Source: Spirochaetia bacterium (GTDB taxonomy: Bacteria; Spirochaetota; Spirochaetia; SZUA-6; Bin103). Taken from it: a DNA stretch of 64,000 nt. The stretch covers positions 4,257,813 to 4,321,812 of the forward strand of contig OZ241863.1 of assembly GCA_965203055.1 (NCBI GenBank), read 5' to 3'. The notes under the pieces were generated by a model that did not search any database, had not been told where the DNA came from, and saw only the letters and a list, made by a program, of their open reading frames with translations. Numbering within the stretch: the first letter of the stretch is position 1; each line of letters begins with the position of its first letter. This document shows positions 1 through 64,000 of this stretch, piece after piece. The position numbers were made by a program, and so were the translations under genes.

Positions 1-106
1 TCCCGCGGACGAATGCCATTGCCCCGCCTGTCTATCGAGATCGATCCGAAGAACCTGACACTCGCTGGCTCGACGCAGGCGCCCTCTGCTGGATTGTCGC
101 TCGGTT

Positions 107-169
107 CTCATCCTGATTGTCGCGCTACAGGTACTCCTGCCGCCAGTTCGCGCGTCACTACCGTGCCTG
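107..169 (+). repeat. Upstream element, copy 1 (second copy at 2893..2966)
   Basis: The 40-nt core at 130..169 (GGTACTCCTGCCGCCAGTTCGCGCGTCACTACCGTGCCTG) matches 2927..2966 at 37/40 positions, with weaker similarity extending 5'. Both copies lie 50-70 nt upstream of a start codon (239 and 3018). The sub-motif GCGTCACTGCC also occurs in the ~300-bp repeat family. Confidence 0.75.
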
Positions 170-179
170 AAGCGTGCGC

Positions 180-209
180 TTGACCGATGGCCGCGCGATC
201 AGATATGGT
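180..209 (+). promoter_or_regulatory. Sigma70-like promoter candidate for the ATPase gene
   Basis: TTGACC (180..185), an 18-nt spacer, then TATGGT (204..209), 30 nt upstream of the ATG at 239. The -10 hexamer is the same as in the repeat-borne promoters. Confidence 0.45.
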
Positions 210-238
210 CGGCCCCACTGGATGGAGGTCGGTGCTCG

Positions 239-1375
239 ATGATAAAGAAGATACGCATCGAAAATTACAAGTGCCTCGTCAATTTCGACCTGGAGCTTGA
301 CGAGTTGTCCCTCTTGCTCGGGCTGAACGGAGTTGGCAAGACCGCGGTGCTCGATGTCGTATTCGCACTGCGCCGCCTGCTCTCCGGCGACGCGCGGTTC
401 ACCGATGCGGACGTGTTCCCGACCCGGACTCTGACCGGCTGGCAGAGTCGTGATCTACAGGTGTTCGAGCTCCGGGTGCTGCTGGCGGCGGAGACGTTCA
501 CCTACCTGCTCGAAGTGGAACATCAGCGGGAGACCCGCTTGGCGCGGATCGGCCGCGAACGGCTGGACGTGGACGGAACGACGTTGTTCGAGTGCGTTCA
601 AAACCAAGTCCAGCTCTATGACGACGATCCGGACGACAGAGAGGTAAAGAAAGGACCAACTTTTACTACCGATTGGAGAGAATCGGCCCTGGCTCGCGTC
701 GTCCCTGTGTCCCATAATCAACGCCTTACCCGCTTCCTGGATTATATGAGGAACATACTCGTCTGCGACATCCAACCTCGGGGGATGAAGACCGAGGCGG
801 CAGCCGAGAGTCCGTTGCTGGACCGGGACGCCGGCAACTTCGCCGATTGGTTCCGGCACATGCTCCCGGAACATCCGGAGCTGATTTCCGATTTGAATAA
901 TGAGCTCACCGAGGTAATCGGGGGCGGGTTCAGCAGAATGTGGCTGAAGAAGGTGAGCGATGAGGTTCGTGCCCTGATGGTCGATCAGATAGGCGCCAAA
1001 TCCGGTGTCAAGTATGATTTGCGAATCGATGAGATGTCCGACGGCCAGCGCGCCCTGATGGTCTTGTACGGTCTGATCCACTTGACCCGAGGCCAGGGCT
1101 ACACGCTGCTGATCGATGAACCTGAGAACTACGTTGCTCTTCGGGAAATCCAGCCTTGGCTGATGAGCCTCGAGGACGCCTGCGGAGATACCCTGCCACA
1201 GGTAGTGATAGCCTCCCATCATCCTGAGCTGATCGACCACCTGGGAAGGGAGAACGGCATTCTTCTGCAACGCGGAACGTCGGACGAGATAACGGCGCGC
1301 CGACTCGATACCCGCGAAACCGAGGGCGGTGTGGAGCTCTCCGAGCTGTTCGCGCGAGGGTGGGAAGCTGAGTAG
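239..1375 (+). CDS. ABC-type AAA ATPase (AAA_15/AAA_21-like, OLD/AriA-type)
   Basis: 378-aa ORF with Walker A GLNGVGKT, signature-like SDGQRAL, Walker B TLLIDEPENY and H-loop-like IASHHPELI. Confidence 0.85.
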   Translation: MIKKIRIENYKCLVNFDLELDELSLLLGLNGVGKTAVLDVVFALRRLLSGDARFTDADVFPTRTLTGWQSRDLQVFELRVLLAAETFTYLLEVEHQRETRLARIGRERLDVDGTTLFECVQNQVQLYDDDPDDREVKKGPTFTTDWRESALARVVPVSHNQRLTRFLDYMRNILVCDIQPRGMKTEAAAESPLLDRDAGNFADWFRHMLPEHPELISDLNNELTEVIGGGFSRMWLKKVSDEVRALMVDQIGAKSGVKYDLRIDEMSDGQRALMVLYGLIHLTRGQGYTLLIDEPENYVALREIQPWLMSLEDACGDTLPQVVIASHHPELIDHLGRENGILLQRGTSDEITARRLDTRETEGGVELSELFARGWEAE

Positions 1376-1391
1376 AAGAAAGTCGCAAATA

Positions 1392-1922
1392 GTGCTGCTG
1401 TGTGAAGACAAGCAGCAATCGACGTTCGTCTACCGCTTCCTTATCGAGATGGGATGGAGAAAGGATCAGATTCGAATACGGTCCGCCAAACCAGGGAAGG
1501 GCTCTGCGGAAGAGTTTGTACGAAACCGTTTCCCCAAGGAGCTCAACGAACACCGGGCTCGCCCTAGTCTTTCGCGGGCTCTGATGGTGATGATGGACGG
1601 CGACAACCGCGGGATTAACGGCCGCATGGCTGAACTTGCCGGCGAGTGCACGAAAGCCGAAACGAGCCCCAGAACTCAGAAAGAACAGGATGTTCTCGTA
1701 TTCATACCCACTTGGCGCATCGAAACCTGGTTGGCCTATCTGGACGGCGAAGCAGTCGACGAAGCGAAGCGAGATTACCCTCGTTTGCGACGGCCGAGAG
1801 ATTGCGCTCGGCACGTGGACACTCTCGTCGAGATGTGTCGTGATAAGGCGCTTCGGAAGCCGGCGCCGGCGTCTCTGGCTGCCGCCTGCCACGAATACCG
1901 CCGCTGGCCCGATTCCGCTTGA
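1392..1922 (+). CDS. Small Toprim-like partner protein (DUF4276/RloB-like), hypothetical
   Basis: Lies in ORF frame 1329..1922, with a probable GTG start at 1392, 17 nt after the ATPase stop. VLLCEDKQQ (conserved Glu) and MVMMDGDNRG (DxD) resemble a Toprim metal site. The family name is from memory, not a search. Confidence 0.55.
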   Translation: MLLCEDKQQSTFVYRFLIEMGWRKDQIRIRSAKPGKGSAEEFVRNRFPKELNEHRARPSLSRALMVMMDGDNRGINGRMAELAGECTKAETSPRTQKEQDVLVFIPTWRIETWLAYLDGEAVDEAKRDYPRLRRPRDCARHVDTLVEMCRDKALRKPAPASLAAACHEYRRWPDSA

Positions 1923-2169
1923 ATCGCCCGATGCGGGCGTGACGGCCGGGAGACCAAGCTCGAAAGACGATCGGCGAAAGGCGACGGTAGGGTCCGAGGA
2001 ACAGCGCCCGCGCGGGCGCGCCGCGCGCGGCCTCCCGCTTCGTCGCAGGAGCATGGAGAGGAGCGAAGGCCGGCTTGAAGACCGCGCTCAGAGATCGAAT
2101 CGCGACCGAGCGTCACCGAGCGGGTAAAGGTAGGTGATCCATCAAGGGCGGATCGAAGGACGGCGGACC

Positions 2170-2499
2170 GAAGGATGAAACCGACGGTCTCCTCTACGTC
2201 TTCGCGACGACGCGGGATTGCGTCAAACCGTGCAGCTGCGCCTACTGTTTCCTCGCATCAGAGCGCAGTCAGGAGCCTTCCTCGTTTCGGCGCACGATGG
2301 TAGGTTCGATTTCGAGTGCAAGGATAAGAATAGCCGGTACCGAGCGGACAAATATGACGTGCCTTACAACTACTACCGATTGACGGTGAAGGCCGAATGC
2401 AAGGAATCGATTCTGAAAGAACTGGAGTCTCTGAACATCTCGAGGGAGACTCTGTTCCCGGGGCTGGAATCATCCGCCAAGGCGATCGTCGATGCCTAG
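2170..2499 (+). pseudogene. FRG-domain protein gene fragment (retains the C-terminal part)
   Basis: LYVFATTRDCVKP is encoded at ~2192 in one frame. After an apparent ~340-bp deletion, ORF 2218..2499 ends ...YYRLTVKAECKESILKELESLNISRETLFPGLESSAKAIVDA, a typical FRG-family C-terminus. It is paralogous to 3985..4490. Confidence 0.5.
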
Positions 2500-2502
2500 T
2501 AA

Positions 2503-2826
2503 GCTCGGTCCGGCAGGTGCTGCGGCGGATCATCGGCTTGCTGCCACTTGCCGCGCCGGCTGCTGAGCAGAGATGACCGCCCTGTTCGGCGGCCGCCTTC
2601 GCCAACGCGCGCCGCGTCACTGCCGATCACCTGCAGATGATGGCGCCGTGCCGTCGTATGAAGCAGGATCACCACGCACGATCCTCTCAGCGGGCGCCTC
2701 GCCTCGTTGCCCCCGCACGGCCGCCGCAACCTGAAGGGGCATGGCGCGCCATCGACCTGACCGTCCGGCCCTGAGTCTTGCCCGGCCGCGCGCGCCGCGG
2801 TATGGTGAATGAGGAGGCACGGACCC
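2503..2826 (+). repeat. ~300-bp promoter-bearing repeat, copy 1
   Basis: Aligns along its length with 4485..4802 and 6277..6570. Indels break every reading frame between copies. Confidence 0.9.
2778..2806 (+). promoter_or_regulatory. Repeat-borne sigma70-like promoter, copy 1
   Basis: TTGCCC (2778..2783), a 17-nt spacer, then TATGGT (2801..2806). The module is identical in all four repeat copies. Confidence 0.5.
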
Positions 2827-2892
2827 CTTGGCAGCGCAGCACGACGCGGCATGATGCGCGTCCAGCCGTTCATCAGCACCGACTGATCAAAG

Positions 2893-2966
2893 CATCCTGC
2901 CCTTCTCGCACAGGTCCCGCGGCGGCGGTACTCTTGCCGCCAGTTCGCGCGTCACTGCCTTGCCTG
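2893..2966 (+). repeat. Upstream element, copy 2 (see 107..169)
   Basis: 37/40 identity of the core to 130..169. It ends 52 nt upstream of the Uma2 ATG at 3018. Confidence 0.75.
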
Positions 2967-3017
2967 TCGCGCCGCCGCGCCGCGTGCTATGCTGCGCAGC
3001 GTCTGGAGGCGTGGTCG

Positions 3018-3710
3018 ATGGCAAGTTCACTCAGCGCTCCGCTGGCGGCGCCGGTAGCGGTAGAATACCCCAGTTCCGACGGCAAGCCGATGGCTGAAAG
3101 CGATTCCCAACGGATACCTCTGACGTACGCCGTCGACCGGCTCCGGTACCACTTCCGCAACCACGCCGACGTGTACGCCTCCGGCAACCTGCTGATCTAC
3201 TACGAGAAGGGGAGTCCGGGCGCGAGGGTGGCGCCGGACGTGTTCGTGGTGTTCGGTGTCCCCAATGTCGAGCGCTCGTCGTACCGGCTGTGGGAGGAGG
3301 GGAAGGGACCCGACTTCGTGCTGGAGATCACGTCGCGGGCGACGTGGCGGGAAGATCAGACCAAGAAGCGGGAGTTGTATCGGCGGCTGGGGGTACGGGA
3401 GTACTGGCAGTACGATCCGACGCGGGACTACCTGAAGCCGCCGCTGCAGGGGTTGGAGTTGGTGGGGGAAGATTACGAGCGGCTGCCAAGCCGGGATTTG
3501 GCGGACGGCACCCTGGCGCTGCGGAGCGAAGTGCTGGGATTGGAGTTGCGTCTGGCCGGCCGGCGGCTGCGGTTCCACGATCCGCAGACCGGAGAGGACC
3601 TGCCGGACTTGGCGGAGACCGAAGACCGACGCCGTGAGGCGGAGGCTCGCGCGGAGGCGGCCGAAGCGCGCTTGGCCGAACTCGAGGCTCTTCAGCGACA
3701 ATCAAGATGA
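3018..3710 (+). CDS. Uma2 family endonuclease (DUF820)
   Basis: ATG at 3018 inside ORF 2778..3710. Shows YPSSDGKPMAESDSQ, ...APDVFVVFGV, ...PDFVLEITSRATWREDQTKKRELYRRLGVREYWQYDP (PD-(D/E)xK core) and a coiled-coil tail. The N-terminal ORF extension lies in the repeat and was rejected. Confidence 0.85.
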   Translation: MASSLSAPLAAPVAVEYPSSDGKPMAESDSQRIPLTYAVDRLRYHFRNHADVYASGNLLIYYEKGSPGARVAPDVFVVFGVPNVERSSYRLWEEGKGPDFVLEITSRATWREDQTKKRELYRRLGVREYWQYDPTRDYLKPPLQGLELVGEDYERLPSRDLADGTLALRSEVLGLELRLAGRRLRFHDPQTGEDLPDLAETEDRRREAEARAEAAEARLAELEALQRQSR

Positions 3711-3984
3711 GAATCCACTGCGAACGTCGACCGAACGCCACCGAGCGGGTGACGGTCAAGTGATCCATCAAGAGGGCCGCCCCGGAGTACGGTCACGATC
3801 ACCCCTCCGTAACCCCGCAGGCGGCATAGCTCACGCCACCCCGCATCGCCCAAGACAAGCCGCCATACGCCCCGGCCGATTTTAGTGTCCCGCAAGAGCG
3901 CAGGGAGGCATACATGAAGAAGCCGGAGTACCCGCGGGCGTGGCAGAGAGCCACTACCGCCGCCGAATGTCACACGCTTGAATC

Positions 3985-4490
3985 GCCCTCGATGTGGTCG
4001 GCCAGAAGGACGGCGAGATGTTTGACGTCGGCTTGTTCTTCGCTTGTAACGATTCGAAGCACGATTCGAAGAACGGTTGCCTCTACGTGTTCGCGACGAC
4101 GCGCGATCGCGTCAAACCCTACGACAGCGACGCCGTGAGCATCGTCGCCAACTTCGCTCGACTCCGTAGAAACGAACAAGAGGAGATTCTGACAGAAACG
4201 GAGCAGTTTCTGGACGAACGACGCGCCTTCGTCCGTTCTTCTCACGGCTACCGTATCATGCGCAGGAGCGATGTCAGAGGAGAAGTCGGTGTCTACTCCT
4301 GGCGCTGTCGTATGGATTCCCTGCGCCGGGAGATGGGCCGTCTCCATACCTTCATCAGGCAGGAAAAGCCATACTTCGTCGAGGGTCTGATCGATCCGAG
4401 AGACCTGTTCCGCATCTTCATCGTGCAGCCTCGCCGGCTGTTTCCTCGCCTCAGAGCGCCAATGCGCGCCGAAGAGAACGAGTGCGCTCG
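3985..4490 (+). pseudogene. FRG-domain protein gene fragment (retains the middle part)
   Basis: Encodes ...LDVVGQKDGEMFDVGLFFACND...CLYVFATTRDRVKPYDSDAVSIVANFARL..., then runs into the repeat without the FRG C-terminus. The N-terminus is missing. It shares flanks with 2170..2499. Confidence 0.45.
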
Positions 4491-4802
4491 GTCGGCAGGT
4501 GCTGCGGCTGATCGTCGGCCTAGTGCCACACCACCGCGCCGACTGCCGAGCAGAGCTGACCGCCTTGTTTCGGCGGCGGCCTTCGCCAACGCGCGCCGCG
4601 TCACTGCCGATCACCTGCATGGCGCCGTGCCGTCCGATGAAGCAGGACCACCACGCACGATCCTCTCAGCCGGCGCCTCGCCTCGTTGCCCCCGCACGGC
4701 CGCCGCAACGTGAAGGGCCATCGCGCGCCATCGACCTGACCGGCCCTGAGTCTTGCCCGGTCGCGCGCGCCGCGGTATGGTGAGTGAGGAGGCACGGACC
4801 CC
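4485..4802 (+). repeat. ~300-bp promoter-bearing repeat, copy 2
   Basis: Aligns with copies 1 and 4. It ends with the promoter module, GAGGAGG, and the ATG of the next gene. Confidence 0.9.
4753..4781 (+). promoter_or_regulatory. Repeat-borne sigma70-like promoter, copy 2
   Basis: TTGCCC, a 17-nt spacer, then TATGGT. The SD GAGGAGG is at 4786..4792 and the ATG at 4803. Confidence 0.55.
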
Positions 4803-5228
4803 ATGGCGCTCACCGATACTGACCTGCAAGTCGTGGTCGAGCATGTCAAGCGCATGCTGCCGGCCATGCTGATCGAGACCGCACCCCTCAGCCATCTTCA
4901 GGGTGACGCATCCGCAACAGCGCCCGGCAACTACGCCGAGGAGCACTTGGCGCGGTTCGAAGAACGCACGGCGCAGGAGTTCAAGGCCCTCCGCGAGTTG
5001 ATGCAAGCGGGCTTCGCGGCGGTGGACAAGCGTTTCGAGGACATGAACAAGCGTTTCGAGGACATGAACAAACGCTTCGAGGAGATGAACGCCAACATCG
5101 ACAAGCGCTTCGCGGCGGTGGACAAACGCTTCGAGGACATGAACAAACGCTTCACCGCGATCCAGTGGATGGGCACCGTGGCGTTCGTGGTCCTCGGCGT
5201 CATCATCTCGGTCGTCGGGCTCTCGTGA
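4803..5228 (+). CDS. Tail-anchored coiled-coil protein with NKRFEDM heptad repeats (P141)
   Basis: Strong SD and ATG. Has a ~75-aa N-terminal domain, then DKRFEDMNKRFEDMNKRFEEMNANIDKRFAAVDKRFEDMNKRF, then a C-terminal TM segment WMGTVAFVVLGVIISVVGLS. It is a paralogue of 6571..7092. Confidence 0.8.
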   Translation: MALTDTDLQVVVEHVKRMLPAMLIETAPLSHLQGDASATAPGNYAEEHLARFEERTAQEFKALRELMQAGFAAVDKRFEDMNKRFEDMNKRFEEMNANIDKRFAAVDKRFEDMNKRFTAIQWMGTVAFVVLGVIISVVGLS

Positions 5229-5497
5229 CCAGCACCTGAGCAGAGCTGACCGCCCTGTTTCGACGGCCGCGCCCGCCAACGCGCGCCGTGTCACTGCCGA
5301 TCACCTGCGGATCATGGCGCCGTGCCGTCAGACGAAGCAGGACCATCACAAGCACGATCCTCTCGGCCGGCGCCTCGCCTCGTTGCCCCCGCACGGCCGC
5401 CGCAACGTGAAGGGCCATCGCGCGCCATCGACCTGACCGACCGGCGACCGGCCGGCGCTTGAGCCTTGCCCGGTCGCGCGCGCCGCGGTATGGTGGC
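5225..5497 (+). repeat. ~300-bp promoter-bearing repeat, copy 3 (5'-truncated)
   Basis: Starts within the stop codon region of P141 (TGACCAGCACCTGAGCAGAGCTGACCGCC) and aligns with the 3' ~270 nt of the other copies. Confidence 0.85.
5466..5494 (+). promoter_or_regulatory. Repeat-borne sigma70-like promoter, copy 3
   Basis: TTGCCC (5466..5471), a 17-nt spacer, then TATGGT (5489..5494). Confidence 0.5.
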
Positions 5498-5655
5498 CGA
5501 GGCGCGGATAACCCATGGGCGGATCGGCCACCACCCTGCGGGTGTACGTCTGTTTCCAAGGCGATAGCCTGAAGGCTGGTCTCGTCACCGGGCATCGGCA
5601 GAGAGACGGTTGAACCGGCACCACCCAATACCAGCCGGCAACCGGGGGGCACACC

Positions 5656-6138
5656 ATGGCGGTAATCGACTGGGTAGCGGTAGGAACCCCCATAGTGGCG
5701 ATGGTGGGAATGTTCGGCATGATGCTGAAGGTCCTCGGTTCGCTGAACAAGAGGTTCGACGACATGAACAAGAGGTTCGACGACATGAACAATAGATTCG
5801 ACGACATAAACAGGAGATTCGACGACCTGAAGGACTCTCTGAACAAGAGGATCGATGATCTGGCCACCGGCTTGAACAAGAGGATCGACGATCTGGCCGC
5901 CAGCTTGAACAAGAGGATCGACGATCTGGCCGCCGAGGTGAAAGACATGCACCAAGAGGTCCGTTCGATAGACAAGCGGATGGTTCATCTTGAAGGAAGG
6001 ATGGACAGTCTGGAAGGGCGTCAGAGCAGGGAGCCGGGAGCGATGAGGCCGGTGCCGGTATCTGGTGTGGAGAGACCACTCACCCCACCGCCCCCTTGGC
6101 AGCAGGAGGAAGCGGAGACAGGCGCAGCAGCCCGGTAG
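5656..6138 (+). CDS. N-terminally anchored coiled-coil protein with NKRFDDM / NKRIDDL repeats (P160)
   Basis: N-terminal TM segment VAVGTPIVAMVGMFGMMLKVL, followed by NKRFDDMNKRFDDMNNRFDDINRRFDDL and three 11-residue units (xxxLNKRIDDL). It uses AGG/AGA Arg codons, unlike P141 and P173. Confidence 0.75.
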   Translation: MAVIDWVAVGTPIVAMVGMFGMMLKVLGSLNKRFDDMNKRFDDMNNRFDDINRRFDDLKDSLNKRIDDLATGLNKRIDDLAASLNKRIDDLAAEVKDMHQEVRSIDKRMVHLEGRMDSLEGRQSREPGAMRPVPVSGVERPLTPPPPWQQEEAETGAAAR

Positions 6139-6276
6139 TATCGCCTGCTGCTGGCGCACGTGGCGGAGCGCATGAACCGCAAGAAACGGGAAAGCACAAT
6201 TGCCCTGCCATCTCGCCGAACGGAACAAGAAAATCGGATCTACTGACGACTCCATGAAGTGACGTATTCCCCGTAA

Positions 6277-6570
6277 GTGCTGCGGCCGATCATCGACTTG
6301 CTGCCACGGCACCTCGTCGAGCTGACCGCCCTGTCGGCGGCCGGCGTTCGCCAACGCGCACCGCGTTCCTGGCGATCACCTGCAGATCATGGCGCCGTGC
6401 GTCGGATGAAGCAGGACCACCACGCACGATCCTCTCGGCCGGCGCCTCGCCTCGTTGCGCCCGCACGGCCGCCGCAACCTGAAGGGCATGGCGCGCCATC
6501 GACCTGACCGGCCCTGAGTCTTGCCCGGTCGCGCGCGCCGCGGTATGGTGAGTGAGGAGGCACGGACCCC
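6277..6570 (+). repeat. ~300-bp promoter-bearing repeat, copy 4
   Basis: Aligns with copies 1 and 2. Its 3' end is identical to copy 2 through the SD and ATG. Confidence 0.9.
6521..6549 (+). promoter_or_regulatory. Repeat-borne sigma70-like promoter, copy 4
   Basis: TTGCCC (6521..6526), a 17-nt spacer, then TATGGT (6544..6549). GAGGAGG follows, then the ATG at 6571. Confidence 0.55.
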
Positions 6571-7092
6571 ATGGCGCTCACCGATACTGACCTGCAAGTC
6601 GTGGTCGAGCATGTCAAGCGCATGCTGCCGGCCATGCTGATCGAGACCGCACCCCGCAGCCATCTTCAGGGTGACGCATCCGCAACAGCGCCCGGCAACT
6701 ACGCCGAGGAGCACTTGGCGCGGTTCGAAGAACGCACGGCGCAGGAGTTCAAGGCCCTCCGCGAGTTGATGCAAGCGGGCTTCGCGGCGGTGGACAAGCG
6801 TTTCGAGGACATGAACAAGCGTTTCGAGGACATGAACAAACGCTTCGAGGACATGAACAAACGCTTCGAGGAGATGAACGCCAACATCGACAAGCGCTTC
6901 GCGGCGGTGGACAAACGCTTCGAGGACATGAACAAACGCTTCGAGGAGATGAACGCCAACATCGACAAGCGCTTCGCGGCGGTGAACAAACGCTTCGAGG
7001 ACATGAACAAACGCTTCACCGCGATCCAGTGGATGGGCACCGTGGCGTTCGTGGTCCTCGGCGTCATCATCTCGGTCGTCGGGCTCTCGTGA
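6571..7092 (+). CDS. Tail-anchored coiled-coil protein with expanded NKRFEDM repeats (P173)
   Basis: The N-terminal 75 aa are nearly identical to P141 (PLSH vs PRSH). The repeat block is 32 aa longer and the C-terminal TM segment is the same. Confidence 0.8.
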   Translation: MALTDTDLQVVVEHVKRMLPAMLIETAPRSHLQGDASATAPGNYAEEHLARFEERTAQEFKALRELMQAGFAAVDKRFEDMNKRFEDMNKRFEDMNKRFEEMNANIDKRFAAVDKRFEDMNKRFEEMNANIDKRFAAVNKRFEDMNKRFTAIQWMGTVAFVVLGVIISVVGLS

Positions 7093-7135
7093 CCAGCACC
7101 CGAGCAGAGCTGACCGCCCTGTTTCGACGGCCGCG
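7090..7135 (+). repeat. Stub of the ~300-bp repeat (copy 5)
   Basis: TGACCAGCACCCGAGCAGAGCTGACCGCCCTGTTTCGACGGCCGCGCC matches the start of copy 3, after which similarity stops. Confidence 0.8.
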
Positions 7136-7217
7136 CCTGTCCGCCGGGTGAACCCGCTCGCCGCGGGAACGGCGCATACTTGACGGCGGCGGCGGAGCGG
7201 TCCAATCTGAAGCAGGC

Positions 7218-7784
7218 ATGAGTGAGCAACCCAACGTGACCGGTGAGACGCTGCGCGAAGCGCAGTTCGAGCGCGGCGTCGGCAGCTACGTCCGCTGGAT
7301 GGGGTCGGCCTTCCTGGCCGTCTCCGTCGTCGGCATCGTGTTCATTCCGATCTGGCTCCTGATCAGCCTGTGGTACGTGCCGGCCTACGTCCAGCGGCTG
7401 TCCGCCCGGCTGACCACGCACGCGTTGGAGGTCAAGAAGGGCGTACTCTTCCGCTCGGAGGCGACCATCCCGCTCAATCGAATCACCGACCTCCGCCTGT
7501 ACGACGGACCGCTCATGCGCGCCCTCAGGTTGCGCGGGCTGAAGGTGGAGACCGCCGGACAATCAAGCGAAAACTCCAGCGAGGGCAAGCTGGTCGGGGT
7601 GACCGCGGTGGTCGAGTTCCGCAATGCGGTCCTGCTCCAACGGCAGACATCGGTGGACGGCGAACAGCCCGCCGGCGCCCCCCGCCAGGTGGAGGGCGCT
7701 ACCGGCGCTGCCGACGCGACCGAGCTGCTGGCCGAGATCCGCGACATCCTGGCGCGCATGGAAAGGCAACGGGCGCGCTCGTAG
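7218..7784 (+). CDS. Bacterial PH domain (bPH_2, YdbS/YdbT-like) membrane protein
   Basis: Two N-terminal TM segments followed by ...LEVKKGVLFRSEATIPLNRITDLRLYDGPLMRALRLRGLKVETAG, the bPH_2 hallmark. Confidence 0.75.
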   Translation: MSEQPNVTGETLREAQFERGVGSYVRWMGSAFLAVSVVGIVFIPIWLLISLWYVPAYVQRLSARLTTHALEVKKGVLFRSEATIPLNRITDLRLYDGPLMRALRLRGLKVETAGQSSENSSEGKLVGVTAVVEFRNAVLLQRQTSVDGEQPAGAPRQVEGATGAADATELLAEIRDILARMERQRARS

Positions 7785-7817
7785 CGCTGACCCGCTCCCG
7801 CCGCCGGCGCCGCTCCG

Positions 7818-9431
7818 CTACAACATCCAGACGGCCACCGCGCGCCCATCCCGCCGGCGCTCGTCCGGCGCGGCCGCGCGCTCGCGTTCGACCGGGCGCC
7901 GGTCGCGCGGCCGCCGGTCGAACACCACCAGATGCCCCTCCGCGGCGCCGCACTGCGCCATGTAGCCCAGGGTCTGCTCGACGCCGCGCTCGACGGTAGC
8001 GGCGAGGGTCTGCCGGTCGGTGCCGCGCAGCACCTTGCACTCGATCACGTAACGCTCCCACAGGTCGGACGGCTGGCCCGGCTGCCGCGGCCACAGCACC
8101 AGCAGGTCGGTCCGGCCGCGGCCCAATCCGTATTCGCGCTCGATCCGGCCGCCGCCGTTCACGATGCGCTGCAGATACGCCTGCAGGATCAACTGCGGCG
8201 CCGCCTCGCGGTACTCCTCGAAGCGCCCCAGCCAGTGCCCTGCGTGCTCCCCGTAGAAGGTACGGAACGCCCGCAGCAGCTTCGCAAGGTCCAGCCGCCC
8301 GGCGCCGTCCACGTACCACGCCGCCTGCTGGTCCAGGCTGCTTTGCAGGACGTAGCCCAGTTCCCGCGGCACCACTTCCGCGTAGATCGGGTTGGCCACG
8401 CGCGGCGGGGCGCCGCCGTCGATCAGGCCCAGGTCACGGACGTAGTCGAGATCGCGCGCCTGGTAATGCGCCTCGCCGCCGCTCAGGAGCGGCTCCACGA
8501 CGCGCCGCACGCGCTCCTCCTCCAGCTTGTGCGCCAACTGGTCCAGATGCGTCCGGCGCGCCAGGATCAGCTCCTCGCGCGCGGCGTAGATGGCATCCTG
8601 ATCGATGGTGCGCGCGCGGTCGCGCCCCGCCTTGTTGTCGAAGCACGCCTCGGCGCACAGCGCGTTCACCAGCCACGGCTGGCCCCGGGTCTGGGTCCAG
8701 ACCGCGGCCAGCGCCGCCGGCGTGAAGCGCTGGCCGGTCTGCTCGGTGTGCTGCGCCAGCAGCGCGCGCGTCTGCGCCGCGGTGAAGTCGCCCAGGCGCA
8801 CCGACTTGGCGGCGATGTTGAACGGGCTGCCGCCGGCCACCGCCTCGCCGGCGCTGGAGCGGATGCGGTAGTCGCGCAGGTCGCGGACCCCGCTCAGCAC
8901 GATGCTCTGCGGGAAGCCTGCGGGACGTTGCTCGTAGCCGGCGCGGAGCTGGCGCAGCACCGACAACAGGGTGTCGCCCGCCAGCGAGTCGATCTCGTCC
9001 ACCAGCAGCACCAGCGGCGTGGGATCGGCCAGGCACCACTCGACCAGCAACTCCTGCAGCGCGGCGTCGGGGCCCGACTGCTCCAGGATGCCGGGCCAGA
9101 CGCGGCGCGGAACGTCGTCGCCCAACAGCCGGGCGCGCGAGGCCACGCTGCTGAGGATGGCGCGCATGGCGCGCGCGGTATCGTCGCGCGCTACCTGGCC
9201 GACCTCGACGTTGACGTCTACGCAGCGGTAGTTCCCGGCCGCGCCGCTGTTGAGCAGATCGCGCAGCGCGATCAGGGCCGACGTCTTGCCGGTCTGGCGC
9301 GGCGCGCGCAGCACGAAGTATTGCCCGGCGCGAATCATGTCCAGCAGTTCCTCGGCGTCCAACCGTTCCAGCGGCGGAATCGCGTAGTGGTCCTGCGGGC
9401 GCACGGGGCCGGCCGTGTTGAAGCGGCGCAT
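7818..9431 (-). CDS. AAA-ATPase_like / PD-(D/E)xK (PDDEXK_9-type) fusion protein
   Basis: N-terminal MRRFNTAGPVRPQDHYAIPPLER, Walker A APRQTGKTS and Walker B LLVDEID. The C-terminal GRGRTDLLVLWP...YVIECKV is nuclease-like. Confidence 0.8.
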   Translation of the reverse strand: MRRFNTAGPVRPQDHYAIPPLERLDAEELLDMIRAGQYFVLRAPRQTGKTSALIALRDLLNSGAAGNYRCVDVNVEVGQVARDDTARAMRAILSSVASRARLLGDDVPRRVWPGILEQSGPDAALQELLVEWCLADPTPLVLLVDEIDSLAGDTLLSVLRQLRAGYEQRPAGFPQSIVLSGVRDLRDYRIRSSAGEAVAGGSPFNIAAKSVRLGDFTAAQTRALLAQHTEQTGQRFTPAALAAVWTQTRGQPWLVNALCAEACFDNKAGRDRARTIDQDAIYAAREELILARRTHLDQLAHKLEEERVRRVVEPLLSGGEAHYQARDLDYVRDLGLIDGGAPPRVANPIYAEVVPRELGYVLQSSLDQQAAWYVDGAGRLDLAKLLRAFRTFYGEHAGHWLGRFEEYREAAPQLILQAYLQRIVNGGGRIEREYGLGRGRTDLLVLWPRQPGQPSDLWERYVIECKVLRGTDRQTLAATVERGVEQTLGYMAQCGAAEGHLVVFDRRPRDRRPVERERAAAPDERRRDGRAVAVWML

Positions 9432-9455
9432 GGTACGCGCGGTCCGCCGGCGGCG

Positions 9456-10313
9456 CTACTTCAGGCCGGGGCCGGCGCGGTTGCTCCATGAGACCGGCTC
9501 GGCCGCACCGGCGTAGACCGGCAGCAAGTGGCCGGTGACGGCGCGGGTTTGCTCCGCCCAGCGGCGCCAGTCGGGCAGATCGGTGACGTGGTTGGCGATC
9601 AGCGCCTGCAGCTCCTCCGGGAGGTCGTCGTAGGCGGGCCAGTACCAGATCGTGAGCACGGTGCGGCGCTCGCCCGACCGGTTGGCGTGAGCGGAATGGA
9701 GCAGGCGCGCGTCGCCGACCACCACGTCGCCCGCGCGCACCGGCACGTCCACCTCGCCGGGCGCCGGCTGCAGGGCCGGATGCTCCAGGTTGGCTGCGGT
9801 GCCCACCTCATCCGACTCGTGCGCGTTGCGCGGCAGGTCGTGCAGCGGATGGCGCTTCAGATGCGATCCCGGAATCACCCGCAGACAGCCGTTGGCGCGC
9901 GCGGTATCGACCAGATAGTACATCAGGAAGTATTGCTGCGGGCGGTCGGTGTAGCTGATCGGATGGTTCCACAGCACCCCGTCCTGGTGCCAGTAGAGCG
10001 GCGGGGCGTGCGGCGGTTTGCTGATCAGGAACCCGCTCCACAGCCGGGGCCGCTCGAACCCCAGGGCGGCGAATACCGCCAGCGCGCGCGGGTCGGCGAG
10101 CAGCTCGGCAAACGCCGGATGGGGAAACTTCCAGTAGGCAATGATGCAGCCCTGGGCGCGGTGCCGCGCGAAGTGCTCCGGGTCTTCCTGGGCGATGGTC
10201 CACTCGCTCATGGCGTTCAGCTTCGCCACGGTGGCGGCATCCAACACGTTCTCGAAGATGCAGAACCCGTCGCGTATCAACTGCTCCCGCTTTTCCTGCT
10301 CCCGGACCGGCAT
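9456..10313 (-). CDS. Phytanoyl-CoA dioxygenase (PhyH) family Fe(II)/2OG oxygenase
   Basis: ATG at 10313, preceded by GGAGGAGG. Contains WHQDG..., ...RVIPGSH and ...LLHSAHANRS motifs. Confidence 0.8.
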   Translation of the reverse strand: MPVREQEKREQLIRDGFCIFENVLDAATVAKLNAMSEWTIAQEDPEHFARHRAQGCIIAYWKFPHPAFAELLADPRALAVFAALGFERPRLWSGFLISKPPHAPPLYWHQDGVLWNHPISYTDRPQQYFLMYYLVDTARANGCLRVIPGSHLKRHPLHDLPRNAHESDEVGTAANLEHPALQPAPGEVDVPVRAGDVVVGDARLLHSAHANRSGERRTVLTIWYWPAYDDLPEELQALIANHVTDLPDWRRWAEQTRAVTGHLLPVYAGAAEPVSWSNRAGPGLK

Positions 10314-10441
10314 CGACGTTCCTCCTCCCGGAGCGGCTGACCGCATGGCGTCGGCCAAGCCCCGAGCGCGGCCCCTATTGTAGCGCCCCGCCATCCGCGG
10401 GTCAGCCATGGGTTGCGTTTCGCCGGCCTTGCCCCTTGGCG

Positions 10442-11617
10442 TCAGGTGATGATGGCGCCCGCCCACAGCCGCTCCAGGAACTGTTCCCAGGGCAGGATCA
10501 GGATGCCGTCGGGCGTGCGGCGGGGAGCGTCGGCGGTGCAGACCACGGCGGCCAGAGCGGGCCGGTGCTCCTCCGCGTACGCGCGGAGGCCCCGGAGCTC
10601 GCGCGGCCCGGGGTTGGCGCCGCCCTTGACCTCGAGCGCGACTTCACCTTCGCCGAGCACGAAGTCGCATTCCAGGCCCGACTTGGTGCGCCAGAAGCGC
10701 ACCGGATAATCGCACTCCCGGTAGCTGCGGCAGGCAAGCAACTCCATGAGCACCAAGTGTTCCAGCGCGCGGCCGAAGTCGGGACCCGCAGCCCGTTCGA
10801 CCCGGCGCCCGGCCAGGTAACCGGCGACGCCGACGTCGAACAGGTAGAACTTCGGCGCCCGGTTGATGACCGCGCGCGTCCGGCGGCTGCGGAACGGCTC
10901 CAGGAAGACGCCGAGCAGGGTATCGACGAGAATCTGAAAGTATTCCCGCACGGTCTTGGAATCGACGCCGCAGTCGCGAGCCACGCTGCTGAAGTTGAGC
11001 AGCTCCCCGTGACAGAACGGCAGCGCGTCGAAGAACCGCGAGAACGCCGCCACGTTGCGCGTCAGCCCTTCGTCGAATACTTCCTCCTTGAGGTAGTCGT
11101 CGACGTAGCCGGAGAGCGCGCGCCGGTTCTGAGCCGCGTCGTAGTGTTGCGGGACCAGGCCGCGATTGAGCGCGCGCAGCAGGTCGAACGCCGGAATCTC
11201 CGGCCACGTCAGGGGATGCAGCCGGAAGCGCCAGGCGCGGCCGCCGAGCAGGTTGGCGCGCCCGCGCTTCAACTTGCGGGCGCTGGAGCCGCACAGCACG
11301 AAGCTCAGGCCGGCGTCTTCGATCAGACGATGCACCTCGTCGAGCAGGGGCGGCACTTTCTGCACCTCGTCGATGATGATCGGTTCGGCCCGGACCGCGG
11401 CGGAGAGAGCGCGCACGCGGTCGGCGAGGCTCCACGGCGCCCGCGTGAACTCCAGCAGCAACCGGGTATCGAGCAGGTCGAAGCGGGCGGAACGCGGGAA
11501 CAGGCGCCGCAGCAGGGTCGACTTGCCGGTCTTGCGCGGCCCCCACAGGAACGCCGACTGGCCGCGCGGCAGCGTCAGGTCGAGGGTGCGGCGGTATGGC
11601 GCCAATTCGTCACTCAT
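10442..11617 (-). CDS. AAA+ ATPase with DUF4143-type C-terminal domain
   Basis: ATG at 11617 (MSDELAPYRR). Walker A GPRKTGKST and Walker B IIIDEVQKVP. The C-terminal ECDFVLGEGEVALEVKG is restriction-endonuclease-like. Confidence 0.8.
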   Translation of the reverse strand: MSDELAPYRRTLDLTLPRGQSAFLWGPRKTGKSTLLRRLFPRSARFDLLDTRLLLEFTRAPWSLADRVRALSAAVRAEPIIIDEVQKVPPLLDEVHRLIEDAGLSFVLCGSSARKLKRGRANLLGGRAWRFRLHPLTWPEIPAFDLLRALNRGLVPQHYDAAQNRRALSGYVDDYLKEEVFDEGLTRNVAAFSRFFDALPFCHGELLNFSSVARDCGVDSKTVREYFQILVDTLLGVFLEPFRSRRTRAVINRAPKFYLFDVGVAGYLAGRRVERAAGPDFGRALEHLVLMELLACRSYRECDYPVRFWRTKSGLECDFVLGEGEVALEVKGGANPGPRELRGLRAYAEEHRPALAAVVCTADAPRRTPDGILILPWEQFLERLWAGAIIT

Positions 11618-11796
11618 TCCGAACAGGTCTGACTCATTCGGAATATATTCCGAACTGGACGGATCGTCGAGGGTCCCGGAATATAGGTCCCGGCGCGGAT
11701 GCGGCCTTCCCGCCACGCCGGCCTCACCGGCCTCATCCGGCAAGGTTGCCGCGCCCGACGGGTTTCATCTACGCTCGGCGCGATCCTGGAGGAACC

Positions 11797-14031
11797 ATGA
11801 GCAACACGGACACCGCATACCGGGTATTGGGCACGCGTCCCGTGCGTCACGACGGCGTAGACAAGGTAACCGGCCGCGCCAACTACGGCGCCGACTTCAG
11901 CCTGCCGGGCATGCTGCACGGCAAGATCCTGCGCAGTCCGCATGCCCACGCCCGCATCCGCTCGATCGACGCCGGCGCCGCGCAGGCGCTGGACGGGGTG
12001 TTCGCGGTGGTGACGGGCGATGACTTTCCGGCCGGCGCCGGGAGTCCGGCCGAGGTGATCATGTGCCGCGGCCACGTACGCTATCAGGGCCACGCCGTGG
12101 CCGCGGTGGCGGCGGCCACCCCTGCCATCGCCGACCAGGCGCTCGATCTGATCAAGGTGGACTACGAAGTCCTGCCCCACGTCACCGACGTCATGGAAGC
12201 GGCGCGCGGCACGGTGATCATCGATCCCGAGCTGCGCACCGACGGCGACGAGGCGGCGCCGCTCTCCAACATCTCCAACACCGACCTGTTCGACGCCGGC
12301 GACGTGGCGGGCGGGTTCCGGGCCGCGGACGTGATCATCGAGCAGGAGTTCGACAGCGCCACCATCCACCAGGGCTACATCGAGCCGCACGCCTGCGTTG
12401 CCCGCCGCACCGAGGAGGGTCAGATCCTGCTGTGGGTCTCCAGCCAGGGCCACTTCGCCATCCGCGACCTGACCGCGGCGCAGCTCGGCATCGGTCCGTC
12501 GCAGATCAAGACGATTCCCGCCGAGATCGGCGGCGGCTTCGGCGGCAAGACCACGGTCTACCTGGAGCCGGTGGCGATCCGGCTGGCCGAGAAGTCGGGC
12601 CGGCCGGTGAAGATGGTGATGTCGCGCGCCGAGGTGTTCACCTCCAGCGGCCCCGCCCCCGGCAGCCACATCCGCCTCAAGATGGGCGCGACCCGGGAGG
12701 GTCGCATCACCGCGGTGGACGCCGATCTGTGGTACGAGTCAGGCAGCTTTCCCGGGCCGCTTATGGGACTGGGGATGATGTGCCTCACCGCTCCCTACGA
12801 GATCGAGCACTACCGCATCAAGGGCTACAACGTGCTGGTCAACAAGCCCTTCATGCGTCCCTACCGCGCGCCGCTGGCGCCCAACGCCGCGCACGCCACC
12901 GAGACCGTGATCGACGAAATCTGCGAGCGGATCGGAATGGACCCGATCGAATTCCGCCTCAAGAACGCCGCCCGGAAGGGAACCAAGGCCGCCTACGGCC
13001 CGGTCTACCCCGAAATCGGGATGGTGGCGACGTTGGAGGCCGCCAAGGCGCACCCCCATTACCGCGCGCCGCTGGGCCCCAACCAGGGCCGCGGCGTGGC
13101 CTCCGGGTTCTGGATGAACATCGGCGGCGACGCCACCGCCAACATCTCGGTGCTGCCCGACGGGCAGGTGTCGCTGATCACCGGGCGGCCCGACATCGGC
13201 GGTTCCCGCGCCGCCCAGGCGATGGTGCTGGCCGAGGAGCTGGGCATCCCGGTGGACCAGGTCAACCCCTCGATCGGCGATTCCGACAGCGTCGGCATGA
13301 ACGGCATCTCGGAGGGCAGCAGCACCGCCTACGCCAGCAGCATGGCGATCCACGAGGCCGCCGCCAAGCTGATCGACGAGCTGCGCGACCGCGCCGCGCT
13401 GGAGTGGGAAGTCGACAAGGAGCAGGTCACCTGGCGGGAGGGCGCGGCCCACCTGAACGGCGCCGGCAACGGCGCCAGGGAGTCGCTGTCGCTGCGCGCG
13501 CTGGCGGAAAGCTCCTCGCAGACCGGCGGGCCGCTGGGCGCCGAGGCGGCGGTCAACGCGCGCTTCGCGGCGCCGGCGTTCGGCACCCACATCTGCGACG
13601 TGGAGGTGGACCGGGAGACCGGCAAGGTGGACGTGGTCCGCTACACCGTGTGCCAGGACGCGGGGCGGGCGCTGCACAAGAGCTACGTGGAAGGGCAGCT
13701 CCAGGGCGGTGCCGCGCAGGGCATCGGCTGGGCGCTGAACGAGGGCTACTTCTACGACGAGCAGGGCGTGATGGACAACGCGGGGTTCCTCGACTACCGC
13801 ATGCCGGTGGCCATCGACCTGCCGATGATCGAGCCGGTGGTGGTCGAAGTGCCCAACCCCAAGCATCCCTACGGCGTGCGCGGGGTCGGGGAAAACGCGA
13901 TCGTGGCGCCGCTGGCGGCGGTGGCCAACGCCATCCACGCCGCCGCCGGGGTGCGCCTGCGGCAGGTGCCGATGTCCCCGCCGCGGGTGCTGGAGGCGAT
14001 CCTCGCCCGGCAGCAGGCCAACGGCTCGTAA
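11797..14031 (+). CDS. Xanthine dehydrogenase / aldehyde oxidase family molybdopterin-binding subunit
   Basis: ATG at 11797 after GGAGGA. N-terminal GTRPVRHDGVDKVTGRANYGADF..., ...IGGGFGGK... and ...GVGENAIVAPLAAVANAI. No 2Fe-2S or FAD subunit gene is adjacent. Confidence 0.85.
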   Translation: MSNTDTAYRVLGTRPVRHDGVDKVTGRANYGADFSLPGMLHGKILRSPHAHARIRSIDAGAAQALDGVFAVVTGDDFPAGAGSPAEVIMCRGHVRYQGHAVAAVAAATPAIADQALDLIKVDYEVLPHVTDVMEAARGTVIIDPELRTDGDEAAPLSNISNTDLFDAGDVAGGFRAADVIIEQEFDSATIHQGYIEPHACVARRTEEGQILLWVSSQGHFAIRDLTAAQLGIGPSQIKTIPAEIGGGFGGKTTVYLEPVAIRLAEKSGRPVKMVMSRAEVFTSSGPAPGSHIRLKMGATREGRITAVDADLWYESGSFPGPLMGLGMMCLTAPYEIEHYRIKGYNVLVNKPFMRPYRAPLAPNAAHATETVIDEICERIGMDPIEFRLKNAARKGTKAAYGPVYPEIGMVATLEAAKAHPHYRAPLGPNQGRGVASGFWMNIGGDATANISVLPDGQVSLITGRPDIGGSRAAQAMVLAEELGIPVDQVNPSIGDSDSVGMNGISEGSSTAYASSMAIHEAAAKLIDELRDRAALEWEVDKEQVTWREGAAHLNGAGNGARESLSLRALAESSSQTGGPLGAEAAVNARFAAPAFGTHICDVEVDRETGKVDVVRYTVCQDAGRALHKSYVEGQLQGGAAQGIGWALNEGYFYDEQGVMDNAGFLDYRMPVAIDLPMIEPVVVEVPNPKHPYGVRGVGENAIVAPLAAVANAIHAAAGVRLRQVPMSPPRVLEAILARQQANGS

Positions 14032-14035
14032 CCGC

Positions 14036-14933
14036 TTGCCGCGCGACACGCACGAGGCGCCGTTGGAACCGGGCGGCGCCGCCCGGCGGGGCGCGCGCGG
14101 CCGGCAGCGGGAGGGCGCTTCCTTCCCGGCGCCGCCGGCCAAGGTCCGACTGCCGGCGAGCTATGCCGCCGCCGTCAGCGAGATCAAGCGGCGCATCGGC
14201 ACGCAGCGCCTGGGCGTGGTGCTGGCCGCAAACGAGGCGCTGGTGTTGTTGTACTGGGACGTTGGGCGGGCGATCCTGGAGCGGCAGCAGCGCTCGGGCT
14301 GGGGCGCCAGGATCATCGACCGCCTGTCCCACGACCTGCGCGCCGCCTTCCCGGAGATGCGCGGGCTGTCCGCCCGCAACCTGAAATACATGCGCGCCTT
14401 CGCCGCCGCGTGGCCCGACCGCTCAATTGTGCAACAGGCTGCTGCACAAATTCCGTGGTCCCACAACGTGATCCTGCTGAACAAGCTCAAGGACGCCCGC
14501 ACCCGTCTCTGGTACGCCCGCAAGGCGCGCGAGCAGGGCTGGAGCCGCAACGTGCTGGCCATGCAAATCGACGCGAGACTGCACGAGCGGGAGGGCATGG
14601 CGGTCACCAACTTCGCCGCCACCCTGCCGCCGGGCGACTCCGACCTGGCGGCGCAGGTGTTCAAGGACCCGTACCTGTTCGACTTCCTGGGCACCGCCGC
14701 CCCGCGCACCGAGCGGGAGATCGAACAGGCCCTGGTCGATCACCTGCAGTCGTTCCTGTTGGAACTGGGCGCGGGATTCGCGTTCGTCGGCCGCCAGGTC
14801 CTGCTGGAGGTGGGAGACCGCGACTACTACGCGGGAGACGCGCCTGGTGGACTCGCTGCCGCAGGAGCTGCGGGGCAGCCTGCCGACCATCGAAGAGATC
14901 GAAGCGGAGCTGAACGGCCCGGAACATGAATGA
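14036..14933 (+). pseudogene. YhcG-like (DUF1016) PD-(D/E)xK nuclease gene with internal deletion and frameshift
   Basis: The N-terminal and middle regions are intact (NEALVLLYWDVGRAI, LSARNLKYMRAF, ...FAFVGRQVLLEVGDRDYY). The nuclease core is then absent, and the usual C-terminus (ETRLVDSLPQELRGSLPTIEEIEAELN) continues in another frame to a stop at 14931..14933. Confidence 0.6.
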
Positions 14934-15400
14934 TGCGGCCTGGGATGTCTGCACTCCCGATCGACAAAGGCCGCATGTTCCTCCCAAGCTAGCCTACGAG
15001 CAAGACTCTATTGAGCTGCTAAAGGTGTATTTGGCGTTCGCAGAAGAATTCGAAATCCGCCCACCATACTACGTGTTTCTGTCATTCCTTGGGGTCAGAG
15101 GATGCGAATTTGGCGTTAAGAAAGCCCTCTAAACATGCTCATATCCTAGAGGAAGATATGCTGATTCTTCCGGAAGTCGTTATTCAGGACCGCGATGAAC
15201 AGCCACACCAAGCCCTGAGGAAGGCATTTTGACATGGTATGGAACTCTTTTGGGTTCATAGGATCACGGAACTACGACGATAGCGGAACTGGAAGTCTGG
15301 CTAGCACGAGAGAGCTATGGCCGCGGCACCCGTCCACCACCGAGATTAGCGACCACTCATTCACCGCCGAGCAGACGGTGGATCGTCCATCCATGGCTCC
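14926..15400 (+). other. Low-GC decayed coding remnant of unknown family
   Basis: GC drops to ~50% by eye. Peptide pieces are spread over three frames (..IRPPYYVFLSFLGVRGCEFGVKKAL / HAHILEEDMLILPEVVIQDRDEQPHQALRKAF / MVWNSFGFIGSRNYDDSG), which suggests a frameshifted gene. Confidence 0.3.
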
Positions 15401-15402
15401 GG

Positions 15403-16975
15403 GGCGCATTTCCAAAATGTAGGTTAAGTTAAGCGTCAGGCCGCTTGGTGGCCAAGCCCAAATTCCTAGTGTGAAGATGACGTTTCTCGGCGATCTTGAA
15501 TCACCGGTCTACGCGTTCGGCAACGGGGCTGAACGGAACCGGCGCCTGGCGATCCTCGCCGGGGCGGCCGAATCCGGCGCCGACATGGCGGTAGCGGTGA
15601 TGGGCGGCGCACAGCAGCCTGAGATTGTTCGGCTCGGCGGCGCCGCCGCAGGCATACGGCACGACGTGATCGATCTGCAGCAGGTGTTGGGAGCCGCAGC
15701 GGCGCCCGCTGGTGCGGTCCACGTAGCGGCAGCGGCCCCGGTCGCGCCGCCAGACCTCGCGCTTGACCGCCGCCGGGATGGCGCGGCCGGTCACGCCGGT
15801 CTTCGCTGCCGAAGTCCGAGTCCGCGGCGGCGCAGCCGGCTGCGCGCACGCCGTCGCAGCCTGCCGGCCGAGGCGCCGCGTCTTCGGCGCCGAAGTTGCG
15901 TCGCACGCCGGCTTCGCTGCCGAAGTGTCCGGGCGGTCAGCGGCTTCGTCTCCCGGCTGCGCCGCCGCCTGAGCCGATACTTTCGCCGCCGAAGGAGCGG
16001 CGCTGTCCGCGCTGGCCTCCTGCTTCGCTGCCGAGGCAGCGAAGCGAGCCGAGGCCGGCTGCGTCTTCGGCGCCGAAGTTTGCTCGGCGCCTTTGGCCGG
16101 CGCGGCGCGCCGCCCGCTCGGCGGACGGGCCGGGTCGTGGCGGTCGAGCCCTTCCCGCACCAGCCGCGCCATGAGCTGCCCCAACGTCAGGTGCGGGTCG
16201 ACGTGGGACAGGAGGCCCTTGAGCCGCTCCAAGCCGCGCCGGCACTCATCGTCGATCACCGCCTTGAGTTCCCAGCGCCCGCCGCCCAGGGGCCGCACCC
16301 GATCCGCCGGCGCCGCCAGCTCCGGGTCCACCTCGGCCAGCATCTGCATCACCTCCCGGCTGCTCTTGCCGGACGCCTGCTCCACCAACTCCCGCCGCGC
16401 CTCCGAGTCCAGCACCGGCGCGGCCGCCGGCTTCCGCTCCGCCGGCCGCAGCGGCGCGGCGCCCTCCTGCGACTGAGCGGCAGCCCCGAACCCGGTCCCG
16501 CCCGGCGCGCTACGCGCCGCGCGCTCCTTCTTGCGCTCCTGCCGGTCGAACGCGTGCTGCAACTGCGCCGCCGCGTTCAGCGTCATCGAGCCATTCTGCA
16601 GGCGCTCGCGGACGCCGTCGACGTCCGCGCAGAGCCGCATCGCCTTGATGCGCCGCCACGCTGCGGCGTCGCTGTAACCCAGTTCGCGCACCGCGTAATC
16701 GAACAGACTCGAGAACCCGCGGCGCAAGTATAGGCGGCGCTTCTGGATCTCGCGCAGGTGGTCGATCACGACCACTTCGAGATGGTGTTCGATGCCGGAA
16801 AGTTCCTTGGTCCGCTCCAGCAGATGGTCGTCTGAGAGGGCGGATACGGTAGTGGTGACGGCCTCGTCGGAAGCATGTTGGTTCATGACATAAGTATAAT
16901 CATGGAAACTACTTGAGTCAATTTTTCGGGCCGGAATATGCCACCTGCCGGCGTGACTCGGCGGCGCATTTCCAA
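15403..16975 (-). mobile_element. HNH-endonuclease unit, copy 1, bounded by 13-bp direct repeats
   Basis: GGCGCATTTCCAA occurs at 15403..15415 and 16963..16975 (reverse complement of TTGGAAATGCGCC). Similarity to the second unit (59459..60995) starts and stops at these repeats. Confidence 0.65.
15501..16886 (-). CDS. HNH endonuclease (DUF222-like N-terminal region)
   Basis: ATG at 16886 (MNQHASDE). C-terminal HNH motif RCRYVDRTSGRRCGSQHLLQIDHVVPYACGG...NLRLLCAAHHRYRH. A low-complexity (T/A/P)SA(A/P)K linker is present. Confidence 0.85.
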   Translation of the reverse strand: MNQHASDEAVTTTVSALSDDHLLERTKELSGIEHHLEVVVIDHLREIQKRRLYLRRGFSSLFDYAVRELGYSDAAAWRRIKAMRLCADVDGVRERLQNGSMTLNAAAQLQHAFDRQERKKERAARSAPGGTGFGAAAQSQEGAAPLRPAERKPAAAPVLDSEARRELVEQASGKSSREVMQMLAEVDPELAAPADRVRPLGGGRWELKAVIDDECRRGLERLKGLLSHVDPHLTLGQLMARLVREGLDRHDPARPPSGRRAAPAKGAEQTSAPKTQPASARFAASAAKQEASADSAAPSAAKVSAQAAAQPGDEAADRPDTSAAKPACDATSAPKTRRLGRQAATACAQPAAPPRTRTSAAKTGVTGRAIPAAVKREVWRRDRGRCRYVDRTSGRRCGSQHLLQIDHVVPYACGGAAEPNNLRLLCAAHHRYRHVGAGFGRPGEDRQAPVPFSPVAERVDR

Positions 16976-16996
16976 GCGGTTTGACCAATGACTCCT

Positions 16997-17015
16997 TACT
17001 CTTATTTTAAGAGTA
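16997..17015. promoter_or_regulatory. AT-rich inverted repeat TACTCTTA-TTT-TAAGAGTA (candidate operator)
   Basis: Perfect 8-bp arms, 34 nt upstream of the ATG at 17049 of an operon that ends with a winged-helix regulator. It stands out in GC-rich DNA. Confidence 0.4.
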
Positions 17016-17048
17016 TACGGTATTCGAGAGCAATAGGAGGGTAGCGAG

Positions 17049-17621
17049 ATGACCAATACCGACAGTCTCCGGGAAGACATCGCGTACGTGCGGGCGGCGG
17101 CCGAACGGGCGGACACCGGCACCATCCCGTCAATCTGTCTGCTGTGGGCGGTGATCGGGCTCTGCGGGGGCGTACTGGCCGACTTCGCCGCCGACTCCCG
17201 CTGGGTGGGCCGGTTCTGGCTGGCGGCGGCGCCGGCCGGTACGTGCCTCTCCCTGTGGCTCGGCTTCCGCGCCGGCCGTCGGGACGGTCAAGCAAGTCGC
17301 CGCACCGGCGTGCGCTGGGGCCTGCACTGGTTGGCGTTCATGGCCGCCGGGGCGCTCGGCGCCGCCCTGGTGGCGGCGGGGCACCTGCAGTGGTCCGGGT
17401 TCGGCTCGCTCGTCGCGCTGTTCCTGGCCCTGAACTACGCCCACGCGGGCTTCTACCTGGACCGCCGGCTGCTGCCAGTCGCCGGCGTGCTCGGTACCTG
17501 CTATCTGGTGACGTTGTTCGTGCCGGGGTATCAGTGGACGCTGGCCGGCGTGCTCATGGCCGCGGCGCTCGTCTGGCAGGCGATCCTTGGTGCGCGCCAG
17601 CGCGATGCCCGCCGATCCTGA
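17049..17621 (+). CDS. Integral membrane protein, hypothetical
   Basis: SD GGAGGG lies upstream. About five hydrophobic segments. The 3' end overlaps the start of the regulator gene. Confidence 0.6.
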   Translation: MTNTDSLREDIAYVRAAAERADTGTIPSICLLWAVIGLCGGVLADFAADSRWVGRFWLAAAPAGTCLSLWLGFRAGRRDGQASRRTGVRWGLHWLAFMAAGALGAALVAAGHLQWSGFGSLVALFLALNYAHAGFYLDRRLLPVAGVLGTCYLVTLFVPGYQWTLAGVLMAAALVWQAILGARQRDARRS

Positions 17622-17928
17622 CATTCCGGGACTGGAGGAGCTGGCGGCGCTGAACGGGCTCCTGCAACATCGGGTTCGATTGGCGATTTGCGTTCTGCTT
17701 TCGAAGCACGACGCGATGTCGTTCAGCCGTCTGAAGCAGGTCCTCGAAGAGAAGGACGGCAGCCTCGGTACGCACCTGCGCAAGCTGGAAGACGCCGGTT
17801 ACCTGACGATTGACAAGACCTACCGCGACCGGCGGCCGGTGACTTGGTATCAGTTGACCGCCGCCGGCCAGCAGCGATTGGAGCGGCACATCGAAAATCT
17901 GATGCGTCTGATCGGGCGCGCCCGGTAA
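17605..17928 (+). CDS. Winged-helix transcriptional regulator (HTH_34/ArsR-like)
   Basis: HRVRLAICVLLSKHDAMSFSRLKQVLEEKDGSLGTHLRKLEDAGYLTIDKTYRDRRPVTWYQLTAAG. The ATG at 17605 was chosen within ORF 17587..17928. Confidence 0.7.
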   Translation: MPADPDIPGLEELAALNGLLQHRVRLAICVLLSKHDAMSFSRLKQVLEEKDGSLGTHLRKLEDAGYLTIDKTYRDRRPVTWYQLTAAGQQRLERHIENLMRLIGRAR

Positions 17929-17951
17929 CGGCGGGAGGCTCCGAAGGCCGC

Positions 17952-19493
17952 TTACAGGTAGTTGAGGGTGGGGAGCTCGGCGGCGCGGCGGGGGTTGAAC
18001 TTGCGGTCGCGGTTGACCGGGTTGTGGTAGCGCAGGACGCGCTGGGGGCCGGCGGCCTCCGGCAGGCGCAGCACGGTGGTCGGGCGGGTGGTGGTGACCA
18101 GCCAGTCGATCAACTCGGCGCGCAGCTCCTCCACCGCGGCGCGGTGCTGCGGCAGCAGGGCCAGGTTCTCCTGCTCCCACGGGTCGGCCTCCAGGTCGTA
18201 CAGCTCGGCGAAGCCGCGCTCCTCCCACTCCGCGCCGAAGCGGGCGAACATGCCGGCCGGGTAGTGCACGTAGCGGTAGCGGCCCTTGCGCACGCTCTTG
18301 CTGAACGCGAACTCGGTCACCGCGACGCGGCGCACGGCGCCGCTCCCGCCGCGCAGCAGGTGGCCCAGGTCGTGGCCGTCGCCGGTCTCCATGGCGTCCA
18401 CTCCGGCCAGGGCGCAGGCGGTGGCGGCGAAGTCGACGCTCTCCACCAGCTCGCCGGCCACGTGACCGGCGGGAAAGCGGCCCGGCCAGCGCCAGATGAA
18501 CGGCACCCGGGTAATGGCGTCGGAGCAGATCCCCGGCGCCTTCTCCATGATCCCGAACTCGGCGGCGTAATCGCCGTGGTCGGACGAATAGACCACGATG
18601 GTGTCGTCCGCCAACCCGGCGTCATCCAGGAACTGCAGAAACTCGCCCACCGCATGATCGACGTGGCTCACGTTGCCCAGGTAGCCGTGCAGCTTGCGCC
18701 GGCGCCCGGCGGCGAAGGTCCGCGGCTCGAACAACTGCCAGTCGCCGGTGCGCCAGCGCCGCACCGCGGCCTGGAAGTGCGGCGCCTTGCCGTGCAGGTC
18801 GTGGTCGGCGTTGGGCGGCAGGGTGAGGGCCTCCTGGTCATAGAGGTCCCAGAACCGCTGCGCCGGCGTGTAGCACTGGTGCGGCTTGGGGAAGTTGGCC
18901 TGCAGGAAGAACGGGCGCCCGGCGTCCGCGCAGCGGCGCATGAAGTCGATGCCGGCGCGCGTCAGGTAGCCTTCCTGTCCATCCTCGTAGCTCACCTTGC
19001 TCGGGCGCGCGTCGCAGGTCTGGCGGCCGGCGGCGCCGAACTCCCGCATCGCGCCGTGATCCTCCAGCTCGGTGAGGCCGCGTTCGGCCAGGTAGTCGGC
19101 GTACTCCGCCGAACGCCCGCCGATGCTGCTGCCGCAGGTCTCCAGGAAGTAGTCCACGTCATCCTCGACCCAGTACTCCGGGCAGTGGATCTTGCCGACG
19201 GCGCCGGTGCGGTAGCCGTAGCGGCGCAGATGCCCGAACAGAGTGGGCAGGCCGCCGGGATTGGGACCGCTCAGGCCGTAGTAGCCGTGGTTGTGGCAGT
19301 ACTGGCCCGACAGCCAGCAGGTGCGGCTCGGGGTGCAGATCGGGTTCTGGGTAATGGCGTTGTCGAACCGCACCCCCTGCGCGGCGAGGCGGTCCAGATG
19401 CGGCGTGCGCGCCTCGGGGTGGCCCTTGTGCCCCAGCGCCTTGGCGTGATGCTGGTCGGAGAACAGCAACAGAATGTTGGGACGGCTGCTCAT
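17952..19493 (-). CDS. Sulfatase (Cys-type)
   Basis: ATG at 19493 (MSSRPNILLLFSDQHH) and formylglycine motif CTPSRTCWLSG. It is tightly packed with the upstream ADH gene. Confidence 0.85.
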   Translation of the reverse strand: MSSRPNILLLFSDQHHAKALGHKGHPEARTPHLDRLAAQGVRFDNAITQNPICTPSRTCWLSGQYCHNHGYYGLSGPNPGGLPTLFGHLRRYGYRTGAVGKIHCPEYWVEDDVDYFLETCGSSIGGRSAEYADYLAERGLTELEDHGAMREFGAAGRQTCDARPSKVSYEDGQEGYLTRAGIDFMRRCADAGRPFFLQANFPKPHQCYTPAQRFWDLYDQEALTLPPNADHDLHGKAPHFQAAVRRWRTGDWQLFEPRTFAAGRRRKLHGYLGNVSHVDHAVGEFLQFLDDAGLADDTIVVYSSDHGDYAAEFGIMEKAPGICSDAITRVPFIWRWPGRFPAGHVAGELVESVDFAATACALAGVDAMETGDGHDLGHLLRGGSGAVRRVAVTEFAFSKSVRKGRYRYVHYPAGMFARFGAEWEERGFAELYDLEADPWEQENLALLPQHRAAVEELRAELIDWLVTTTRPTTVLRLPEAAGPQRVLRYHNPVNRDRKFNPRRAAELPTLNYL

Positions 19494-19497
19494 CGCT

Positions 19498-20544
19498 TCA
19501 ACCGTTGGGGTTGATATGTACCTTGATCGAGTGGGTGGACTTGTCAAGGGCGGCGCCGAACGCGTCGTGCACCGCGGCCAGCGGAAAGCGCTGCGTAATC
19601 AGCGAGCGGGCCGCGGCGGCCTGTTCGGCCACCATCTCCATGGCGATCTGATAGTCCGCGCGGCCGTTGCTCGCCGAGTAGGTCATGGAGCCGACGAGTT
19701 CCACTTCGCGCGCCGCCAGCCGCAGCGGATCGATGGCGACGGTGGGCACCGTGAACACCCCCAGCAGCAGCAGCCGGCCCTTGGGCCGCACCGCCAGTTG
19801 CGCCTGCAGCAGGGTGTCGCCGCGCCCGCCGACCGTCTCCACCGCCACGTCCACCACCCGCTGCGCGGCCAGCTCCTCCAGCCGCTCGCGGCCGGCGGGG
19901 TCGTCGGCCAGCACCTCATCGGCGCCAAGGCGGCGCGCCGCCTCCTGCTGGTGCGGATGGCGGGCGGTGATCAGCGTGTGGGCGCCGCCGGCCTTGGCGG
20001 CGATCAGCGCCGTGAGGCCGATGGTGCCGGCGCCGATGATGAGCACGGTCTCGCGGGCTCGCAGGTTGACCTTGGCGTAGCCGTGCACCGAACAGGCCAG
20101 CGGCTCGGCCAGGGCGATTACCTCGCCGTCGGCGCCGGCGGGCGCCCGGTAGGCGGTGCGCGCCGGAACCGTCATCAACTCGCTCATGCCGCCGCCCGCG
20201 TTCTCCCCGACCAGGCCGCGTTCGGTGCAGACGTGGTAGTTGCCGGTCAGGCAGAAGCCGCAGGAGCCGCAGCTCAGCAGCGGTTCGATGCCGACCAGGT
20301 CGCCCTCGCGCACGTGGCGCACCCCGGCGCCGGCCGCGGCCACGGTGCCGGCCACTTCGTGACCGGGGGCGATTCCCGGCATCGCCTCGAACTCGCCGCG
20401 GTAGAAGTGCAGGTCGGAGCCGCAGATCCCGGCGCTGGCGACCGCGACCTGAACCTCACCGGGCCCCGGGTCGCTCGCCTCCGTCTCCACCAGAGCCAGC
20501 TTGCGCTGCTCGGTCCAGCGCACCGACTTCATCAGGCGCGCCAT
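19498..20544 (-). CDS. Zinc-dependent alcohol dehydrogenase (MDR family)
   Basis: GICGSDLHFYRGEF, GHEVAG and GAGTIGL motifs. The start is at 20544 or 20532. Confidence 0.85.
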   Translation of the reverse strand: MARLMKSVRWTEQRKLALVETEASDPGPGEVQVAVASAGICGSDLHFYRGEFEAMPGIAPGHEVAGTVAAAGAGVRHVREGDLVGIEPLLSCGSCGFCLTGNYHVCTERGLVGENAGGGMSELMTVPARTAYRAPAGADGEVIALAEPLACSVHGYAKVNLRARETVLIIGAGTIGLTALIAAKAGGAHTLITARHPHQQEAARRLGADEVLADDPAGRERLEELAAQRVVDVAVETVGGRGDTLLQAQLAVRPKGRLLLLGVFTVPTVAIDPLRLAAREVELVGSMTYSASNGRADYQIAMEMVAEQAAAARSLITQRFPLAAVHDAFGAALDKSTHSIKVHINPNG

Positions 20545-20545
20545 T

Positions 20546-21544
20546 TCAGATGCCCACCACCATCGGGTAGTCCTCGTAGGTGGGACACTTCTCGGCGGCG
20601 AAGATGCGATCGATTTCGGCCCGCTCCCCGGCGCTCAACTGCCACTCGGCGGCGGCCACGTTCTCGGCCAGCTCGCGGGCAGTGCGCATGCCCACCAGCG
20701 CCACCGACACCGCCGGATGGCCCAGCACCCAGGCGATGGCCAACTGCGGCAGCGACCGCCCGGCGCGCGCCGCCAGGTCCGCCAGGCGCCGGCCGACGCG
20801 CAACGCGCGGTCGAAGTCGGCGGGGCGAAACAGCGGCAGCCAGAACGCGTTGTGGTGGCGCCGCCAGTCGCCTTCCTCGAAGGTGTGGCCGGGCCGGAAG
20901 GCCCCGGTCAGCAGGCCGAACGCCAGCGTGCCGTAGGCCATGAAGCCGATGCCGTGCTCGCGGCAATAGGGCAGGATCGCCTTCTGCATGCGCCGGTCGA
21001 ACAGATGGTAGCCGACCTGATTCACCGCCAGGTCGGTGTAGCGGCGGCAGTAGTCCATCATCTCCACGTTGAAGTTGGACACGCCGCCGTAGCGGATCTT
21101 GCCGTCCGCCTTCAGCTTCTCGAACGCCCGCATCGGTTCGTCGAGCGGAGTGCCGTAATCGGGCCAGTGGATCAGCATCAGATCGATCACCTCGGTGCCG
21201 AGCCGGCGCAGGCAGCCCTCGGTGCGCTCGATGATGTACTCGTAGCGCGAACAACGGCCCAGGATGCGGCGCTCCGCGTCGTCGAAGGTGAAGCCGGTCT
21301 TGGTGACCAGGATCACCTCCTTGCGCCGCTCGCCGAGCGCCTTGCCGAGGATCTCTTCCGAGTAGAAGGGGCCGTAGACCTCCGCGGTATCGAACAGGTT
21401 GATGCCATGGTCGATCGCCGAGCGCACCGCGCGCGACGCTTCGGCCACGTCGATCGAGCCGTACATGGTGGTGCTCATCTCCCAGGTGCCGAAGCCGATC
21501 GGGGAGGTCATGAGGTCGGTGTTGCCGAGGCGCCGTCGTGTCAT
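20546..21544 (-). CDS. Aldo/keto reductase
   Basis: LGNTDLMTSPIGFGTWEM, ...INLFDTAEVYG and ...LMLIHWPD. Confidence 0.85.
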   Translation of the reverse strand: MTRRRLGNTDLMTSPIGFGTWEMSTTMYGSIDVAEASRAVRSAIDHGINLFDTAEVYGPFYSEEILGKALGERRKEVILVTKTGFTFDDAERRILGRCSRYEYIIERTEGCLRRLGTEVIDLMLIHWPDYGTPLDEPMRAFEKLKADGKIRYGGVSNFNVEMMDYCRRYTDLAVNQVGYHLFDRRMQKAILPYCREHGIGFMAYGTLAFGLLTGAFRPGHTFEEGDWRRHHNAFWLPLFRPADFDRALRVGRRLADLAARAGRSLPQLAIAWVLGHPAVSVALVGMRTARELAENVAAAEWQLSAGERAEIDRIFAAEKCPTYEDYPMVVGI

Positions 21545-21635
21545 AGCCGCCCCACCTTACCGGCATCGCCGCCAAGCGGAAAGCCGGGGTGAAGTGAGTG
21601 AGCAAGGACGTGAGCGGACGGCATCTTCCGGCAGG

Positions 21636-22244
21636 TCAGGGTCCCTCGAGCAGCCGCCGCACCGAGCAGCGCAGTTCGGGAAACGCGAGCGGAGTCAGCT
21701 CCCCGCCGGCGGCGGTCATGATCCGGCGATAGCGATAATCGGTCCCGTCGGGGTTGCGGAACACGACGAGCCGCGACTGCTGCAGATCGACCACCCAATA
21801 CTCCGGCACCTGCGACTGCGCGTAGAGGCGCCGCTTCTCCTCCAGGTCCTTGGCCAGGCTGGAATCGGAAAACTCGATCAGCCAGAAGATGTCGCCGGGG
21901 TAGGGATGATGAGCGAGGTACTCGCGACCGAGTGGCCGCACCACGGCGATGTCCGGCTCCGGCTCGGAGTCGTACCCGGGCAGGGTAATCGGGTGGGCCG
22001 GCCGCACCACGGCCTGCCCGCCCACCAGCCGGATCAGATACTCGCCGGCCTCGGTCATCAGGTAGGCGTGAGTCATTCGCTCAGGCGACATCTCGACGAT
22101 TTCCCCGCTCAGCAGCTCTACCGGCCGATCGTCGAGCATGCCGCTCGCGACCATGCGGTGGTAATCCTCCAGCGTCCATTTGGCAAGGGTCACGCTCACG
22201 CCGCCGCTCCGTTCGTCGAAAGACGCTACCCCGCGGCCGTCCAT
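21636..22244 (-). CDS. Uma2 family endonuclease
   Basis: WTLEDYHRMVASGML...VELLSGEIVEMSP and ...PDIAVV...FWLIEFSDSSLAKDLEEKRRLYAQSQVPEYWVVDL. Confidence 0.8.
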   Translation of the reverse strand: MDGRGVASFDERSGGVSVTLAKWTLEDYHRMVASGMLDDRPVELLSGEIVEMSPERMTHAYLMTEAGEYLIRLVGGQAVVRPAHPITLPGYDSEPEPDIAVVRPLGREYLAHHPYPGDIFWLIEFSDSSLAKDLEEKRRLYAQSQVPEYWVVDLQQSRLVVFRNPDGTDYRYRRIMTAAGGELTPLAFPELRCSVRRLLEGP

Positions 22245-22326
22245 CTGTCCACTCAGGCGCTAGCGGCGCGGCGGCGCGCGGGCGGCTTGACAGCGGCGCC
22301 GCGCTGAGGACTAGGGTAACGCAATC

Positions 22327-23304
22327 ATGGCGGAAGACACGCGACTGTTCGTAGGGACCGTAGGGGAGGGGCTGTACGTCAGCGACGACGGCGGCGGCAC
22401 CTTCAAGCGCAGGGCCGGCAACGGCTTGTACATCGAAGGCGAGGTGCGGGCGCTGGCGGCGCACCCGCGCAACCCGCGCCGCGTCTATGCCGGCACCAAC
22501 GCCGGCGTGTGCCGCTCCGACGACGGCGGCGACACCTGGCAGCGGCTGCCCAGCGCCATGGACGACATGGTGGTGTGGGCGCTGCTGGTGCTGCCGGGCG
22601 CGCCGGATACGATCTTCGCCGGGACGCGGCCGGCGGGCGTGTTCCGCTCCACCGACGGCGGCGACACCTGGCACGACGCGCAGCTCGGCGCGCAGGTCGA
22701 GTGCGCGGTGATCGAATACAACCGCATCACCACCATCATCGCCGATCCGATTGCGCCGCGTTGCGTCTGGGTGGGGGTGGAGATCGACGGCTGCTGGCGC
22801 AGTAATGACGCCGGCGACACCTGGAGCCGGCACGCCGACGGGCTCTCCTCGCTCGACGTGCACGGCCTGGTGGTGGTGCCCGAGAACGGCTCCCGCAGGC
22901 TGGTCGCGGCGACCAACAACGGCGTCAACGTCAGCGCCGACGAGGGCGCCAGTTGGCAGCGCCAGGAGCTGGGCGCGGTCACCTCCTGGAACTACTTCCG
23001 CGGCATCCGGCAGCACGCCGGGCAGCCCGAAACCCTGTTCCTCGGCAACGGCGACGGCCCGCCCGGATTCGCCGGCGCGGCGTTGCGTTCGCGCGACGGC
23101 GGCCGGAGCTGGGAGCGCATGGAGCTGCCGGCGCAACCCAACTCCACCATCTGGGACTACGCCACCCATGCCGCCGACCCGGAGCTGATCTACGCCTACA
23201 GTTGCTCCGGCGAACTGTACCGTTCCGCCGACGCCGGCAGCCGCTGGGACAAGATAGGCCGCGAGTTCGGAGAGATCCGCGCGCTGCTGTGGACGCCGGC
23301 ATAG
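22327..23304 (+). CDS. BNR/Asp-box repeat beta-propeller protein
   Basis: Seven Asp-box-like motifs (SDDGGGTF, SDDGGDTW, STDGGDTW, SNDAGDTW, SADEGASW, SRDGGRSW, SADAGSRW). Confidence 0.75.
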   Translation: MAEDTRLFVGTVGEGLYVSDDGGGTFKRRAGNGLYIEGEVRALAAHPRNPRRVYAGTNAGVCRSDDGGDTWQRLPSAMDDMVVWALLVLPGAPDTIFAGTRPAGVFRSTDGGDTWHDAQLGAQVECAVIEYNRITTIIADPIAPRCVWVGVEIDGCWRSNDAGDTWSRHADGLSSLDVHGLVVVPENGSRRLVAATNNGVNVSADEGASWQRQELGAVTSWNYFRGIRQHAGQPETLFLGNGDGPPGFAGAALRSRDGGRSWERMELPAQPNSTIWDYATHAADPELIYAYSCSGELYRSADAGSRWDKIGREFGEIRALLWTPA

Positions 23305-23328
23305 ACCGCGGCGGATTCGCCCGGTAGA

Positions 23329-23637
23329 GTGTCCGTAGCGCCCATGGCAGCGAACGATGCTCCCCAGCCCCGGCAGCGGCTGCTGTACGTGCATGCCCAG
23401 ACCCCCAGCATCCTGTCGCCGGTGCTGGAGATGACCATCTACGAGCCGGTGGCCGGCTTCACGGTGGAGTTGACGGCGGAGGAACCGGCCGCTCCCTACG
23501 CCACCGTGCATGAGGCGGTAGTGGACGGCTGGCAGATCGTGCAGTTCCCGCTGCACCAGGCCGTCTATGACGACGATGAGATCGACATGGTGGGATATGA
23601 ATTCATCCTGCAGAAGATGGAGGTAGTGGAACCATGA
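23329..23637 (+). CDS. Hypothetical small protein
   Basis: The stop overlaps the next start (ATGA at 23634..23637), suggesting translational coupling. The start codon is uncertain. Confidence 0.4.
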   Translation: MSVAPMAANDAPQPRQRLLYVHAQTPSILSPVLEMTIYEPVAGFTVELTAEEPAAPYATVHEAVVDGWQIVQFPLHQAVYDDDEIDMVGYEFILQKMEVVEP

Positions 23638-24470
23638 GTACGGCAGTCATGGAGGTCGAGACCGCGCCCGCAGCCGGGCAGGAGCCGCCGGCCGAGCATC
23701 TGCTCGACGACCTGCAGGTGGTCGACTTCATCGTCAACGGCTACCACCTCGTGGAGCCGGACCTGCGCCCCGGTCTGAACGAAACGATCGCCGCCCGGCT
23801 GGATGCGCTGCAGCGCAACCCCGGCGACGCCATCTGCGACGAGGTGCCGGAGCTGCGCGAGGTGCTCGACCATCCCGCGGTGCGCGGCGCGCTGGTCAGC
23901 CTGGCCGGCCGCAACTACGAGGTGATGTTCCACCGCCACTGGCACTGCAAGGAGCCGCGCACCCGCTACATGCACTGGCATCAGGACGGCAAGAACCGGC
24001 GCAACGCCGCCCTCGACCGCTTCCTCGGCCTGTACTACCCGGCCGACGTCACCGCCGACATGGGGCCGACCATCATCGTACCGGCTACCCAGTACCGCAA
24101 CGCCCCCACCGACCGCATGCGCACCTACGGCAACATCCGCGGCCAGGTGCCGCTGGTGGTCAAGGCCGGCACCTTCGCCGTCACCCACTACGACCTGTGG
24201 CACGGCACCGCCGCCAACCGTTCCGGCCGGCGCCGCCACATGGTCAAGTTCCTGTTCGCGCGCACCGGGGACAACGAGGGCGCCACCTGGAAACACGATC
24301 CGCAGTGCATGAACGCGTTGCGCGACTGGAACCTGCGGGAGCAGGCGCCGGACCCCTTCAACCGGCTCTCCTTCGCCAACCCGCTGAACGTGTCGCAGAG
24401 CGATTCCTACAAGGAGCGCGCCATTCGCCGCGAAGTATGGGAGCAGCTCACCGGGGAGCCGCTCCGGTAG
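23634..24470 (+). CDS. Phytanoyl-CoA dioxygenase (PhyH) family protein
   Basis: HWHQDG, ...PTIIVPATQ and ...YDLWHGTAANRS motifs. Confidence 0.75.
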   Translation: MSTAVMEVETAPAAGQEPPAEHLLDDLQVVDFIVNGYHLVEPDLRPGLNETIAARLDALQRNPGDAICDEVPELREVLDHPAVRGALVSLAGRNYEVMFHRHWHCKEPRTRYMHWHQDGKNRRNAALDRFLGLYYPADVTADMGPTIIVPATQYRNAPTDRMRTYGNIRGQVPLVVKAGTFAVTHYDLWHGTAANRSGRRRHMVKFLFARTGDNEGATWKHDPQCMNALRDWNLREQAPDPFNRLSFANPLNVSQSDSYKERAIRREVWEQLTGEPLR

Positions 24471-24506
24471 CCGGCTGCCGGAGCCGGGCCGGCGGCCGGC
24501 GGCCGC

Positions 24507-25904
24507 CTACGCGGTGTCGCCGACCTCCACCCGCAGGCGCTCCAGCTCGGCGGTCAGTTCCGCCCGCACCGCGGCGTAGGCGGGGTCGTCGTAGACGTTG
24601 ACCAGTTCCTGCGGATCGCGCACCAGATCGAACAGCTCCCACTCCGGCGGCGTCGGCTCCCCGACCGCCCCCGCGGCGTCGAGCGGATCGCCGTAGTAGT
24701 AGATCAGCTTGTGCGTCTCGGTGCGCACCCCGTAGTGGGCGGCGACGTTGAAGTGCGCGCCGTGCATCCAGTAGCGGTAGTACATCGAAGTACGCCAGTC
24801 GCTCACCGCGGCGCCCTGCAGCAGCGGGCGCAGGCTGCGGCCCGGCAGCTCCTCGGGAATCGCCGCGCCGGCCAGATCGAGCACGGTGGGCGCAAAGTCG
24901 ACGTTGAGCACCATGTGGTCGTCGACCAGGCCCGGCTGCGTGACCCCCGGCCCGCGCATCAGCAGCGGGATGCGGATCGACTCCTCGTACATGAAGCGCT
25001 TGTCGAAGTAGCCGTGGTCGCCCAGGAAGAAGCCGTGGTCGGAGGTGTAGACCACCAGCGTGTCGCCGGCCAGTCCGGCTTCGTCGAGATAGCTCAGCAG
25101 GCGGCCCAGGTTGTCGTCCACCGAGGCGACGCAGCGCAGGTAGCCTTTGATGAACGACTGATAGTTCCAGCGCAACAGCTCGTCACCGCTCAATCCGGGC
25201 GGCGCCGGCTCCGGTACGTGGTTGCGGCTCATGGACGCCACCTTCTGGGTGGAGCGCGCCGCCGCGGCGGCGCGGTTGCGGTAGTCGTCGCGCAGGGTCG
25301 GCGGTTCGGGCAGGTCGCGGCCGGCGAACATCTCGGCGTGGGCGGCGTCGGCGGTGAACGGGTCATGCGGCGCCTTGTTGCCGAGGTAGAGGAAGAAGGG
25401 CCGCTCCGGGTCGCGCCCGCGCAGCCAGTCCAGCGCCAGGTCGGCCAATACGTCGGTGACGTAGCCGCGCCGCGTCACCGTGCCGCCGGGCTCGTGGAAC
25501 TCCGGGTCCACGTACTTGCCCTGCACGGGAAGCACGCTCCAGTGATCGAAGCCCGCCGGGTCGCTGGCGCCGCCGTGACCGAGGTGCCATTTGCCGAGGG
25601 CGGCGGTCTGGTAGCCGGCGTCGCGCAGCATCATGCCCAGGGTGCGCTCGCGGGTATGGTCGATGACGTCGCTCAAGGTGCGGATGCCGGTGGTGTGGCT
25701 GTACTTGCCGGTGAGCACGGTGGCCCGCGCCGGCGTGCAGATGGCGTTGGTGCAGAAGCAGCGGTCGAAGCGCGCCCCCTCGGCGGCCAGGCGGTCCAGG
25801 TTCGGCGTGGCCACCAGGCTGGGGCCGTAGCCGGAGATCGCCGCCGGCGCATGGTCGTCGGCGATGACGAACAGGATGTTGGGCTGACGGTGGGTTCGTG
25901 CCAT
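24507..25904 (-). CDS. Sulfatase (Cys-type)
   Basis: ATG at 25904 (MARTHRQPNILFVIADDH), CTPARATVLTGKY and ...GKWHLG. Confidence 0.85.
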   Translation of the reverse strand: MARTHRQPNILFVIADDHAPAAISGYGPSLVATPNLDRLAAEGARFDRCFCTNAICTPARATVLTGKYSHTTGIRTLSDVIDHTRERTLGMMLRDAGYQTAALGKWHLGHGGASDPAGFDHWSVLPVQGKYVDPEFHEPGGTVTRRGYVTDVLADLALDWLRGRDPERPFFLYLGNKAPHDPFTADAAHAEMFAGRDLPEPPTLRDDYRNRAAAAARSTQKVASMSRNHVPEPAPPGLSGDELLRWNYQSFIKGYLRCVASVDDNLGRLLSYLDEAGLAGDTLVVYTSDHGFFLGDHGYFDKRFMYEESIRIPLLMRGPGVTQPGLVDDHMVLNVDFAPTVLDLAGAAIPEELPGRSLRPLLQGAAVSDWRTSMYYRYWMHGAHFNVAAHYGVRTETHKLIYYYGDPLDAAGAVGEPTPPEWELFDLVRDPQELVNVYDDPAYAAVRAELTAELERLRVEVGDTA

Positions 25905-26024
25905 GGCGCCATCATCAACCACACCGGCGGCTATGACCAGATGCCTCCCGGCCCGCCCGCCCGCCCGGCGAGATGGTTGACCGTCCGGGCTGCCCGCGGA
26001 TAGGTTGGCCGGGAGGCGAAGCGG

Positions 26025-26735
26025 ATGCAGCCGCTACGGATAGCAACGGTAGAGGACCTGGTCCACGTTTTGGACGAGCACCCGCACTGGCTGGAGGCGG
26101 TGCGGTCGCGGCTGCTCACGCGCGAGTTGCTTGAGCTTCCGCAGAAGCTGGCGGAGTTCGCGGCCGACACCGAGCGCCGATTCGAGACGCTGGAGCGCCG
26201 ACTCGAAGCTCTGGAGCGCCGATTCGAGGCGCTGGAGCGCCGACTCGAAGCTCTGGAGCGCCGATTCGACGCGCTGGAGCGCCAACTCGACCAGCTCCGC
26301 ACCGACGTTGCTCCCCTCAAGGCCGCCCACGCCAGGAACGAGGCCCGGCACGAAGCCGATCTGATGGCGGAAGAGCAGGGTCTCACGCTCGTCCATACCC
26401 TCGACCGGGAAGAGATTCGGGACCTGGTACGATCCTCCGACACCGACGGCATCTCCAAGCACGAGCTGCGCAGTTTTCGCTTGGCGGACATCGTGCTGCG
26501 CGCAACCGATAGTGCGGGAGCGGAGTGCTACCTGGCGGTGGAGGTCTCCTACACCGCCAACGGCCGCGACACCTCTCGGGCACAGCGCAACGCGCGCTTC
26601 CTGACCCGCTTTACCGGCCGGCGCGCGTATGCCGTGGTGGCCGGTCTGCGGTTCGACGAGCGTATTCGCCGCAGCGTGGAGTCAGGCGCGATAGCGTGGT
26701 ATCAACTGGACCCTGAAGCCCTGGAAGTGGACTGA
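26025..26735 (+). CDS. Coiled-coil (RRFEALE heptads) protein with a PD-(D/E)xK-like C-terminal domain, unknown function
   Basis: Six 21-bp units at 26172..26297 encode RRFETLE RRLEALE RRFEALE RRLEALE RRFDALE RQLDQL. The C-terminal ...ADIVLRATD...CYLAVEVSYTANGRDTSRAQRNARFLTRFTG resembles a conserved family I recall from cyanobacteria, Chloroflexi and Thermus. Confidence 0.7.
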   Translation: MQPLRIATVEDLVHVLDEHPHWLEAVRSRLLTRELLELPQKLAEFAADTERRFETLERRLEALERRFEALERRLEALERRFDALERQLDQLRTDVAPLKAAHARNEARHEADLMAEEQGLTLVHTLDREEIRDLVRSSDTDGISKHELRSFRLADIVLRATDSAGAECYLAVEVSYTANGRDTSRAQRNARFLTRFTGRRAYAVVAGLRFDERIRRSVESGAIAWYQLDPEALEVD

Positions 26736-26743
26736 CTTCGACT

Positions 26744-27469
26744 ATGGCCACCCAAACCCGGACCAACGGCTCGGCAGCCGGCGCGGTCGCGCCGGCGCGC
26801 CGCCGTATCATTCCATTCGAGAACGGCGACCGCCTCCCGCGCGGGGAGTTCGAACGGCGCTACCTTGCCCGGCCCGACGTCAAGAAGGCGGAACTGGTCG
26901 AAGGAGTGGTCCTCATGCCGTCCCCGGTGCGCGCCACCCATAGCGAGAAGCATGGCGATCTGTTGGGCTGGCTCCGGTTCTACAGCGCGTCGACCCCCGG
27001 CGTCTCGGTGCTCGACAATGCCACCGTGCGGCTGGATCTCGACAACGAACCCCAGCCCGACGCACTGCTGCGTATCGAGTCGGAGACCATCGGCCGCTCA
27101 CGCATCGACGCCGACGACTACGTGGCGGGGCCGCCGGAGCTGGTCGCGGAGGTGGCGGCAAGCAGCGCCGCGTACGACCTGCATGACAAGCTGCGCGCCT
27201 ACCGCCGCAACGGCGTGCCGGAATACCTCGTCTGGAGAGTCTACGAGCGCGAGTTCGACTGGTTCGTGCTGACCGACGGCGAATACCGGCCGCTGGCGCC
27301 GGACGCCGCCGGGGTCCTCCACAGCCGGACCTTCCCCGGTCTGCGCCTGGCCCGGCGCGCGCTCCTCGACGGCGACTTCACCGCGGTACTCGCCGAACTG
27401 AACCGGGGTCTCGACACGGCGGAACACGCCGCCTTCACCGCCAAACTCAAAGCGCCCCGCTCCCGGTGA
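26744..27469 (+). CDS. Uma2 family endonuclease
   Basis: FENGDRLPRGEFERRY..., AELVEGVVLMPSPVRATH, ...PDALL... and ...PELVAEVAASSAAYDLHDKLRAYRRNGVPEYLVW. Confidence 0.8.
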   Translation: MATQTRTNGSAAGAVAPARRRIIPFENGDRLPRGEFERRYLARPDVKKAELVEGVVLMPSPVRATHSEKHGDLLGWLRFYSASTPGVSVLDNATVRLDLDNEPQPDALLRIESETIGRSRIDADDYVAGPPELVAEVAASSAAYDLHDKLRAYRRNGVPEYLVWRVYEREFDWFVLTDGEYRPLAPDAAGVLHSRTFPGLRLARRALLDGDFTAVLAELNRGLDTAEHAAFTAKLKAPRSR

Positions 27470-27756
27470 CCGGCTCGGTTCCGGTGAAGTACGCTGGCGG
27501 CCGGGTAGCGGCAAGCCCGACGCCGGCGACTCGCTCGCGTCTCACCCGCGCACGCACGTTCTGAACGCCCCCCAGGTGGCCGCATGATCGGGGCTGCGCG
27601 CGTTCTACTGCAGATCCCGCGAAGTGGCTAACTGACGGCGAAATTTAGCTTAGTTCCTTTTCCTTCTTGCCCACGACCTTCCAGTCAGGTTCACGTACCG
27701 ATCAGCAAGCGTATCGACAGAGAGTAACGTAACGCCTCCGTTATTTCGAGTTCTCC

Positions 27757-28642
27757 TTAAAGTTTCCTCGCAACCACGAATACACCGCTTGTCGACAAGT
27801 CACTGTCTCGCATGCCGACGAATCTCCTCGATAGCTCGCTCCTGTGAATAGCCGATACCGTAGATGTCGCGATCTGTGTCTTTACGGTGAAGCCGTATTC
27901 GCGCAACAGATCCATATGGGTCGAGCACGGTTCTCGGTTGATCAAGTACGGTCTTCTACCGCGGACTATCTGCCACAATAGGTCGCTACATGCCCAGTGA
28001 CCATTCCATGCCTCACTCAGCCCATGAGATCTGAAATCGATACGCGGTCGGAAGGTCGTCTACATGCTCCAGCACGGCCTGCGAATAGATCAGGTCAACC
28101 GACTTTTCTTGTATCACAGCGGGGTCTGACCACGGCGCTCGATAGGTAATCATCCGACCTCCGACTATCGCATCTCTTATTCGTTTTACCCGTCGCTCGT
28201 CCAGTGCCTTGTTGAGGAGTTCGTCATGGAGTATCGACGACGGGAAGTCATAATTTTCGAGCAACGGAAAGACTCCCGGAAGCTCATGATCGTTTGGGAT
28301 TCTCGATCGTAGTCGGAATAACTCAACCAACTCGTCAAATACTCGCATATTCTCGTCGACACTGACTTTGTTCACAGCATCAAGGCCATAATATCTAGCA
28401 CATCCCGAAAGCAAGGCGGCTAAGCCGCAGCCGATCGAAGCGCCGGGTCCTAACTCTGCGACCGTCTCCGGAATCCCGTTCAATCCGCAATTCTTCGCGT
28501 GAATCAGGTGCCGTAACCACACTGCGTAAGAATATCTCGCCGATTCTGTTCCACCAACACCACCTTTTCTGAGTGCATCTCGGATGTGTCCGACGAATGG
28601 CAGGAACGTACATAGCCCGTAGACTATCGACTTCGTATTCAC
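27757..28642 (-). pseudogene. Class I SAM-dependent methyltransferase gene, disrupted
   Basis: GTG at 28642, 9 nt after AAGGAG. GGTESARYSYAVWLRHL and motif I VAELGPGASIGCG are present. The ORF stops at 28013 after ...EHVDDLPTAYRF, and the family-typical WNGHW..LINREPCSTHMDLLREYGF continues in another frame (27757..27978). GC is low. Confidence 0.5.
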
Positions 28643-28901
28643 TGTAAGATACTCCTTGAGGTGGTCCCGGTTGATTAGATTAGACAGTCCGAGGGGTAGG
28701 TTAAGGTGTATCCCGTCGGTTGTCAACGACCCCTCCCTCTGCACCCTCTGCAACCCTCTGCAAATCAGGCGGCGGTAAACCGGGGGTGGGGTCCGGGGCG
28801 GGGGTAGCTGTCCCTGTGGATATGTGGACAACTCCCGCTCCGCGGTGCGCAGCCACTCGCTCCGTTCCCGGTGCTTGCAGTTTGCACCCCTCCCCATCTC
28901 G

Positions 28902-29625
28902 CTACGCCACCTGCCCGGCCGGCGCCGCCACGCCGCAGTACGCCTCCGCCGGCGTCCGCCCGTCCAGCGCCGAGTGGGGGCGTACCTCGTTGTAGAACTC
29001 CATCCACTCCGCGATCACGCGCTGCGCCGCGAAGCCGTCCGCCAACTCGTGCAGGTACACCGCCTCATACTTCACAGCGCTCCTGCGCCTGTGCCAACGC
29101 CAGCAGGCAGAACTCGCTGTCCAGCGTATTCGCCAGTTCCCAGGCCAGCACCCGCCGACTCGCCCAGTCCATCACCGCCACCAAGTACAGGTACCCGTCC
29201 TGCACCGGGATATAGGTGATGTCTGCGCACCACACCTGATTCGGTCGCGTAATGGTAAGCCCTCTCAACAGATACGGATACACTTGATGGTCCGGGTTCG
29301 GCACCGTGGTGCGCGGCTTGCGGTAGATCGCCTCCAACCCCAGCAGCCGCATCAGCCGTCGCACCCGGTGGCGCCCCGCCGTTACCCCTTCCCGCGCCAG
29401 ATGCCGGGCCAGCTGCCGACTGCCGTAGAACGGGTACTTCAGGTACAACTCGTCGATGCGGCGCATCAAGCTGAGCGTCGCCGCGCTGGCTCCGCGCGGT
29501 CGGTAGTACAGGGCCGAGCGGCATACGCCGAGCAGCCCGCACTGCCGACTCAAGCTGAGACTCGAATGCTCGCGGTCAACTATCAGCCGTCGTTGCTCCG
29601 GGCTCAGCGATCGAGCCCGCGCGCT
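28902..29625 (-). pseudogene. IS3 family transposase OrfB with internal deletion of the DDE core
   Basis: The N-terminal part (..LSRQCGLLGVCRSALYY..NQVWCADITYIPVQDGYLYLVAVMDWASRRVLAW) ends at 29065. The C-terminal tail (KYEAVYLHELADGFAAQRVIAEWMEFYNEVRPHSALDGRTP) is in another frame and ends at 28902. The middle catalytic region is missing. Confidence 0.7.
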
Positions 29626-29906
29626 AAAAAATCGCGCTCCACGGTCAACTCGCCGATCTTGGCATGGAGGTCATGGATGAGCGCCTCCTGCTCGGTGGGG
29701 CCGCGCTTGGCGGTCGCGGCGAACAGTTCTTCGAGCCCGGTCTGGGCTTGCCGCTTCCAGACGCTGACCTGATTTGGATGAACTTGGTGCTTGGCAGCGA
29801 TCGCCTGGATCGTGCGGTCCCCGCGGAACGCCTCCAGCGCCACCCTGGCTTTGAACTGTGCTGTGAATCGGCGTCGTTTCGTCGCCATCCCCTTGGCCCT
29901 CCTCAT
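29604..29906 (-). CDS. IS3 family transposase OrfA (HTH)
   Basis: KRRRFTAQFKARVALEAFRGDRTIQAIAAKHQVHPNQVSVWKRQA. A slippery TTTTTTA (coding strand, 29625..29631) lies near its end. Confidence 0.8.
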   Translation of the reverse strand: MRRAKGMATKRRRFTAQFKARVALEAFRGDRTIQAIAAKHQVHPNQVSVWKRQAQTGLEELFAATAKRGPTEQEALIHDLHAKIGELTVERDFLARGLDR

Positions 29907-30167
29907 GGCCTGGAATACACCTTAACCTCCTGTCCAATTTTCCGTGACCACCTCACCATTCCTCGCCGGATTGAAGTGGCGAAGCAGGATACAACCCAAC
30001 CAGCTACTGGCTCATTTCTGAGATCAAGCGCCACATTCGCTACTACGGTGGCGAGCATCCTTGTGAGATTCGCTATCATCGCCCCATAATCCTGGGTCCG
30101 TTATGTTAAGGGGTAGGCTCTGGCTCCGGTTGTGATGGCCATGGAAGTTAAGCTAAGCCGCAAGCCC

Positions 30168-30581
30168 TTACGCAGCGACCGAGTTGACTTCGAGGCGCAG
30201 TCCGATGGCGTTCAAGGCGGCTTCCATCTGATCCAGCCGAGAATGGTGATTGACGTTCAACACTCGATCTACTTGCGGCAGATGCCAGCCTAGACGGCGT
30301 GCCAACTCGGCCTTGCCGATATTTTGGTCCCGCATGCCTTGGTACAAGATAACCTTGATAGCGGTAAGTGTCGGAAGTTGGACACAAGTCCCACTCGGAG
30401 TGGGCAGCGGAATATCCTTCCGATCGTGGATGCGTGCGGCGACTGCTTCTTCCAACGCATCGACCGCACGCATCAACGCTTCATCACGATCTTCTCCAAA
30501 CGTCGTCAATTCGGGAAAATCAGGAGCCGTAACAAGCACAGATCCTTCATCGTCCTCAAGATTCACTGTATAACAAAGCAT
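30168..30581 (-). CDS. hicB: HicB family antitoxin
   Basis: MLCYTVNLEDDEGSVLVTAPDFPELTTFGEDRDEALMRAVDALEE..., with a C-terminal HTH (IGKAELARRLGWHLPQVDRVL). ATG at 30581 after AAGGG. Confidence 0.85.
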   Translation of the reverse strand: MLCYTVNLEDDEGSVLVTAPDFPELTTFGEDRDEALMRAVDALEEAVAARIHDRKDIPLPTPSGTCVQLPTLTAIKVILYQGMRDQNIGKAELARRLGWHLPQVDRVLNVNHHSRLDQMEAALNAIGLRLEVNSVAA

Positions 30582-30626
30582 ATTACAAAACACCCTTTTT
30601 CACACTTAGGTAATCGTGCTACAATC

Positions 30627-30815
30627 CTAATCGAGCTCCAGGTCCTTCTTGATCTTAGCTGCAAGTCCCTTACCAAGATCTTTGTCTGATCCGTGCATAG
30701 GTAATTGAGTGACAAAATCATTGCGGCGAACAGTTATGTGTCCGCTTCCACCCTTGTGGGTCTCAAAAGTGCAACCTTGTTTCTTAAGCCATCTCTTTAG
30801 TTCTGAGGCTTTCAT
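30627..30815 (-). CDS. hicA: HicA family mRNA interferase toxin
   Basis: 62 aa: MKASELKRWLKKQGCTFETHKGGSGHITVRRNDFVTQLPMHGSDKDLGKGLAAKIKKDLEL. AGGAGG SD. Confidence 0.9.
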   Translation of the reverse strand: MKASELKRWLKKQGCTFETHKGGSGHITVRRNDFVTQLPMHGSDKDLGKGLAAKIKKDLELD

Positions 30816-30843
30816 TGTCCTCCTTCTAAAGTAGTCTCTCTAT

Positions 30844-30872
30844 ATTGTAGTAGCCGCCCAACGTGAGGTCAA
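30844..30872 (-). promoter_or_regulatory. Near-consensus sigma70 promoter of hicAB
   Basis: On the minus strand, TTGACC, a 17-nt spacer, then TACAAT, ~28 nt upstream of the hicA ATG. Confidence 0.6.
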
Positions 30873-30980
30873 CAGAAATGTTAGGTTTCTTCTACTCGGG
30901 AGCAAATCAATACCGTAAATACCTTTACCGTCGGTTGGGCTGAGCAGACGGGCTGGAGCCGGCGACGTGCGTAGCTCCGG

Positions 30981-31526
30981 TCAGGCCGGGGGCTGCACGA
31001 TGGCCGGGGTGTCGGAGGGGGTGAACCGGACCTCTACCAGGTTGTTTCCGGGACCGCCCCGGTCTATCACCAGAAAGTCGCTCTCGCGGTCGAGGGCGAT
31101 TACCGGGTGGTGCCACACGCCGCGCGCGTAGTTGACGCCTTGGCGGCCGTCGGTCACGAAGGCGCGCAGTTGGCCGGCGTCGGGCAGGGGGCCGGGCGGC
31201 GCAGCCACGATCAGAAACGGGAAGGGGTCGAGCGGGATGAACGCCTGCGATCCCAGCGGGTGATGCTCCAGCACGCGCACCGGGAACGGCACCGGACTCG
31301 GCTGCGCGCGGAACACGTTGATCAGCGGCCGGCCGCCGCCCGCGGCCGCGTCCACCCGCGCCAGGTCGTGAAAGCGCACCGTGGTGCCGTCGTTGATCAG
31401 CCGCCGTTCGGCCCCGGCCGTCTCGATCACCTCCCCGAACGGGGCAAACTCCCGCCGCGTCAGGGGCACCGGCGTGAGGCGGCGCGCCGAACTCTGGCTC
31501 AAGTCAACTCTCCGCCGGGCGGCCAA
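30981..31526 (-). CDS. allA: Ureidoglycolate lyase
   Basis: [14 protein letters not shown]..., [15 protein letters not shown]..., ...[14 protein letters not shown]. The start is uncertain (TTG at 31526 overlaps the upstream stop). Confidence 0.75.
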
Positions 31527-32538
31527 ACAGGCGCAGGCGGCTGACGCCGCCGTCGGGAATGATGTTCAGGTGCACGTGAGAGACCGGCTGCGCGCACGCG
31601 GCGGCGGGGACCTCGAAGGCGTGTTCGCAGTCGGCCTGCAGCGGCTGCTCCGGCAGCAGCACCGGCCAGAACATCGACTGCGCGATCACCGATTCCTGCA
31701 GCTCGCCGAAGTGCGCCGGCAGCAGCGCCCCTTGCAGCGAGCAGCGGTCGGGGTAGTTGCCCTTGAAGTGACTGGTGTCCACCACCACGCGTTGGATGCA
31801 GCCGGGCCGGGCCAGCTCGATGATGCACCAGTCGTGCCCCGGCTCGCGCCGCCGCCGGGTTTCCCATCCCTCACCCGCGTGACGCGCGCGGTCCGGGCGC
31901 AGCAGGTTGGAGGGATGGCCGTAGTGGGAGTTGTTCCAGGCCACCGCCACCGCTCCGTTGCGGGCGCAGCCCAGGTCCACGGGGCCGGCCGCGGCCAGCG
32001 CCTGCCAGTCGGGGCGCGGGCGGCCATACACCCGCAGGCGCGCCACGCCGCCGTCCGGCAGCAGATTGAGCCGCACGTGGGTAACCACCGCGGTGCTCGC
32101 GACGTCGAGCAGATGATGGGAGTCGGGGCCGATCGGCGACGGCGGCACCAGCGGGACCCACTCGGTGGCCGCGTCCGGGTCGCCGCGGCAGTAGCAGCCG
32201 TCCATGGAGGCCGCGGGCGGGAAATTGCCGGTGAAGTGGGTGGTGTCGATGTCGACCGTGAAGATCTCGCCCGCGGTCGCCAGTCGTACGATGCAGTGGT
32301 CGTGGCCCCCGCGGCGCCGGCGCCGTGACTCCCAGCCGTCCATCCACTTGCCGTGATCGTCATACTTGTCGGGGAAGAACACCGGGGCGCGCGGCTCCAG
32401 CATGCGGCTCATGGGGCCGAAGAATTCGTCGCTGCAGGAAACTGCCGCGGCGCCGATCCGGATATCCGCCAAGTTGGTGGTGCGGCGCGCGGCGGCGCCG
32501 CCGGCGGAGGGAGGGGACGCCCCTTGCTCAGCCGGCAT
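31504..32538 (-). CDS. alc: Allantoicase
   Basis: Two allantoicase repeats: [16 protein letters not shown]..., [18 protein letters not shown], and [20 protein letters not shown]. Confidence 0.85.
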
Positions 32539-33436
32539 GGGGATGATGCTCCCGCCAATGGCGGGCGAGGTCGATGCGCCGGCAGCACCACACCGCCTCG
32601 TGGGCCAGCACGTGGTCGAGGAACCGCGCCACGGCCGCGAAGCGGCCCGGCCGCCCGGCCAGCCGACAGTGCAGCCCTATCGACATCATGCGCGGCGTGC
32701 GCGCGCCCTCGGCGTACAGCACGTCGAACGCGTCTCGCAGATAGTTGAAGAACTGCTCGCCGGAGTTGAAGCCCTGCGGGGTGGCGAAGCGCATGTCGTT
32801 GGCGTCGAGCGTGTAGGGCACCACCAGATGCGGCTGCCCGGCGACCTCGGTCCAGAACGGCAGGTCATCGCTGTAATCGTCGGCGTCGTACAGAAAGCCG
32901 CCCTCCTCCACCACCAGCCGGCGGGTATTGGGACTGGTGCGTCCCGTATACCAGCCCCGCGGCCGTTCCCCGGTGAGCTGCCGGATGATTTCGACGGCGC
33001 GCTGCAGATGTTCCCGCTCTACCGGCTCCGGCACCTCCTGATAGTCGATCCAGCGATAGCCGTGGCTGCAGATCTCGAAGCCGTTGGCCAGGGCCGCGTC
33101 GGCCACCGCCGGGTTGCGCTGCAGGGCCATCGCCACCGCGAATACGGTTATCGGTACCTGCCGCGCGCGGAACAGATCGAACAGCCGCCACACCCCGACC
33201 CGGCTGCCATACTCGTAGATCGACTCCATGCTCAGGTGGCGGCCGGAAATCGGGCGCGCGCCGACGATCTCCGACAGGAACGCCTCCGAGGCCGCGTCGC
33301 CGTGCAGGATGCAGTTCTCGCCCCCCTCTTCGTAGTTGACGACGAACTGCACCGCCACGCGGGCGTTGCCGGGCCACCGCGCGGGCGGCGGCGTACTCCC
33401 GTAGCCAAGCAGGTCCCGGGGGTATGCGGCGTCCAT
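32528..33436 (-). CDS. puuE: Allantoinase PuuE (polysaccharide deacetylase family)
   Basis: MDAAYPRDLLGYGSTPPPARWPGNARVAVQFVVNYEEGGE, ...SHGYRW. ATG at 33436; the ORF extends to a GTG at 33451. Confidence 0.8.
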   Translation of the reverse strand: MDAAYPRDLLGYGSTPPPARWPGNARVAVQFVVNYEEGGENCILHGDAASEAFLSEIVGARPISGRHLSMESIYEYGSRVGVWRLFDLFRARQVPITVFAVAMALQRNPAVADAALANGFEICSHGYRWIDYQEVPEPVEREHLQRAVEIIRQLTGERPRGWYTGRTSPNTRRLVVEEGGFLYDADDYSDDLPFWTEVAGQPHLVVPYTLDANDMRFATPQGFNSGEQFFNYLRDAFDVLYAEGARTPRMMSIGLHCRLAGRPGRFAAVARFLDHVLAHEAVWCCRRIDLARHWREHHPHAG

Positions 33437-33454
33437 CCGCGCAGGCCGCACCGA

Positions 33455-34408
33455 TTACCGGTCGCGGCCGAACAGCGCGAAGGCGAAGTTGGCGGCCGGC
33501 GGGGGCAGGTCGGTGCGGCCCTGCAGGTAGCGCCGCGCCTGCTCGTCGGGCGGGACGCTGTCCAGTTGCGAGAACCCGGCGCGCGCCAGTTCCGCGGTCA
33601 ACTCCTCGGGAGCGAACGTCGAGCGCATCGGCTCGCCGCGCTTGGCGACGAACTGATCTATCTTGTCGGCGAACAGCAGGCTGTCCTCCGGGATCAGGCG
33701 GCGCGGATACTTGTAGTCGAGGACTATCCGGCTGCCGCCGGCGGCCACCGCGGCGAGGCGCTCGAGGGTGTCGCGGATCGCCTCCCTGGTCAGGTAATAG
33801 GTGGTCCCGAGCCACGAAAAGAACGCCGGCGCGTTGGCGTCGAAGCCGGCGCGCGTCAGCTCCTCGTCAAGGCGGTCGGTCTCGAAGTCGACCGCGACGA
33901 AGGTCAGGTTGGCGGGGACGCTGCCGTTGATGGCGACGACCCGCGCGCGCTTCATGGCCTGCGACGACGGGTGATCCACCTCGAAGATGCGCAGCCGGTC
34001 GCCGAGCTCCGCGTGGCGCAGCGCAAAGGTGTCGAGCCCGGCGCCGAGGATCACGTACTGCCCGACCCCGGCGCCGACCGCTTCCTGCAGCCGCTCCTCG
34101 GCGTAGCGGATGCGCAGGATGTTCTCGGTATGGATGGGCCGGAACACGCCCAGCACGCGATGCACGATGAGCCGGTTCAGCAGCCGGTTGGTGGCGACCA
34201 GGCGCCAGAACGGCGTGGTCATCTGCAGCGCGTACTGATCCGAGAACACCGGCGGATGGTCCCAGCGCAGGTGACTCGCGCGAATCGCCGCCACCAGCAC
34301 CGCCGTCTTGCTGGCCCGCCGCCCGTGCGGCTGGGCCTGCGGACCGGGCTGCTTTCGGTTATCGTCAGGCACCTTGCGGGCCACAGTAGCCGGATCAGGA
34401 ATCGACAC
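33455..34408 (-). CDS. Class I SAM-dependent methyltransferase (TIGR00027/LCMT-like)
   Basis: SKTAVLVAAIRASH..., PVFSDQYA, ...QYVILGAGLDTFALR, ...FFSWLGTTYYL. Confidence 0.75.
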   Translation of the reverse strand: MSIPDPATVARKVPDDNRKQPGPQAQPHGRRASKTAVLVAAIRASHLRWDHPPVFSDQYALQMTTPFWRLVATNRLLNRLIVHRVLGVFRPIHTENILRIRYAEERLQEAVGAGVGQYVILGAGLDTFALRHAELGDRLRIFEVDHPSSQAMKRARVVAINGSVPANLTFVAVDFETDRLDEELTRAGFDANAPAFFSWLGTTYYLTREAIRDTLERLAAVAAGGSRIVLDYKYPRRLIPEDSLLFADKIDQFVAKRGEPMRSTFAPEELTAELARAGFSQLDSVPPDEQARRYLQGRTDLPPPAANFAFALFGRDR

Positions 34409-34447
34409 GCAAGGGCGCGGCGCGGCTGCACGCGGCTGCCGGCGCCG

Positions 34448-35965
34448 TCAGCCCGCGGCGGCGGCCTCCGGCAGGCGGAAGCGGCGGCGCAGCTCGGGCG
34501 GCGCGCCGCAGCGGTCGAAGGCGGCGCCGAGCGCGGCCTGCATCTCGGCGACCCGTTGCGGGTGCGCGGCGGCGGCGTTGCGCCGTTCGCTGGGGTCCGC
34601 TTCCAGATCGCTGAGCCAGGTGCCCAGATAGTCCGCCGGCACCGGATCGCGCTCCACCAGGCGGCGGCCGTCGACGTACGGCCCGAGGACTTGCTGGCCG
34701 TAGAAGCGCTGCTGATGGTAGCCGTGCCAGTACAGCGGTTGCTCCGGGTCGGGGCCCTGATGCAGCGTCCAGCGGCCATCGGTGATGGTGGCCGAGCGTG
34801 CGAACTGGCCGGCGATGGCGTAGTCGCGGGTCGGCGCCGCGGGGTCGGCCAGCGTCGGCAGCAGGTTCACCCCGTGGCAGCCCGGCGGCAGCTCGCGCCC
34901 GAAGGCGGCCAGCACGGTGGCGTAGAGATCGACGTTCTGCACCAGTTGGCGGCGCCGCTCGCCGTGCCCCAGCTCGGGGTGGTAGATCAGGAACGGGATC
35001 ATGTTCTTGGCCGCGAACTCGTGGGTCTGCAGCTTGCCGATGCGCTCGTGGTCGCCATTGAAGGTGCCGTGGTCGGTGTGCAGGATCACCATCGTGTTGC
35101 GCCACAGATCGAGCTCGTCCATGGCGTCGAGCACTTGGCCCAGCCAACGGTCGGCCAGCACCACCTTGCCGGCGTAGCGCGCCTGGAAGCTGCGCAGGGT
35201 GCCGGCATCCATCTGCTCGCGCCACCGGGAGTAGCCGGGGTGGCTCGCCCAATCGGCGGTGTAGTAGCCGCGCGGATCGAACTGGCGCAGGATCTCCTCC
35301 GGCGGGTCCCATGGCTCGTGGGGGTCGAATTCGTCGACGTGCAGGTAGAAGCTGCGGTGCCCGGCGTTGCGGCGCAGCCACTCCGCCGCGCTGCTGAAGG
35401 TGCGCGCCACCGGCAAGTCCTGTTCGCGACTGCCGAAGCGGTGCTTGTTGCGCCAGTAGCGCTCCAGCTTGGTGGGCAGGTCGGGCGGCGGGCAGTAGAA
35501 CTCCTCGCTGGTGGTGGCCCACGGGTCCTCCTGCTGGCCGCGGATGAACTCGAAGCCGCTGAAGCCGAAGTGATAGTTGCCCGAGCCCGCGCACCACATG
35601 TTCTTGTGGTCGGAGATGAAGTAGCTCGCCACGTCGCCGGCGCCGTAGCCGCTGATCGGCTGGGTATGGTGCGGCGACAGCAGGTTCGGCAGCGCCAGGT
35701 CGCCTTCCTCCAGCGGCCCCCAACCGCGTTCCAGAAACTCGTAGCGGCCGGTGTAGATGTCGCGCCGCGCCGGCATGCAGGGGGTGCTGCCTGCGTAGGC
35801 GCGCTCGAATACCGTGCCGCGCGCCGCCAGCCGGTCGAGATTCGGCGTGGGCACCACCCAGTCGGGCTGCTCCGGTGAGTCTACCTGATCGAGGGGCCGC
35901 CCCTGATGGTAGGGCCCGCAGTGATCGCGCCGCAGCGTGTCGCAGAGAATGTGGATGACGTTCAT
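34448..35965 (-). CDS. Sulfatase-like hydrolase (Cys-type)
   Basis: ATG at 35965 (MNVIHILCDTLRRDH) and CMPARRDIYTGRY. Only the C-terminal 505 codons of the 871-aa ORF are credible. Confidence 0.8.
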   Translation of the reverse strand: MNVIHILCDTLRRDHCGPYHQGRPLDQVDSPEQPDWVVPTPNLDRLAARGTVFERAYAGSTPCMPARRDIYTGRYEFLERGWGPLEEGDLALPNLLSPHHTQPISGYGAGDVASYFISDHKNMWCAGSGNYHFGFSGFEFIRGQQEDPWATTSEEFYCPPPDLPTKLERYWRNKHRFGSREQDLPVARTFSSAAEWLRRNAGHRSFYLHVDEFDPHEPWDPPEEILRQFDPRGYYTADWASHPGYSRWREQMDAGTLRSFQARYAGKVVLADRWLGQVLDAMDELDLWRNTMVILHTDHGTFNGDHERIGKLQTHEFAAKNMIPFLIYHPELGHGERRRQLVQNVDLYATVLAAFGRELPPGCHGVNLLPTLADPAAPTRDYAIAGQFARSATITDGRWTLHQGPDPEQPLYWHGYHQQRFYGQQVLGPYVDGRRLVERDPVPADYLGTWLSDLEADPSERRNAAAAHPQRVAEMQAALGAAFDRCGAPPELRRRFRLPEAAAAG

Positions 35966-36067
35966 CGCCGGGCAAGTATAGTGCCGCGGCCCGCGGCGCG
36001 CAGTCCCGGGCGCAGGGCGCCGGGGCGCAGTTTGACCGCGCGCCGCGGGCACCGCTAAGCTCGGGCC

Positions 36068-37003
36068 ATGGAACACCCTGAGGCGGCGCCGGTAACGCTG
36101 GGCCGCGGCCTGCGGCTGCCGCGCATCGGCCTGGGCACCGGCCTGCACGGCGAGGTGTCGGAGCGCCAGTCGGTGAACACCATCGAGCACGCCCTGCGCT
36201 GCGGGGTGCGCTTCTTCGATACCGCGCCGTTGTACGGCAACGGAGTGGCCGAGGAGCGGCTCGGCATCGCCCTGCGCGGCGTCCCGCGCGACAGCTACGT
36301 GCTGAACACCAAGGTCGGCATCCTGTCCGGCGGCGTCACCGGCGACTTCGTCTACGACTTCAGCGCCGGCGGCGTGGAGCGTTGCTTCGAGCGCAGTCTG
36401 GGCCGGCTGCAGGTGGAGCGCATCGACATCCTGCATCTGCACGAGCCGGAGGGGTTCGCCGATCAGGTGCTGGCCGAGACCCTGCCGGTGGTGACCCGCT
36501 GGCGCGAGCAGGGCTTGATCCGCGCCGTCAGCGCCGGGGTGAACCACTGGCGCTTCGCGGAACCATTCGTGGAACACCTGGACTGCGTGCTGCTGGCGGG
36601 GCGCTACACCCTGCTGGAGCAGGGCGCGCTGCCGTTTCTGGAGCGCCAGCGGCGGGCGCGGCGGCCGGTACTCGGCGCCGGCATCTTCAACAGCGGCATT
36701 CTGGCGACCGGCGCCGGCTCCGGCGCGCGCTACAACTATCTGCCGGCGCCGCCGCCGTTGCAGGAGCGGGCGCGGCGCCTGCAGCAGATCTGCGAGCGCC
36801 ACGGGGTGGAGTTGGCGCACGCCGCGGTGCAGTTCGTTGCCGCGCAGTCGGCCATCGCCGCGCTGATCTTCGGCGCCTGCAGCAGCGCCGAGCTGGACCA
36901 GGCGCTGCGCGGTGCGCGGGCCTCCACGCCGCCGGCCCTGTGGGCTGACCTGCGCGCCGCCGGGCTGCTCGACCCCGCCGCGCCCACACCCGAACCCGCC
37001 TAG
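36068..37003 (+). CDS. Aldo/keto reductase
   Basis: LPRIGLGTG..., VRFFDTAPLYGNGVAEERLG, ...ILHLHEPE. Confidence 0.8.
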   Translation: MEHPEAAPVTLGRGLRLPRIGLGTGLHGEVSERQSVNTIEHALRCGVRFFDTAPLYGNGVAEERLGIALRGVPRDSYVLNTKVGILSGGVTGDFVYDFSAGGVERCFERSLGRLQVERIDILHLHEPEGFADQVLAETLPVVTRWREQGLIRAVSAGVNHWRFAEPFVEHLDCVLLAGRYTLLEQGALPFLERQRRARRPVLGAGIFNSGILATGAGSGARYNYLPAPPPLQERARRLQQICERHGVELAHAAVQFVAAQSAIAALIFGACSSAELDQALRGARASTPPALWADLRAAGLLDPAAPTPEPA

Positions 37004-37152
37004 CCGCCGGAGAAGCCGTGCGTGCATGGCATGCATGGGCATGCATGCAGTCAGTGTTGCCAAATCGCTGATCGGATCGTACGATGAGCGTTACGTTTGG
37101 TTGATCGCGGCGGTGGTGTGGTAACCGCCGCGGCAATCGGAGGAGGCGAGGT

Positions 37153-38148
37153 ATGACGAGACGGAAGGGGCTCCTGGTGTTGCTTGCGCTGCTGGTGCCG
37201 GTGGCGTCGATGTTCGGCGAAGGGGAGAGCGAGAGCGGTCAAGAACTCACTACGGTTACGTTTCGCATGAACTGGAAGTTTTCCGGGCCCCATGCGGTGT
37301 ATCTCCTGGGGAAGGAGCTTGGCTTCTATGCCGAAGAAGGCCTCGATCTGCAAGTTCTGGAAGGGAATGGATCGGTTACGACCGGGCAGCTCGTGGGAAA
37401 CAAATCAGAGGATTTCGGCTTGGCCGACGCGACCGCGTTGATTCCCATCATGGCGCAGGGGCTACCGATCGTATCCGTGGGCATGGTTACGCCGACGTCG
37501 GCGCTGGCTGTAGTTGCCCGCAAGGATAGCGGCATCCGCACCATGAAGGATCTGGAGGGACGGAAACTGTCGGTGACCGCGGGCGACGCGCTGACGCAGA
37601 TATTCCCGGCCGTCATCGCTGCCAACGGGCTCGATGAATCCAGGATCGACCTTATCTACGTCGATGCGGCCGCCAAGATTCCAACGGTGCTGGAGGGAAA
37701 GACCGACGCACTACTTGGCGCAGCCGGCGATCAGAGTGTAATCATGGAAGATCGTGGATTCGAGGTCGTGACCCTGAAGTTTGCCGATTACGGAGTAAAT
37801 ATCCTCAATCTTGGAATCTTCGTTCATCGGGATACCGTAGAAGACAACCCGGATCTGATCCGGCGTTTCCTGCGCGCCACGAAGCGTAGTCATGAAGCTC
37901 TCGACGAGCACTACGACCAAGCCATGGAGCTTCTCGTGGATATCAAGAAGGAACTCAAGGTAGAGGTAGCAAAACAACAGGGATCCGCATACTACTCGCG
38001 TATGGAGTCGACCAATTGTGACGATGCGGAGATACTCTACAACTGTCCGGGAGACTGGCAGATGACGGTTGATATCATGACTACCTATCGCGATCTCGAG
38101 GGCGCCATCGACGCGGCAGAGTTCTATACCAACGAATTCCTTCCGTGA
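37153..38148 (+). CDS. ABC transporter substrate-binding protein (NMT1/SsuA-like)
   Basis: Signal peptide, then FRMNWKFSGPHAVYLLGKELGFYAEEGLDLQVLEGNGS. GC is lower than the flanks. Confidence 0.75.
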   Translation: MTRRKGLLVLLALLVPVASMFGEGESESGQELTTVTFRMNWKFSGPHAVYLLGKELGFYAEEGLDLQVLEGNGSVTTGQLVGNKSEDFGLADATALIPIMAQGLPIVSVGMVTPTSALAVVARKDSGIRTMKDLEGRKLSVTAGDALTQIFPAVIAANGLDESRIDLIYVDAAAKIPTVLEGKTDALLGAAGDQSVIMEDRGFEVVTLKFADYGVNILNLGIFVHRDTVEDNPDLIRRFLRATKRSHEALDEHYDQAMELLVDIKKELKVEVAKQQGSAYYSRMESTNCDDAEILYNCPGDWQMTVDIMTTYRDLEGAIDAAEFYTNEFLP

Positions 38149-38149
38149 C

Positions 38150-38947
38150 TTGAGCTCCACCGATCCGGCAGGCTCCGGCCTGTTCCTTTCCGTGGAGTGC
38201 CTGAGCAAGACCTTCGAGTCGGACAAGGGTAACGTACGGGCACTCGACGACTTCACCCTCAAGGTGTCGGAGGGTGAGTTCGTCGCTGTCGTGGGACCAA
38301 GCGGATGCGGCAAGAGCACGTTGATGATGCTCGTGGCCGGTCTTCTCCAGGCCAGCGCCGGGCGCGTATCCTTCCGCGGCACCAAGGTCGATGGGCCGGT
38401 CACCGACGTTGGTATCGTGTTCCAGAATCACGTGCTGCTTGATTGGCTCACGACCATGGACAATGTCCTGTTTCAGATCGATATGCGGCGCTTGCCGCGC
38501 AGCCGCTACGAAACCCGAGCCCGAGAGCTGATCTCGATGGTCTCACTGAACGGATTCGAACACGCCTACCCCTATGAACTTTCCGGAGGCATGAAGCAGC
38601 GCTGCGCCATATGCCGTGCTCTGCTCCACGATCCTCCGTTGCTGCTGATGGACGAACCGTTCGGCGCACTCGACGCGCTTACCCGTGACCAGCTCTGCAT
38701 TGATCTCGAAAAGATCTGGCTTACCACCAGAAAGACAGTACTGTTCATCACTCACAGCGTGTCCGAGGCGGTGCAGCTCGCCGATCGAATAATCGTGATG
38801 ACTCCGCGACCCGGCAGGCTCTATCGCGAGGTTGCCGTGGAATTGCCTCGCCCGCGCTATGCGGACGGCGTGGATAACGAGCGGGCCGCACTCCTGGTAC
38901 GACAAATCAAGCAATCGTTCCTGGATCAGGGAGTGCTGCGAAGATAG
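38150..38947 (+). CDS. ABC transporter ATP-binding protein (SsuB/TauB-like)
   Basis: GPSGCGKST, LSGGMKQR, LLLMDEPFGALD. Confidence 0.85.
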   Translation: MSSTDPAGSGLFLSVECLSKTFESDKGNVRALDDFTLKVSEGEFVAVVGPSGCGKSTLMMLVAGLLQASAGRVSFRGTKVDGPVTDVGIVFQNHVLLDWLTTMDNVLFQIDMRRLPRSRYETRARELISMVSLNGFEHAYPYELSGGMKQRCAICRALLHDPPLLLMDEPFGALDALTRDQLCIDLEKIWLTTRKTVLFITHSVSEAVQLADRIIVMTPRPGRLYREVAVELPRPRYADGVDNERAALLVRQIKQSFLDQGVLRR

Positions 38948-38950
38948 CCG

Positions 38951-39730
38951 GTGGAACGGATGTTACGGATCATCTGGAACCGACATACTCAAACCGCAGC
39001 GTCGTTTCTGGTATTCTTTCTGCTGTGGGAACTGGCGGTGATCGGGTTCGAGATAAGATCCTACATCCTTCCTGCTCCGACCGAGATATTTCAGGCTCTG
39101 TTGAAGTATCATTTGGAACTCCTGCACGCGCTGCTGTTCACCGTCCGCAGTCTTATGATTGGCTACTTCGTGGCGGTGCTGTCGGGAATCCTCCTCGCTC
39201 TTCCCATTGCCTACTCCGTGTTCATGCAGCGGTCGGTCTATCCTCTCATTCTCTTCTTCCAAGTCATCCCGAAGGTGGCCTTGGCTCCGATCTTCGTGAT
39301 TTGGTTTGGTTTCGGTCTGCCGCCGAAGATAATGATCGTCTTTCTGCTTTCGTTCTTCCCGGTCGTTATCAATGGTATCGTCGGGCTTCGTTCCATCGAC
39401 CAGGACGTGATCAGCCTGACGCGATCGACCGGTGCCAAGCCTGTCGACGTATTCCTCAAGGTCCGTCTTCCGAGTGCGTTGCCCACTTTCTTTGCGGGAT
39501 TCAAGTTAGCAGCGATATCGGCAACCATCGGGGCCGTGATCGGCGAATTCATCGGTTCCGACGCCGGCCTCGGGTATATCATCTTGACTGCCAACGGCGA
39601 CCTGCAGACCGACTACTCTTTCGCTGCCATCACCGTGCTGACGGTGTTGGGACTGGCCCTGTATTACACGGTCGAGGGTATGGAACGGGTCCTCATACCC
39701 TGGCACATTTCGCAGCGGGCGGGAAATTGA
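38951..39730 (+). CDS. ABC transporter permease (SsuC-like)
   Basis: Multiple TM segments and an EAA-like loop (TRSTGAKPVDVFLKVRLPSALP). Confidence 0.8.
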   Translation: MERMLRIIWNRHTQTAASFLVFFLLWELAVIGFEIRSYILPAPTEIFQALLKYHLELLHALLFTVRSLMIGYFVAVLSGILLALPIAYSVFMQRSVYPLILFFQVIPKVALAPIFVIWFGFGLPPKIMIVFLLSFFPVVINGIVGLRSIDQDVISLTRSTGAKPVDVFLKVRLPSALPTFFAGFKLAAISATIGAVIGEFIGSDAGLGYIILTANGDLQTDYSFAAITVLTVLGLALYYTVEGMERVLIPWHISQRAGN

Positions 39731-39857
39731 TGCCCGACTTCTCCACGCTCAATGAGCAGGACGCGGTGTTCATCGGCGCTGACCGGCGCGGTCGGCAAGG
39801 GTCGTACCGCAAGCGCTGGAGCGGCACCGTGTACCGGGGCCGGCAGGAGGCTTGCCG

Positions 39858-40730
39858 CTAGGCGGCCGGAAGGCCGTAGACCCGTACCGCGTTGTGGCGC
39901 AGCACGCGGGCGCGTTCGGCGGCGGTGAGGTCCGGCGCGGAACCGAGCATGGCGGCGTACGCTTCGCCGTAGCTGCCGCCCACCAGCTCCGGCGGCCAGT
40001 TGCTGCCCCACAGCAGCCGCTCGCTGCCGAACGCCTCGAACAGCACCGCGGCGGCGCGGCGCAGTTGCTCCCGGTCGCAGCGTGGATGGCAGTGCAGGAA
40101 GAAGGAGGAGTACTTCACCACCACGTTGGGAACCGCCGCCAAGTCGCGTACGTGCCGTTCCCACGGCGTCAGGTCGCCGCTGCGGAACGGCGGCAGCCCG
40201 CAGTGGTTGAGCACGAAGGTCAGCCCCTCGTGGCGGCGCGCGAACCGGCCAACCGCCGGGATCAGCGAGTGCTCCACCAGGATGTCCAGCACCAGGCCGC
40301 GCCGCTGCAGCTCGCGCGCGCCGCGGTCGGCCGCGGCGTCTTCCTCCCACCGCTCGGGCGGGAGCTGCGGTTGACTGCGGATGCCAACGAACCACGGCTT
40401 GCCGGCGTAGGCGTCCAGCCACTCCGCGAGGCGCGGCGAGGTAATGCCGTAGCTGCCCACCAGCCCCAGCACGTCGGCGTGCTGCTCGCACATCGCCCCC
40501 CACTCCAGGTTGTGGCGGTGCGAGTCGGGCGCCGCGCCCACGATCACCGCGCCCTCGGCGCCGATGGCGGCCAGTTCGGGCCGCAGGTGGTGCGGCAGGT
40601 AGTCGCGGCGCAGGTAATCGCGCCCGCGAAACCAGCCGTCGTAACCGCGATAGCCGGCCAGCTCCCAGAAGTGGACGTGGGTATCGATCGGCCTCACCCC
40701 GCCGTTACCGGCCCCATCCGCACTGTTCAT
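39858..40730 (-). CDS. Amidohydrolase 2 family protein
   Basis: ATG at 40730. IDTHVHFWEL..., ...FVLNHCG... Resembles lactonase-type amidohydrolases. Confidence 0.75.
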   Translation of the reverse strand: MNSADGAGNGGVRPIDTHVHFWELAGYRGYDGWFRGRDYLRRDYLPHHLRPELAAIGAEGAVIVGAAPDSHRHNLEWGAMCEQHADVLGLVGSYGITSPRLAEWLDAYAGKPWFVGIRSQPQLPPERWEEDAAADRGARELQRRGLVLDILVEHSLIPAVGRFARRHEGLTFVLNHCGLPPFRSGDLTPWERHVRDLAAVPNVVVKYSSFFLHCHPRCDREQLRRAAAVLFEAFGSERLLWGSNWPPELVGGSYGEAYAAMLGSAPDLTAAERARVLRHNAVRVYGLPAA

Positions 40731-40789
40731 GCCCCGAGTCTGGCCGACGACGACCTCCAAAGTCACTAGCCGAACCGAAGGGGCAGGAC

Positions 40790-40894
40790 GGACTGGTACG
40801 GCTCCGAGTAGGCGGCTGGCGTGTCATAATGCGCGACGATACTGTCCTGCGGATTCTGAACGTATCCAGCAGAGGCAGCGCCTACCAGGAGTGA
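40790..40894 (+). pseudogene. RelE/ParE (HigB-like) toxin gene remnant, C-terminal ~34 codons
   Basis: Encodes LVRLRVGGWRVIMRDDTVLRILNVSSRGSAYQE-stop, the typical C-terminal strands of RelE/ParE toxins. No N-terminal part or start is present. Confidence 0.5.
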
Positions 40895-40912
40895 GTGCCT
40901 TGAAACGAGACG

Positions 40913-41263
40913 GTGACGATACCCAGGGCTGAGTATGAGCGGCTGCGTGCTCTGGAGGAGGATTTGGCTGACATCCAGGCTGCGCTGGCGGTGGAGGCCA
41001 GGCTCGCCTCGGGGAAAGAAGAGATGATACCGGCCTTCGTGGTCGACCGCCTCCTCGACGGCGAGCCCCCGTTGCGGGTGTGGCGCGAATTTCGGAATCT
41101 TACTCAGTCCGATCTGGCCCGTATCAGCGGTGTCGACCGGACCCAGATCGTAGACATCGATGCGGGGCGCAAAGACGGTTCGGTATTCACCCTGCGCAAA
41201 CTCGCCGCCGCCCTTCGCGTTTCCGTGGACGACATCATACCAGCAGCAGATACCCCGACCTGA
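40913..41263 (+). CDS. XRE-family HTH antitoxin-like protein (HigA-like)
   Basis: GTG at 40913. ...PLRVWREFRNLTQSDLARISGVDRTQIVDIDAGRKDGSVFTLRKLAAALRVSVDDI. Confidence 0.7.
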   Translation: MTIPRAEYERLRALEEDLADIQAALAVEARLASGKEEMIPAFVVDRLLDGEPPLRVWREFRNLTQSDLARISGVDRTQIVDIDAGRKDGSVFTLRKLAAALRVSVDDIIPAADTPT

Positions 41264-41361
41264 CAGCCGATTCACTCCCCGTCGCCAGCTCCGTACATAC
41301 CGCTGACTTGTCGCTACGTGCGCCGCCCTGACCTGACCGTCGCTGACCGGCGGCGGCGCGG

Positions 41362-42216
41362 CTAGCGGGCGGCGCGGTCCCAGCCTTGGCGGATGGTGTC
41401 GTAGCCGACGCGGTAGACCTCTTCGTTGCTGGCCGAGAAGTCGCGCCACACGCAGGTGGTGGCGGCCAGCTCCGGCAGGGTGCGCCCGAACGCCTCGATG
41501 GTGAGCCAGCCGTCGTAGCCGCCGCCCCGCAGCGCGCGGAAGGTGGCGTCCCACGGCACGTGGCCGCGCCCCGGCGTGCCGCGGTCGTTCTCGGAGACGT
41601 GGACGTGCTCGATCAGCGGCAGGTGCGGCGCAATTACCCCAACCGGATCCTTCTCCTCCAGGTTGGCGTGGAAGGTGTCGTACATCAGGCGGAAGTTGGG
41701 ATGATCGACCCGCCGCACGTGGGCCGCGGCGGCGGCCAGGGTATTGAGGAAGTAGCACTCGAACCGGTTCAGCGCCTCGACCGCCAGCGGAATCTGCGCC
41801 TGCGCGGCGTACTCCGCGGCCTGGCGGTGCGCGGTGGCGGCGCGCTGCTGCTCGTCGGCCGTGGGGCCGGTGCCGGTGAACTGGCCCAGCGGCTGATAGA
41901 ACGGGCCGCACAGCAACTCCGCCCCCAGCGCCGCGGCGCAATCCACCGCCCACTTGAGATGATCCACGCCGGCCGCGCGGCGCGCGGGATCGGCGCTGAG
42001 GATGTTCCGTTCCTGATCGGGAAGGATGGTGACCGCGGTGCGGCGCAGCTCGTGGCCGTCCAGTTCGCGCGCGACCCGGGCGTAGTGTTGCGGGGTGCCC
42101 TCGAAGATCTCCAGCTCGACGCCGTCGTAGCCGGTCTGCTTGAGGGGGGCGAACAGCGGGAAGTGCTCCTCGGTCACGAACGGGGTCCAGAGCAGCATGT
42201 TGAAGCCAATCTGCAT
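41362..42216 (-). CDS. Sugar phosphate isomerase/epimerase (xylose isomerase-like TIM barrel)
   Basis: GYDGVEL, ...LAVEALNRFE..., HVHVSENDRG. Confidence 0.8.
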   Translation of the reverse strand: MQIGFNMLLWTPFVTEEHFPLFAPLKQTGYDGVELEIFEGTPQHYARVARELDGHELRRTAVTILPDQERNILSADPARRAAGVDHLKWAVDCAAALGAELLCGPFYQPLGQFTGTGPTADEQQRAATAHRQAAEYAAQAQIPLAVEALNRFECYFLNTLAAAAAHVRRVDHPNFRLMYDTFHANLEEKDPVGVIAPHLPLIEHVHVSENDRGTPGRGHVPWDATFRALRGGGYDGWLTIEAFGRTLPELAATTCVWRDFSASNEEVYRVGYDTIRQGWDRAAR

Positions 42217-42280
42217 GGTCCTGCGACGTTACCCGGTTGCGCTATGAGTGGCAAAGGGCCGGGCGCTATGATGCGCCGCG

Positions 42281-43273
42281 ATGGCTCGCTGGGCGCGCGG
42301 CGGCGCATGGTTCGCCAAGAACTGGTTTCTCCTCGGGCTGCTGGCGGCGGTAGCGCTGGGCCTGGCGGCGCCGCGCGCCGGCACCGCGGCGAGCCTGAAC
42401 GGCGCGACCGCGACCGCGCTGGTGATGGTGCTGTTCTTTCTGTCCGGCGCGAGCCTGCCCACCGAGGCGATCCGCGCCGGCCTGCGCGACGTGCGCCTGC
42501 ACCTGTTCCTGCAACTGTTCATCTTCGCCGCGGTGCCGCTCTACTTCGCCGCCGGCGCGGCGCTGCTGTGGCGCAACGCCGACCCGCGGCTGGTCGCCGG
42601 CATCTACGCGCTGGCGGTGCTGCCAACCACCGTGTCGAGCTGCATCGTGTTTACCCAGCTCGCCGGCGGCAACGTGGTCGCCACCATCTTCAACGCCTCG
42701 CTGGCCAACATGGCCGGGGTGTTCCTCTCGCCGCTGCTGTTGTCGCTGCTGCTGCAACAGAGCGGCCGCGCCCTGCCCGCCGACGAGTTGTTGCGCGTGC
42801 TCGTCGCGCTGTCGGTCAAGATGCTCCTGCCGGTGGCGCTCGGTCAGTTGGCGCGCGCGCGGCTGCGGGAAACCGTGCGCCGCTGCCGCCGGGGGATTTC
42901 GGTGTTCATGAACGCGGCCATCGTGGTGATCATCTGGTTCTCATTCTCACGCCCGGCGCTGGATCCCGCCTTCGCCGCGTCGCTGCTGCGGCTGTGGCCC
43001 CTGTTCGGCTACCTGGTGGTGTCCCACCTGCTGCTGCTCGGCGCAGTCTGGGGAATCAGCCGCGCGCTGCGGCTGGACCGGGCCAATACCTGCACCGCCC
43101 TGTTCGTAGCGCCGCAGAAGACCCTGGCCATGGGCGCCCCGCTGCTCAGCACCTACTTCGCCGCCATGCCGGACCAGCTCGGCATGGCGCTGCTGCCCCT
43201 GATCGTCTATCACTTGTGGCAATTGACCGTCGCCGGCTTCCTGCCGCGCCTGCTCAGACCCGCCGACGATTGA
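42281..43273 (+). CDS. Bile acid:sodium symporter (BASS) family transporter
   Basis: ~10 TM segments. NWFLLGLLAAVALG..., PTTVSSCIVFTQLAGGN, ...APQKTLAMGAPL. Confidence 0.75.
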   Translation: MARWARGGAWFAKNWFLLGLLAAVALGLAAPRAGTAASLNGATATALVMVLFFLSGASLPTEAIRAGLRDVRLHLFLQLFIFAAVPLYFAAGAALLWRNADPRLVAGIYALAVLPTTVSSCIVFTQLAGGNVVATIFNASLANMAGVFLSPLLLSLLLQQSGRALPADELLRVLVALSVKMLLPVALGQLARARLRETVRRCRRGISVFMNAAIVVIIWFSFSRPALDPAFAASLLRLWPLFGYLVVSHLLLLGAVWGISRALRLDRANTCTALFVAPQKTLAMGAPLLSTYFAAMPDQLGMALLPLIVYHLWQLTVAGFLPRLLRPADD

Positions 43274-43337
43274 CCGGGCGCTCGCCCCGCGCCGGCCAAC
43301 CGTGTACGGGACGACCCGCGGAGATGGTTCCTGGCGG

Positions 43338-44063
43338 CTAGAACATCTTGGCGTCGCTGCGGCGGAAGGAGGCGGCGCTCAGGCCCTGCTCGCGGGCGAG
43401 ACGGCGGCCGGCGGCCGCCCAGCGGAAGCCGCGCCGCATCAGCTCGAGCGGCGCTTCCTGGGCCATGACGTCAGCCTTGTGGCCCAGCGAGTTGTAGAAC
43501 ACCCGCCCGGCGCCCCAGCGCTTGGTCCACACCACCGGCATGTCCACCGGCCCGTTGCTGCTGTGGTACCAGTCCACCATCGGGAAGCGAGTGGTGGCCA
43601 GCACCTCCACGGCCGGATCGACGTGCAGGTAGTACTGCTCCGAGCGGACCTTGAAGTCGTCCATGCCGGCGGTAATCTCGCTGGAACCGGGCCGCAGGTT
43701 CACGACGTACTCCACGCCGTCGCCGCCCGGGTGCGACACCCAGTTGCCGCCGGTCATGAACTGCCATTGCACCGAGTCGCGGAACGCATCGCACATGCCG
43801 CCGTGGCAACCGGCCAGCCCGACGCCGTCGGCGACCGCCTCCACCACCGGCTCCACCTGCTCGCGGGTGATGCTCCCCATGGTCCACAGGGGGACGATCA
43901 GGTCCAGCTCGCCCAGGCCCTCATGGTCCCGGAAACGGTCCAGCGCGGCGGCCACTTCGACGGCGAACCCCTCCGCCTCCAGCACCCCGCGAAACAGCTC
44001 CGCGGTCTGCTCCGGCTCGTGGCCCAGCCAGCCGCCCCATACGATCAACGCTTGCTGCTGCAT
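43338..44063 (-). CDS. ThuA domain-containing protein
   Basis: ATG at 44063 (MQQQALIVWGGWLGHEP). ...GLAGCHGG and ...VWTKRWGAGRVFYNSLGH. Confidence 0.8.
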   Translation of the reverse strand: MQQQALIVWGGWLGHEPEQTAELFRGVLEAEGFAVEVAAALDRFRDHEGLGELDLIVPLWTMGSITREQVEPVVEAVADGVGLAGCHGGMCDAFRDSVQWQFMTGGNWVSHPGGDGVEYVVNLRPGSSEITAGMDDFKVRSEQYYLHVDPAVEVLATTRFPMVDWYHSSNGPVDMPVVWTKRWGAGRVFYNSLGHKADVMAQEAPLELMRRGFRWAAAGRRLAREQGLSAASFRRSDAKMF

Positions 44064-44181
44064 TACGCGCCGATGGTACCCTGCCGCCGCCGCTCGCTCA
44101 AACCCCGCCCCGGCGGCGGCACGCGGCGCCGCATCGTCGCGCTTCTCGACCGGACCCGAATAGGGTACCGTGCCCCGAGCC

Positions 44182-46338
44182 ATGGGAGCAGACGAGTTGC
44201 CGGCGCCGGCGCTGCCGGCGGACTATGCCGAGCGGGTCTACGCCGGGGTGCTCGGCAAGATCATCGGCGTCTACCTCGGGCGCCCGATCGAGGGTTGGCT
44301 GCACGAACGGATCGAGGCGGAGCTGGGGGAGATCACCGGTTACGTGCACGAGCGCCTCGGCCGGCCCCTGGTCGTGCCGGACGACGACATATCCGGCACC
44401 TTCATCTTCATCCGCGCCCTGGAAGACGAAGCGGGCGGCCGGGAGATTACCCCGGCGGCGATCGGCCGCGCCTGGTTGAACTATCTGATCGAGGAACGCA
44501 CGGTGCTGTGGTGGGGCGGCTTCGGCAACGCCACCGCCCACACCGCGTATCTGCGCCTCAAGCGGGGGCTGGAGCCACCGGCGAGCGGCGCCGCGGCGAC
44601 CAACGGGCAGGTAGTCGCGGAGCAGATCGCGGCCCAGATCTTCGTCGATAGCTGGGCGCTGGCGGCGCCCGGCGACCCGGAGCTGGCGGCCGATCTGGCG
44701 CGCCGCGCGGCCTGCGTCTCCTCCGACGGCGCCGCGGTCCACGGCGCCCAGGTAGTGGCGGCAATGGAGGCGGCGGCGTTCACCGAGCCCGACGTCGAGC
44801 GCCTGCTGGACACGGCGCTGGCCCTCATTCCCGGCGACTCGATCATTGCCCGCCTGATCCACGACGTGCGCGAGTGGCACCAGGCCGACGGCGGTGACCG
44901 CTGGCGGGACACCTTCCGCCGCATCCGCGAGCGCTACGGCTACGACCGCTACGGCGGCAACTGCCACGTGGTGCCCAACCACGCGCTGGTCATCCTGGCG
45001 CTCCTGGCCGGCGCCGGCGACTTCGACCGGTCGTTGCTGATCGCCAACACCGCCGGCTGGGACACCGACTGCAACTCCGGCACGGTGGGCTGCCTGCTGG
45101 GGGTGCGCGGCGGCCTGGCGGCGATCGGCGAACGCTGGCGCGCGCCGGTGGCGGACCGCCTCTACCTGCCGAGCGCCGACGCCGGCGGGGTGGTCACCGA
45201 CGCCACCCGGGTGGCGGACCGCCTGGCGGCCCTCGGTCACCGCCTTGCCGGGACGGCGCCGCCGGACCGCGCCGCCCGCAAGGGAGGAGCGCGCTTCCAC
45301 TTCGAGTACCCCGGTTCGCTGCAGGGGTTTCGAGTGACCTCGGGCGCCGGAGTGGTGGTGGAAAACGTGGCCGGCCACAGCGCCGGCGGAACCCGCTCGC
45401 TGGCGCTGCGCCTGCCCGCCCGCGGCGCCGGCGCGCAGGTGCGGGTGACGACGCCGACCTTCTTTCCGCTCACCGCGCAGCTCGGCGGCGGCTACGGCCT
45501 GCACGGCTCGCCGGCGCTGCACCCCGGCCAGCGGCTGCGGTACGCGGTCAGCGCCGACGCCGGCAACCGGGAAGCGCTGCGCCTTGCGCCGGTAACCGAG
45601 GCCGCTACCGAGCAGGGCGTCCGCCACCTGCCGGGACCGCCCCTCACGCTCGCTCCGGGCGCATCCGCCGACGCCGCCTGGGTGGTGCCGGAAACCGGCG
45701 GCGACCCGCTCGCGGAGGTGGGTCTGCAATTCACCGGTCCCGGCGCCGGCGGCACCGTGTACCTCGACTACCTGGGGTGGGACGGCGTGCCATGCGCCCG
45801 GCTCGGCCGACCCGGCGGCGCACCTGCGGCCGGCGGGCGCCCGCTCACGCGCGAGCAACCTTGGCGCCGCGCCTGGGCCGACGGCGTCGACCAGTTCGAG
45901 AATCGCGCGCGGGCGGAGGATTTTCGCCTGCTTCAGAACCGCGGCACGGGCCTGCTGATCCGCGGCGACCGCGAGTGGCGGGACTACGCGTTCGCCGCCA
46001 CCGTGCGGATTCACATGGCCCGCGCCGGCGGCATCGGCGTCCGCGTCCAGGGGATGCGGCGCTACTACGCGCTGCTGGTCACCGGCAGCGGCCTGGTGCG
46101 GCTGGTACGCCGCCGGCACCAGGAAGCGGTACTGGCCGAGACCCGGTTGCGCGGCCGTCCCGACCAGCCGCACCGCCTGATCCTGGCGGTGCGCGGCACC
46201 ACGCTCACCGGCTGCGTCGACGGCGAGACGGTGTGTTCGGCCTCCGACTCGATGCTCGACGGCGGTGCGGTAGCGCTGCTGTGCGAGGAGGGCCGCGTGG
46301 AGGTGAGTGACGTCAAGATCGGCCCCGAACCGCCCTAG
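44182..46338 (+). CDS. ADP-ribosylglycohydrolase family protein with a ~390-aa C-terminal extension
   Basis: GVLGKIIGVYLGRPIEGW, DDDISGT, and the hallmark GWDTDCNSGTVGCLLG. The C-terminal part ends in a beta-rich LamG/DUF1080-like region (inference). Confidence 0.75.
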   Translation: MGADELPAPALPADYAERVYAGVLGKIIGVYLGRPIEGWLHERIEAELGEITGYVHERLGRPLVVPDDDISGTFIFIRALEDEAGGREITPAAIGRAWLNYLIEERTVLWWGGFGNATAHTAYLRLKRGLEPPASGAAATNGQVVAEQIAAQIFVDSWALAAPGDPELAADLARRAACVSSDGAAVHGAQVVAAMEAAAFTEPDVERLLDTALALIPGDSIIARLIHDVREWHQADGGDRWRDTFRRIRERYGYDRYGGNCHVVPNHALVILALLAGAGDFDRSLLIANTAGWDTDCNSGTVGCLLGVRGGLAAIGERWRAPVADRLYLPSADAGGVVTDATRVADRLAALGHRLAGTAPPDRAARKGGARFHFEYPGSLQGFRVTSGAGVVVENVAGHSAGGTRSLALRLPARGAGAQVRVTTPTFFPLTAQLGGGYGLHGSPALHPGQRLRYAVSADAGNREALRLAPVTEAATEQGVRHLPGPPLTLAPGASADAAWVVPETGGDPLAEVGLQFTGPGAGGTVYLDYLGWDGVPCARLGRPGGAPAAGGRPLTREQPWRRAWADGVDQFENRARAEDFRLLQNRGTGLLIRGDREWRDYAFAATVRIHMARAGGIGVRVQGMRRYYALLVTGSGLVRLVRRRHQEAVLAETRLRGRPDQPHRLILAVRGTTLTGCVDGETVCSASDSMLDGGAVALLCEEGRVEVSDVKIGPEPP

Positions 46339-46382
46339 CGCGGCAGTTCGGGGCCGGGATCGTTAGCCGGGTTGCGGCGCCT

Positions 46383-47225
46383 CTACATCGCCTGGTTGGA
46401 TTCCGGCGCCTCGAAGTCCGGGGCCGGCTCCGCGCCGTGGCGGCGGTCGAAGCGCTTCTTCAGCCCGTCGAACATGCCGCGCAGCTTGTCCATGTCGTCG
46501 GCGTCGAACCACGGCACCGGCTGGTAGCGCACGCCGAGCATTGCGCCGCCGGTTTCCGGGTGCTCGCCCAGGTTCACGGTAGCGGTCATCGGTTCGCCGT
46601 CGCGCTCATATTCCACGCTTATGTCGTCGCCCGGGTCGTAACTGCCAATGAGGTCCGCCAGCCCGGACTCGCCGATCTCTTCGCCGTCGACCGCGGTGAT
46701 CCAGTCTCCCTTCTGCAGTCCGGCAGCCGCGGCGGGACCATCCTCGACCACCTCCATCACCTTCGCCCCGGACATGCCGGCCATCTTGTCGCCGAACCGG
46801 AACATCCACGCTCGGGGCATCCGGTCCATCCGTTCCATCCGGTCCATTCGACCCATCCGGCCCCGGCGGTCGAAGTCGTCATGCCGGGCGCCCGCGCCGA
46901 GCACCACCAGCCCCAGCCGGGGATGGCCCCAGACACGCGCGATCGATACGGAAAGGTCGCGTACCTCGTCGCCGTGCTTGACGGTGAGGCTGACCTGCGG
47001 CTGCTCGGTGTCCGCCAGGGCCTCCATCAGGTCGCGCCCGGCGGCCACCGGCTGCCCGTCGATGCTGAGAATCAGGTCGCCGCGCTCGATACCGGCGGCA
47101 GCCGCCGGACCGTCAGGATCGACGGCCGTTACCAGAATGCCGTCCTGCTCGTGCTGATCGGCCGCCAGCGGCAACCCGACCGCCAGCAACAAGACCGCAG
47201 CACCCGCTCGAATCATGGTCTTCAT
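46383..47225 (-). CDS. Secreted protein with two PDZ domains
   Basis: Signal peptide MKTMIRAGAAVLLLAV. GILVTAVDPDGPAAAAGIERGDLILSIDG and GAKVMEVVEDGPAAAAGLQKGDWITAVDG. Confidence 0.8.
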   Translation of the reverse strand: MKTMIRAGAAVLLLAVGLPLAADQHEQDGILVTAVDPDGPAAAAGIERGDLILSIDGQPVAAGRDLMEALADTEQPQVSLTVKHGDEVRDLSVSIARVWGHPRLGLVVLGAGARHDDFDRRGRMGRMDRMERMDRMPRAWMFRFGDKMAGMSGAKVMEVVEDGPAAAAGLQKGDWITAVDGEEIGESGLADLIGSYDPGDDISVEYERDGEPMTATVNLGEHPETGGAMLGVRYQPVPWFDADDMDKLRGMFDGLKKRFDRRHGAEPAPDFEAPESNQAM

Positions 47226-47304
47226 TTGGAAACCTCCATGAAGCGTTGATGCAAAGGAAGCTACCGCACCGGTTTTGCAAGCCGGTTAGCGGGCCGTTAG
47301 GGTT

Positions 47305-47332
47305 TCTTTATAAACGGCGGCCGGACGCCGCC
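47305..47332 (-). terminator. Candidate intrinsic terminator after the OMP gene
   Basis: On the minus strand, GGCGGC-GTCCG-GCCGCC followed by GTTTATAAAG, ~20 nt after the stop at 47354. Confidence 0.4.
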
Positions 47333-47353
47333 AGACCGGACGCCCGGGCGCGG

Positions 47354-48865
47354 TCAGAAGCTGCCGACGCCCAGGGCGGCGCCCAGGGTGAACGCGACGA
47401 ACTCGCGGTACTCGGTGGCGCCGGTGCCGTAGCCAACTCTGGCACCGGCGGAAAGCCGGGCATATTCCAGCACCTGGTAGCTGAGCAGGGGCCGCACGAT
47501 CCCGGAGCCGTCGCTCAGATTGGCCAGCCAGAACAGGGATGCGTCGAAGTCGCTGTCGGCGATGCCGTTCCAGGCGGCGCTGGCGCCGGCGTAGTGGTTG
47601 CCGAAGAACAGCAGGTCCACCGCTTCCGGCTTCGGCCCGGTGCGCGGCGGGCCGGCTCCGGCGGACGCGTTCAGCGCCTCGCGGGCGGGCCCGAGGGCAG
47701 CGCTGTCCGGGTAGCCAAGCGGATTGTAGTAGTACTGCGCGGCCAGCACGACGTTGGGATCGGAGGAGCGGTAGGAGGCGCCGGCGGTGGCCGCCGGAAA
47801 CCATTCATCGGCGCGCGCGGCGCGGCCGGTCACCAGCAACCTGCCGGCGGCGTCCAGTTCGATCCGGTTGCGCTCGGTGCCGCGCTGAATCACCAGTTCC
47901 CCGAACAGGTCGAACTCTCCGGCCGCGCCGGTGGCGGTCGCGAATGCCTTGGGCACCAGGTCGGCCTGGATCATCCCGCCGGCGCCCAACTCCACCCCTT
48001 CGATCACCAGTTCCGCGCGCGCGCCGGCGGCCACGTCCAGCGGGTCGCGGTAGTCGCCGGTAATCAGGTAAAGGTAGGCGTTGTGCACCGCGATGGGGGC
48101 GTGCACCTTCAGGGCCACCGGCCCCTCTCGTTCCGCCTCCGGGTCGAGCGGGTCGATCGTCACCAGACTCATCAGGTCGGCCGGGCTGAAGAACCGGCCC
48201 ACGCCCCAGTCGGCGCGCTGCTTGCCGGCGCGGAAGAAGATCCGCTCCTCCCAGTGGAAGTCGGCGAACAGCTCGAACATGGTGAAGTTGAACCGGCCGG
48301 CGGCACTTGCGCCCGCGCCGGCCTGGCCCGCCGGGGCGGCCTCGCCGGCCGCAGCGCCCGCGGGAGCGCCGGGAACCGGCAGCGCGTAGTCGATCTTGGC
48401 CTTGCCGAACACCCGGAAGTCGCTGTTGGGACGGGCATCGAAGTACAACTGCGCGGCCAGGTCGTGGCGCAGCGCCCGCTCGGCGGCGCGCTCGCCGCGC
48501 AGCGCCGCGGACATCGCGTCGTAGCTGGGAAAGCTGAGCTCGACCTCCGGCGCGTAACGGAACGACCCGCCCCAGTCGACGCCGGCAGAGGTCAGCAGCG
48601 CCTGATCCGGCGCGGCCGCGGCTCCGGCGCCGCCGGCCGCGGCCTCGATCTCGAACAGCGCGTCCGGATCACCGGCCCCGGCACCGTCCGCGGCGGCGTC
48701 GCCGCCCTCCTCCCCCGGCTGCTCCTCGATCATCTCGGCGTCGAACAGGGCATCGAGGCTGTCGCCGCCGTTGCCGCCAGCGGCGTCGCTCTGGCCCCAC
48801 GCGGCCGCCGCCAACAACGCCAGCGCCAGCGCGACCGCGGGCGCGCGGCGGCTTCGATTCATCAA
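47354..48865 (-). CDS. Putative outer-membrane beta-barrel protein
   Basis: Signal peptide, alternating beta-strand-like pattern, and a C-terminal ...LGVGSF ending in Phe. Last gene of the ABC/FtsX/LolA-like operon. Confidence 0.55.
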   Translation of the reverse strand: MMNRSRRAPAVALALALLAAAAWGQSDAAGGNGGDSLDALFDAEMIEEQPGEEGGDAAADGAGAGDPDALFEIEAAAGGAGAAAAPDQALLTSAGVDWGGSFRYAPEVELSFPSYDAMSAALRGERAAERALRHDLAAQLYFDARPNSDFRVFGKAKIDYALPVPGAPAGAAAGEAAPAGQAGAGASAAGRFNFTMFELFADFHWEERIFFRAGKQRADWGVGRFFSPADLMSLVTIDPLDPEAEREGPVALKVHAPIAVHNAYLYLITGDYRDPLDVAAGARAELVIEGVELGAGGMIQADLVPKAFATATGAAGEFDLFGELVIQRGTERNRIELDAAGRLLVTGRAARADEWFPAATAGASYRSSDPNVVLAAQYYYNPLGYPDSAALGPAREALNASAGAGPPRTGPKPEAVDLLFFGNHYAGASAAWNGIADSDFDASLFWLANLSDGSGIVRPLLSYQVLEYARLSAGARVGYGTGATEYREFVAFTLGAALGVGSF

Positions 48866-49665
48866 CGGTTCACCCGCTCCAGGTAGCTCTTGCTGAACAC
48901 CGAGTCGGGCAACTGCGCCAACGAAGTGTTGGCCATCGTCACCTGGGTGCGCTCGCCCTCCTTCAGCTCATCCACGAACAACATCTGCGAAGGCAGGAAG
49001 CGGTCCTCCACGCGCACGTACTTGGGGAAGTAGTCGCTGCGCATCAGCCTCCCCGACAGGCTGAAGTTCTGCGCCTTGAGCACCAGCTCGTTGTCGCGCC
49101 GCACCCACAGCTTCTGGCGCGGAAAGGCAACCTCGTTGTGGCGCGCGCTGAGTTCCAGGACGTATACGTCGTAGCGGCCGAGCCGCCCTTCGGCGGCCGA
49201 CTCCACGACGTAGTCTTCCGCCAGCGAGGATTCGTTCAGGTCGCCGTTGCGCGCCTCGGAGTCCTGCAGGTTCTCGCGCATGGAAGAGTGAGAGAACTTG
49301 CGGCTGTCCGGGTCGTAGAACCACAGGTTGTCGTCCACCTGCAAGTAGCCCTGGCCGCGCTGCACGTCCGGCTCCAGGAATACGATCACGAACTTGTCCT
49401 CGGCGTCGCGGCGGAACATCTGCGCCTTGAGCACGCTGTTCTCCTCGTCCGGCTTCTCGGACACCATCGTGAAGACCGCCGCGAAGTCGGTCGCGTCGAA
49501 GCTGCGCGAGCGATCGATGGCGCGCAGCAGGTCGGTGAAGTCGGTCTCATGCTCGTCTGCCCACCCCAATGCCGGAATCAGCAGCAACGCCGCGGCCAGC
49601 ATGAGCCGCGGCCAAGCCCGCCGGCGCAGGGCGCAGGGGCGCAGGGATCGTCTTGACTCGAACAT
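48862..49665 (-). CDS. Outer membrane lipoprotein-sorting (LolA-like) protein
   Basis: Signal peptide. ...FTMVSEKPDEENSVLKAQMFRR..KFVIVFLEPDVQRGQGYLQVDDNLWFYDPDSRKF. There is a 4-nt overlap with the downstream gene. Confidence 0.7.
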   Translation of the reverse strand: MFESRRSLRPCALRRRAWPRLMLAAALLLIPALGWADEHETDFTDLLRAIDRSRSFDATDFAAVFTMVSEKPDEENSVLKAQMFRRDAEDKFVIVFLEPDVQRGQGYLQVDDNLWFYDPDSRKFSHSSMRENLQDSEARNGDLNESSLAEDYVVESAAEGRLGRYDVYVLELSARHNEVAFPRQKLWVRRDNELVLKAQNFSLSGRLMRSDYFPKYVRVEDRFLPSQMLFVDELKEGERTQVTMANTSLAQLPDSVFSKSYLERVNR

Positions 49666-49760
49666 GAGACCTCCTCAGGGGGCGCCGGATTCACGCCGCC
49701 CGCGGTCAATGTATCCGCCCGCTCCTGCCGCCGGCAAGAAACATTGCCGCCGGCGCGCGC

Positions 49761-51065
49761 CTAGGCGGTAGTGCGCAACGCCGCGGCGGGGTCCTGACGG
49801 GCGGCGCGGTTTGCCGGGAACAGGGCGGCGATCAGGGTAACGGCGACCACCGAGGCCAAGTAGCCGGCCAGAAACCGCGGATCGACCGGGAACGACAGGC
49901 GGCCGTTGTCCAGGAAGAAGAAGAAGGGCGTGTCCGTGCCCCAGTCGATCGACTGCAGCACCAGGCGGCCGACGACGGCCAGCGCCAGGCCGGCCACGGT
50001 GGCGCCGGCCGCCAGCAGCACCGCCTCGGTCAGAAACAAGACCCGCGCCTGCCGGCGCTGCAGACCGAGGGCGCGCATGGTGCCGATCTCGCGGGTGCGT
50101 TCGTACACCACCATGCGGAAGGTGTTGGTGATGCCGATCGCAACGATGAGGAACAGAATGAACGCCACCACCACGCCGATTATCACCAAGGTGCGCGCCA
50201 CGTTGTTGACGCCGGCGAGGAAGTCGTTGATGGTGGAGAGCTGGTAGCGGGTGCCCTCCCACTCGTTCTGCAGCAGCTCGCGGCGCACCTCGCGGAACTC
50301 ATCCTGGCCGGAGACGCGCCGCACCAGGTCCAGCTCCTCCGCCAGCGCCGCGTACAGGCGCCCCGCCTCGGCGTCGACCGCCTCCATGTCCTCCAGCATG
50401 ATGGCCAGGGTGACGTAGGCGTCCGGCGCGACGTCGAGCAGCTCGTTGATGTAGGAGCGGTGGGCGTAGGCGTTGACGCCGCTGAACCCGCCGGCGTCGA
50501 CCGTGGTCGCCGCCAGCAGGAACTCGCCGACGTTCTGCTGCCCGGTGGTGGTCCGCGCCTGCACCAGCATGGTATCTCCTACCGCCACGTCCAGTTGCGC
50601 CGCCACGCTTTCGTTCAGCACCACCGCAGTGCGCTCCGCCAGCACCTGCTCGAACGAGCCGGCGCGCAGCACCAGCCGCTGGCGCAGGGCTTCGGCTGCC
50701 TCCCAGTCCACCCCGACGACCCGCTGAGTCACGCTCTTGCCGGCGAAGATCAGCGCTACCCCCAGCTCGGATTGGCGCGCTATCGAGACGGCCGGCAACT
50801 CGGCCGCGGCGAGGATGCGCTGCAGCGCGGGGTCGTCGCGCACCAAACTCACCAGCCGGCCGCTGGCGCTCTTCTCGTAGCCCTGGATGAACAGATGGCC
50901 GGCGAAGAAATGCGAGACGTTGGCGCGGATGTTGACCACGAAGCCGGTGGCGAACCCGTTCACCAGGGTGATCACCAGCACCCCGAAGGCAATCGCCCCG
51001 CCGAGCAGGAAGCTGCGCTTCTTCTGCCGGTTCAGGTTGCGGGCGGCTACGCGCAGGACCGTCAT
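49761..51065 (-). CDS. ABC transporter permease (FtsX/MacB-like)
   Basis: ATG at 51065 (MTVLRVAARNLNRQKKRS). Has a periplasmic domain and a C-terminal FtsX module with RTREIGTMRALG. Confidence 0.85.
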   Translation of the reverse strand: MTVLRVAARNLNRQKKRSFLLGGAIAFGVLVITLVNGFATGFVVNIRANVSHFFAGHLFIQGYEKSASGRLVSLVRDDPALQRILAAAELPAVSIARQSELGVALIFAGKSVTQRVVGVDWEAAEALRQRLVLRAGSFEQVLAERTAVVLNESVAAQLDVAVGDTMLVQARTTTGQQNVGEFLLAATTVDAGGFSGVNAYAHRSYINELLDVAPDAYVTLAIMLEDMEAVDAEAGRLYAALAEELDLVRRVSGQDEFREVRRELLQNEWEGTRYQLSTINDFLAGVNNVARTLVIIGVVVAFILFLIVAIGITNTFRMVVYERTREIGTMRALGLQRRQARVLFLTEAVLLAAGATVAGLALAVVGRLVLQSIDWGTDTPFFFFLDNGRLSFPVDPRFLAGYLASVVAVTLIAALFPANRAARQDPAAALRTTA

Positions 51066-51079
51066 GGCTGGCCTCCCTC

Positions 51080-52603
51080 CTACTCGGTCTGCACCGCGCG
51101 CACCGGCTGCACGCGCAGCGCCACCATCACCGGGTAGACGCTCGACAGCAGGCCGATCGCGGTCATGATTCCCAGCGAGATGGCGACCGAAAGCGCCGAC
51201 AACGCCGGCTCCAGCAGCTCGCCGCCGAACAGAACGTTCAGGAAGTCGTTGCTGGCGCGGATGCCGGTCCATCCCAGTACGGCCACGATCGCCGCCCCCA
51301 GCACGATGCCGACGATGCCGAACAGCCACGAGATGCACAGCGTCTCCACCAGGAACATACGCCGCACGAACGGCTTGCGGGCGCCGAGGGCGCGCATGGT
51401 GCCGATCTCGGAGGTGCGCTCGATTACCGAGATCACCAGCGTGTTCATGATGATGATCACCGAGACCACGGCGATCACCACCACGGTGACGTTGAATATC
51501 GTCTGCATCAACGCCGCCAGGCGGCTGAAGCCGCCGGCCGCGGCGCGCCAGTCGGCCGCCGCGGCGGCGATGTCCTGCGCCGCGAAGTAGCCGTTCAGCT
51601 CGTCGATCAACCGCTGCGCCCGGGCCTGCTCCGAGCCCGCCCCCGGCGCCAGCTTGAGCAGCAGGAAGTGCCAGGCGCCGGCGTCCACCACCGGCGGCGT
51701 GCGCCCGCGCTCGCCGAGGATCTCGAACACGCTCTCCTCGTCGAGCGCCGCGCCGGGCTCCGCCGCGGACGGCGCATTCTCCGCGCCGCCGCCGGCATCC
51801 GCCACCAGCTCATCCTCCTCCGCCCCGAACAGCGCGTCCAGATCGTCGGCGGCGAGGATCTCGGTCTCCTGCGCGGACAGCTCGATCGGACCGCTGCTGA
51901 TCACCAGGCCGGCCAGCGCGCGCAACGTCTGGGCGTCCACGAACGCGACCTGATCGAGACCCTCGATCTCCTGCCGGAAGCGAAAGATGCCGCTGATGGT
52001 CAACTCCCGGATGCGCAGCCCGCCGCCGCCGCCGCTGGCAGTGACCAGCAGCGGATCGCCGGGCTGCGGGCGGACTCCGAGCTGCTCGCCCATCTCCTTG
52101 GCCATCTCCTCCGGCAGCATCACTCCGGCCTCGTCGGCCGGCCCGAGCCGCTCGCCGGCCAGCAGCTCGATGCTGTCGGGAAACAGCGCGCCGTAGCTGG
52201 CCATGTCGACCCCGAACAACGTGAGGAAGAACTCCTCGTTCTGCTCCTCGTCGGCGTAGGCGATGACGAACCCGGCGGTGAGCTGCGGGGCGACGGCCGC
52301 CACCTCCGGCAGCGCCGTTACGTGGGCAAACACCTCCCGGTAGCTGCCGATGCGCGGGATCTCGGCATTGGACACCGTGGAGAAGCCGAACAGCGAGAGC
52401 GTCTGCTCGGTGCGCCCGTGGATCATCACGTGACCGGTGTAGTTGTCGACGAACGAGCGGCGCAGGCCGCGGGTAATGGTCTCGGCCAGCGAGTTGCCCA
52501 CGACCACCAGCGCGATCCCGAACGCGATGATGACGCCGATGATCAGGGTCTTGGCGCGGTGCTCCCGCAGGTTGCGCAGCGCGATGCGCAGGATGACCGG
52601 CAC
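51080..52603 (-). CDS. ABC transporter permease (FtsX/MacB-like)
   Basis: MPVILRIALRNLREHRAK..., ...ERTSEIGTMRALGA. Confidence 0.85.
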   Translation of the reverse strand: MPVILRIALRNLREHRAKTLIIGVIIAFGIALVVVGNSLAETITRGLRRSFVDNYTGHVMIHGRTEQTLSLFGFSTVSNAEIPRIGSYREVFAHVTALPEVAAVAPQLTAGFVIAYADEEQNEEFFLTLFGVDMASYGALFPDSIELLAGERLGPADEAGVMLPEEMAKEMGEQLGVRPQPGDPLLVTASGGGGGLRIRELTISGIFRFRQEIEGLDQVAFVDAQTLRALAGLVISSGPIELSAQETEILAADDLDALFGAEEDELVADAGGGAENAPSAAEPGAALDEESVFEILGERGRTPPVVDAGAWHFLLLKLAPGAGSEQARAQRLIDELNGYFAAQDIAAAAADWRAAAGGFSRLAALMQTIFNVTVVVIAVVSVIIIMNTLVISVIERTSEIGTMRALGARKPFVRRMFLVETLCISWLFGIVGIVLGAAIVAVLGWTGIRASNDFLNVLFGGELLEPALSALSVAISLGIMTAIGLLSSVYPVMVALRVQPVRAVQTE

Positions 52604-52608
52604 GGGCG

Positions 52609-53349
52609 CTACCGCGGCGGCGCGCCGGGCGGCTGCGCGCGGGCCGCGGAGGCCTCCTCGGCGCGGCGCTCCTCGGACGCCACCAGGCCGTCCTGGAGGC
52701 GCACCACGTGGTCGGCGATGGAGACGATGTCGTGGTCATGGGTGGAGAAGATGAAGGTGGAGCCGCGCTCGGCATTGATCCGCTTCATCAACTCGATGAT
52801 CTGCTGGCTGGTCTTGGAGTCGAGGTTGGCGGTGGGCTCGTCCGCCAGCACGATGGAGGGATGGGTGACCAGCGCGCGGGCAATGGCCACGCGCTGGCGC
52901 TGGCCGCCGGACAGCTCGTTGGGGCGGTGGCGGAGGTGGTCGGCGAGCCCTACCTGTTCGATCAGCTCCTCCACGCGGCGCCGCTTCTCGACCTTGTCCA
53001 GGCTGCTCTTGCCGAGCAGCAGCGGGAACTCGACGTTCTCGTACACGTTGAGCACCGGCACTAGGTTGAACGACTGGAAGATGAAGCCGATGTGGGCGTG
53101 GCGCAGGGTGGTCAGGTCGCGGTCCTTGAGGGTGCCGGTGGCTTGGCCGTCCACCGTCACGGTCCCGGCGGTGGGGGTATCGATGCACCCGATCAGGTTG
53201 AGGATCGTGGTCTTGCCGGAGCCGGACGGCCCGGCGATGGAGATGAACTCGCCGCGCTCGATCGACAACGTGACGCCGCGCACCGCCGGCACCGTGACCT
53301 TGCCCAGGGCGTAGTCCTTGGTAACGTCTGCGAGCTGCACGATTGCCAT
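52609..53349 (-). CDS. ABC transporter ATP-binding protein (LolD/MacB-type)
   Basis: GPSGSGKTT, LSGGQRQRVAIARAL, VLADEPTANLD. Confidence 0.9.
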   Translation of the reverse strand: MAIVQLADVTKDYALGKVTVPAVRGVTLSIERGEFISIAGPSGSGKTTILNLIGCIDTPTAGTVTVDGQATGTLKDRDLTTLRHAHIGFIFQSFNLVPVLNVYENVEFPLLLGKSSLDKVEKRRRVEELIEQVGLADHLRHRPNELSGGQRQRVAIARALVTHPSIVLADEPTANLDSKTSQQIIELMKRINAERGSTFIFSTHDHDIVSIADHVVRLQDGLVASEERRAEEASAARAQPPGAPPR

Positions 53350-53418
53350 TCGGCTCCCAATATACCGCTTGCGCGGTATCGACGGCGAATCCGCGTCAGC
53401 CGGCGCCGCGCGTCGCAG

Positions 53419-53823
53419 TTACTGCCGCACGTACTTGAGCCACTGCGCCTTGGCCGCTTCCAGTTGCTCCATCAACACCCGCCGCGAATGATCGTCGGCA
53501 AACACCGGCGCCCGCGAGAAGTAGCGCAGCAGGTCGTCGATGCGCTTGATGGAGTTGCGTTTCGCGCGCCGCTCCAGGATCGAGATGCGGCGCCCGCGCT
53601 CGGTCTCGTCCACCTGCTCCAGCTTGCGCACCGCGTCGATCTTCTTGAAGTAGGGCTCGGTCCACTGGTCGGGCACCTGACCGGTGTTGATGATGTATTC
53701 GGCGTTGCGGTGGCGGTCGTACACCACCCGTCCCAGAACCTTGCCGATGATCACCACTCCCCAGCGCAGGCCCAGCACGAACAGGGCGATGAACGCAATG
53801 AACGACACCAGAACCAGCAGCAT
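53419..53823 (-). CDS. Small membrane-anchored hypothetical protein
   Basis: One N-terminal TM segment (LLVLVSFIAFIALFVLGL) and a charged C-terminal domain. Confidence 0.5.
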   Translation of the reverse strand: MLLVLVSFIAFIALFVLGLRWGVVIIGKVLGRVVYDRHRNAEYIINTGQVPDQWTEPYFKKIDAVRKLEQVDETERGRRISILERRAKRNSIKRIDDLLRYFSRAPVFADDHSRRVLMEQLEAAKAQWLKYVRQ

Positions 53824-54117
53824 CTATCCGCACATCATACTGCCCGCCGGCGCGCGCGGCTACATCGTCAGCCCGCCCGCGCCGTAGAACTGCCCCTCGC
53901 GGCTCAGCCGCTCGCACGGACCTTCAGCGGTTCCGCGCCGGTGGCCGAGAGCGCCGCCGGGATCCGTTTGACACCCGATTCGCCCGCGGCCGACACTGTC
54001 CGCCAGTTGCGCCGCGTTGCGCTCGCCGCTTGGTCGGGCGACTGCTACGCCACCTCGCGGGCGTTGGCCGAGCCGCGGCGGCGTCCGTCTCAACTTGCGG
54101 AATGCGTCGAGTGACCT

Positions 54118-56094
54118 GTGACAAGCCCCCCCCCCCCCCGAAAACGGTTAGCCGTCCCGCCTGAGCGGACGCGCGCCGACCTCTGGCTGCTTCCGGGCGC
54201 GTTGGCCGCACTCGGCGCCGGCCTCGTCCTGGCGCTCGAAGTCACCTGGGGCGTGGCGTTGAACTGGGACTCCGGCGCCTACCTCGCCGCAGCCCGCAAC
54301 CTGCAGGCTGGCAACGGCTTCCACATGTTCAATGGGACCCCGTACACCTCCTGGCCGCCGCTCTACCCGCTGCTGCTGGCCGTTGCCAGCCTGGACGTAT
54401 TCGACCCGCTCGCCGTCGCCGGACCGGTCAACGCGGTCATCTTCGGCCTCACCATATTCGTCGTCGCCCAGTACCTGCGGCGGCGCCTCGAATCGCGCTT
54501 CCTGGTGGTATGGGCCGGTCTCTCCCTCGCCCTGGCCGCTCCGCTGACGCGGTCGGCGTCGTGGGCGTTGACCGAGCCGCTGTTCATCCTGCTGGCCACG
54601 CTCGCTCTGATCCGCACCGACGACTACCTGACCGGCAACAAGACTTCGTCGCTGGCGTGGGCGGCGGTGTGCGCGGCGCTGGCGTGGCAGACCCGCTACC
54701 TGGGCGCGGCGGTAGTCGCCGCGGTCGTACTGCTCCTGCTCTGCCAGCGCGGCGCGCGGCCGGCGCAACGCGCGCGGCGCGCCGCCGGTTTCGCGCTGGC
54801 CGCCGCGGCGCCGATGGCGTTGTGGCTGGCGCGCAACCTCCTGTACGCCGGGAGCGCCACCGGTCCCCGAAACGCCGCTCCCTATTCGTTGCCGGAGGTC
54901 CTGAGCGACCTCGGCCGCGGGTTTGCGGACTGGGTGTACTTCGACCTTCCGCTGGTCCCGTCCGTCGAGTGGCTTCGACTGGTACCGGCCGCCGGGCTGC
55001 TGGCGGTAGGCGGGGCGTTCATCGTCATCGGCGCAGCAACGCGCCGGAGCATGCCGCGGATGCCGTTCGATTGGCGCCCCTGCTACGTGTTCGGCGGCTT
55101 TGCGCTGATCTATCTCATGCTGACCTCGGCGGCGGTCATGCTGGGCGCTACCTTCCACGGGTTTCAGCCCCGATTCCTGACGCCGATGTACGTGCCGCTG
55201 CTGGTCACCGCCGCGTTCGCGCTGGATCGCCTGCTCAGCTCCGTGCGGCAGCATTCGCTTCCGCTTCTCGGACGAGTACCGCCGAGAGTGGCCGGCGCCG
55301 TCGTCATCGCGGCGCTGTGCGTCTGTATGGTCGGGGCAGTCGAGCCGGGGGCCCGCGAAATTGTGCGCGACAACTCCTGCGACTATTGCCGCGGCTACTT
55401 ATCACACTGGGCCGATTCCGAGACGGTGAAATACGTGCGGCAGCACCCGATCGAGGGCGTAGTGCGCAGCAACATGCCCGTCGTCCTGTATCTCCATACT
55501 GACGACGCGACCGCCAGTTACGACTATCCGCCGGTCTGGGACGAGGAGTTGCAGCGCTGGCATCGCGTTCCTCAGGACTACGAGTACGTCGTGTGGTTCG
55601 ACGACGACAGCCGGGACTCCGGCTATGACCTTGCCCGGCTGCGCGCATTGTTCGGCCTGGTGCCGGTCGCGGAGCTGGCCGACGGCACGGTCTTCGTGGT
55701 GGTCAAGGACTCCGCCGAACGACGGCGGATCGCTGCTATCGTCGCCGGCGATTTCGAGGCGATCGTCGCCGGAGACTCGGTACGACTCGCCGCGCGCTCG
55801 GTCTTCGACCTCTACTTCGACGACGACGACGACACGTTGACGTACTTCAAGGAGCCGTGCGCAACGGACGACGTAACGGCGCGGTTCTTTCTGCACGTCG
55901 TGCCGTCGGATCCCGCCGACCTGCCGGACCGGCGGTACGCCTTCGCCAACCTCGACTTCGACTTCGGCGCGCACGGCACGCTCCTGAACGGCCGGTGCGC
56001 CGCGGTCGTGGCCTTTGACTACGAGATCTCCCACATCAGGACGGGTCAGTACCTGGCCGGGAACCATCTCTGGGAGGTGACGTTCTCTCCGTGA
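54118..56094 (+). CDS. GT39/ArnT-like (PMT_2) membrane glycosyltransferase
   Basis: ~11 TM segments. NWDSGAYLAAARNLQAGNGF...YTSWPPLYPLLLA is typical of the family. GTG start at 54118; there is no alternative upstream of TM1. Confidence 0.65.
   Translation: MTSPPPPRKRLAVPPERTRADLWLLPGALAALGAGLVLALEVTWGVALNWDSGAYLAAARNLQAGNGFHMFNGTPYTSWPPLYPLLLAVASLDVFDPLAVAGPVNAVIFGLTIFVVAQYLRRRLESRFLVVWAGLSLALAAPLTRSASWALTEPLFILLATLALIRTDDYLTGNKTSSLAWAAVCAALAWQTRYLGAAVVAAVVLLLLCQRGARPAQRARRAAGFALAAAAPMALWLARNLLYAGSATGPRNAAPYSLPEVLSDLGRGFADWVYFDLPLVPSVEWLRLVPAAGLLAVGGAFIVIGAATRRSMPRMPFDWRPCYVFGGFALIYLMLTSAAVMLGATFHGFQPRFLTPMYVPLLVTAAFALDRLLSSVRQHSLPLLGRVPPRVAGAVVIAALCVCMVGAVEPGAREIVRDNSCDYCRGYLSHWADSETVKYVRQHPIEGVVRSNMPVVLYLHTDDATASYDYPPVWDEELQRWHRVPQDYEYVVWFDDDSRDSGYDLARLRALFGLVPVAELADGTVFVVVKDSAERRRIAAIVAGDFEAIVAGDSVRLAARSVFDLYFDDDDDTLTYFKEPCATDDVTARFFLHVVPSDPADLPDRRYAFANLDFDFGAHGTLLNGRCAAVVAFDYEISHIRTGQYLAGNHLWEVTFSP
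54126..54139 (+). repeat. C14 homopolymer inside codons 3-8 of the glycosyltransferase ORF
   Basis: 14 consecutive C counted directly, encoding S-PPPP-R. Confidence 0.95.
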
Positions 56095-56127
56095 ACGGAT
56101 GCGCCGCAATGGGGTAGGCTGAGAGGC

Positions 56128-57738
56128 GTGAGAGATTCCCGGCCCGACGTCATCGTCATCCTGGTGGATGACATGGGTTATTCCGATCTGGGCTGCTACG
56201 GCGGCGAGATCGATACCCCGCACCTCGACTCGCTCGCCGCCGCCGGCGTCCGCTACACCCAGTTCTACAACTGCGCCCGCTGCTGCCCAACCCGCGCCGC
56301 GCTGTTGACCGGGCTCTACCCCCACCGCGCCGGCATCGGCCACATGACCTCGCAGGGGGATGCCAACCTGGAACGGAACATGGCCATGGCGCGCGCCCCC
56401 TACCAGGGCTACCTGGGCAACCACACGGCGACCCTGGCCGAGGCGCTGAAGGGCAACGGCTATCAGACCTTCATGTCGGGCAAGTGGCACGTCGGATCGT
56501 TCCGCCCCAACTGGCCCACCGACCGCGGCTTCGACCGCTACTACGGCATCCTCGGCGGGGCCTGCAACTACTGGGCGCCGAGCCCCTCCGCCGGGCTGCT
56601 CGACGGCGTTACCCCGGTAACCGAGCTGCCGGCGGACTACTACACCACCGACTACTTCTCCCGGCGCGCCGTCGAGTTCGTCGCCGAGGCCGATCCCGAG
56701 CGGCCCTACTTCCTGTACCTGGCCTACAACGCGCCGCATTGGCCGCTGCACGCCTGGCCGGAGGACATCGCCAAGTACCGCGGCCGCTACCAGGTCGGCT
56801 GGGACGTGATCCGCGCGCGGCGACTGCGGCGCCAGCAGGAGCTGGGGCTGTTTCCGCCGCACCTCGAGTTGTCGCCGCGCGACCCCGAGTGCCCGCCCTG
56901 GGAGGAGATCGAACGCCGGCCTGACCGGCAGGGCAGGACCTTCACGGCCGAGGAGTGGGACCTGCGGATGGCGGTATACGCCGCCATGATCGATCGCGTC
57001 GATCAGGGCATCGGCGCGCTGCTGGCCCAGATCCGCGCGACGCGGGAGCTCGACAACACCTTGATCATGTTCCTGTCCGACAACGGCGCCTGCGCGGAAT
57101 CCCACGATCCGGTACCGGAGGTTCCGGCCGGGCCCAGGGAGTCGTACACCGCCTGCTTCCTGCCCTGGGCCAACGCCTCCAACACCCCGTTCCGCCTGTT
57201 CAAGCACTGGCTGCACGAAGGCGGCTCGGCCACGCCGTTCATCGCGCACTACCCGAAGCTGATTCGGGAGGGCCGTATCGAGTCCCGCTACTACGCCCAC
57301 GTCAAGGACATCATGGCCACCGTGCTGGAGCTGAGCGGCACGCCGTACCCGGCGACCGCGCGCGGCTACCCGACCCTGTCCCCGGACAGCCGCTCCTTCG
57401 CGGCCAACCTCCAAGGCCGCGAACGGGACAACCCGGAGACCCTGTTCCTGGAGCACGAGGGCAACCGCGCGGTGCGCCGCGGCAAGTGGAAGCTGGTCTC
57501 CTACTACAACGAGGCGCGCGGCTTCATCAACACGCCGGTCGGAACCGGCCACCGGACCGGGCCGTGGGAGCTCTACGACATGGAGGCGGACCGCGTCGAG
57601 CTGCGCGACTTGGCCGCGGCGCACCCGCAACTCCGGGACAAGCTGATCGAGGAGTATGGCCGGTTCTCGGAACGGACCGGAGTCTCCGACTGGGAAGATA
57701 TCCAACGCGACCTGGAGCAGCTCTATCGGGAGGAGTAA
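56128..57738 (+). CDS. Arylsulfatase (Cys-type)
   Basis: PDVIVILVDDMGYSDLGCYG, CCPTRAALLTGLY, GKWHVG. Confidence 0.85.
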   Translation: MRDSRPDVIVILVDDMGYSDLGCYGGEIDTPHLDSLAAAGVRYTQFYNCARCCPTRAALLTGLYPHRAGIGHMTSQGDANLERNMAMARAPYQGYLGNHTATLAEALKGNGYQTFMSGKWHVGSFRPNWPTDRGFDRYYGILGGACNYWAPSPSAGLLDGVTPVTELPADYYTTDYFSRRAVEFVAEADPERPYFLYLAYNAPHWPLHAWPEDIAKYRGRYQVGWDVIRARRLRRQQELGLFPPHLELSPRDPECPPWEEIERRPDRQGRTFTAEEWDLRMAVYAAMIDRVDQGIGALLAQIRATRELDNTLIMFLSDNGACAESHDPVPEVPAGPRESYTACFLPWANASNTPFRLFKHWLHEGGSATPFIAHYPKLIREGRIESRYYAHVKDIMATVLELSGTPYPATARGYPTLSPDSRSFAANLQGRERDNPETLFLEHEGNRAVRRGKWKLVSYYNEARGFINTPVGTGHRTGPWELYDMEADRVELRDLAAAHPQLRDKLIEEYGRFSERTGVSDWEDIQRDLEQLYREE

Positions 57739-57824
57739 CCAACCAGCGCAGGTTGAGTCGAGTCAAGTCTGCTGAGTCTTGTCTTGGCAGGCGCCGCTAT
57801 ACGTGCTATCTTCTTTCATTATCG

Positions 57825-59288
57825 ATGGGACATACGTGGGACTTCATCCGTGATTACGAGACGGACCCGTCTCAGCTCGCCCAAGTGGAACTGAAATATC
57901 TGGCTGCGGTATGGCAGGACCATCGCCAGCGGCTGGAGAATCAGGATGCATTCATCCAGTTCAATCAGAGGCTGCTTCGCGAGTGGTCCATAGAAACCGG
58001 TCTGATCGAGCGGCTGTACGTACTCGACCGCGGCGTCACCCAACTGCTGATCGAGCGAGGAATAGATGCGGCTCTGATCCCGCACGGAAACGGCCAGCAT
58101 CCGGCGTCGGTGGCAGCCATGATCCAGGATCACCAGGCGGCGGTGGAGAGCGTCTTCAGATTCGTCAAGAATGAGCGGCCGCTTTCCACGAGCTACGTCA
58201 AGGAGATGCACGCCGTCATCACCCGCAACCAGCAGGGAACGGACGCGGCAGATGCCCGGGGCCGGATCTCACAAGTCCCATTAATTCACGGTGACTACAA
58301 GAAATGGCCCAACAATCCCAGCCGCCCCGACGGCTCGGTTCATCAATACTGTCCACCCGAGCACGTTGCGGCCGAAATGGATCGACTCATCGAATTACAC
58401 CACAGCCACGTGAACACTGCGCCCGAGGTCGAAGCTGCGTGGCTGCATCATCGATTCGCACAGATCCACCCGTTTCAGGACGGCAACGGTCGTGTCGCCC
58501 GAGCTCTCGCCACCTTGGTCTTCGTAAAGTCAGGGTGGTTCCCTTTGGTGGTAAGGGACAAAGACCGTAAACGGTATCTGGATGCCCTGGAGTCTGCCGA
58601 TAGCGGGGATCTTGGCGAACTGGTCACGTATTTTGCCAACCTGCAGAAGGACGAGTTCGTCAATGCTCTCACCATCGCTCGGGACGTTCTGCGATCCGCC
58701 CGTGCGGAGCAAGCGATAGCAGCCGTGCGCCGCCAGTTGCAACGCCGCCGCGACTCCATGGTGAAGGAGTGGGGGAAGGCCCGCAACGTTGCGGGAGCAC
58801 TCCGCGAGACCGCCCAGAGCCGTTTGCAGCAGGTATGCGACCGACTGCAGCTTGACGTGCAGTCTCTTCTCGGGAAGGCTGCCTTCTTCGTGGACGGCGA
58901 CACCGACCACGGAGGAAAGAGTCACTACTTCGCTCGACAGATCGTGGAGGCTGCGAAGCAGATTGGCTACTACGCCAACCGTGAGACCTATCGATCATGG
59001 ACAAGATTGGTTATGGAAAACGGGGACGCCACCGACCGCACGGAACTCCTGGTCTCCTTTCACGGTCTTGGTTGGGAATTCCAGGGCGTCCTCGCCTGTT
59101 CGGCGGTCTGCTTTCAGCGCAGTGAAACCGATGGTGGAGAACGTCAACTCACCGCCGGCGAACCGGTGTCGGACGGGATGTTTCAGATAAACTACAAGGA
59201 ACCGATCGAAGAGGCCGGAAGGCGATTCCTCGTCTGGTTGGAACCTGGCATAGTGCGCGCAGTGGAGCTCTGGCAGGAGACGCTGTGA
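57825..59288 (+). CDS. Fic family protein with a ~200-aa C-terminal extension
   Basis: ATG at 57825 within the composite 777-aa ORF. Fic motif HPFQDGNGRVARAL. GC is lower than the flanks. Confidence 0.8.
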   Translation: MGHTWDFIRDYETDPSQLAQVELKYLAAVWQDHRQRLENQDAFIQFNQRLLREWSIETGLIERLYVLDRGVTQLLIERGIDAALIPHGNGQHPASVAAMIQDHQAAVESVFRFVKNERPLSTSYVKEMHAVITRNQQGTDAADARGRISQVPLIHGDYKKWPNNPSRPDGSVHQYCPPEHVAAEMDRLIELHHSHVNTAPEVEAAWLHHRFAQIHPFQDGNGRVARALATLVFVKSGWFPLVVRDKDRKRYLDALESADSGDLGELVTYFANLQKDEFVNALTIARDVLRSARAEQAIAAVRRQLQRRRDSMVKEWGKARNVAGALRETAQSRLQQVCDRLQLDVQSLLGKAAFFVDGDTDHGGKSHYFARQIVEAAKQIGYYANRETYRSWTRLVMENGDATDRTELLVSFHGLGWEFQGVLACSAVCFQRSETDGGERQLTAGEPVSDGMFQINYKEPIEEAGRRFLVWLEPGIVRAVELWQETL

Positions 59289-59399
59289 CCGACCGCTGAC
59301 TCCGGCGCCCCCGCCGAGGCGTGAGCCGGGCCACATGACCTGTGCCCCGGCGGCGGGCGTGCAGATGGGACGCCCCATCCGGTGGGCTGGGGCGCGGCG

Positions 59400-59429
59400 G
59401 CGCGATGGGTCTGCTCGGACCCATCGCGC
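59400..59429 (+). terminator. Perfect 12-bp stem hairpin downstream of the fic gene
   Basis: GCGCGATGGGTC-TGCTCG-GACCCATCGCGC. No U-tract, so its function (terminator or recombination site) is uncertain. Confidence 0.35.
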
Positions 59430-59458
59430 GCCTGGGGCTAATGGACATGGCCAGCCGC

Positions 59459-60995
59459 TTGGAAATGCGCCGCCGAATCACGCCGGCAGGTGGCATCTTA
59501 CGGGCCGGAAGAACTTGACTCAAGTAGTTTCCATGATTATACTTATGTCATGGACAAACATGCTTCCGACGGGGCCGTCACCACTACCGTTTCCGCCCTC
59601 TCAGACGACCTCCTGCTGGAGCGGACCAAGGAACTGTCCGGCATCGAACACCATCTCGAAGTGGTCGTGATCGACCACCTGCGCGAGATTCAGAAGCGCC
59701 GCCTGTATCTGCGCCGCGGGTTCTCGAGCCTGTTCGATTACGCGGTGCGCGAACTGGGTTACAGCGACGCCGCAGCGTGGCGGCGCATCAAGGCGATGCG
59801 GCTCTGCGCGGACGTCGACGGCGTCCGCGAGCGCCTGCAGAATGGCATGATGACGCTGAACGCGGCCGCGCAGTTGCAGCATGCCTTCGACCGGCAGGAG
59901 CGCAAGAAGGAACGCGCGGCGCGTAGCGCGCCGGGCGGGGCCGGGACCGGGGCAGCCGCTGAGTCGCAGGACGGCGCGGCGCCGGCGCGGCCGGCGGAGC
60001 GGAAGCCGGCGGCGGCGCCGGTGCTGGACCCGGAGGCGCGGTGGGAGCTGGTGGAGCAGGCGTCCGGCAAGAGCAGCCGGGAGGTGATGCAGTTGCTGGC
60101 CGAGGTGGACCCGGAGCTGGCGGCGCCGGCGGATCGGGTGCGGCCCCTGGGCGGCGGGCGCTGGGAACTCAAGGCGGTGATCGACGATGAGTGCCGGCGG
60201 GGCTTGGAGCGGCTCCAGGGCCTCCTGTCCCACGTCGATCCGCACATGACGATGGGGCAGCTCATGGGGCGGTTGGTACGGGAAGGGCTCGACCGCCACG
60301 ACCCGGCCCGGCCGCCGCGCGGGCGGCGCGCCGCGCCGGCCAAAGGCGCCGAGCAAACTTCGGCGGCGAAGACGCAGGCGGCCTCGGCTCGCGGCGCTGC
60401 CTCGGCAGCGAAGCAGCAGGCGAGCTCGGACAGCGGCGCTCCTTCGGCGGCGAAGGTATCGACTCAGGCGCCGGCGCAGCCGGGAGACGAAGCCGCTGAC
60501 CGCCCGGACACTTCGGCAGCGAAGCCGGCGACCGACGCCACTTCGGCGCCGAAGACGCAGCGCCTCGGCCGGCCGGCTGCGGCGTGCGCGCAGCCGGCGG
60601 CGCCGCCGCGGACCCGGACTTCCGCAGCGAAGCCGGACGTGCCCGGCCGCGCCATCCCGGCGGCGGTCAAGCGCGAGGTGTGGCGGCGCGACCGGGGCCG
60701 CTGCCGCTACGTGGACCGCACCAGCGGGCGCCGTTGCCGCTCCCAACACCTGCTGCAGATCGATCACGTCGTGCCGTATGCCTGCGGCGGCACCGCCGAG
60801 CCGAACAATCTGCGCCTGCTGTGCGCCGCCCATCACCGCTACCGCCACGTCGGCGCCGGATTCGGGCGCCCCGGCGAGGATCGTCAGGCGCCGGTAGACC
60901 GGTGATCAAGATTCGCCGAGAAACGTCACCTTGCACTGGGACTTGGGCTTGGCCGCCAAGCGGCCTGACGCTTACCTACATTTTGGAAATGCGCC
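59459..60995 (+). mobile_element. HNH-endonuclease unit, copy 2, bounded by 13-bp direct repeats
   Basis: TTGGAAATGCGCC at 59459..59471 and 60983..60995. The leader, ORF and trailer align with 15403..16975 in inverted orientation. Confidence 0.65.
59550..60905 (+). CDS. HNH endonuclease (DUF222-like N-terminal region)
   Basis: ATG at 59550 (MDKHASDG). Roughly 90% identical by eye to the 15501..16886 product and has the same HNH motif. Confidence 0.85.
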   Translation: MDKHASDGAVTTTVSALSDDLLLERTKELSGIEHHLEVVVIDHLREIQKRRLYLRRGFSSLFDYAVRELGYSDAAAWRRIKAMRLCADVDGVRERLQNGMMTLNAAAQLQHAFDRQERKKERAARSAPGGAGTGAAAESQDGAAPARPAERKPAAAPVLDPEARWELVEQASGKSSREVMQLLAEVDPELAAPADRVRPLGGGRWELKAVIDDECRRGLERLQGLLSHVDPHMTMGQLMGRLVREGLDRHDPARPPRGRRAAPAKGAEQTSAAKTQAASARGAASAAKQQASSDSGAPSAAKVSTQAPAQPGDEAADRPDTSAAKPATDATSAPKTQRLGRPAAACAQPAAPPRTRTSAAKPDVPGRAIPAAVKREVWRRDRGRCRYVDRTSGRRCRSQHLLQIDHVVPYACGGTAEPNNLRLLCAAHHRYRHVGAGFGRPGEDRQAPVDR

Positions 60996-61021
60996 TGCGC
61001 CGGGGCCGCCCGGACGGCGGG

Positions 61022-61049
61022 TTGACTTCTCTCGGCGGTCGATTACAAT
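61022..61049 (+). promoter_or_regulatory. Near-consensus sigma70 promoter upstream of the oppD-like gene
   Basis: TTGACT (61022..61027), a 16-nt spacer, then TACAAT (61044..61049). Confidence 0.55.
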
Positions 61050-61119
61050 TGGCCGGCTTGCCAGGCTGCTGCCGCCTCGGCGCGCGGCCCAAGAGCAATC
61101 TGCCTGAAAGGATACTGCT

Positions 61120-62166
61120 GTGGAGACCCCTGTTCTCGAGGTCAAGGACCTGCGCACCTACTTCAAGCTTGAAGAAGGCACCCTCAAGGCGGTGGATGGC
61201 GTCAGCTTCTCGGTAGCGCCGAAGAAGACGCTGGGCATCATCGGCGAGAGCGGCTGCGGCAAGAGCGTGACGGCGCAGTCGATCCTGCGCATCGTGCCGC
61301 CGCCCGGCGAGATCAAGTCGGGGGAGATCGTGCTCAACCGCGAGGGTCACGAGGCGCTCGATCTCACCCAGCTCGACCCGTTCGGCCAATCGGTGCGCTC
61401 GATCCGCGGCAAGGAGATCTCGATGATCTTCCAGGAGCCGATGACCAGCCTGTCGCCGGTTCACACCATCGGCAACCAGGTCGAAGAGGCGATCCTGCTG
61501 CACAAGACCAGCGACAAGAACGAGGCCCACGAGCTGGCCATAGACATGCTCGACCGGGTCGGCATTCCCAACCCGCGGCAGCGCATCGAGGAGTATCCGC
61601 ACCAACTCTCCGGCGGCCTGCGCCAGCGCGCCATGATCGCGATGGCGCTGTCGTGCAATCCCGCGCTGCTGATCGCCGATGAGCCGACGACCGCGCTGGA
61701 CGTCACGGTGCAGGCGCAGATCCTGGACCTGATGGAGCACCTCCAGGAGCAGTTCGGGATGGCCATCCTCTACATCACCCACGATCTGGGCGTGATCGCC
61801 GAGATTGCCGACGAGGTGGCGGTGATGTATCTGGGGCGCGTCGTCGAACACGCCGAAACCAAGGAAATCTTCCGCAATCCGGCGCATCCCTACACCCGCC
61901 TGCTGCTGAAGTCGATCCCGCGCATGGGCAAGGAGGCGAAGAAGCGGCTGGACGCCATTCAGGGCACGGTCCCGATCCCGCTGGATCCGCCGCGCGAATG
62001 CGGCTTCTTCAGCCGCTGTCCGGACGCCATGGACGGCAAGTGCAACAGCAACATCCCGGCGCTGGTGGAACTCACACCGGAACACCGGGTACGCTGCTAC
62101 CTCCACAGCGAACGGCATGAGCCCGAAGATGCGGCTCTGGCACAACTGGCAGGAGCAAGAGCATGA
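61120..62166 (+). CDS. Oligopeptide/dipeptide ABC transporter ATP-binding protein (OppD/DppD-like)
   Basis: [35 protein letters not shown], and a C-terminal oligopeptide-type extension. Confidence 0.85.
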
Positions 62167-63191
62167 GCGACGCGAACAACGGCAGCCGCCGGCTGCTGGA
62201 GGTAGAGCAACTGCGCAAGTACTTTCCGATCGAGAAGGGCTTCTTGCGCCGGGTCACCGGCCACGTGAAGGCGGTGGATCGGATCAATCTCTACATCAAC
62301 GAAGGCGAGACCCTCGGCCTGGTGGGCGAGTCAGGCTGCGGCAAGACCACGCTCGGGCGCTGCATCCTGCGCGCCATCGAGCCTACTGACGGCAGCGTCA
62401 ACTTTCAGTTCAGCGCCTCCGACGAGCGGGTTGACATTACCCAACTGGACAAGAAGCGGCTGCGGGCGATCCGCCGCCACATGCAGATGATCTTCCAGGA
62501 TCCCTATTCCTCGCTGGATCCACGCATGACGGTACTGGACATCGTGGCCGAGCCGCTGGTATCCAATCAGATCGCCAAGGGGCAGGCGCTGGAAGATCGG
62601 GTCAAGGACCTGATGCGCGTCGTGGGCCTGGAGGTCAAGCACCTCAAGCGCTACCCGCACGCCTTCAGCGGCGGCCAGCGGCAGCGCATCGGCATCGCGC
62701 GCGCGCTGGCGCCGCACCCGGAGTTCATCGTCTGCGACGAGGCGGTGTCGGCGCTGGACGTGTCGATTCAGGCGCAGATTCTGAATCTGCTCCAGGACCT
62801 GCAGGCGGAGTTCAACCTTACCTATCTGTTCATCGCGCACGACCTGAGCGTCATCGAGCACATCTCCGACCGGGTGGGGGTGATGTACGTCGGCAAGATG
62901 GTGGAGCTGGCCTCCACCGAGCAGTTGTTCGGCAACCCCAAGCATCCCTACACCGAGGCGTTGCTGTCGGCAGTGCCGCAGCCCGATCCCGAAACCAAGA
63001 TGGACCGCATCATCCTTCCCGGCGAGGTGGCCAACCCCGCCAACCCGCCGTCCGGCTGCTACTTCCATCCGCGGTGCGTGTACGCCAAGGACGAGTGCAA
63101 GGCCGTCGAGCCGACCTGGGAGGAGGTGGAACCGGGTCACTTCGCGGCGTGCCACTTCGCCAAGGAGCTCAACCTCAAGGCCGTGGAGTAG
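62163..63191 (+). CDS. Oligopeptide/dipeptide ABC transporter ATP-binding protein (OppF/DppF-like)
   Basis: [36 protein letters not shown]-terminal [10 protein letters not shown]. Confidence 0.85.
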
Positions 63192-63216
63192 GCGCGTCCG
63201 GCCGCGCGCGGGGCGC

Positions 63217-64000
63217 TTAGCCGAGCGCCAGTTCGCGCACCAGGATGCCGCCTGCGGCGGCCAGCACGAACCAGCCGAACGCGGGCCGCAGCTTGGCGCC
63301 CGGCACCAGCCGGCTCAGCCGGCTGCCGAGCAGGATTCCGGCCACCGCCAGGGCGGTGAACGCCAGCAGCAGGCCCCAGTCGAAGCGGCTCTCCCGGCTG
63401 AGGTCGCCCAGCACGCCGAACAGCGACTTGGCGGCGATGATGGTGAGCGAGGTGCCCACCGCCACGCGCATCGGCAGGCGGGCGAACACGGCCAGGGCAG
63501 GCACGATGGCGAAGCCGCCCCCGGCGCCCACCAAGCCGGTGAGCACGCCGATGACCGCGCCTTCCAGCACTACCAGCGGGACGCTGACCTCGAACGGCGG
63601 GACGCCGGCCTTGGCGGGAGCGGCGGCAGCCGCGCTCCGCGCGGGCGGCGGCAGCTCGACCGCCGCGGCCACTGCGGCCCCGGCGCCCCCGTTGCCCGCG
63701 GCCGGCGCCGCAAACCGGGGCCGCGCGATCATCGACAGCGCGCTGAGCCCCATGATCACCGCAAACAGCACCAGGATGAACAGCTCCTTGCTCACCTCGA
63801 CCCCGGCCACGCTGCCGAGCTGCGCGGGGATGGCCGGCACCAGCCAGCGCCGGGTCAGGAACACCACCGGCAGTGATGGAATGGAGAACGCGAGCGCGGC
63901 GCGGACGTGCACCAGCCCGCGGCGCCAGTAGCTGGCCGCGCCCACCACGCTGGTGACCCCGACCACGAACAGCGAGTACGCGGTAGCGGTGACCGCGTCG
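63217..64000 (-). CDS. Sulfite exporter TauE/SafE family protein (5' end outside the window)
   Basis: TM-rich. GAGGGFAIVPAL, ...VAVGTSL... The reading frame stays open to the window edge. Confidence 0.7.
   Translation of the reverse strand, partial: DAVTATAYSLFVVGVTSVVGAASYWRRGLVHVRAALAFSIPSLPVVFLTRRWLVPAIPAQLGSVAGVEVSKELFILVLFAVIMGLSALSMIARPRFAAPAAGNGGAGAAVAAAVELPPPARSAAAAAPAKAGVPPFEVSVPLVVLEGAVIGVLTGLVGAGGGFAIVPALAVFARLPMRVAVGTSLTIIAAKSLFGVLGDLSRESRFDWGLLLAFTALAVAGILLGSRLSRLVPGAKLRPAFGWFVLAAAGGILVRELALG

Follow-up and report, generated by a model that had tools for sequence, protein, structure and literature searches.

Repeat copies and genes at the locus

The window, as we call the whole 64-kb stretch of DNA analysed here, contains four direct copies of a repeat of about 300 bp and a 49-bp stub, all on the plus strand. 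These lie among the following features.

2147..2499, +, FRG-domain gene remnant, 5'-truncated; matches L003 1350-1434 and 1757-2027
2503..2830, +, repeat copy 1, full length; nhmmer 2517-2830, E 2e-100; module 2778-2806; GAGGAGG 2811-2817
2828..3017, +, conserved 5' flank belonging to Uma2 and separate from the repeat; recurs before Uma2 in L005 and L003
3018..3710, +, Uma2-family putative nuclease gene; Pfam PF05685, 2.6e-16; PADLOC PDC-S03
3994..4470, +, second decayed FRG homologue, lacking N- and C-termini; repeats D13, D15 and D16
4485..4802, +, repeat copy 2, full length; module 4753-4781; GAGGAGG 4786-4792; adjoins the P141 ATG
4803..5228, +, P141, MALTDTDLQ-type family gene; ORF, 21-bp arrays, homologues and family alignment
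5229..5517, +, repeat copy 3, P160-type subtype; module 5466-5494; degenerate Shine-Dalgarno sequence
5518..5655, +, conserved leader of 134-138 nt between repeat and P160 gene; alignment of nine copies
5656..6138, +, P160, MAVIDW-type gene; ORF, 21-bp and 33-bp repeats
6277..6570, +, repeat copy 4, full length; module 6521-6549; GAGGAGG 6554-6560; adjoins the P173 ATG
6571..7092, +, P173, P141 paralogue; ORF with one additional 21-bp unit and one additional 75-bp unit
7089..7137, +, stub corresponding to the initial ~49 nt of a P160-type copy of the repeat; 98% identity to 5225-5273; repeat D9

An nhmmer model of the four copies matched positions 2517-2830, 4499-4805, 5215-5517 and 6277-6573, and BLAST moved the 5' edges of copies 1 and 2 to 2503 and 4485. 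A weak nhmmer match at 7077-7216 has true similarity only over 7089-7137, the stub that forms the right-hand limit of the tandem array. The four copies and stub described in an earlier sequence-only reading were thus all recovered, and the model found no further copy on either strand of the 64 kb. Pairwise identity among the four copies is 84-92%. Copy 3, which begins at model position 17 immediately past the P141 stop codon, carries a diagnostic insertion of 16-18 nt. No inverted terminal repeats or flanking duplications were found around the copies. Among ten long copies, 95% of indels are not multiples of three and no frame is kept across copies, in agreement with the earlier view that the repeat is non-coding.

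The larger duplications proposed for this region are likewise real. The first FRG remnant has a 322-bp internal deletion, and its stop codon lies 3 nt before copy 1; the corresponding gene in the related locus L003 is intact (348 aa; PADLOC PDC-S15 match, 3.6e-70). The second is 56% identical to residues 117-271 of the L003 protein (E 4e-46) and, together with copy 2, makes up a larger duplicated segment. Segments 4553-5153 and 6319-6942, in turn, are 93% identical.

The motif TTGCCC-N17-TATGGT occurs exactly four times, once at the end of each long copy as had been claimed, against 0.11 occurrences expected in shuffled sequence (0 of 100 shuffles reached four). GAGGAGG follows it in copies 1, 2 and 4, and in copies 2 and 4 an ATG comes next (4803 and 6571), also as reported. 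The predicted promoter matches the E. coli consensus at 8 of 12 positions and did not reach the threshold of a generic scan. Two relatives with 64-67% protein identity, L010 and L006, retain only the proximal ~60 nt, in the form TTGTCT-17-TACCGT, GGGAGGCACGGAT and ATG; across this comparison the hexamers and the 17 nt between them have been kept as a spacing, but the spacer sequence itself has changed. A credible predicted sigma-70-type promoter and Shine-Dalgarno sequence lie at the 3' end of the repeat, and both consensus and conservation suggest that the promoter is active. The functional part would be the 3'-terminal 60-70 nt or so: a -35 element (TTGCCC), a 17-nt spacer and a -10 element (TATGGT), leading into a 5' UTR of about 20 nt, a strong Shine-Dalgarno sequence and the MALTDTDLQ start codon.

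P141 combines a conserved N-terminus with 21-bp (7-aa) KRFEDMN repeats and a transmembrane tail at the C-terminus; its GC3 of 0.86 resembles that of host genes. An AlphaFold model of P173 shows a helix at residues 6-23, an unconfident linker and a continuous helix at 45-172, with pLDDT above 90 over the heptads. The MALTDTDLQ genes, P141 and P173, encode tail-anchored heptad coiled-coil proteins; each product would be a small protein built of a single long heptad-repeat helix and a C-terminal membrane anchor. Heptad number varies among paralogues and strains (109-191 aa). In P160 the transmembrane segment is N-terminal and is followed by 21-bp and 33-bp repeats (NKRFDDM / LNKRIDDLAxx); its similarity to P173 (BLASTP 3e-19, 36% identity across 87 aa) marks it as a distant relative of P141 and P173 in the heptad region. 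This is a real, constrained protein family, lineage-specific and not previously described, although the mechanism behind its array is ordinary.

Association of the repeat with two gene types

Copies retaining the promoter module were counted over five loci: the window, L003, L005, L008 and L009. Of 25 such copies, 23 precede a gene of one of two related types at a constant distance: 14 run up to the start codon of a MALTDTDLQ gene, and the other 9 stop 134-138 nt short of a MAVIDW gene of the P160 type. Every copy is co-oriented with its downstream family gene. Scattered copies lacking an orientation bias, or a match to a known insertion sequence end, would have pointed elsewhere; neither was seen for the copies in these five loci. 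Only window copy 1 and L008 660-965 have no family gene immediately downstream. The repeat subtype follows the gene type: copies of the same subtype are 97-98% identical, and copies of different subtypes 84%; copy 3, for example, is 97-98% identical to copies preceding other MAVIDW genes and 84% identical to MALTDTDLQ-type copies.

The 3' end of the repeat is constant, and its 5' end falls at model positions 1, 14-18, 36-41, 106-109, 141-142, 213 or 242. Full-length copies in L005 open with GATCGTCGATGCCTGGTAA, the final codons of the FRG gene that precedes window copy 1, so that some copies carry at their 5' end a coding scrap consisting of the last ~17 nt of that gene. Because the 3' end of the repeat is fixed relative to the gene start and its 5' end is variable, the subtypes track the gene types and distant relatives keep only about 60 nt, we regard the repeat as the gene's own 5' flank.

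The repeat subtype before P160-like genes, with their N-terminal membrane anchor, would serve them through the added leader of about 135 nt. A short ORF in this stretch (5514-5612, 32 codons) had been listed among the genes driven by the repeat, but its ATG or frame is lost in six of the nine copies compared: four have no ATG, and indels of 1-3 nt break the frame.

Copy 1 is followed by Uma2, a gene with a conserved flank of its own that recurs at 95-96% identity directly before both L005 Uma2 genes (14864-15053 and 17126-17316) and also in L003. In L005 the same context reads repeat, 178-aa family gene, 3' module and Uma2 flank, whereas in the window the repeat runs directly into the Uma2 flank. 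At the equivalent of copy 1, L003 has the intact FRG gene, a truncated copy and a 44-codon, internally deleted remnant of a family gene. This comparison identifies copy 1 before Uma2 as an apparent deletion scar from which the expected family gene has been removed; Uma2 would stand behind copy 1 because the intervening gene was deleted. The proposal that each repeat drives the gene to its right thus holds insofar as the repeat always points that way and bears a credible promoter, but not for Uma2, which has its own 190-bp flank. Recurrent flanks are also present on other island genes, including Uma2 and, as a 3' module, after the family genes.

Alternative explanations for the repeat

The ~230 nt upstream of the -35 element might be a regulator-binding platform that co-regulates the family, its conservation being due to selection and not to recent duplication alone. 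The 84-92% identity of this part between copies may reflect either gene conversion or recent duplication, both neutral, or such selection. It is about as conserved as the promoter between P141/P173-type and P160-type units (84%), even though their coding regions are only weakly alike; some similarity in L010 extends to about -100 (GTGAAGG, CTGAC, GGCC-CTGAG), and several copies have a near-palindrome, ATGGCGCGCCAT, about 45 nt upstream of -35. The palindrome, however, is imperfect in half of the copies, the array has no linked regulator gene and the distal part is absent from distant relatives. Moreover, L005 and L008 contain paralogues that look functional with no more than 60-165 nt of the repeat (model positions 141-306, 213-307 or 242-306), so that a gene can have the promoter without the distal part. 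We consider such a platform unlikely.

The sequence-only reading took the repeat for a discrete promoter-carrying element, a cassette scaffold or mobile promoter that spreads alone and captures or drives unrelated genes. Each copy does have a predicted promoter and Shine-Dalgarno sequence aimed at the next gene, copy 1 now faces the unrelated Uma2, and the island is a mosaic of recurrent modules in which strains vary by whole units. Against this stand the 23 of 25 copies at fixed offsets before the same two paralogous gene types, the covariation of repeat subtype with gene type, the FRG scrap, the ragged 5' boundary with neither terminal inverted repeats nor flanking duplications, and the copy 1-Uma2 junction, which comparison with L003 and L005 marks as a deletion next to a gene that owns its flank. 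In the precomputed Pfam annotation of L001 and L003, the stretch between 1.6 kb before the window start and about position 17000 includes no integrase or other recombinase, and searches of plasmids, phages, IMG/VR, JGI metagenomes and GTDB species representatives gave no match to the repeat. Recording what lies downstream of copies in relatives, a check suggested with the original proposal, gave no support to a novel cassette element over the five loci compared, and we judge it very unlikely.

A decayed gene or insertion sequence end is a highly improbable source of the distal part. Such an origin could account for the weak three-base GC periodicity (0.61/0.75/0.76), a 94-codon open frame in one copy and, on our reading of a 113-aa ORF, a putative transposase-like N-terminal remnant preceding two short L005 copies; IS21, ISL3 and IS256 genes are also present in related islands. 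Yet Pfam returned nothing in six frames, the copies have no frame in common, given their out-of-frame indels, and at 71% GC antisense frames can be expected to stay open for ~100 codons; inverted terminal repeats are lacking and plasmid and phage collections hold no match.

Least probable of all is a transcribed structured RNA, whether a cis-regulatory leader (riboswitch-like) or a small RNA: GCAGGTG and CACCTGC are locally complementary in copies 1 and 2, and P160-type genes would receive a 5' UTR of ~160 nt if the predicted promoter is used, but most of the repeat lies upstream of the likely start, given the conserved promoter at its 3' end, Rfam has no match at E up to 1, and minimum free energy is no better than that of shuffled sequences on either strand (z +1.39 and +0.75). 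The complementarity had been called conserved, yet its 5' arm carries an uncompensated mutation in copy 4 and is missing from copy 3; the second proposed pairing, AGGATC-N9-GATCCT, is perfect in copy 1 as described and in no other copy. Aligning the copies for covariation, as had been advised, lent no support to an RNA structure, with a positive RNAalifold covariation term (+6.4) and one compensatory pair among 85, though the copies are too similar for a strong test; the P160 leader folds no more convincingly (z +1.26; 0 of 42 pairs compensatory).

Origin of the array

The explanation that we favour with good confidence is that the repeat is the promoter-bearing 5' flank of duplicated family genes, amplified with them by segmental duplication and unequal crossing-over, rather than an independent element. 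The ~230 nt upstream of -35 would be non-coding passenger DNA, originally located between an FRG gene and a family gene and copied with the latter through segmental duplication. Because the flanks share ~85-98% identity and run in the same direction, and 21-, 33- and 75-bp repeats occur within the genes themselves, homologous recombination would keep reshaping the units, adding, removing and truncating them by unequal crossing-over and inter-copy deletion. Copy 1 upstream of Uma2 would be the residue of one such deletion, its family gene lost, and the repeat-gene-repeat-gene appearance would follow from this gain, loss and truncation.

Strain variants show that rearrangement is ongoing. Comparing strains for gain and loss, another of the checks put forward earlier, showed that L009 has one additional 1.27-kb tandem unit relative to L008 and that L003 and L005 differ at copy 1. 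Of the suggested recombination-driven cassette shuffling, the recombination survives, since co-occurring strains differ by whole units, but a discrete cassette element is not supported. RecA-type recombination is the presumed mechanism. Though real, the feature is of an ordinary kind, the probable product of an ordinary mechanism in a recombination-prone island.

Comparison with known systems

Like REP, BIME and MITE repeats, the sequence is multi-copy, intergenic and non-coding. Those repeats, however, are 30-150 nt long or bounded by terminal inverted repeats, dispersed in either orientation and often palindromic, whereas the present one is 300 nt and non-palindromic, invariably points the same way as the genes of one family and occurs in clusters within islands. 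With integron cassette arrays it shares co-oriented genes, a recurrent non-coding spacer and strain-variable gene content. An integron cassette, by contrast, lacks a promoter, terminates in an attC site with imperfect inverted repeats and depends on IntI; here the recurrent sequence is 5' of the gene and has a predicted promoter, and neither inverted-repeat symmetry nor a nearby integrase was found, as the sequence-only reading had noted.

The array also recalls those produced by gene amplification through segmental duplication and unequal crossing-over: its units are direct, a partial unit (the stub) lies at its edge, its boundaries cut neighbours arbitrarily (the FRG 3' scrap; a repeat right after the previous stop codon) and its copy number is polymorphic among strains. 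It differs in its age, sufficient for two diverged unit types and many decayed units to have arisen, and in being interleaved with unrelated genes (Uma2, FRG and an AAA_21 ATPase).

The vsp/vlp variable surface protein genes of Mycoplasma form a multigene family in which the conserved 5' region bears a promoter and tandem repeats occur in frame. In Borrelia, each bdr (Borrelia direct repeat) gene has a promoter of its own, and the encoded proteins associate with the inner membrane (PMC10016077); bdrT orthologues that are otherwise 99.4% identical differ in carrying ~9 or ~6 repeats, and bdr paralogues reassort through homologous recombination (PMC3303823). We found no homology to Bdr: a tblastn search of all PLSDB plasmids with P173 gave only weak coiled-coil matches to unnamed proteins of reptile-associated Borrelia (E 3e-6, 32% identity across the heptads), and P160 gave none. 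The present locus has no visible phase-variation switch (homopolymer tract or invertible promoter), and its family genes lie on the chromosome in a defence-island-like context and not on prophage plasmids. As in vsp/vlp and bdr, however, the paralogues are clustered in variable regions, each with its own promoter (predicted here); they have a conserved flank and N-terminus in common, the main difference among them being how many short in-frame repeats they carry, a number that varies by strain; and their products, of unassigned function, are membrane-associated, here as judged from sequence.

Repeat copies and genes of the region

The left end of the window, whose G+C content is otherwise about 70%, carries an island of lower G+C (59-66%), within which 2100-7140 lies. 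A profile built from the four long copies of the ~300-bp repeat and searched against the whole window placed them as listed below; BLAST extended copies 1 and 2 to 2503 and 4485, similarity in the stub was genuine only over 7089-7137, and no further copy was found on either strand of the 64 kb. The copies are 84-92% identical to one another. The module TTGCCC-N17-TATGGT occurs exactly four times (2778-2806, 4753-4781, 5466-5494 and 6521-6549), against 0.11 occurrences expected from shuffles. GAGGAGG lies downstream of the module in copies 1, 2 and 4, and an ATG 10 nt past it opens P141 in copy 2 (4803) and P173 in copy 4 (6571). Profile search, BLAST and module count thus confirmed the coordinates and description of the repeat in the sequence-only reading.

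Features of the left end of the window
239-1375: AAA_21 ATPase gene (PADLOC candidate HEC-01A, 1e-23)
1329-1922: gene for a 197-aa partner, overlapping the AAA_21 ATPase gene
2147-2499: FRG gene remnant
2517-2830: repeat copy 1, + strand
3018-3710: Uma2 gene
3994-~4470: second decayed FRG homolog, 56% identical to residues 117-271 of the intact FRG protein
4499-4805: repeat copy 2, + strand
4803-5228: P141
5215-5517: repeat copy 3, + strand
5656-6138: P160
6277-6573: repeat copy 4, + strand
6571-7092: P173
7089-7137: repeat stub, + strand
7218-7784: bPH_2 protein gene

P141 and P173 are near-identical paralogs, P173 being longer by one 21-bp unit and one 75-bp unit. In each, the N-terminus is conserved (MALTDTDLQVVVEHVKRMLPAMLIETAP...), KRFEDMN heptads follow in a run, and the C-terminus is a hydrophobic tail; an AlphaFold model of P173 shows a single unbroken helix over residues 45-172, with pLDDT >90 over the heptads. 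In P160 the layout is reversed: the hydrophobic segment is at the N-terminus, and the repeats, NKRFDDM and LNKRIDDLAxx, come after it. Its likeness to P173, at 36% identity, is confined to the heptad region. The short ORF at 5514-5612, which had been taken as a gene served by copy 3, did not hold up, as its ATG or frame is lost in six of nine homologous leaders.

The neighborhood (239-1922, 7818-9431 and 10442-11743) resembles a defense island, containing the AAA_21 ATPase gene with its overlapping partner, FRG and Uma2 genes, and a gene for an AAA_35/PDDEXK_9 protein. PADLOC matched FRG to PDC-S15, Uma2 to PDC-S03 and a DUF4143 ATPase to PDC-S01 (5e-49). All of these are candidate defense systems.

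The repeat as the probable flank of a gene family

Related loci were found by exact-protein look-ups and a homolog search, with contigs drawn from ENA metagenome assemblies. L001 is a near-identical contig, and L003 is a strain variant of the window locus. L005/L007 contain the homologous island from a 4.13-Mb relative, L008 and L009 are strain variants of a second island, both from one metagenome, and L010 and L006 come from two more distant genomes, whose family proteins are 64-67% identical.

The promoter module is kept in 25 copies of the repeat from the window, L003, L005, L008 and L009. Fourteen of these end exactly at the start codon of a gene of the P141/P173 type, termed MALTDTDLQ (109-191 aa), and nine end 134-138 nt before a gene of the P160, or MAVIDW, type. 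In 23 of the 25 copies, therefore, the repeat precedes a homologous gene at a constant offset for its type, always in the same orientation; only window copy 1 and the copy at L008 660-965 have no family gene directly downstream. Up to six or seven intact paralogs occur in one ~20-kb stretch, and several of the named homologs are proteins of Spirochaetaceae MAGs. The acetyl-CoA synthetase encoded in L008 shares a 90% cluster with a protein from a 'Spirochaetaceae bacterium' MAG, and other named matches were to Poribacteria at 74-77%; a Spirochaetota-like origin, host-associated or marine, is a tentative reading of these hints. The MALTDTDLQ and MAVIDW types are interleaved in both islands; their topologies are opposite (C-terminal and N-terminal anchors, respectively) and their KRF(E/D)DMN heptads match. 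One might speculate that the two could form hetero-oligomeric coiled coils.

While the 3' end of the repeat is locked to the gene, its 5' ends are ragged, falling at model positions 1, 14-18, 36-41, 106-109, 141-142, 213 and 242 of the profile. Full-length L005 copies start with GATCGTCGATGCCTGGTAA, which corresponds to the last codons (~17 nt) of the FRG gene preceding window copy 1. The ragged ends and the scrap of FRG coding sequence indicate a duplicated chromosomal segment rather than an element with ends of its own, and the boundaries of the duplication, including that of the stub at 7089-7137, appear arbitrary. Copy 3 and the stub each begin where the family gene before them ends, right behind its stop codon, as is expected of tandem units. 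Further, the copies before P160-type genes form a subtype with a common 16-18-nt insertion and a different 3' end; identity is 97-98% among these flanks and 84% between them and the other subtype. As flank subtype tracks gene type, flank and gene have been inherited together.

We consider it highly probable that a lineage-specific family of genes for small membrane-anchored coiled-coil proteins has the repeat as its promoter-bearing upstream flank, amplified and eroded by homologous recombination. Flank and gene would have been amplified and lost together, by ordinary homologous recombination, in a variable region resembling a defense island. The earlier proposal of a promoter-bearing scaffold for gene cassettes was sound in its observation and in its promoter and recombination parts, but the cassette element itself gives way to the flank of a gene family.

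Footprint of the predicted promoter

Sigma-70-type promoters consist of a -35 and a -10 hexamer, 16-18 nt apart and suitably placed relative to the start codon. Within the window's lineage, the two hexamers are invariant in all promoter-bearing copies compared, and positions in the spacer vary. The long repeat gave no nhmmer match at E <0.1 in the two more distant genomes (L010 and L006), where the ~60 nt before the ATG are still recognizably homologous: TTGTCT-17 nt-TACCGT, followed by GGGAGGCACGGAT and the ATG. Compared with the window, these loci keep the hexamer core and the 17-nt spacing, whereas the spacer sequence is wholly different. Across the three lineages, a core of TTGyCy / TAysGT and its spacing are retained and the spacer has diverged, the pattern of conservation that a sigma-70-type promoter would give. 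The module matches 8 of 12 positions of the E. coli consensus and is absent from the output of a generic promoter scan. From this phylogenetic footprint, which is a good one, we infer a sigma-70-type promoter in the module, followed by a short leader that has a strong Shine-Dalgarno sequence.

Copy 1, Uma2 and other recurrent modules

The Uma2 gene has a 5' flank of its own (190 bp, 2828-3017), which recurs with 95-96% identity before both Uma2 genes of L005. There the repeat is followed by a 178-aa family gene, a recurrent 3' module, the Uma2 flank and Uma2. L003 has a truncated repeat, and between it and the Uma2 flank the family gene survives as a 44-codon remnant with an internal deletion. 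In the window, the last bases of the repeat (…ACGGACCCC) are fused directly to the Uma2 flank (TTGGCAGC…). The direct junction, set beside L005 and L003, indicates that copy 1 is the scar of a deletion. Transcription from its promoter may now extend into Uma2, by an accident of decay and not by design.

All the Uma2 genes (L005 13827-15833 and 16699-18072, L003 2045-3752, and window 2503-3710, coordinates including the upstream region) lie behind a MALTDTDLQ-type gene or its remnant. The preceding family gene is intact at 178 aa, reduced to remnants of 76 and 44 aa, or, in the window, wholly deleted, which suggests that repeat, family gene and Uma2 form an older unit of duplication whose family gene is prone to decay.

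Several other intergenic modules recur, making the related islands a patchwork. A 40-nt motif, GGTACTC-TGCCGCCAGTTCGCGCGTCACT.CC.TGCCTG, lies upstream of the AAA_21 ATPase gene (130-169) and of Uma2 (2927-2966), the two being 92% identical, and is also found before both L005 Uma2 genes; it may be a shared regulatory site or another scrap of duplicated flank. A ~90-nt module directly downstream of MALTDTDLQ-type genes in L005 (at 3372, 4750, 5834, 10485, 14691 and 16951) is present in the window at 1925-2040, after the 197-aa gene (1329-1922), as a conserved 3' flank in which no intrinsic terminator was detected. A short module (…CGACCGAGCGTCACCGAGCGGGTAAAGGT.AGTGATCCATCAAG…) at 2096-2150, 3721-3772 and L003 2472-2562 lies upstream of both FRG copies and recurs elsewhere in the related islands.

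Rearrangement between strains

Closely related strains differ in the number of units. Of the two variants of the second island, L009 has one additional 1.27-kb unit, consisting of the repeat and a P160-type gene, relative to L008, and the window, L003 and L005 differ at copy 1. Heptad number varies between alleles of the same locus (130 vs 137 aa, 123 vs 116 aa, and 160 vs 153 aa). The FRG gene is intact in L003 (348 aa) and, in the window, reduced to a remnant that lacks 322 bp internally. Between the window and L005, gene order differs although the AAA_21 ATPase proteins are nearly identical. These strain variants bear out the suggestion that recombination shuffles the region, if shuffling is understood loosely, as homologous recombination between flanks that have been duplicated.

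A separate repeat of ~1.5-2.2 kb occurs twice in the window, at 15406-17670 and, inverted, at 59453-60992, both places being 93-96% identical to a single stretch of L001. Both encode a protein of 471-495 aa that has an HNH endonuclease domain at its C-terminus, and the left copy follows a truncated YhcG/DUF1016 nuclease gene (297 aa, 14036-14929; 368 aa in L003). The repeat resembles a selfish HNH element whose insertion is polymorphic.

Alternative explanations

A structured cis-acting RNA had been suggested by internal complementarity, GCAGGTG with CACCTGC, said to be conserved among the copies. The GCAGGTG arm is mutated in copy 4 with no compensating change, and is absent from copy 3. No Rfam family matched the repeat, at either the gathering score or E up to 1, and on both strands its folding energy failed to improve on that of shuffles (z +1.39 and +0.75). 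For the consensus fold, the covariation term is positive and 1 of 85 pairs is compensatory, a comparison of low power among copies 84-98% identical; the P160 leader gave z +1.26 and 0 of 42 compensatory pairs. These results amount to an absence of support for a structured RNA rather than its disproof.

We regard as improbable a contingency-like diversification system made up of the two gene types (one tail-anchored, the other N-terminal-anchored) with their common KRF(E/D)DMN heptads. Promoter-bearing flanks and in-frame 21-, 33- and 75-bp repeats would then be substrates of frequent recombination, and within the population the membrane-anchored coiled-coil proteins would vary in number, stalk length and pairing. 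If true, an uncultured and possibly host-associated bacterium would have a chromosomal counterpart to Borrelia bdr or Mycoplasma vsp variation. On this reading, the repeated association of the family with Uma2 and FRG genes is a hint that it may act in a defense-island context.

An origin as a MITE or the end of an insertion sequence would call for terminal inverted repeats, target-site duplications and defined ends. The repeat does not fit: it has no terminal inverted repeats and ragged 5' ends, and inverted repeats were found neither inside nor flanking the copies. Searches by blastn of plasmid and phage collections detected no similarity to the repeat, and the promoter-module pattern had no match in JGI metagenomes or IMG/VR. 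Among GTDB species representatives, a 22-nt core pattern, too strict for L005-type variants, gave one chance match, in the trpE gene of a Phycisphaeraceae MAG. Genes of the IS21, ISL3 and IS256 families occur in the related islands, and in L005 an ORF of 113 aa (3728-4069), immediately 5' of two short copies of the repeat, looks like a putative N-terminal remnant of an IS transposase.

In an integron, an IntI tyrosine recombinase, attI and Pc lie beside the array, and attC sites, which are imperfect inverted repeats, lie 3' of promoterless cassettes. Here the recurrent sequence is 5' of the gene and bears the promoter, there is no attC-like symmetry, and no integrase or recombinase was found from 1.6 kb upstream of the window start to ~17000 (Pfam annotation of L001 and L003; a partial recombinase scan covered the window beyond ~17000). 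These features set the array apart from integron cassettes.

That the repeat is non-coding was borne out: 95% of indels are out of frame with no frame common to the copies, six-frame fragments had no Pfam match, and periodicity of G+C by codon position is weak. The long open antisense frames, whose registers differ between copies, were dismissed as genes and attributed to G+C content. Dam-type phase variation from GATC clusters was rejected, since GATC is frequent window-wide (6.8 per kb) and 3-4 sites per 200 nt are reached in 5-16% of stretches of that length.

Significance

Reading the array as the ordinary duplication of a gene with its upstream region removes a tempting false lead, the cassette-like repeat-gene-repeat-gene layout with its promoter, and the array opens no new mechanistic question. 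What is left is an undescribed and rapidly evolving family of small coiled-coil proteins with membrane anchors, whose heptad number varies among paralogs and strains, whose whole units are gained or lost between co-occurring strains, and whose genes sit among candidate defense genes (FRG, Uma2, AAA_21 ATPase and DUF4143 ATPase). The region is a useful example of how flank-to-flank homologous recombination would build and erode variable islands in uncultured bacteria, and it supplies a well-footprinted, predicted native promoter and Shine-Dalgarno sequence for an organism of 70% G+C.

Comparison with known families

In kind, this is an array of paralogous genes that were duplicated together with a regulatory flank. 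Its nearest analogs in form are bacterial multigene families with common promoter and N-terminal regions and a varying number of in-frame repeats, of which Borrelia bdr is the closest by protein architecture. The bdr genes have their own promoter, and their products are associated with the inner membrane and of unknown function (PMC10016077); repeat number varies between strains, and paralogs are reassorted by homologous recombination (PMC3303823). The resemblance, a conserved N-terminus, central variable repeats and a C-terminal membrane anchor, is one of form only. Searched by tblastn against PLSDB, which includes Borrelia plasmids (7 among the match records), the family had no match to a bdr-annotated feature at E up to 0.01, and P160 had none at all; no Bdr model appeared in Pfam or NCBIfam scans. 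P173 matched only through its heptad region, to unnamed plasmid proteins of the reptile-associated Borrelia sp. RT1S/RT5S. The best of these, a 190-aa protein on plasmid lp23 of Borrelia sp. RT1S (L011 2333-2905) that adjoins a replication/maintenance gene, is 32% identical over the repeats only. Its layout is family-like, with an N-terminal domain, RF.AV(D/N).(R/Q)(F/I) heptad-like repeats and a C-terminal membrane tail. Judged by these protein comparisons, the family appears to work like bdr-type families and not to be a member of one.

Follow-up and report, generated by a model that had tools for sequence, protein, structure and literature searches.

Genes and sequence features of the locus

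The analysed window, a stretch of 64,000 nucleotides of Spirochaetia DNA, contained three small genes, P141, P160 and P173, all on the + strand and exactly where the first-pass annotation had placed them. P141 (4803–5228, +) encodes a tail-anchored coiled-coil protein of 141 aa, recognized from the ORF call, hydropathy, structure model and dN/dS. Its stalk repeats (5025–5153, +) are KRFEDMN heptads with one 11-residue unit (KRFEEMNANID), and its C-terminal membrane helix, W122–S141 (5166–5225, +), is followed by zero residues. P173 (6571–7092, +) is a tail-anchored paralogue of 173 aa with 32 extra stalk residues, in which the stalk repeats (6793–7017, +) combine 21-nt units with a 75-nt superunit present in 2.7 copies and the C-terminal membrane helix is W154–S173 (7030–7089, +). 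The 21-nt (heptad) arrays were located by Tandem Repeats Finder at 5026–5153 in P141 and 6794–7017 in P173, and the repeat units differ from one another by synonymous changes only (AAG/AAA, CGT/CGC). Read from the sequence, the stalk register has F at a, M/I/V at d, N/D at e and R at g. In both proteins the top 19-residue Kyte–Doolittle window is formed by the final 19 residues (2.36). The two proteins are identical at 139 of 141 aligned residues, differing by two substitutions and by 96 nt of repeat number; they are one gene in two copies, recently duplicated or gene-converted.

The model of P141 comprised a helix at residues 5–26, a low-confidence linker at 27–43, which is probably disordered judging from the model, and a single continuous helix at 44–140. 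The soluble N-terminal domain proposed earlier for P141 and P173 is therefore predicted to be a 22-residue helix and then the low-confidence linker, not a globular unit. The monomer models had low pTM values (0.31 and 0.28), and a Foldseek search of the PDB with the P141 model gave no match with E below 5.

P160 (5656–6138, +) encodes an N-terminally anchored coiled-coil protein of 160 aa (ORF call, hydropathy, model and dN/dS). Its N-terminal membrane helix, W6–L24 (5671–5727, +), was predicted from hydropathy and charge pattern to be N-out/C-in, and residues 6–24 are the top 19-residue Kyte–Doolittle window (1.83). A block of NKRFDDM-type heptads with a 21-nt period (5744–5831, +, 4.2 copies) is followed by a hendecad block, xxxLNKRIDDL, with a 33-nt period (5840–5935, +, 2.9 copies), both delimited by Tandem Repeats Finder, and the switch from heptads to hendecads described in the first-pass annotation was thus borne out. 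The protein was modelled as one helix (residues 2–123) with a low-confidence proline-rich tail (124–160). Its homologues span 124–171 aa, and its repeats are 36% identical to the tail-anchored repeats over 87 residues (E 3e-19). P160 is a protein distinct from P141 and P173, confined to its lineage, although made of the same kind of repeat.

P141 and P173 carry a lone membrane helix at the extreme C-terminus and have no hydrophobic N-terminal segment, and P160 is instead N-anchored. The tail anchoring was upheld by the homologues: among the top 120, 105 have a membrane helix as their last element, and the median number of residues beyond it is 1; K + R averages 3.7 before the helix in this family versus 0.26 after it. 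For P160, the proposed N-terminal anchor with a cytoplasmic coil agreed with 44 single-span N-anchored relatives (K + R 0.23 before the helix versus 3.39 after), the pattern being present in 43 of the 44. Judging from how the charges are distributed and from the missing signal peptide, the stalks of all three proteins would be on the cytoplasmic side of the inner membrane.

Of the 16 Arg codons in P160, nine are AGG and three AGA, and its G + C content is 57%. P141 and P173 use CGC, CGT and CGG only for Arg, at 60–61% G + C, and the housekeeping-type genes of the window have about 70% G + C and mainly CGC and CGG. The foreign codon usage ascribed to P160, rich in AGG/AGA and at lower G + C than P141 and P173, was accordingly confirmed, and the same bias is common to every P160 homologue examined. 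All three genes are under purifying selection, with dN/dS at about 0.2–0.3 (P141, 0.20–0.28 against its relatives; P160, 0.27 against the homologue at locus L005), and the in-frame third-position G + C of the three is 75–87%.

A repeat of about 300 nt was found upstream of each of the three genes, and its 31-nt core occurs four times in the window, with 0 occurrences expected by chance. The copy upstream of P141 (4499–4802, +) carries a −35-like hexamer TTGCCC (4753–4758), a 17-nt spacer and a −10-like hexamer TATGGT (4776–4781), followed by a GAGGAGG ribosome-binding site (4786–4792, +). That upstream of P160 (5238–5495, +) is partial, lacking the first ~50 nt, with the hexamers at 5466–5471 and 5489–5494, and P160 starts 161 nt past the −10 hexamer. 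The copy upstream of P173 spans 6277–6570 (+; hexamers at 6521–6526 and 6544–6549), and a repeat stub lies directly 3′ of this gene (7100–7134, +), the same 35 nt being found 3′ of P141 at 5236–5270. A fourth copy (2517–2827, +) precedes a Uma2 nuclease gene (3018–3710), and in it the repeat's usual start codon has mutated to TTG. Across 12 repeat copies both hexamers are invariant and the spacer is variable; for P141 and P173, the ribosome-binding site and start codon are also conserved inside the repeat. The repeat-borne promoters suggested earlier are thus supported by comparison only, as a conserved TTGCCC-17-TATGGT arrangement upstream of both gene types, and this arrangement may be regarded as a promoter-like module common to the tail-anchored and N-anchored genes. 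It was not reported by a sigma-70/terminator consensus scan, which requires nine matching positions, the module having eight of 12 by hand count. Rfam gave no RNA family in the window or the repeat region, and a search for tRNA genes found none.

A family of tail-anchored coiled-coil proteins

Profile searches for the P141/P173 family returned 11,749 representatives at E ≤ 1e-3, 2,523 at E ≤ 1e-10 and 181 at E ≤ 1e-30, the 2,523 members being clusters at 50% identity; a search with P173 as query gave 2,303 matches. The family occurs in Spirochaetia, other bacteria and archaea, Desulfothermus okinawensis JCM 13304 being one of its cultured carriers, and many members, in proteins of 100–215 aa, align to profile positions 1–161. 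Its plan starts at the N-terminus with a short amphipathic helix, closed by a conserved proline; next come a variable linker and a long helix of K-R-F-E-D-M-N heptads with occasional 11-residue units, which runs straight into a terminal membrane helix with a few residues at most beyond. This complete architecture is conserved across phyla. The product of the P141/P173 gene belongs to this large and widespread prokaryotic family, whose members are tail-anchored coiled-coil proteins. In a relative, the paralogues on a single 16-kb island range from 109 to 191 aa.

None of the curated entries searched in Pfam, NCBIfam, PADLOC and the PDB covers the family; the precomputed annotations of many relatives list PF27742, a Pfam family outside the set scanned. 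Scans of Pfam, NCBIfam, PADLOC and PHROGs with the three proteins and 28 family members gave generic coiled-coil cross-matches only. Against PDB sequences, the family profile retrieved designed coiled coils and influenza HA2, and MCUR1, CCDC90B and Tcar0761 were absent among the best 60. A search with the head region (residues 1–74) recovered close Spirochaetia relatives only, and no relevant work on tail-anchored coiled-coil proteins of bacteria came up in a literature search. The outcome of searches in phage records, IMG/VR viral contigs and plasmids spoke against a mobile-element or phage origin.

Comparison with known stalk families

The resemblance to DUF1640 and XhlA-like proteins noted in the first pass, where no family was assigned, held in both respects, the architecture being alike and no library match rising above the generic coiled-coil level. 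DUF1640 has been described as a family of membrane stalks that occurs in prokaryotes and in mitochondria (PMC4786415; PMC6801532; also PMC7519068). Together with the DUF3782 stalks, the DUF1640/CCDC90-like proteins (PF07798; human MCUR1 and CCDC90B, yeast Put6/Put7 and prokaryotic homologues) are the closest known kind; they are small proteins composed of an N-terminal part, a long coiled-coil stalk that faces the matrix or cytoplasm, and one membrane helix at the C-terminus. A stalk with a C-terminal membrane helix is found in P141 and P173 and not in P160. Residues 66–169 of P173 align to positions 69–171 of the 175 in PF07798, its stalk and membrane-helix end, at 18.7 bits (E 0.0017), which is below the gathering threshold of 33.5 bits; for P141 and P160 the model was not among the best 25 families listed. 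The repeat-level relatives P0206 and P0179 scored 36.4 and 32.1 bits against the same cut-off (33.5) and share an 'RFxxLQW + membrane helix' junction. In DUF1640 proteins the stalk opens with a neck motif of the beta-layer type, [aliphatic]-A-T-K-[polar]-[D/E] (PMC4786415). Its ATK occurs in none of P141, P160 and P173, and the motif is present in some repeat-level relatives (FATKEDI in P0026, VATKDDI in P0032). P141 and P173 further differ from DUF1640 in having no predicted globular head, a membrane helix that is the extreme C-terminus, and a stalk that is a near-perfect, length-variable tandem repeat.

DUF3782 (PF12644) comprises the coiled-coil stalks of prokaryotic PD-(D/E)XK nucleases, including the stalk-only Thermosinus protein Tcar0761 (PMC4786415). 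Stalk proteins without a nuclease also exist in bacteria, and the solved DUF3782-type stalks are trimeric (Hartmann et al. 2016, PMC4786415). The likeness is seen in P0046 and P0100, whose stalk is built of KRFExxN heptads and whose N-terminal helix has a similar pattern; both were retrieved by P173 (E 9.6e-28 and 2.4e-22, respectively) through RFE[DE]xN[KR]RFE repeats. P0046 combines the stalk with DUF3782 and PDDEXK_10 (PF12644, 66.4 bits; PF07788, 47.2 bits), the PF12644 model spanning the junction after the repeats and not the repeats themselves. Neither PF12644 nor a nuclease domain was among the listed matches of P141, P160 and P173, and, with a membrane helix or a short proline-rich tail at each C-terminus, none of the three could accommodate a nuclease domain. 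Unlike DUF3782 proteins, P141 and P173 have a membrane helix as end module and no nonad or beta-layer repeats.

XhlA, the haemolysin-like lysis protein of prophage PBSX (PF10779), likewise has a short coiled coil and then a C-terminal membrane helix. The stalk of P141 and P173 is much longer and repetitive, there is no prophage or lysis-cassette context, and the Pfam matches reported for the three proteins did not include PF10779. The three ORFs resemble DUF1640 and DUF3782 stalks in architecture and fall outside both families by their membership tests.

Neighbouring genes and alternative roles

A link to the neighbouring nuclease genes had been offered as speculation in the first pass. In a rival reading of this kind, the proteins would be sensors or effectors at the membrane that serve defence or abortive infection together with the adjacent nuclease and ATPase genes. 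The island has 59–65% G + C versus about 70% in the rest of the window; its AAA_15/AAA_21 ATPase, with a partner ORF alongside, matches PADLOC HEC-01A at 1.4e-23, and its Uma2 nuclease matches PDC-S03 at 4.6e-11, FRG fragments being present too. In a relative, the syntenic island additionally contains NYN, FRG and Ank genes and six or more tail-anchored paralogues, and proteins in which this stalk is joined to a PD-(D/E)XK nuclease domain occur in relatives. Nevertheless, when the neighbours of 76 loci of other genomes were clustered, 0 neighbour families were conserved and no partner gene emerged. Close homologues adjoin ABC transporter genes, and one position recurs across related Spirochaetia MAGs, beside large conserved, unannotated ORFs that look housekeeping-like by sequence. 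Uma2 genes are common in this genome (3 per 64 kb), and in PADLOC-DB v2 the three proteins gave only generic coiled-coil cross-matches too weak to be useful (LeoBC, ZorA, JetC, LmuB and others; best E 7e-8 over a coil segment). A defence role of this kind is accordingly considered unlikely.

Even less probable is the pairing of the two anchor types, P141/P173 with P160, in a hetero-oligomeric coiled coil on the cytoplasmic membrane face, which the first-pass annotation had held to be possible. The repeats of the two types are related, their genes have the TTGCCC-17-TATGGT module in common, and the gene order, tail-anchored and then N-anchored, is seen again at another locus (L004). However, being anchored in one membrane by opposite ends, the helices of such a pair would have to run antiparallel; by coiled-coil rules, R at g and N/D at e suit parallel g–e′ contacts, and an antiparallel pair would set like charges together. 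In addition, P160 turns to an 11-residue periodicity, whereas P141 and P173 remain mostly heptad. The distribution of the genes also speaks against pairing: P160-type genes stand alone at three loci (L005–L007), an N-anchored repeat protein within 4 kb was found in 0 of 69 tail-anchored loci of other genomes, and two closed genomes of relatives with several tail-anchored copies had no close P160 homologue among the 120 matches listed. A more elaborate arrangement, in which both stalk types, expressed from the shared promoter cassette, would form a mixed length-tunable lattice under the inner membrane that in this lineage positions or gates the island nucleases and ATPase, with repeat number as a contingency switch, is thought very improbable.

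There is only a slim chance that the proteins are phage-derived and lysis-associated, of XhlA, holin or spanin type. Besides the XhlA-like order of coiled coil and C-terminal membrane helix, weak PHROG matches were obtained for P173 (phrog_15851, 2.2e-9; 'hemolysin' phrog_937, 1.9e-4, spanning the membrane helix) and P160 (phrog_1009, 2.3e-10; 'Rz-like spanin', 8.9e-6). Against this, 50,697 phage records contained one weak match for P173 and none for P160, IMG/VR viral contigs held no relative, and the island has no phage genes and no endolysin or holin nearby. Spurious or decaying ORFs from repetitive high-G + C DNA have a negligible probability: long antisense ORFs overlap all three genes, and the exact P160 sequence is absent from the protein database (best match 95% identical), but dN/dS of 0.2–0.3, the full architecture conserved across phyla, the in-frame third-position G + C of 75–87% and the ribosome-binding site and start codon conserved in the repeat of P141 and P173 argue for genuine genes.

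Proposed role and significance

The reading towards which we lean, with moderate confidence and arguing from architecture only, is that P141, P173 and P160 are parallel homo-oligomeric cytoplasmic tethers of variable length. Each protein would self-assemble as a parallel homo-oligomer, probably a trimer like the stalks of DUF1640 and DUF3782, although the unusual phenylalanine at every a position makes the oligomeric state uncertain. The stalk would serve as a passive tether or spacer at the membrane, P141 and P173 keeping their N-terminal helix, and P160 its C-terminal tail, at a set distance from it, and this distance could change when the 21-, 33- and 75-nt DNA units slip or recombine unequally. 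Length variation is supported by the 96-nt difference between P141 and P173 and by the length ranges of the paralogues and P160 homologues, and the stalk as a module by relatives in which the same stalk type is joined to other ends (P0046). Against the tether reading, the pTM of the monomer models is low, and the N-terminal 'head' of P141 and P173 is small and poorly predicted.

At present the P141/P173 family is a well-defined protein family rather than a novel type of system. Mitochondria (MCUR1/CCDC90B) and a small number of structural studies have provided examples of membrane-anchored coiled-coil stalks with this layout. The locus reveals a large family of thousands of clusters, with a clean tail-anchored plan and a stalk length that varies freely between paralogues, which is unnamed in current curated libraries. 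If the idea of a tether or ruler is true, these proteins would offer a simple system in which to study how distances are set on the cytoplasmic side of the bacterial membrane, and would add a new group of tail-anchored substrates from bacteria.

Identification and architecture of the genes

Three open reading frames on the + strand, P141 (4803-5228, 141 aa), P160 (5656-6138, 160 aa) and P173 (6571-7092, 173 aa), were recovered with exactly the coordinates and lengths of the first-pass annotation, which had also read their overall architecture of anchors, heptads and hendecads correctly. The strongest hydrophobic window was formed by the last 19 residues in P141 and P173 (Kyte-Doolittle 2.36) and by residues 6-24 in P160 (1.83). 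Tandem Repeats Finder placed 21-nt arrays at 5026-5153 in P141, 5744-5831 in P160 and 6794-7017 in P173, with a 75-nt superunit in P173, and a 33-nt array at 5840-5935 in P160; the arrays encode KRFEDMN and NKRFDDM heptads and xxxLNKRIDDL hendecads. The predicted model of P160 was one helix (residues 2-123) followed by a low-confidence proline-rich tail. A soluble N-terminal domain had been proposed for P141 and P173; an N-terminal part is present, but it was modelled in P141 as a single helix (5-26) and a low-confidence linker (27-43) rather than as a globular domain. P141 and P173 are duplicate copies of a single gene, with 139 of 141 aligned residues identical and a 32-residue insertion in P173.

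Ordinary genes in the window have ~70% G+C and encode Arg mainly by CGC and CGG. In P160 (57% G+C), 12 of 16 Arg codons were AGG or AGA, a bias common to all P160 homologues examined; AGR codons were absent from P141 and P173. Values of dN/dS were 0.20-0.28 for P141 (against relatives at 63-89% protein identity) and 0.27 for P160 (against its homologue at the related locus L005), adjacent repeat units differed synonymously only (AAG/AAA, CGT/CGC), and the whole architecture is kept across phyla. The long antisense ORFs over these genes are the usual by-product of repetitive high-G+C DNA.

Distribution of the tail-anchored family

A word-indexed search returned 2,303 relatives of P173, and 105 of the best 120 ended in a membrane helix, with a median of one residue beyond it in the best-matching tail-anchored relatives. 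Alignment of 28 sequences gave the consensus MALxDxDLExIGxYVKxxLxxWLxExAP ... LERxVRVEEELKxQRELMxxGFxAVDKRFE ... KRFxxxQWM plus membrane helix, the R-F pair being nearly invariant across the conserved repeat columns. An exhaustive family-profile search of 1.84 billion cluster representatives yielded 11,749 matches at E<=1e-3, 2,523 at E<=1e-10 and 181 at E<=1e-30, and many of these, in proteins of 100-215 aa, covered the profile from end to end. Among the matches were also a few giant proteins of up to 7,009 aa with many repeat copies; the database relatives P0242 (7,009 aa), P0245 (1,734 aa) and P0243 (1,344 aa), which come from public data, contain as many as 31 separate stretches matching the profile, so the KRFED-type repeat is also used in very long fibres.

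Of the 280 relatives detected in species-representative genomes, the closest (89%) belongs to a MAG labelled Spirochaetia bacterium (OZ241907.1), which points to the likely lineage of origin; the family is present in several copies per genome. The family was also found in MAGs labelled Bacteroidetes, Chlorobiota, Methylococcales, Magnetococcus, Thermodesulfatator, Baldrarchaeota and Thermoproteota and in the cultured strain Desulfothermus okinawensis, and was essentially absent from the phage records, viral contigs and plasmids searched. It is large, unnamed in the libraries searched and uncharacterised. Precomputed annotations place the Pfam accession PF27742 on many relatives of both gene types, and not on the window proteins.

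P160 homologues and topology

Close homologues of P160 (74-95% identity, 124-165 aa, with varying repeat numbers) formed only about 15 clusters, all metagenomic, and the exact sequence itself is absent from the protein database. More distant matches had the repeats alone in common, many of them also with the same N-terminal membrane helix. Among 44 single-span N-anchored matches, mean K+R was 0.23 before the helix and 3.39 in the 15 residues after it, and the C-terminal flank was the richer in 43. By the positive-inside rule, the P160 stalk would lie on the cytoplasmic side (N-out, C-in), as had been proposed, with the caveat that this flank is itself the K/R-rich repeat.

Upstream repeat and putative promoter

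A ~300-nt repeat was found upstream of a Uma2 nuclease gene, P141, P160 (partial copy) and P173, with a 35-nt stub 3' of both tail-anchored genes. Full copies were confined to close relatives; the last 60-80 nt stood upstream of tail-anchored and P160-type genes alike, and also at loci where a P160-type gene stands alone. The hexamers TTGCCC and TATGGT inside the repeat were invariant in 12 aligned copies, separated by a spacer of varying sequence and of 17 nt in 11 copies and 18 nt in one. This is the pattern expected of a promoter, and the comparison thus favours the earlier proposal of a repeat-borne promoter for each gene. A sigma-70 consensus scan, which needs nine of 12 positions, did not report the site, which matches eight.

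For P141 and P173, the ribosome-binding site and start codon likewise come from the repeat; the start of P160 lies 161 nt past the -10 hexamer. In the P160 leader, the repeat-carried start codon opens a 32-codon ORF (5514-5612, + strand; MGGSATTLRVYVCFQGDSLKAGLVTGHRQRDG), which may be an upstream ORF or no more than what is left of a tail-anchored gene that was replaced. The stretch that begins 87 nt before the start codon and ends 213 nt inside the gene is 99% identical between P141 and P173 (4716-5015 versus 6484-6783), against ~86% for the full-length copies of the upstream repeat. These values suggest that the promoter-gene unit was recently duplicated or gene-converted.

Genomic context

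The genes lie in an island (1-7100) of 59-65% G+C. Lower-G+C blocks (51-65%) were seen at 1-7000, which is this island, 27000-31000, 37000-40000 and 57000-59000; the window otherwise averages ~70%. The island also holds an AAA_15/AAA_21 ATPase gene (239-1375, + strand) matching the PADLOC candidate defence models HEC-01A (1.4e-23), PDC-M25A and AriA, and an overlapping 197-aa partner ORF (1329-1922, + strand) without family assignment; the pair is kept in relatives' islands. Two FRG-domain gene fragments on the + strand (2218-2499 and 3994-4460) match residues 281-370 and 138-292, respectively, of an intact 393-aa FRG protein of a relative (locus L001, 5593-6774). They are out of order with a repeat copy after each, so the ~300-nt repeat marks rearrangement breakpoints.

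Uma2 nuclease genes occur at 3018-3710 in the island, at 21636-22244 (- strand) and at 26744-27469 (+ strand); with three in 64 kb, finding one beside a particular gene is no surprise in this genome. Directly before the last, 26025-26735 (+ strand) encodes a protein of 236 aa that combines an N-terminal helix, ERRFEALERRLEAL heptads spaced at 21 nt and a C-terminal domain of ~130 aa; this domain could be assigned to no Pfam, NCBIfam or PDB entry. In head and stalk the protein is similar to P0100, a stalk-nuclease relative (BLASTP E 4e-10), and it has the appearance of a soluble cousin of the window's tail-anchored proteins.

The syntenic island of one relative has at least six tail-anchored paralogues (109-191 aa) among NYN, FRG, Ank, ATPase and Uma2 genes; in another relative, a single tail-anchored gene is accompanied by three of the P160 type. 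Outside this lineage the association is lost: when all ORFs within 4 kb were clustered for 76 loci, no conserved neighbour was found apart from the family (99 members in 75 loci) and antisense artefacts of it, and close homologues adjoin ABC transporter genes. The suggested link to neighbouring nucleases, as a membrane sensor or effector set, was therefore not borne out.

Proposed stalk assembly and relation to known families

The architecture, the conservation of the family and the variation in repeat number are established, and a cytoplasmic orientation is inferred. In the preferred reading, each protein would assemble into a parallel homo-oligomer, probably a trimer like the solved stalks of the DUF3782 type. 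The heptads have F at a, M/I/V at d, R at g and N/D at e, a register that permits g-e' contacts between helices running parallel. Pairing of P160 with P141/P173 through their coiled coils, as the first-pass annotation had envisaged, is improbable: they have a promoter type in common, but an antiparallel pair would put like residues together, heptads would face hendecads, and an N-anchored repeat protein was nearby in none of 69 loci with a tail-anchored gene. The homo-oligomeric stalk could serve as a length-adjustable tether or spacer; this function, argued from form, is rather less likely than not to be right, and the structural statement is much the safer.

No curated model in Pfam, NCBIfam, PADLOC or PDB sequences claims the three proteins beyond coiled-coil cross-matches, and Foldseek found nothing in the PDB for the P141 model. 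DUF1640 and DUF3782, treated together by Hartmann et al. 2016 (PMC4786415), are the nearest named families. DUF1640 comprises prokaryotic and mitochondrial membrane proteins (MCUR1/CCDC90B) with a stalk and C-terminal membrane helix, and DUF3782 the stalks found on prokaryotic PD-(D/E)XK nucleases, which some bacteria also have as stalk-only proteins (PMC4786415). P173 aligns to the stalk and membrane-helix end of the DUF1640 model (PF07798) at 18.7 bits, below the 33.5-bit cut-off, and the repeat-level relatives P0206 and P0179 scored 36.4 and 32.1 bits on the same model; the earlier comparison to DUF1640 without family assignment was apt. In P0046, a relative retrieved with P173, a stalk of this kind precedes DUF3782 and PDDEXK_10. 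The beta-layer ATK motif, which is typical of these two families, is in none of the three ORFs, although some relatives have it. Both connections are real but partial, so the three proteins are likened in working to DUF1640/DUF3782 stalks without membership. The family varies a protein type that is already known and does not constitute a new system.

Follow-up and report, generated by a model that had tools for sequence, protein, structure and literature searches.

The two HNH gene units of the 64-kb window (the whole stretch of DNA analyzed), designated wA and wB, are interpreted here, with moderate confidence, as left-truncated and probably immobile copies of a 1.7- to 1.9-kb insertion sequence (IS)-like element of high-GC Spirochaetia, belonging to the youngest subfamily of that element. 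An earlier note on this DNA had described a discrete unit of ~1.55 kb bounded by direct repeats of the 13-mer TTGGAAATGCGCC. The unit is indeed multicopy and evidently mobile, but its left 13-mer is not an end of the element. The two direct repeats are an internal copy and the right-end copy of the core of a terminal repeat, and comparison with related loci (designated by the prefix L) revealed the remainder of the element.

Terminal repeats and target duplications of the full-length element

wA and wB are in opposite orientations, 42.5 kb apart, and are 92 to 95% identical across ~1.55 kb (94% for the HNH genes), each being the sole partner of the other within the window (Table 1). The window contained exactly four matches to TTGGAAATGCGCC, with 0 or 1 mismatch alike, versus 0.08 expected by chance; 0 of 100 shuffles reached four matches. 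Extension of the survey to 230 kb of related loci (~294 kb in total, ≤1 mismatch) placed all of the 13-mers at three canonical positions of the element and detected no solo 13-mer outside the elements. The 13-mer is thus no frequent word of this DNA.

Table 1. Features of the two copies of the element in the window
Feature	Position	Strand	Remark
wA right terminal inverted repeat (IRR), 23 nt; outer 13 nt are the 13-mer at 15403-15415	15403..15425	-	Consensus GGCGCATTTCCAAAATGTAGGTA, 1 mismatch
wA 3′ untranslated segment with short GC hairpin GCTTGGCC/GGCCAAGC	15426..15500	-	Common to wB and subfamily 1 relatives
wA ORF, 461 aa, C-terminal HNH at residues ~396-433	15501..16886	-	Pfam PF01844, E = 3e-6; intact
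wA counterpart of the CTTCGGCNNCGAAG run	15801-16078		
wA promoter TTGACT-17-TATACT, 6 nt short of ATG	16893..16921	-	Direct sequence reading; conserved in all subfamilies
wA truncated left edge: internal 13-mer (16963-16975) plus 10 nt of element-derived GTCAAACCGC	16963..16985	-	Edge identical in ortholog L036
wB left edge: CCAGCCGC plus internal 13-mer (59459-59471)	59451..59471	+	151-nt deletion relative to L022 ends here (window/L022/L024 comparison)
wB leader and sigma-70-type promoter, TTGACT 59515-59520, TATACT 59538-59543	59472..59543	+	Promoter scan, 10/12 matches
wB ORF, 451 aa, C-terminal HNH domain	59550..60905	+	
Six near-palindromic 14-mers CTTCGGCNNCGAAG in the disordered linker of the wB ORF	60358..60632	+	Linker pLDDT < 50
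wB 3′ untranslated segment	60906..60972	+	
wB right terminal inverted repeat, 23 nt; outer 13 nt are the 13-mer (60983-60995)	60973..60995	+	Exact consensus; L025 homology resumes directly beyond

On the right, similarity between the two copies stopped where the earlier note had placed its limit, the shared block being the entire 23-mer CCTACATTTTGGAAATGCGCC. The right 13-mer marks a genuine end, as the core of the right terminal repeat. On the left, similarity ran 4 to 10 nt past the 13-mer (outer sequence CCAGCCGC in wB and GTCAAACCGC in wA, versus GTCCAGCCGC in the family). The spacings of ~90 nt upstream of the start codon and ~80 nt after the stop codon were correct for both copies. In wB, the left 13-mer and the ATG are 78 nt apart (91 nt from start to start), and the stop codon and the right 13-mer are 77 nt apart; the corresponding distances for wA are 76 and 85 nt.

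The left 13-mer did not hold as a boundary in most relatives. Homology extended past it in L002, L022, L023, L024, L031, L032, L033, and L035, and in L002, L023, L031, L032, L033, and L035 it ran for a further 90 to 400 bp before stopping at an inverted 13-mer, GGGCGCACTTCCAAATTGTTGGTA; the full-length relatives reach 220 to 400 bp further left than the window copies. Compared with the reverse complement of the right end (GGGCGCATTTCCAAAATGTAGGTA), the left repeat is identical at ~20 of 23 positions, and a scan of both strands of 273 kb with the 23-mer (≤6 mismatches) returned matches only at the right (IRR) and left (IRL) repeat positions. Terminal inverted repeats were present in the full-length copies L023, L031/L032, L035, and L033, and L002 had the left end only. 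Generic inverted-repeat finders were swamped by GC-rich noise and missed these ends, which differ by 3 to 6 mismatches or indels.

Direct duplications of 8 bp flanked the element at three independent loci. A perfect duplication, AGGTCAGG, abuts both ends of L031, with 1 mismatch in its ortholog L032; L035 is flanked by GCGGCATG versus GCG-CATG, and L023 by GCGGCAAT, with one side slipped by 6 nt. L033, a full-length copy, lacks such a duplication. The ends of L031/L032, L035, and L023, together with the abutting 8-base repeats, thus define a full element of 1.7 to 1.9 kb that ends in inverted repeats and duplicates 8 bp of its target. The order of its parts is the left repeat GGGCGCACTTCCAAATTGTTGGTA, 90 to 340 nt of an MmeI-type pseudogene fragment, CGTCCAGCCGC, a directly oriented internal 13-mer, a leader of ~42 nt, the promoter TTGACT-17-TATACT, the HNH ORF, a 3′ segment of ~70 nt, and the right repeat ...TACCTACATTTTGGAAATGCGCC(C). 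The left 13-mer of the window copies is the third, internal, directly oriented copy, located ~40 bp upstream of the promoter. The HNH ORF is the only intact ORF of the element.

The additional left segment resembles, once translated, the C terminus of a larger protein. Protein searches with this fragment yielded more than 1,000 matches at 67 to 89% identity, many of them carrying PF20466, the MmeI target-recognition domain, and it is through these PF20466-bearing homologs that the fragment is assigned to the MmeI family; the fragment itself matched nothing in Pfam, NCBIfam, or PDB sequence searches. It is full of frameshifts and of deletions that vary in size. This homology identifies the segment as a captured remnant, now a pseudogene, of the 3′ end of an MmeI-type restriction-modification gene. 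In every full-length copy, the MmeI-type homology begins just inside the left repeat, at the first base according to tblastn with L032 and L002. The composite therefore formed a single time and subsequently transposed in one piece. One MmeI-type ORF of 180 aa (P0270) continues uninterrupted across the position that the left repeat takes up in the element and shares its C terminus with the captured fragment; it is a candidate for the progenitor arrangement.

Unoccupied targets were found or reconstructed for two loci. At the wB locus, allele L025 lacks the HNH element along with the Fic gene, and its sulfatase and ABC-transporter genes are adjacent; its homology with the window picks up again immediately beyond the right repeat, and the junction contains no 13-mer. 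Strains are therefore polymorphic for presence or absence of the element at this locus. L001 and L023 are one locus in two genomes, and L001 keeps the uninterrupted target of L023 (...GCGTAAATTGCCGCCTCGG...); there, at the X'-A junction, the duplicated sequence (ATTGCCGC) occurs once and the 13-mer is absent. The absence of the 13-mer from the empty allele L025 and from the L023 target preserved in L001, combined with the location of every occurrence in the 230 kb within elements, indicates that the 13-mer is element sequence rather than target. The two origins first suggested for the 13-mers thus fall away. They are not target-site duplications, since the actual duplications are 8 bp long and different at every locus, and they are not a preexisting homing target, since neither the L025 junction nor the L023 target reconstructed from L001 contains even a single copy. 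No clear conserved motif was shared by the L025 empty allele and the reconstructed L023 target. For wA, a search for an empty site with the two flanking proteins returned no record, and the only ortholog found, L036, has the element with the same left edge and a deleted right repeat.

Decay of the window copies and distribution of the family

The window copies have the right repeat only, the 23-mer scan having detected no left inverted repeat beside wA or wB, and neither is flanked by a convincing target duplication. Comparison of three alleles of the wB locus accounts for the truncation of this copy. L022 retains 151 nt more of the captured fragment than does the window, L024 has a different deletion, of 118 nt, and the sequence missing from wB relative to L022 is bracketed by two similar 11-mers. 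The wB allele thus derives by deletion from the longer form, which sister strains retain. The flank of L022 was considered as a diverged left repeat and rejected, since alignment and tblastn identified it as a truncated MmeI fragment followed by local flank. A composite transposon spanning positions 15403 to 60995 (45.6 kb, with outward-facing right repeats) was also rejected, because its flanks match at 6 of 8 positions only and because L025 joins the internal sulfatase gene directly to the external ABC-transporter gene.

At least seven independent deletions were counted among 13 copies. Five of six left-side breakpoints (those of wA, L001, wB, L033, and L034) are within 0 to 11 nt of the internal 13-mer, a clustering that simple random deletion does not explain. 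wA and L001 have identical left edges, which are also that of subfamily 2 (GACCAGC), so that the short form could be ancestral rather than truncated. The edge of subfamily 2 reads GACCAGC-TTCT-GCCGAGAC, versus GTCCAGC-CGC-13mer-GCCGAGTC in subfamily 1. In L034, a single 13-mer connects ~33 nt of right-end-proximal sequence to the leader, as would be seen at a head-to-tail junction. This copy is a mosaic of two subfamilies, its 3′ region matching the L005 lineage, and a circular permutation of the unit was rejected on that ground. L001 is flanked by a direct duplication of ~58 nt of its own target. The insertion points of L001 and L023 are within 4 nt of each other, the two elements being in opposite orientation and 94.3% identical, as is any pair of paralogs. 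Orthologous copies diverge by 3 to 4% versus 0.5 to 1% for their flanks, an excess suggestive of conversion among copies or of mispolishing, all comparison loci being metagenome assemblies in which repeats can be mispolished.

The same architecture was found at more than 10 unrelated loci across several genomes. A complete Spirochaetia metagenome-assembled chromosome of 4.1 Mb (OZ241907.1) contains at least 10 copies at 76 to 87% protein identity, and related Spirochaetia assemblies contain 10 or more per genome. More than 120 homologous proteins above 78% identity were present in ENA assemblies, several contigs holding many copies, and a library-wide search returned 15,576 clusters at 50% identity for the protein family. 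The paralogs are about 94% identical to one another, in a star-like pattern. In blastn searches with wB, the noncoding ends were common only to the closest subfamily. The more divergent L003 to L009 share only the promoter and the ORF, with ragged ends and no flanking 13-mer, and the distant clade L013 to L019, from JGI sediments, keeps only the promoter, leader, and ORF, again with ragged ends. Copies of the gene without the 13-mer, which the earlier note had regarded as evidence against its unit, thus do exist among these divergent loci, but the closest subfamily keeps the repeat. The sharing of promoter and ORF only in L003 to L009 and L013 to L019 suggests that the gene family also spreads, or once spread, without the repeats. 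A phage or plasmid origin was rejected, since neither a tblastn search of 72,556 plasmids nor a search of IMG/VR returned a match.

The HNH protein and competing accounts of mobility

The assignment of the protein to the DUF222 type was not upheld. The wA and wB proteins matched only the Pfam HNH family (PF01844; E = 3e-6 to 9e-6), with no match to DUF222 (PF02720) at an E value of ≤0.01, nor in the N-terminal 261 amino acids at an E value of ≤10. Since 1 of 26 diverse homologs matched DUF222 weakly (E = 0.0014), remote homology to DUF222 proteins is possible. An AlphaFold2 model (mean pLDDT of 74) comprised two helical N-terminal domains, a disordered linker of ~95 residues, and the HNH domain. 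Foldseek searches with this model found no PDB match for the helical domains and a resemblance of the HNH domain to McrA, Gme-HNH, and the HNH domains of IscB/Cas9. The match to NCBIfam guided_IscB involved the HNH segment only and scored 22 to 23 bits, versus a cutoff of 175. Throughout the family, the catalytic H/N/H residues, among them the HNH histidine H406, and the Cys ligands have been retained. All nine subfamily 1 ORFs tested were intact, with dN/dS ratios of 0.22 to 0.64 (0.22 to 0.52 for the wA ORF versus other copies). The near-palindromic 14-mer CTTCGGCNNCGAAG of the linker-coding region had 18 strand-matches in the window versus 0.84 expected, 17 of them in the wA and wB ORFs. 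With only 6 nt between the near-consensus promoter and the ATG, the wA mRNA is probably leaderless. A guide or structured RNA was rejected, since Rfam yielded nothing above threshold (a single small RNA scored below it) and the 3′ segment of wB folded no better than shuffled sequences (z = -0.4).

In the reaction that we propose for the IS-like element, which would be of the transposase type, a protein would recognize a 14-mer at both ends and insert the element at staggered 8-bp cuts; the internal copy would be either a subterminal site for binding or a scar left by an end. The enzyme might tentatively be sought in a conventional transposase acting in trans, the element then being a mobile insertion cassette with the HNH gene as selfish cargo. 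It is doubtful that the HNH protein itself is the end-recognizing nuclease, and unlikely that it is the mobility enzyme, recognizing the 14-mer GGGCGCAYTTCCAA at either end and at a single subterminal position. Repair- or recombination-based routes take up the remaining probability. Several observations run against the IS-like interpretation as a whole: the element contains no transposase gene of a known class (DDE, DEDD, HUH, serine, or tyrosine), terminal repeats are confined to one subfamily, L033 lacks a target duplication, left-side breakpoints cluster at the internal 13-mer, and wA and L001 have the left edge of subfamily 2. The HNH protein had no transposase match in Pfam or NCBIfam, and its AlphaFold2 model contains no RNase-H-like fold. 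No partner IS with matching ends was seen. An IS256-like element in L022 (positions 723 to 2122, with a 9-bp duplication) was rejected as a mobilizer in trans, because its ends are different (GAGATAT...) and a 13-mer-like word is present only internally.

In a refinement of the idea of the earlier note, the unit with direct 13-mers might instead be primary, moving by recombination, or by cutting and rejoining of DNA at the 13-mer, with a circle or a head-to-tail form as the intermediate and the inverted-repeat composite as a secondary derivative. We consider this scheme, taken as a whole, improbable. The L034 junction, which is as expected from recombination between two 13-mers in a circle or tandem dimer, keeps it alive as a minority reading, but the mosaic nature of that copy means that the junction may stem from ordinary recombination between copies. 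The scheme would also accommodate the like edges of wA/L036 and L001, located 10 to 11 nt off the 13-mer and matching that of subfamily 2, the clustering of rearrangement breakpoints at the internal 13-mer, and the difference between the two subfamilies, which looks like a small gain of CGC plus the 13-mer. However, it encounters the absence of solo 13-mers from the 294 kb, and the core, although present at both junctions of the short form, is missing from the empty L025 and reconstructed L023 targets. The 10 nt of element-derived sequence outside the left 13-mer would not be expected from recombination within the 13-mer, the element carries no recombinase gene, wA has no clear duplication, and L001 has one of ~58 nt instead.

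Spread in the manner of a homing gene, in which the HNH protein would break DNA and the promoter and ORF would be copied to ectopic sites by repair or conversion, with the 13-mers and inverted repeats being incidental, is improbable as well. The 20/23 terminal inverted repeat and the 8-bp duplications at three loci are left unexplained by such a process, and the empty sites show no conserved cognate target, even though several features of the family speak for it: only the promoter, with or without the leader, and the ORF are retained across all subfamilies and the distant clade, between ragged flanks; the family is very large; and it has kept the catalytic H/N/H residues and the Cys ligands. 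L001 and L023, inserted within 4 nt of each other at one site and oppositely oriented, are no closer than any paralogs, and the divergence of orthologs relative to their flanks is the pattern expected of conversion among paralogs but could also be an assembly or polishing artifact of a repeat present in 10 to 20 copies. Finally, an ordinary segmental duplication without any mobility, the 13-mers being due to chance or simple microhomology, would fit the exclusive pairing of wA and wB inside the window but is scarcely credible in view of the number of exact 13-mers, the recurrence of the architecture at unrelated loci of several genomes, and the presence/absence polymorphism between strains.

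Relation to known systems

A close parallel is provided by the REP13E12 or "13E12 repeat" DUF222-HNH genes of Mycobacterium tuberculosis (Gordon et al. 1999, as cited in PMC10589994; PMC13157036), which are located at inversion breakpoints (PMC13157036). In both systems, a multicopy gene of ~1.4 to 1.5 kb encoding a helical N-terminal region and a C-terminal HNH domain is scattered around the chromosome. The 13E12 copies serve as substrates for recombination and inversion, and the window contains two inverted copies 42.5 kb apart. The systems differ in that the window protein has no Pfam DUF222 match and in that its host belongs to a Spirochaetia lineage rather than to the actinobacteria. The literature searched contained no mention of terminal inverted repeats or of target duplications in REP13E12, whereas both are defined here, nor did it describe ends of this kind in HNH or DUF222-type repeat genes.

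Non-autonomous IS derivatives with cargo (mobile insertion cassettes and MITE-like elements) have short terminal inverted repeats and generate a target duplication of fixed length. The HNH element resembles them in its short terminal inverted repeats, fixed 8-bp duplication, lack of a recognizable internal transposase, captured host gene fragment beside one end, and extra internal copy of the end sequence. It differs in that a partner IS with the same ends was not found and in that the cargo ORF is intact, under purifying selection, and preceded by its own promoter in each copy examined. An intact, selected ORF with its own promoter is more like the element's own gene than a passenger. Relative to a classical insertion sequence, the terminal repeats and the fixed 8-bp duplication are present in relatives, but a transposase of known class is not.

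ISC/IscB elements, which belong to the IS200/IS605 superfamily (PMC4810608), are likewise multicopy units that encode an HNH-containing nuclease and no transposase. The element described here differs from them in having neither a RuvC domain nor an Rfam guide-RNA family. IS200/IS605 elements are not known to have terminal inverted repeats or to make a target duplication. Free-standing HNH homing endonuclease genes of phages (for example, PMC12724721 and PMC11855218) share the organization of a selfish unit with a single HNH gene, its own promoter, and signs of exchange between copies. These phage genes have one cognate site, spread by flank homology, and lack inverted repeats and target duplications, whereas the HNH element occupies more than 10 chromosomal loci with unrelated flanks.

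Multicopy HNH genes of this architecture, of which the mycobacterial 13E12 repeats are the most familiar, are very common and are routinely annotated as "HNH endonuclease," without an element structure or a mobility mechanism. The lineage analyzed here is young (~6% divergence between copies), and its ends are hence still readable. Truncated copies of the element can mimic units bounded by direct repeats, and the inverted wA/wB pair is a ready substrate for a 42.5-kb inversion. The comparison replaces a vague "repeat gene" by a transposon model that can be tested and that defines a candidate site for protein binding. If the HNH protein, with its unassigned helical N-terminal domains, were itself the mobility enzyme, the less likely case, it would represent a class of transposase outside the DDE, DEDD, HUH, serine, and tyrosine classes and would offer an initial mechanistic explanation for the multicopy state of DUF222/13E12-like HNH genes.

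Repeated motifs within the HNH open reading frames

The HNH open reading frames of the two element copies in the window, wA and wB, each contain a run of near-palindromic 14-mers (see the table). The motif CTTCGGCNNCGAAG gave 18 strand-matches in the window (0.84 expected), 17 of which fell within these two reading frames, and it is also present in L010, a 63%-identical copy among the comparison loci. In translation, the 14-mers give T/P-S-A-A/P-K motifs that recur along the disordered linker of the HNH protein. Their role may lie in the DNA or RNA, where they could form a 5-bp stem with a 4-nt loop, or in the peptide repeat that they encode.

Other coding repeats occur in the window. The four cassettes at 2500-7140 (repeat families D2-D7) are paralogs with 70-99% identity and have no relationship to the HNH element. 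Their open reading frames carry 15 tandem copies of a 21-nt coding repeat, AACAAGCGTTTCGAGGACATG and variants. Five copies of the 21-nt coding repeat GAGCGCCGATTCGAGACGCTG make up a second such array at 26172-26311.

Features of the HNH element copies and their neighborhoods
Feature	Location	Remarks
Fic gene plus HNH element	window 57739-60995	3.26-kb block
Fic gene	window 57972-59288	PADLOC SoFic, E = 2e-25
IS256-family element (Transposase_mut)	L022 723-2122	within Fic gene; 9-bp duplication CGTTTGCAG
Near-palindromic 14-mers CTTCGGCNNCGAAG	window 15801-16078 (wA), 60358-60632 (wB)	six per HNH ORF
DUF1016/YhcG (PDDEXK nuclease) gene	window 14036-14951	broken; adjoins wA

Genomic settings of the element

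The block formed by the Fic gene and wB was found in the window and in two further alleles of this locus, L022 and L024, and is replaced by about 45 unrelated nucleotides in allele L025 (1770-1812). The window allele lacks the IS256-family insertion present in the Fic gene of L022. The gene order sulfatase-Fic-HNH recurs at a different locus (L031/L032). At L034, two paralogous AAA_14/DUF4143 ATPase genes arranged in tandem flank the HNH copy, and their start regions (CATGACATTTTAGAAA.NGATTTCT.TTTTGCAAGA; 2780-2860 and 4560-4640) are repeated on either side of it. Next to wA, the window lacks, in comparison to the orthologous locus L036, 236 nt inside the DUF1016/YhcG gene, intact there (368 amino acids), plus 919 nt downstream.

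The 120 best protein matches (P0270-P0389) to the MmeI-type fragment captured by full-length elements were all short open reading frames (122-224 amino acids, 67-89% identity) originating from many metagenomes, one labelled Chloroflexota, and included no full-length enzyme. Such widespread occurrence and conservation are odd for an orphan C-terminal piece of a type IIL restriction gene; this piece may indicate a position at which splits or insertions recur.

Divergence and inverted arrangement of wA and wB

Between orthologous loci (wA versus L036; wB versus L022, L024, and L029), element copies were 96.2-98.3% identical and flanks 96.3-99.6% identical, mostly about 99%. The lower identity of the elements reflects either gene conversion among paralogs or assembly consensus errors in a repeat of 10 to 20 copies.

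Within the window, wA (15403-16985) and wB (59451-60995) form 1.5-kb inverted repeats with 94% identity, separated by 42.5 kb. In Mycobacterium tuberculosis, 13E12 (DUF222-HNH) genes are found at the breakpoints of large inversions (PMC13157036). The wA/wB pair is a ready substrate for inversion of the intervening 42.5-kb segment.
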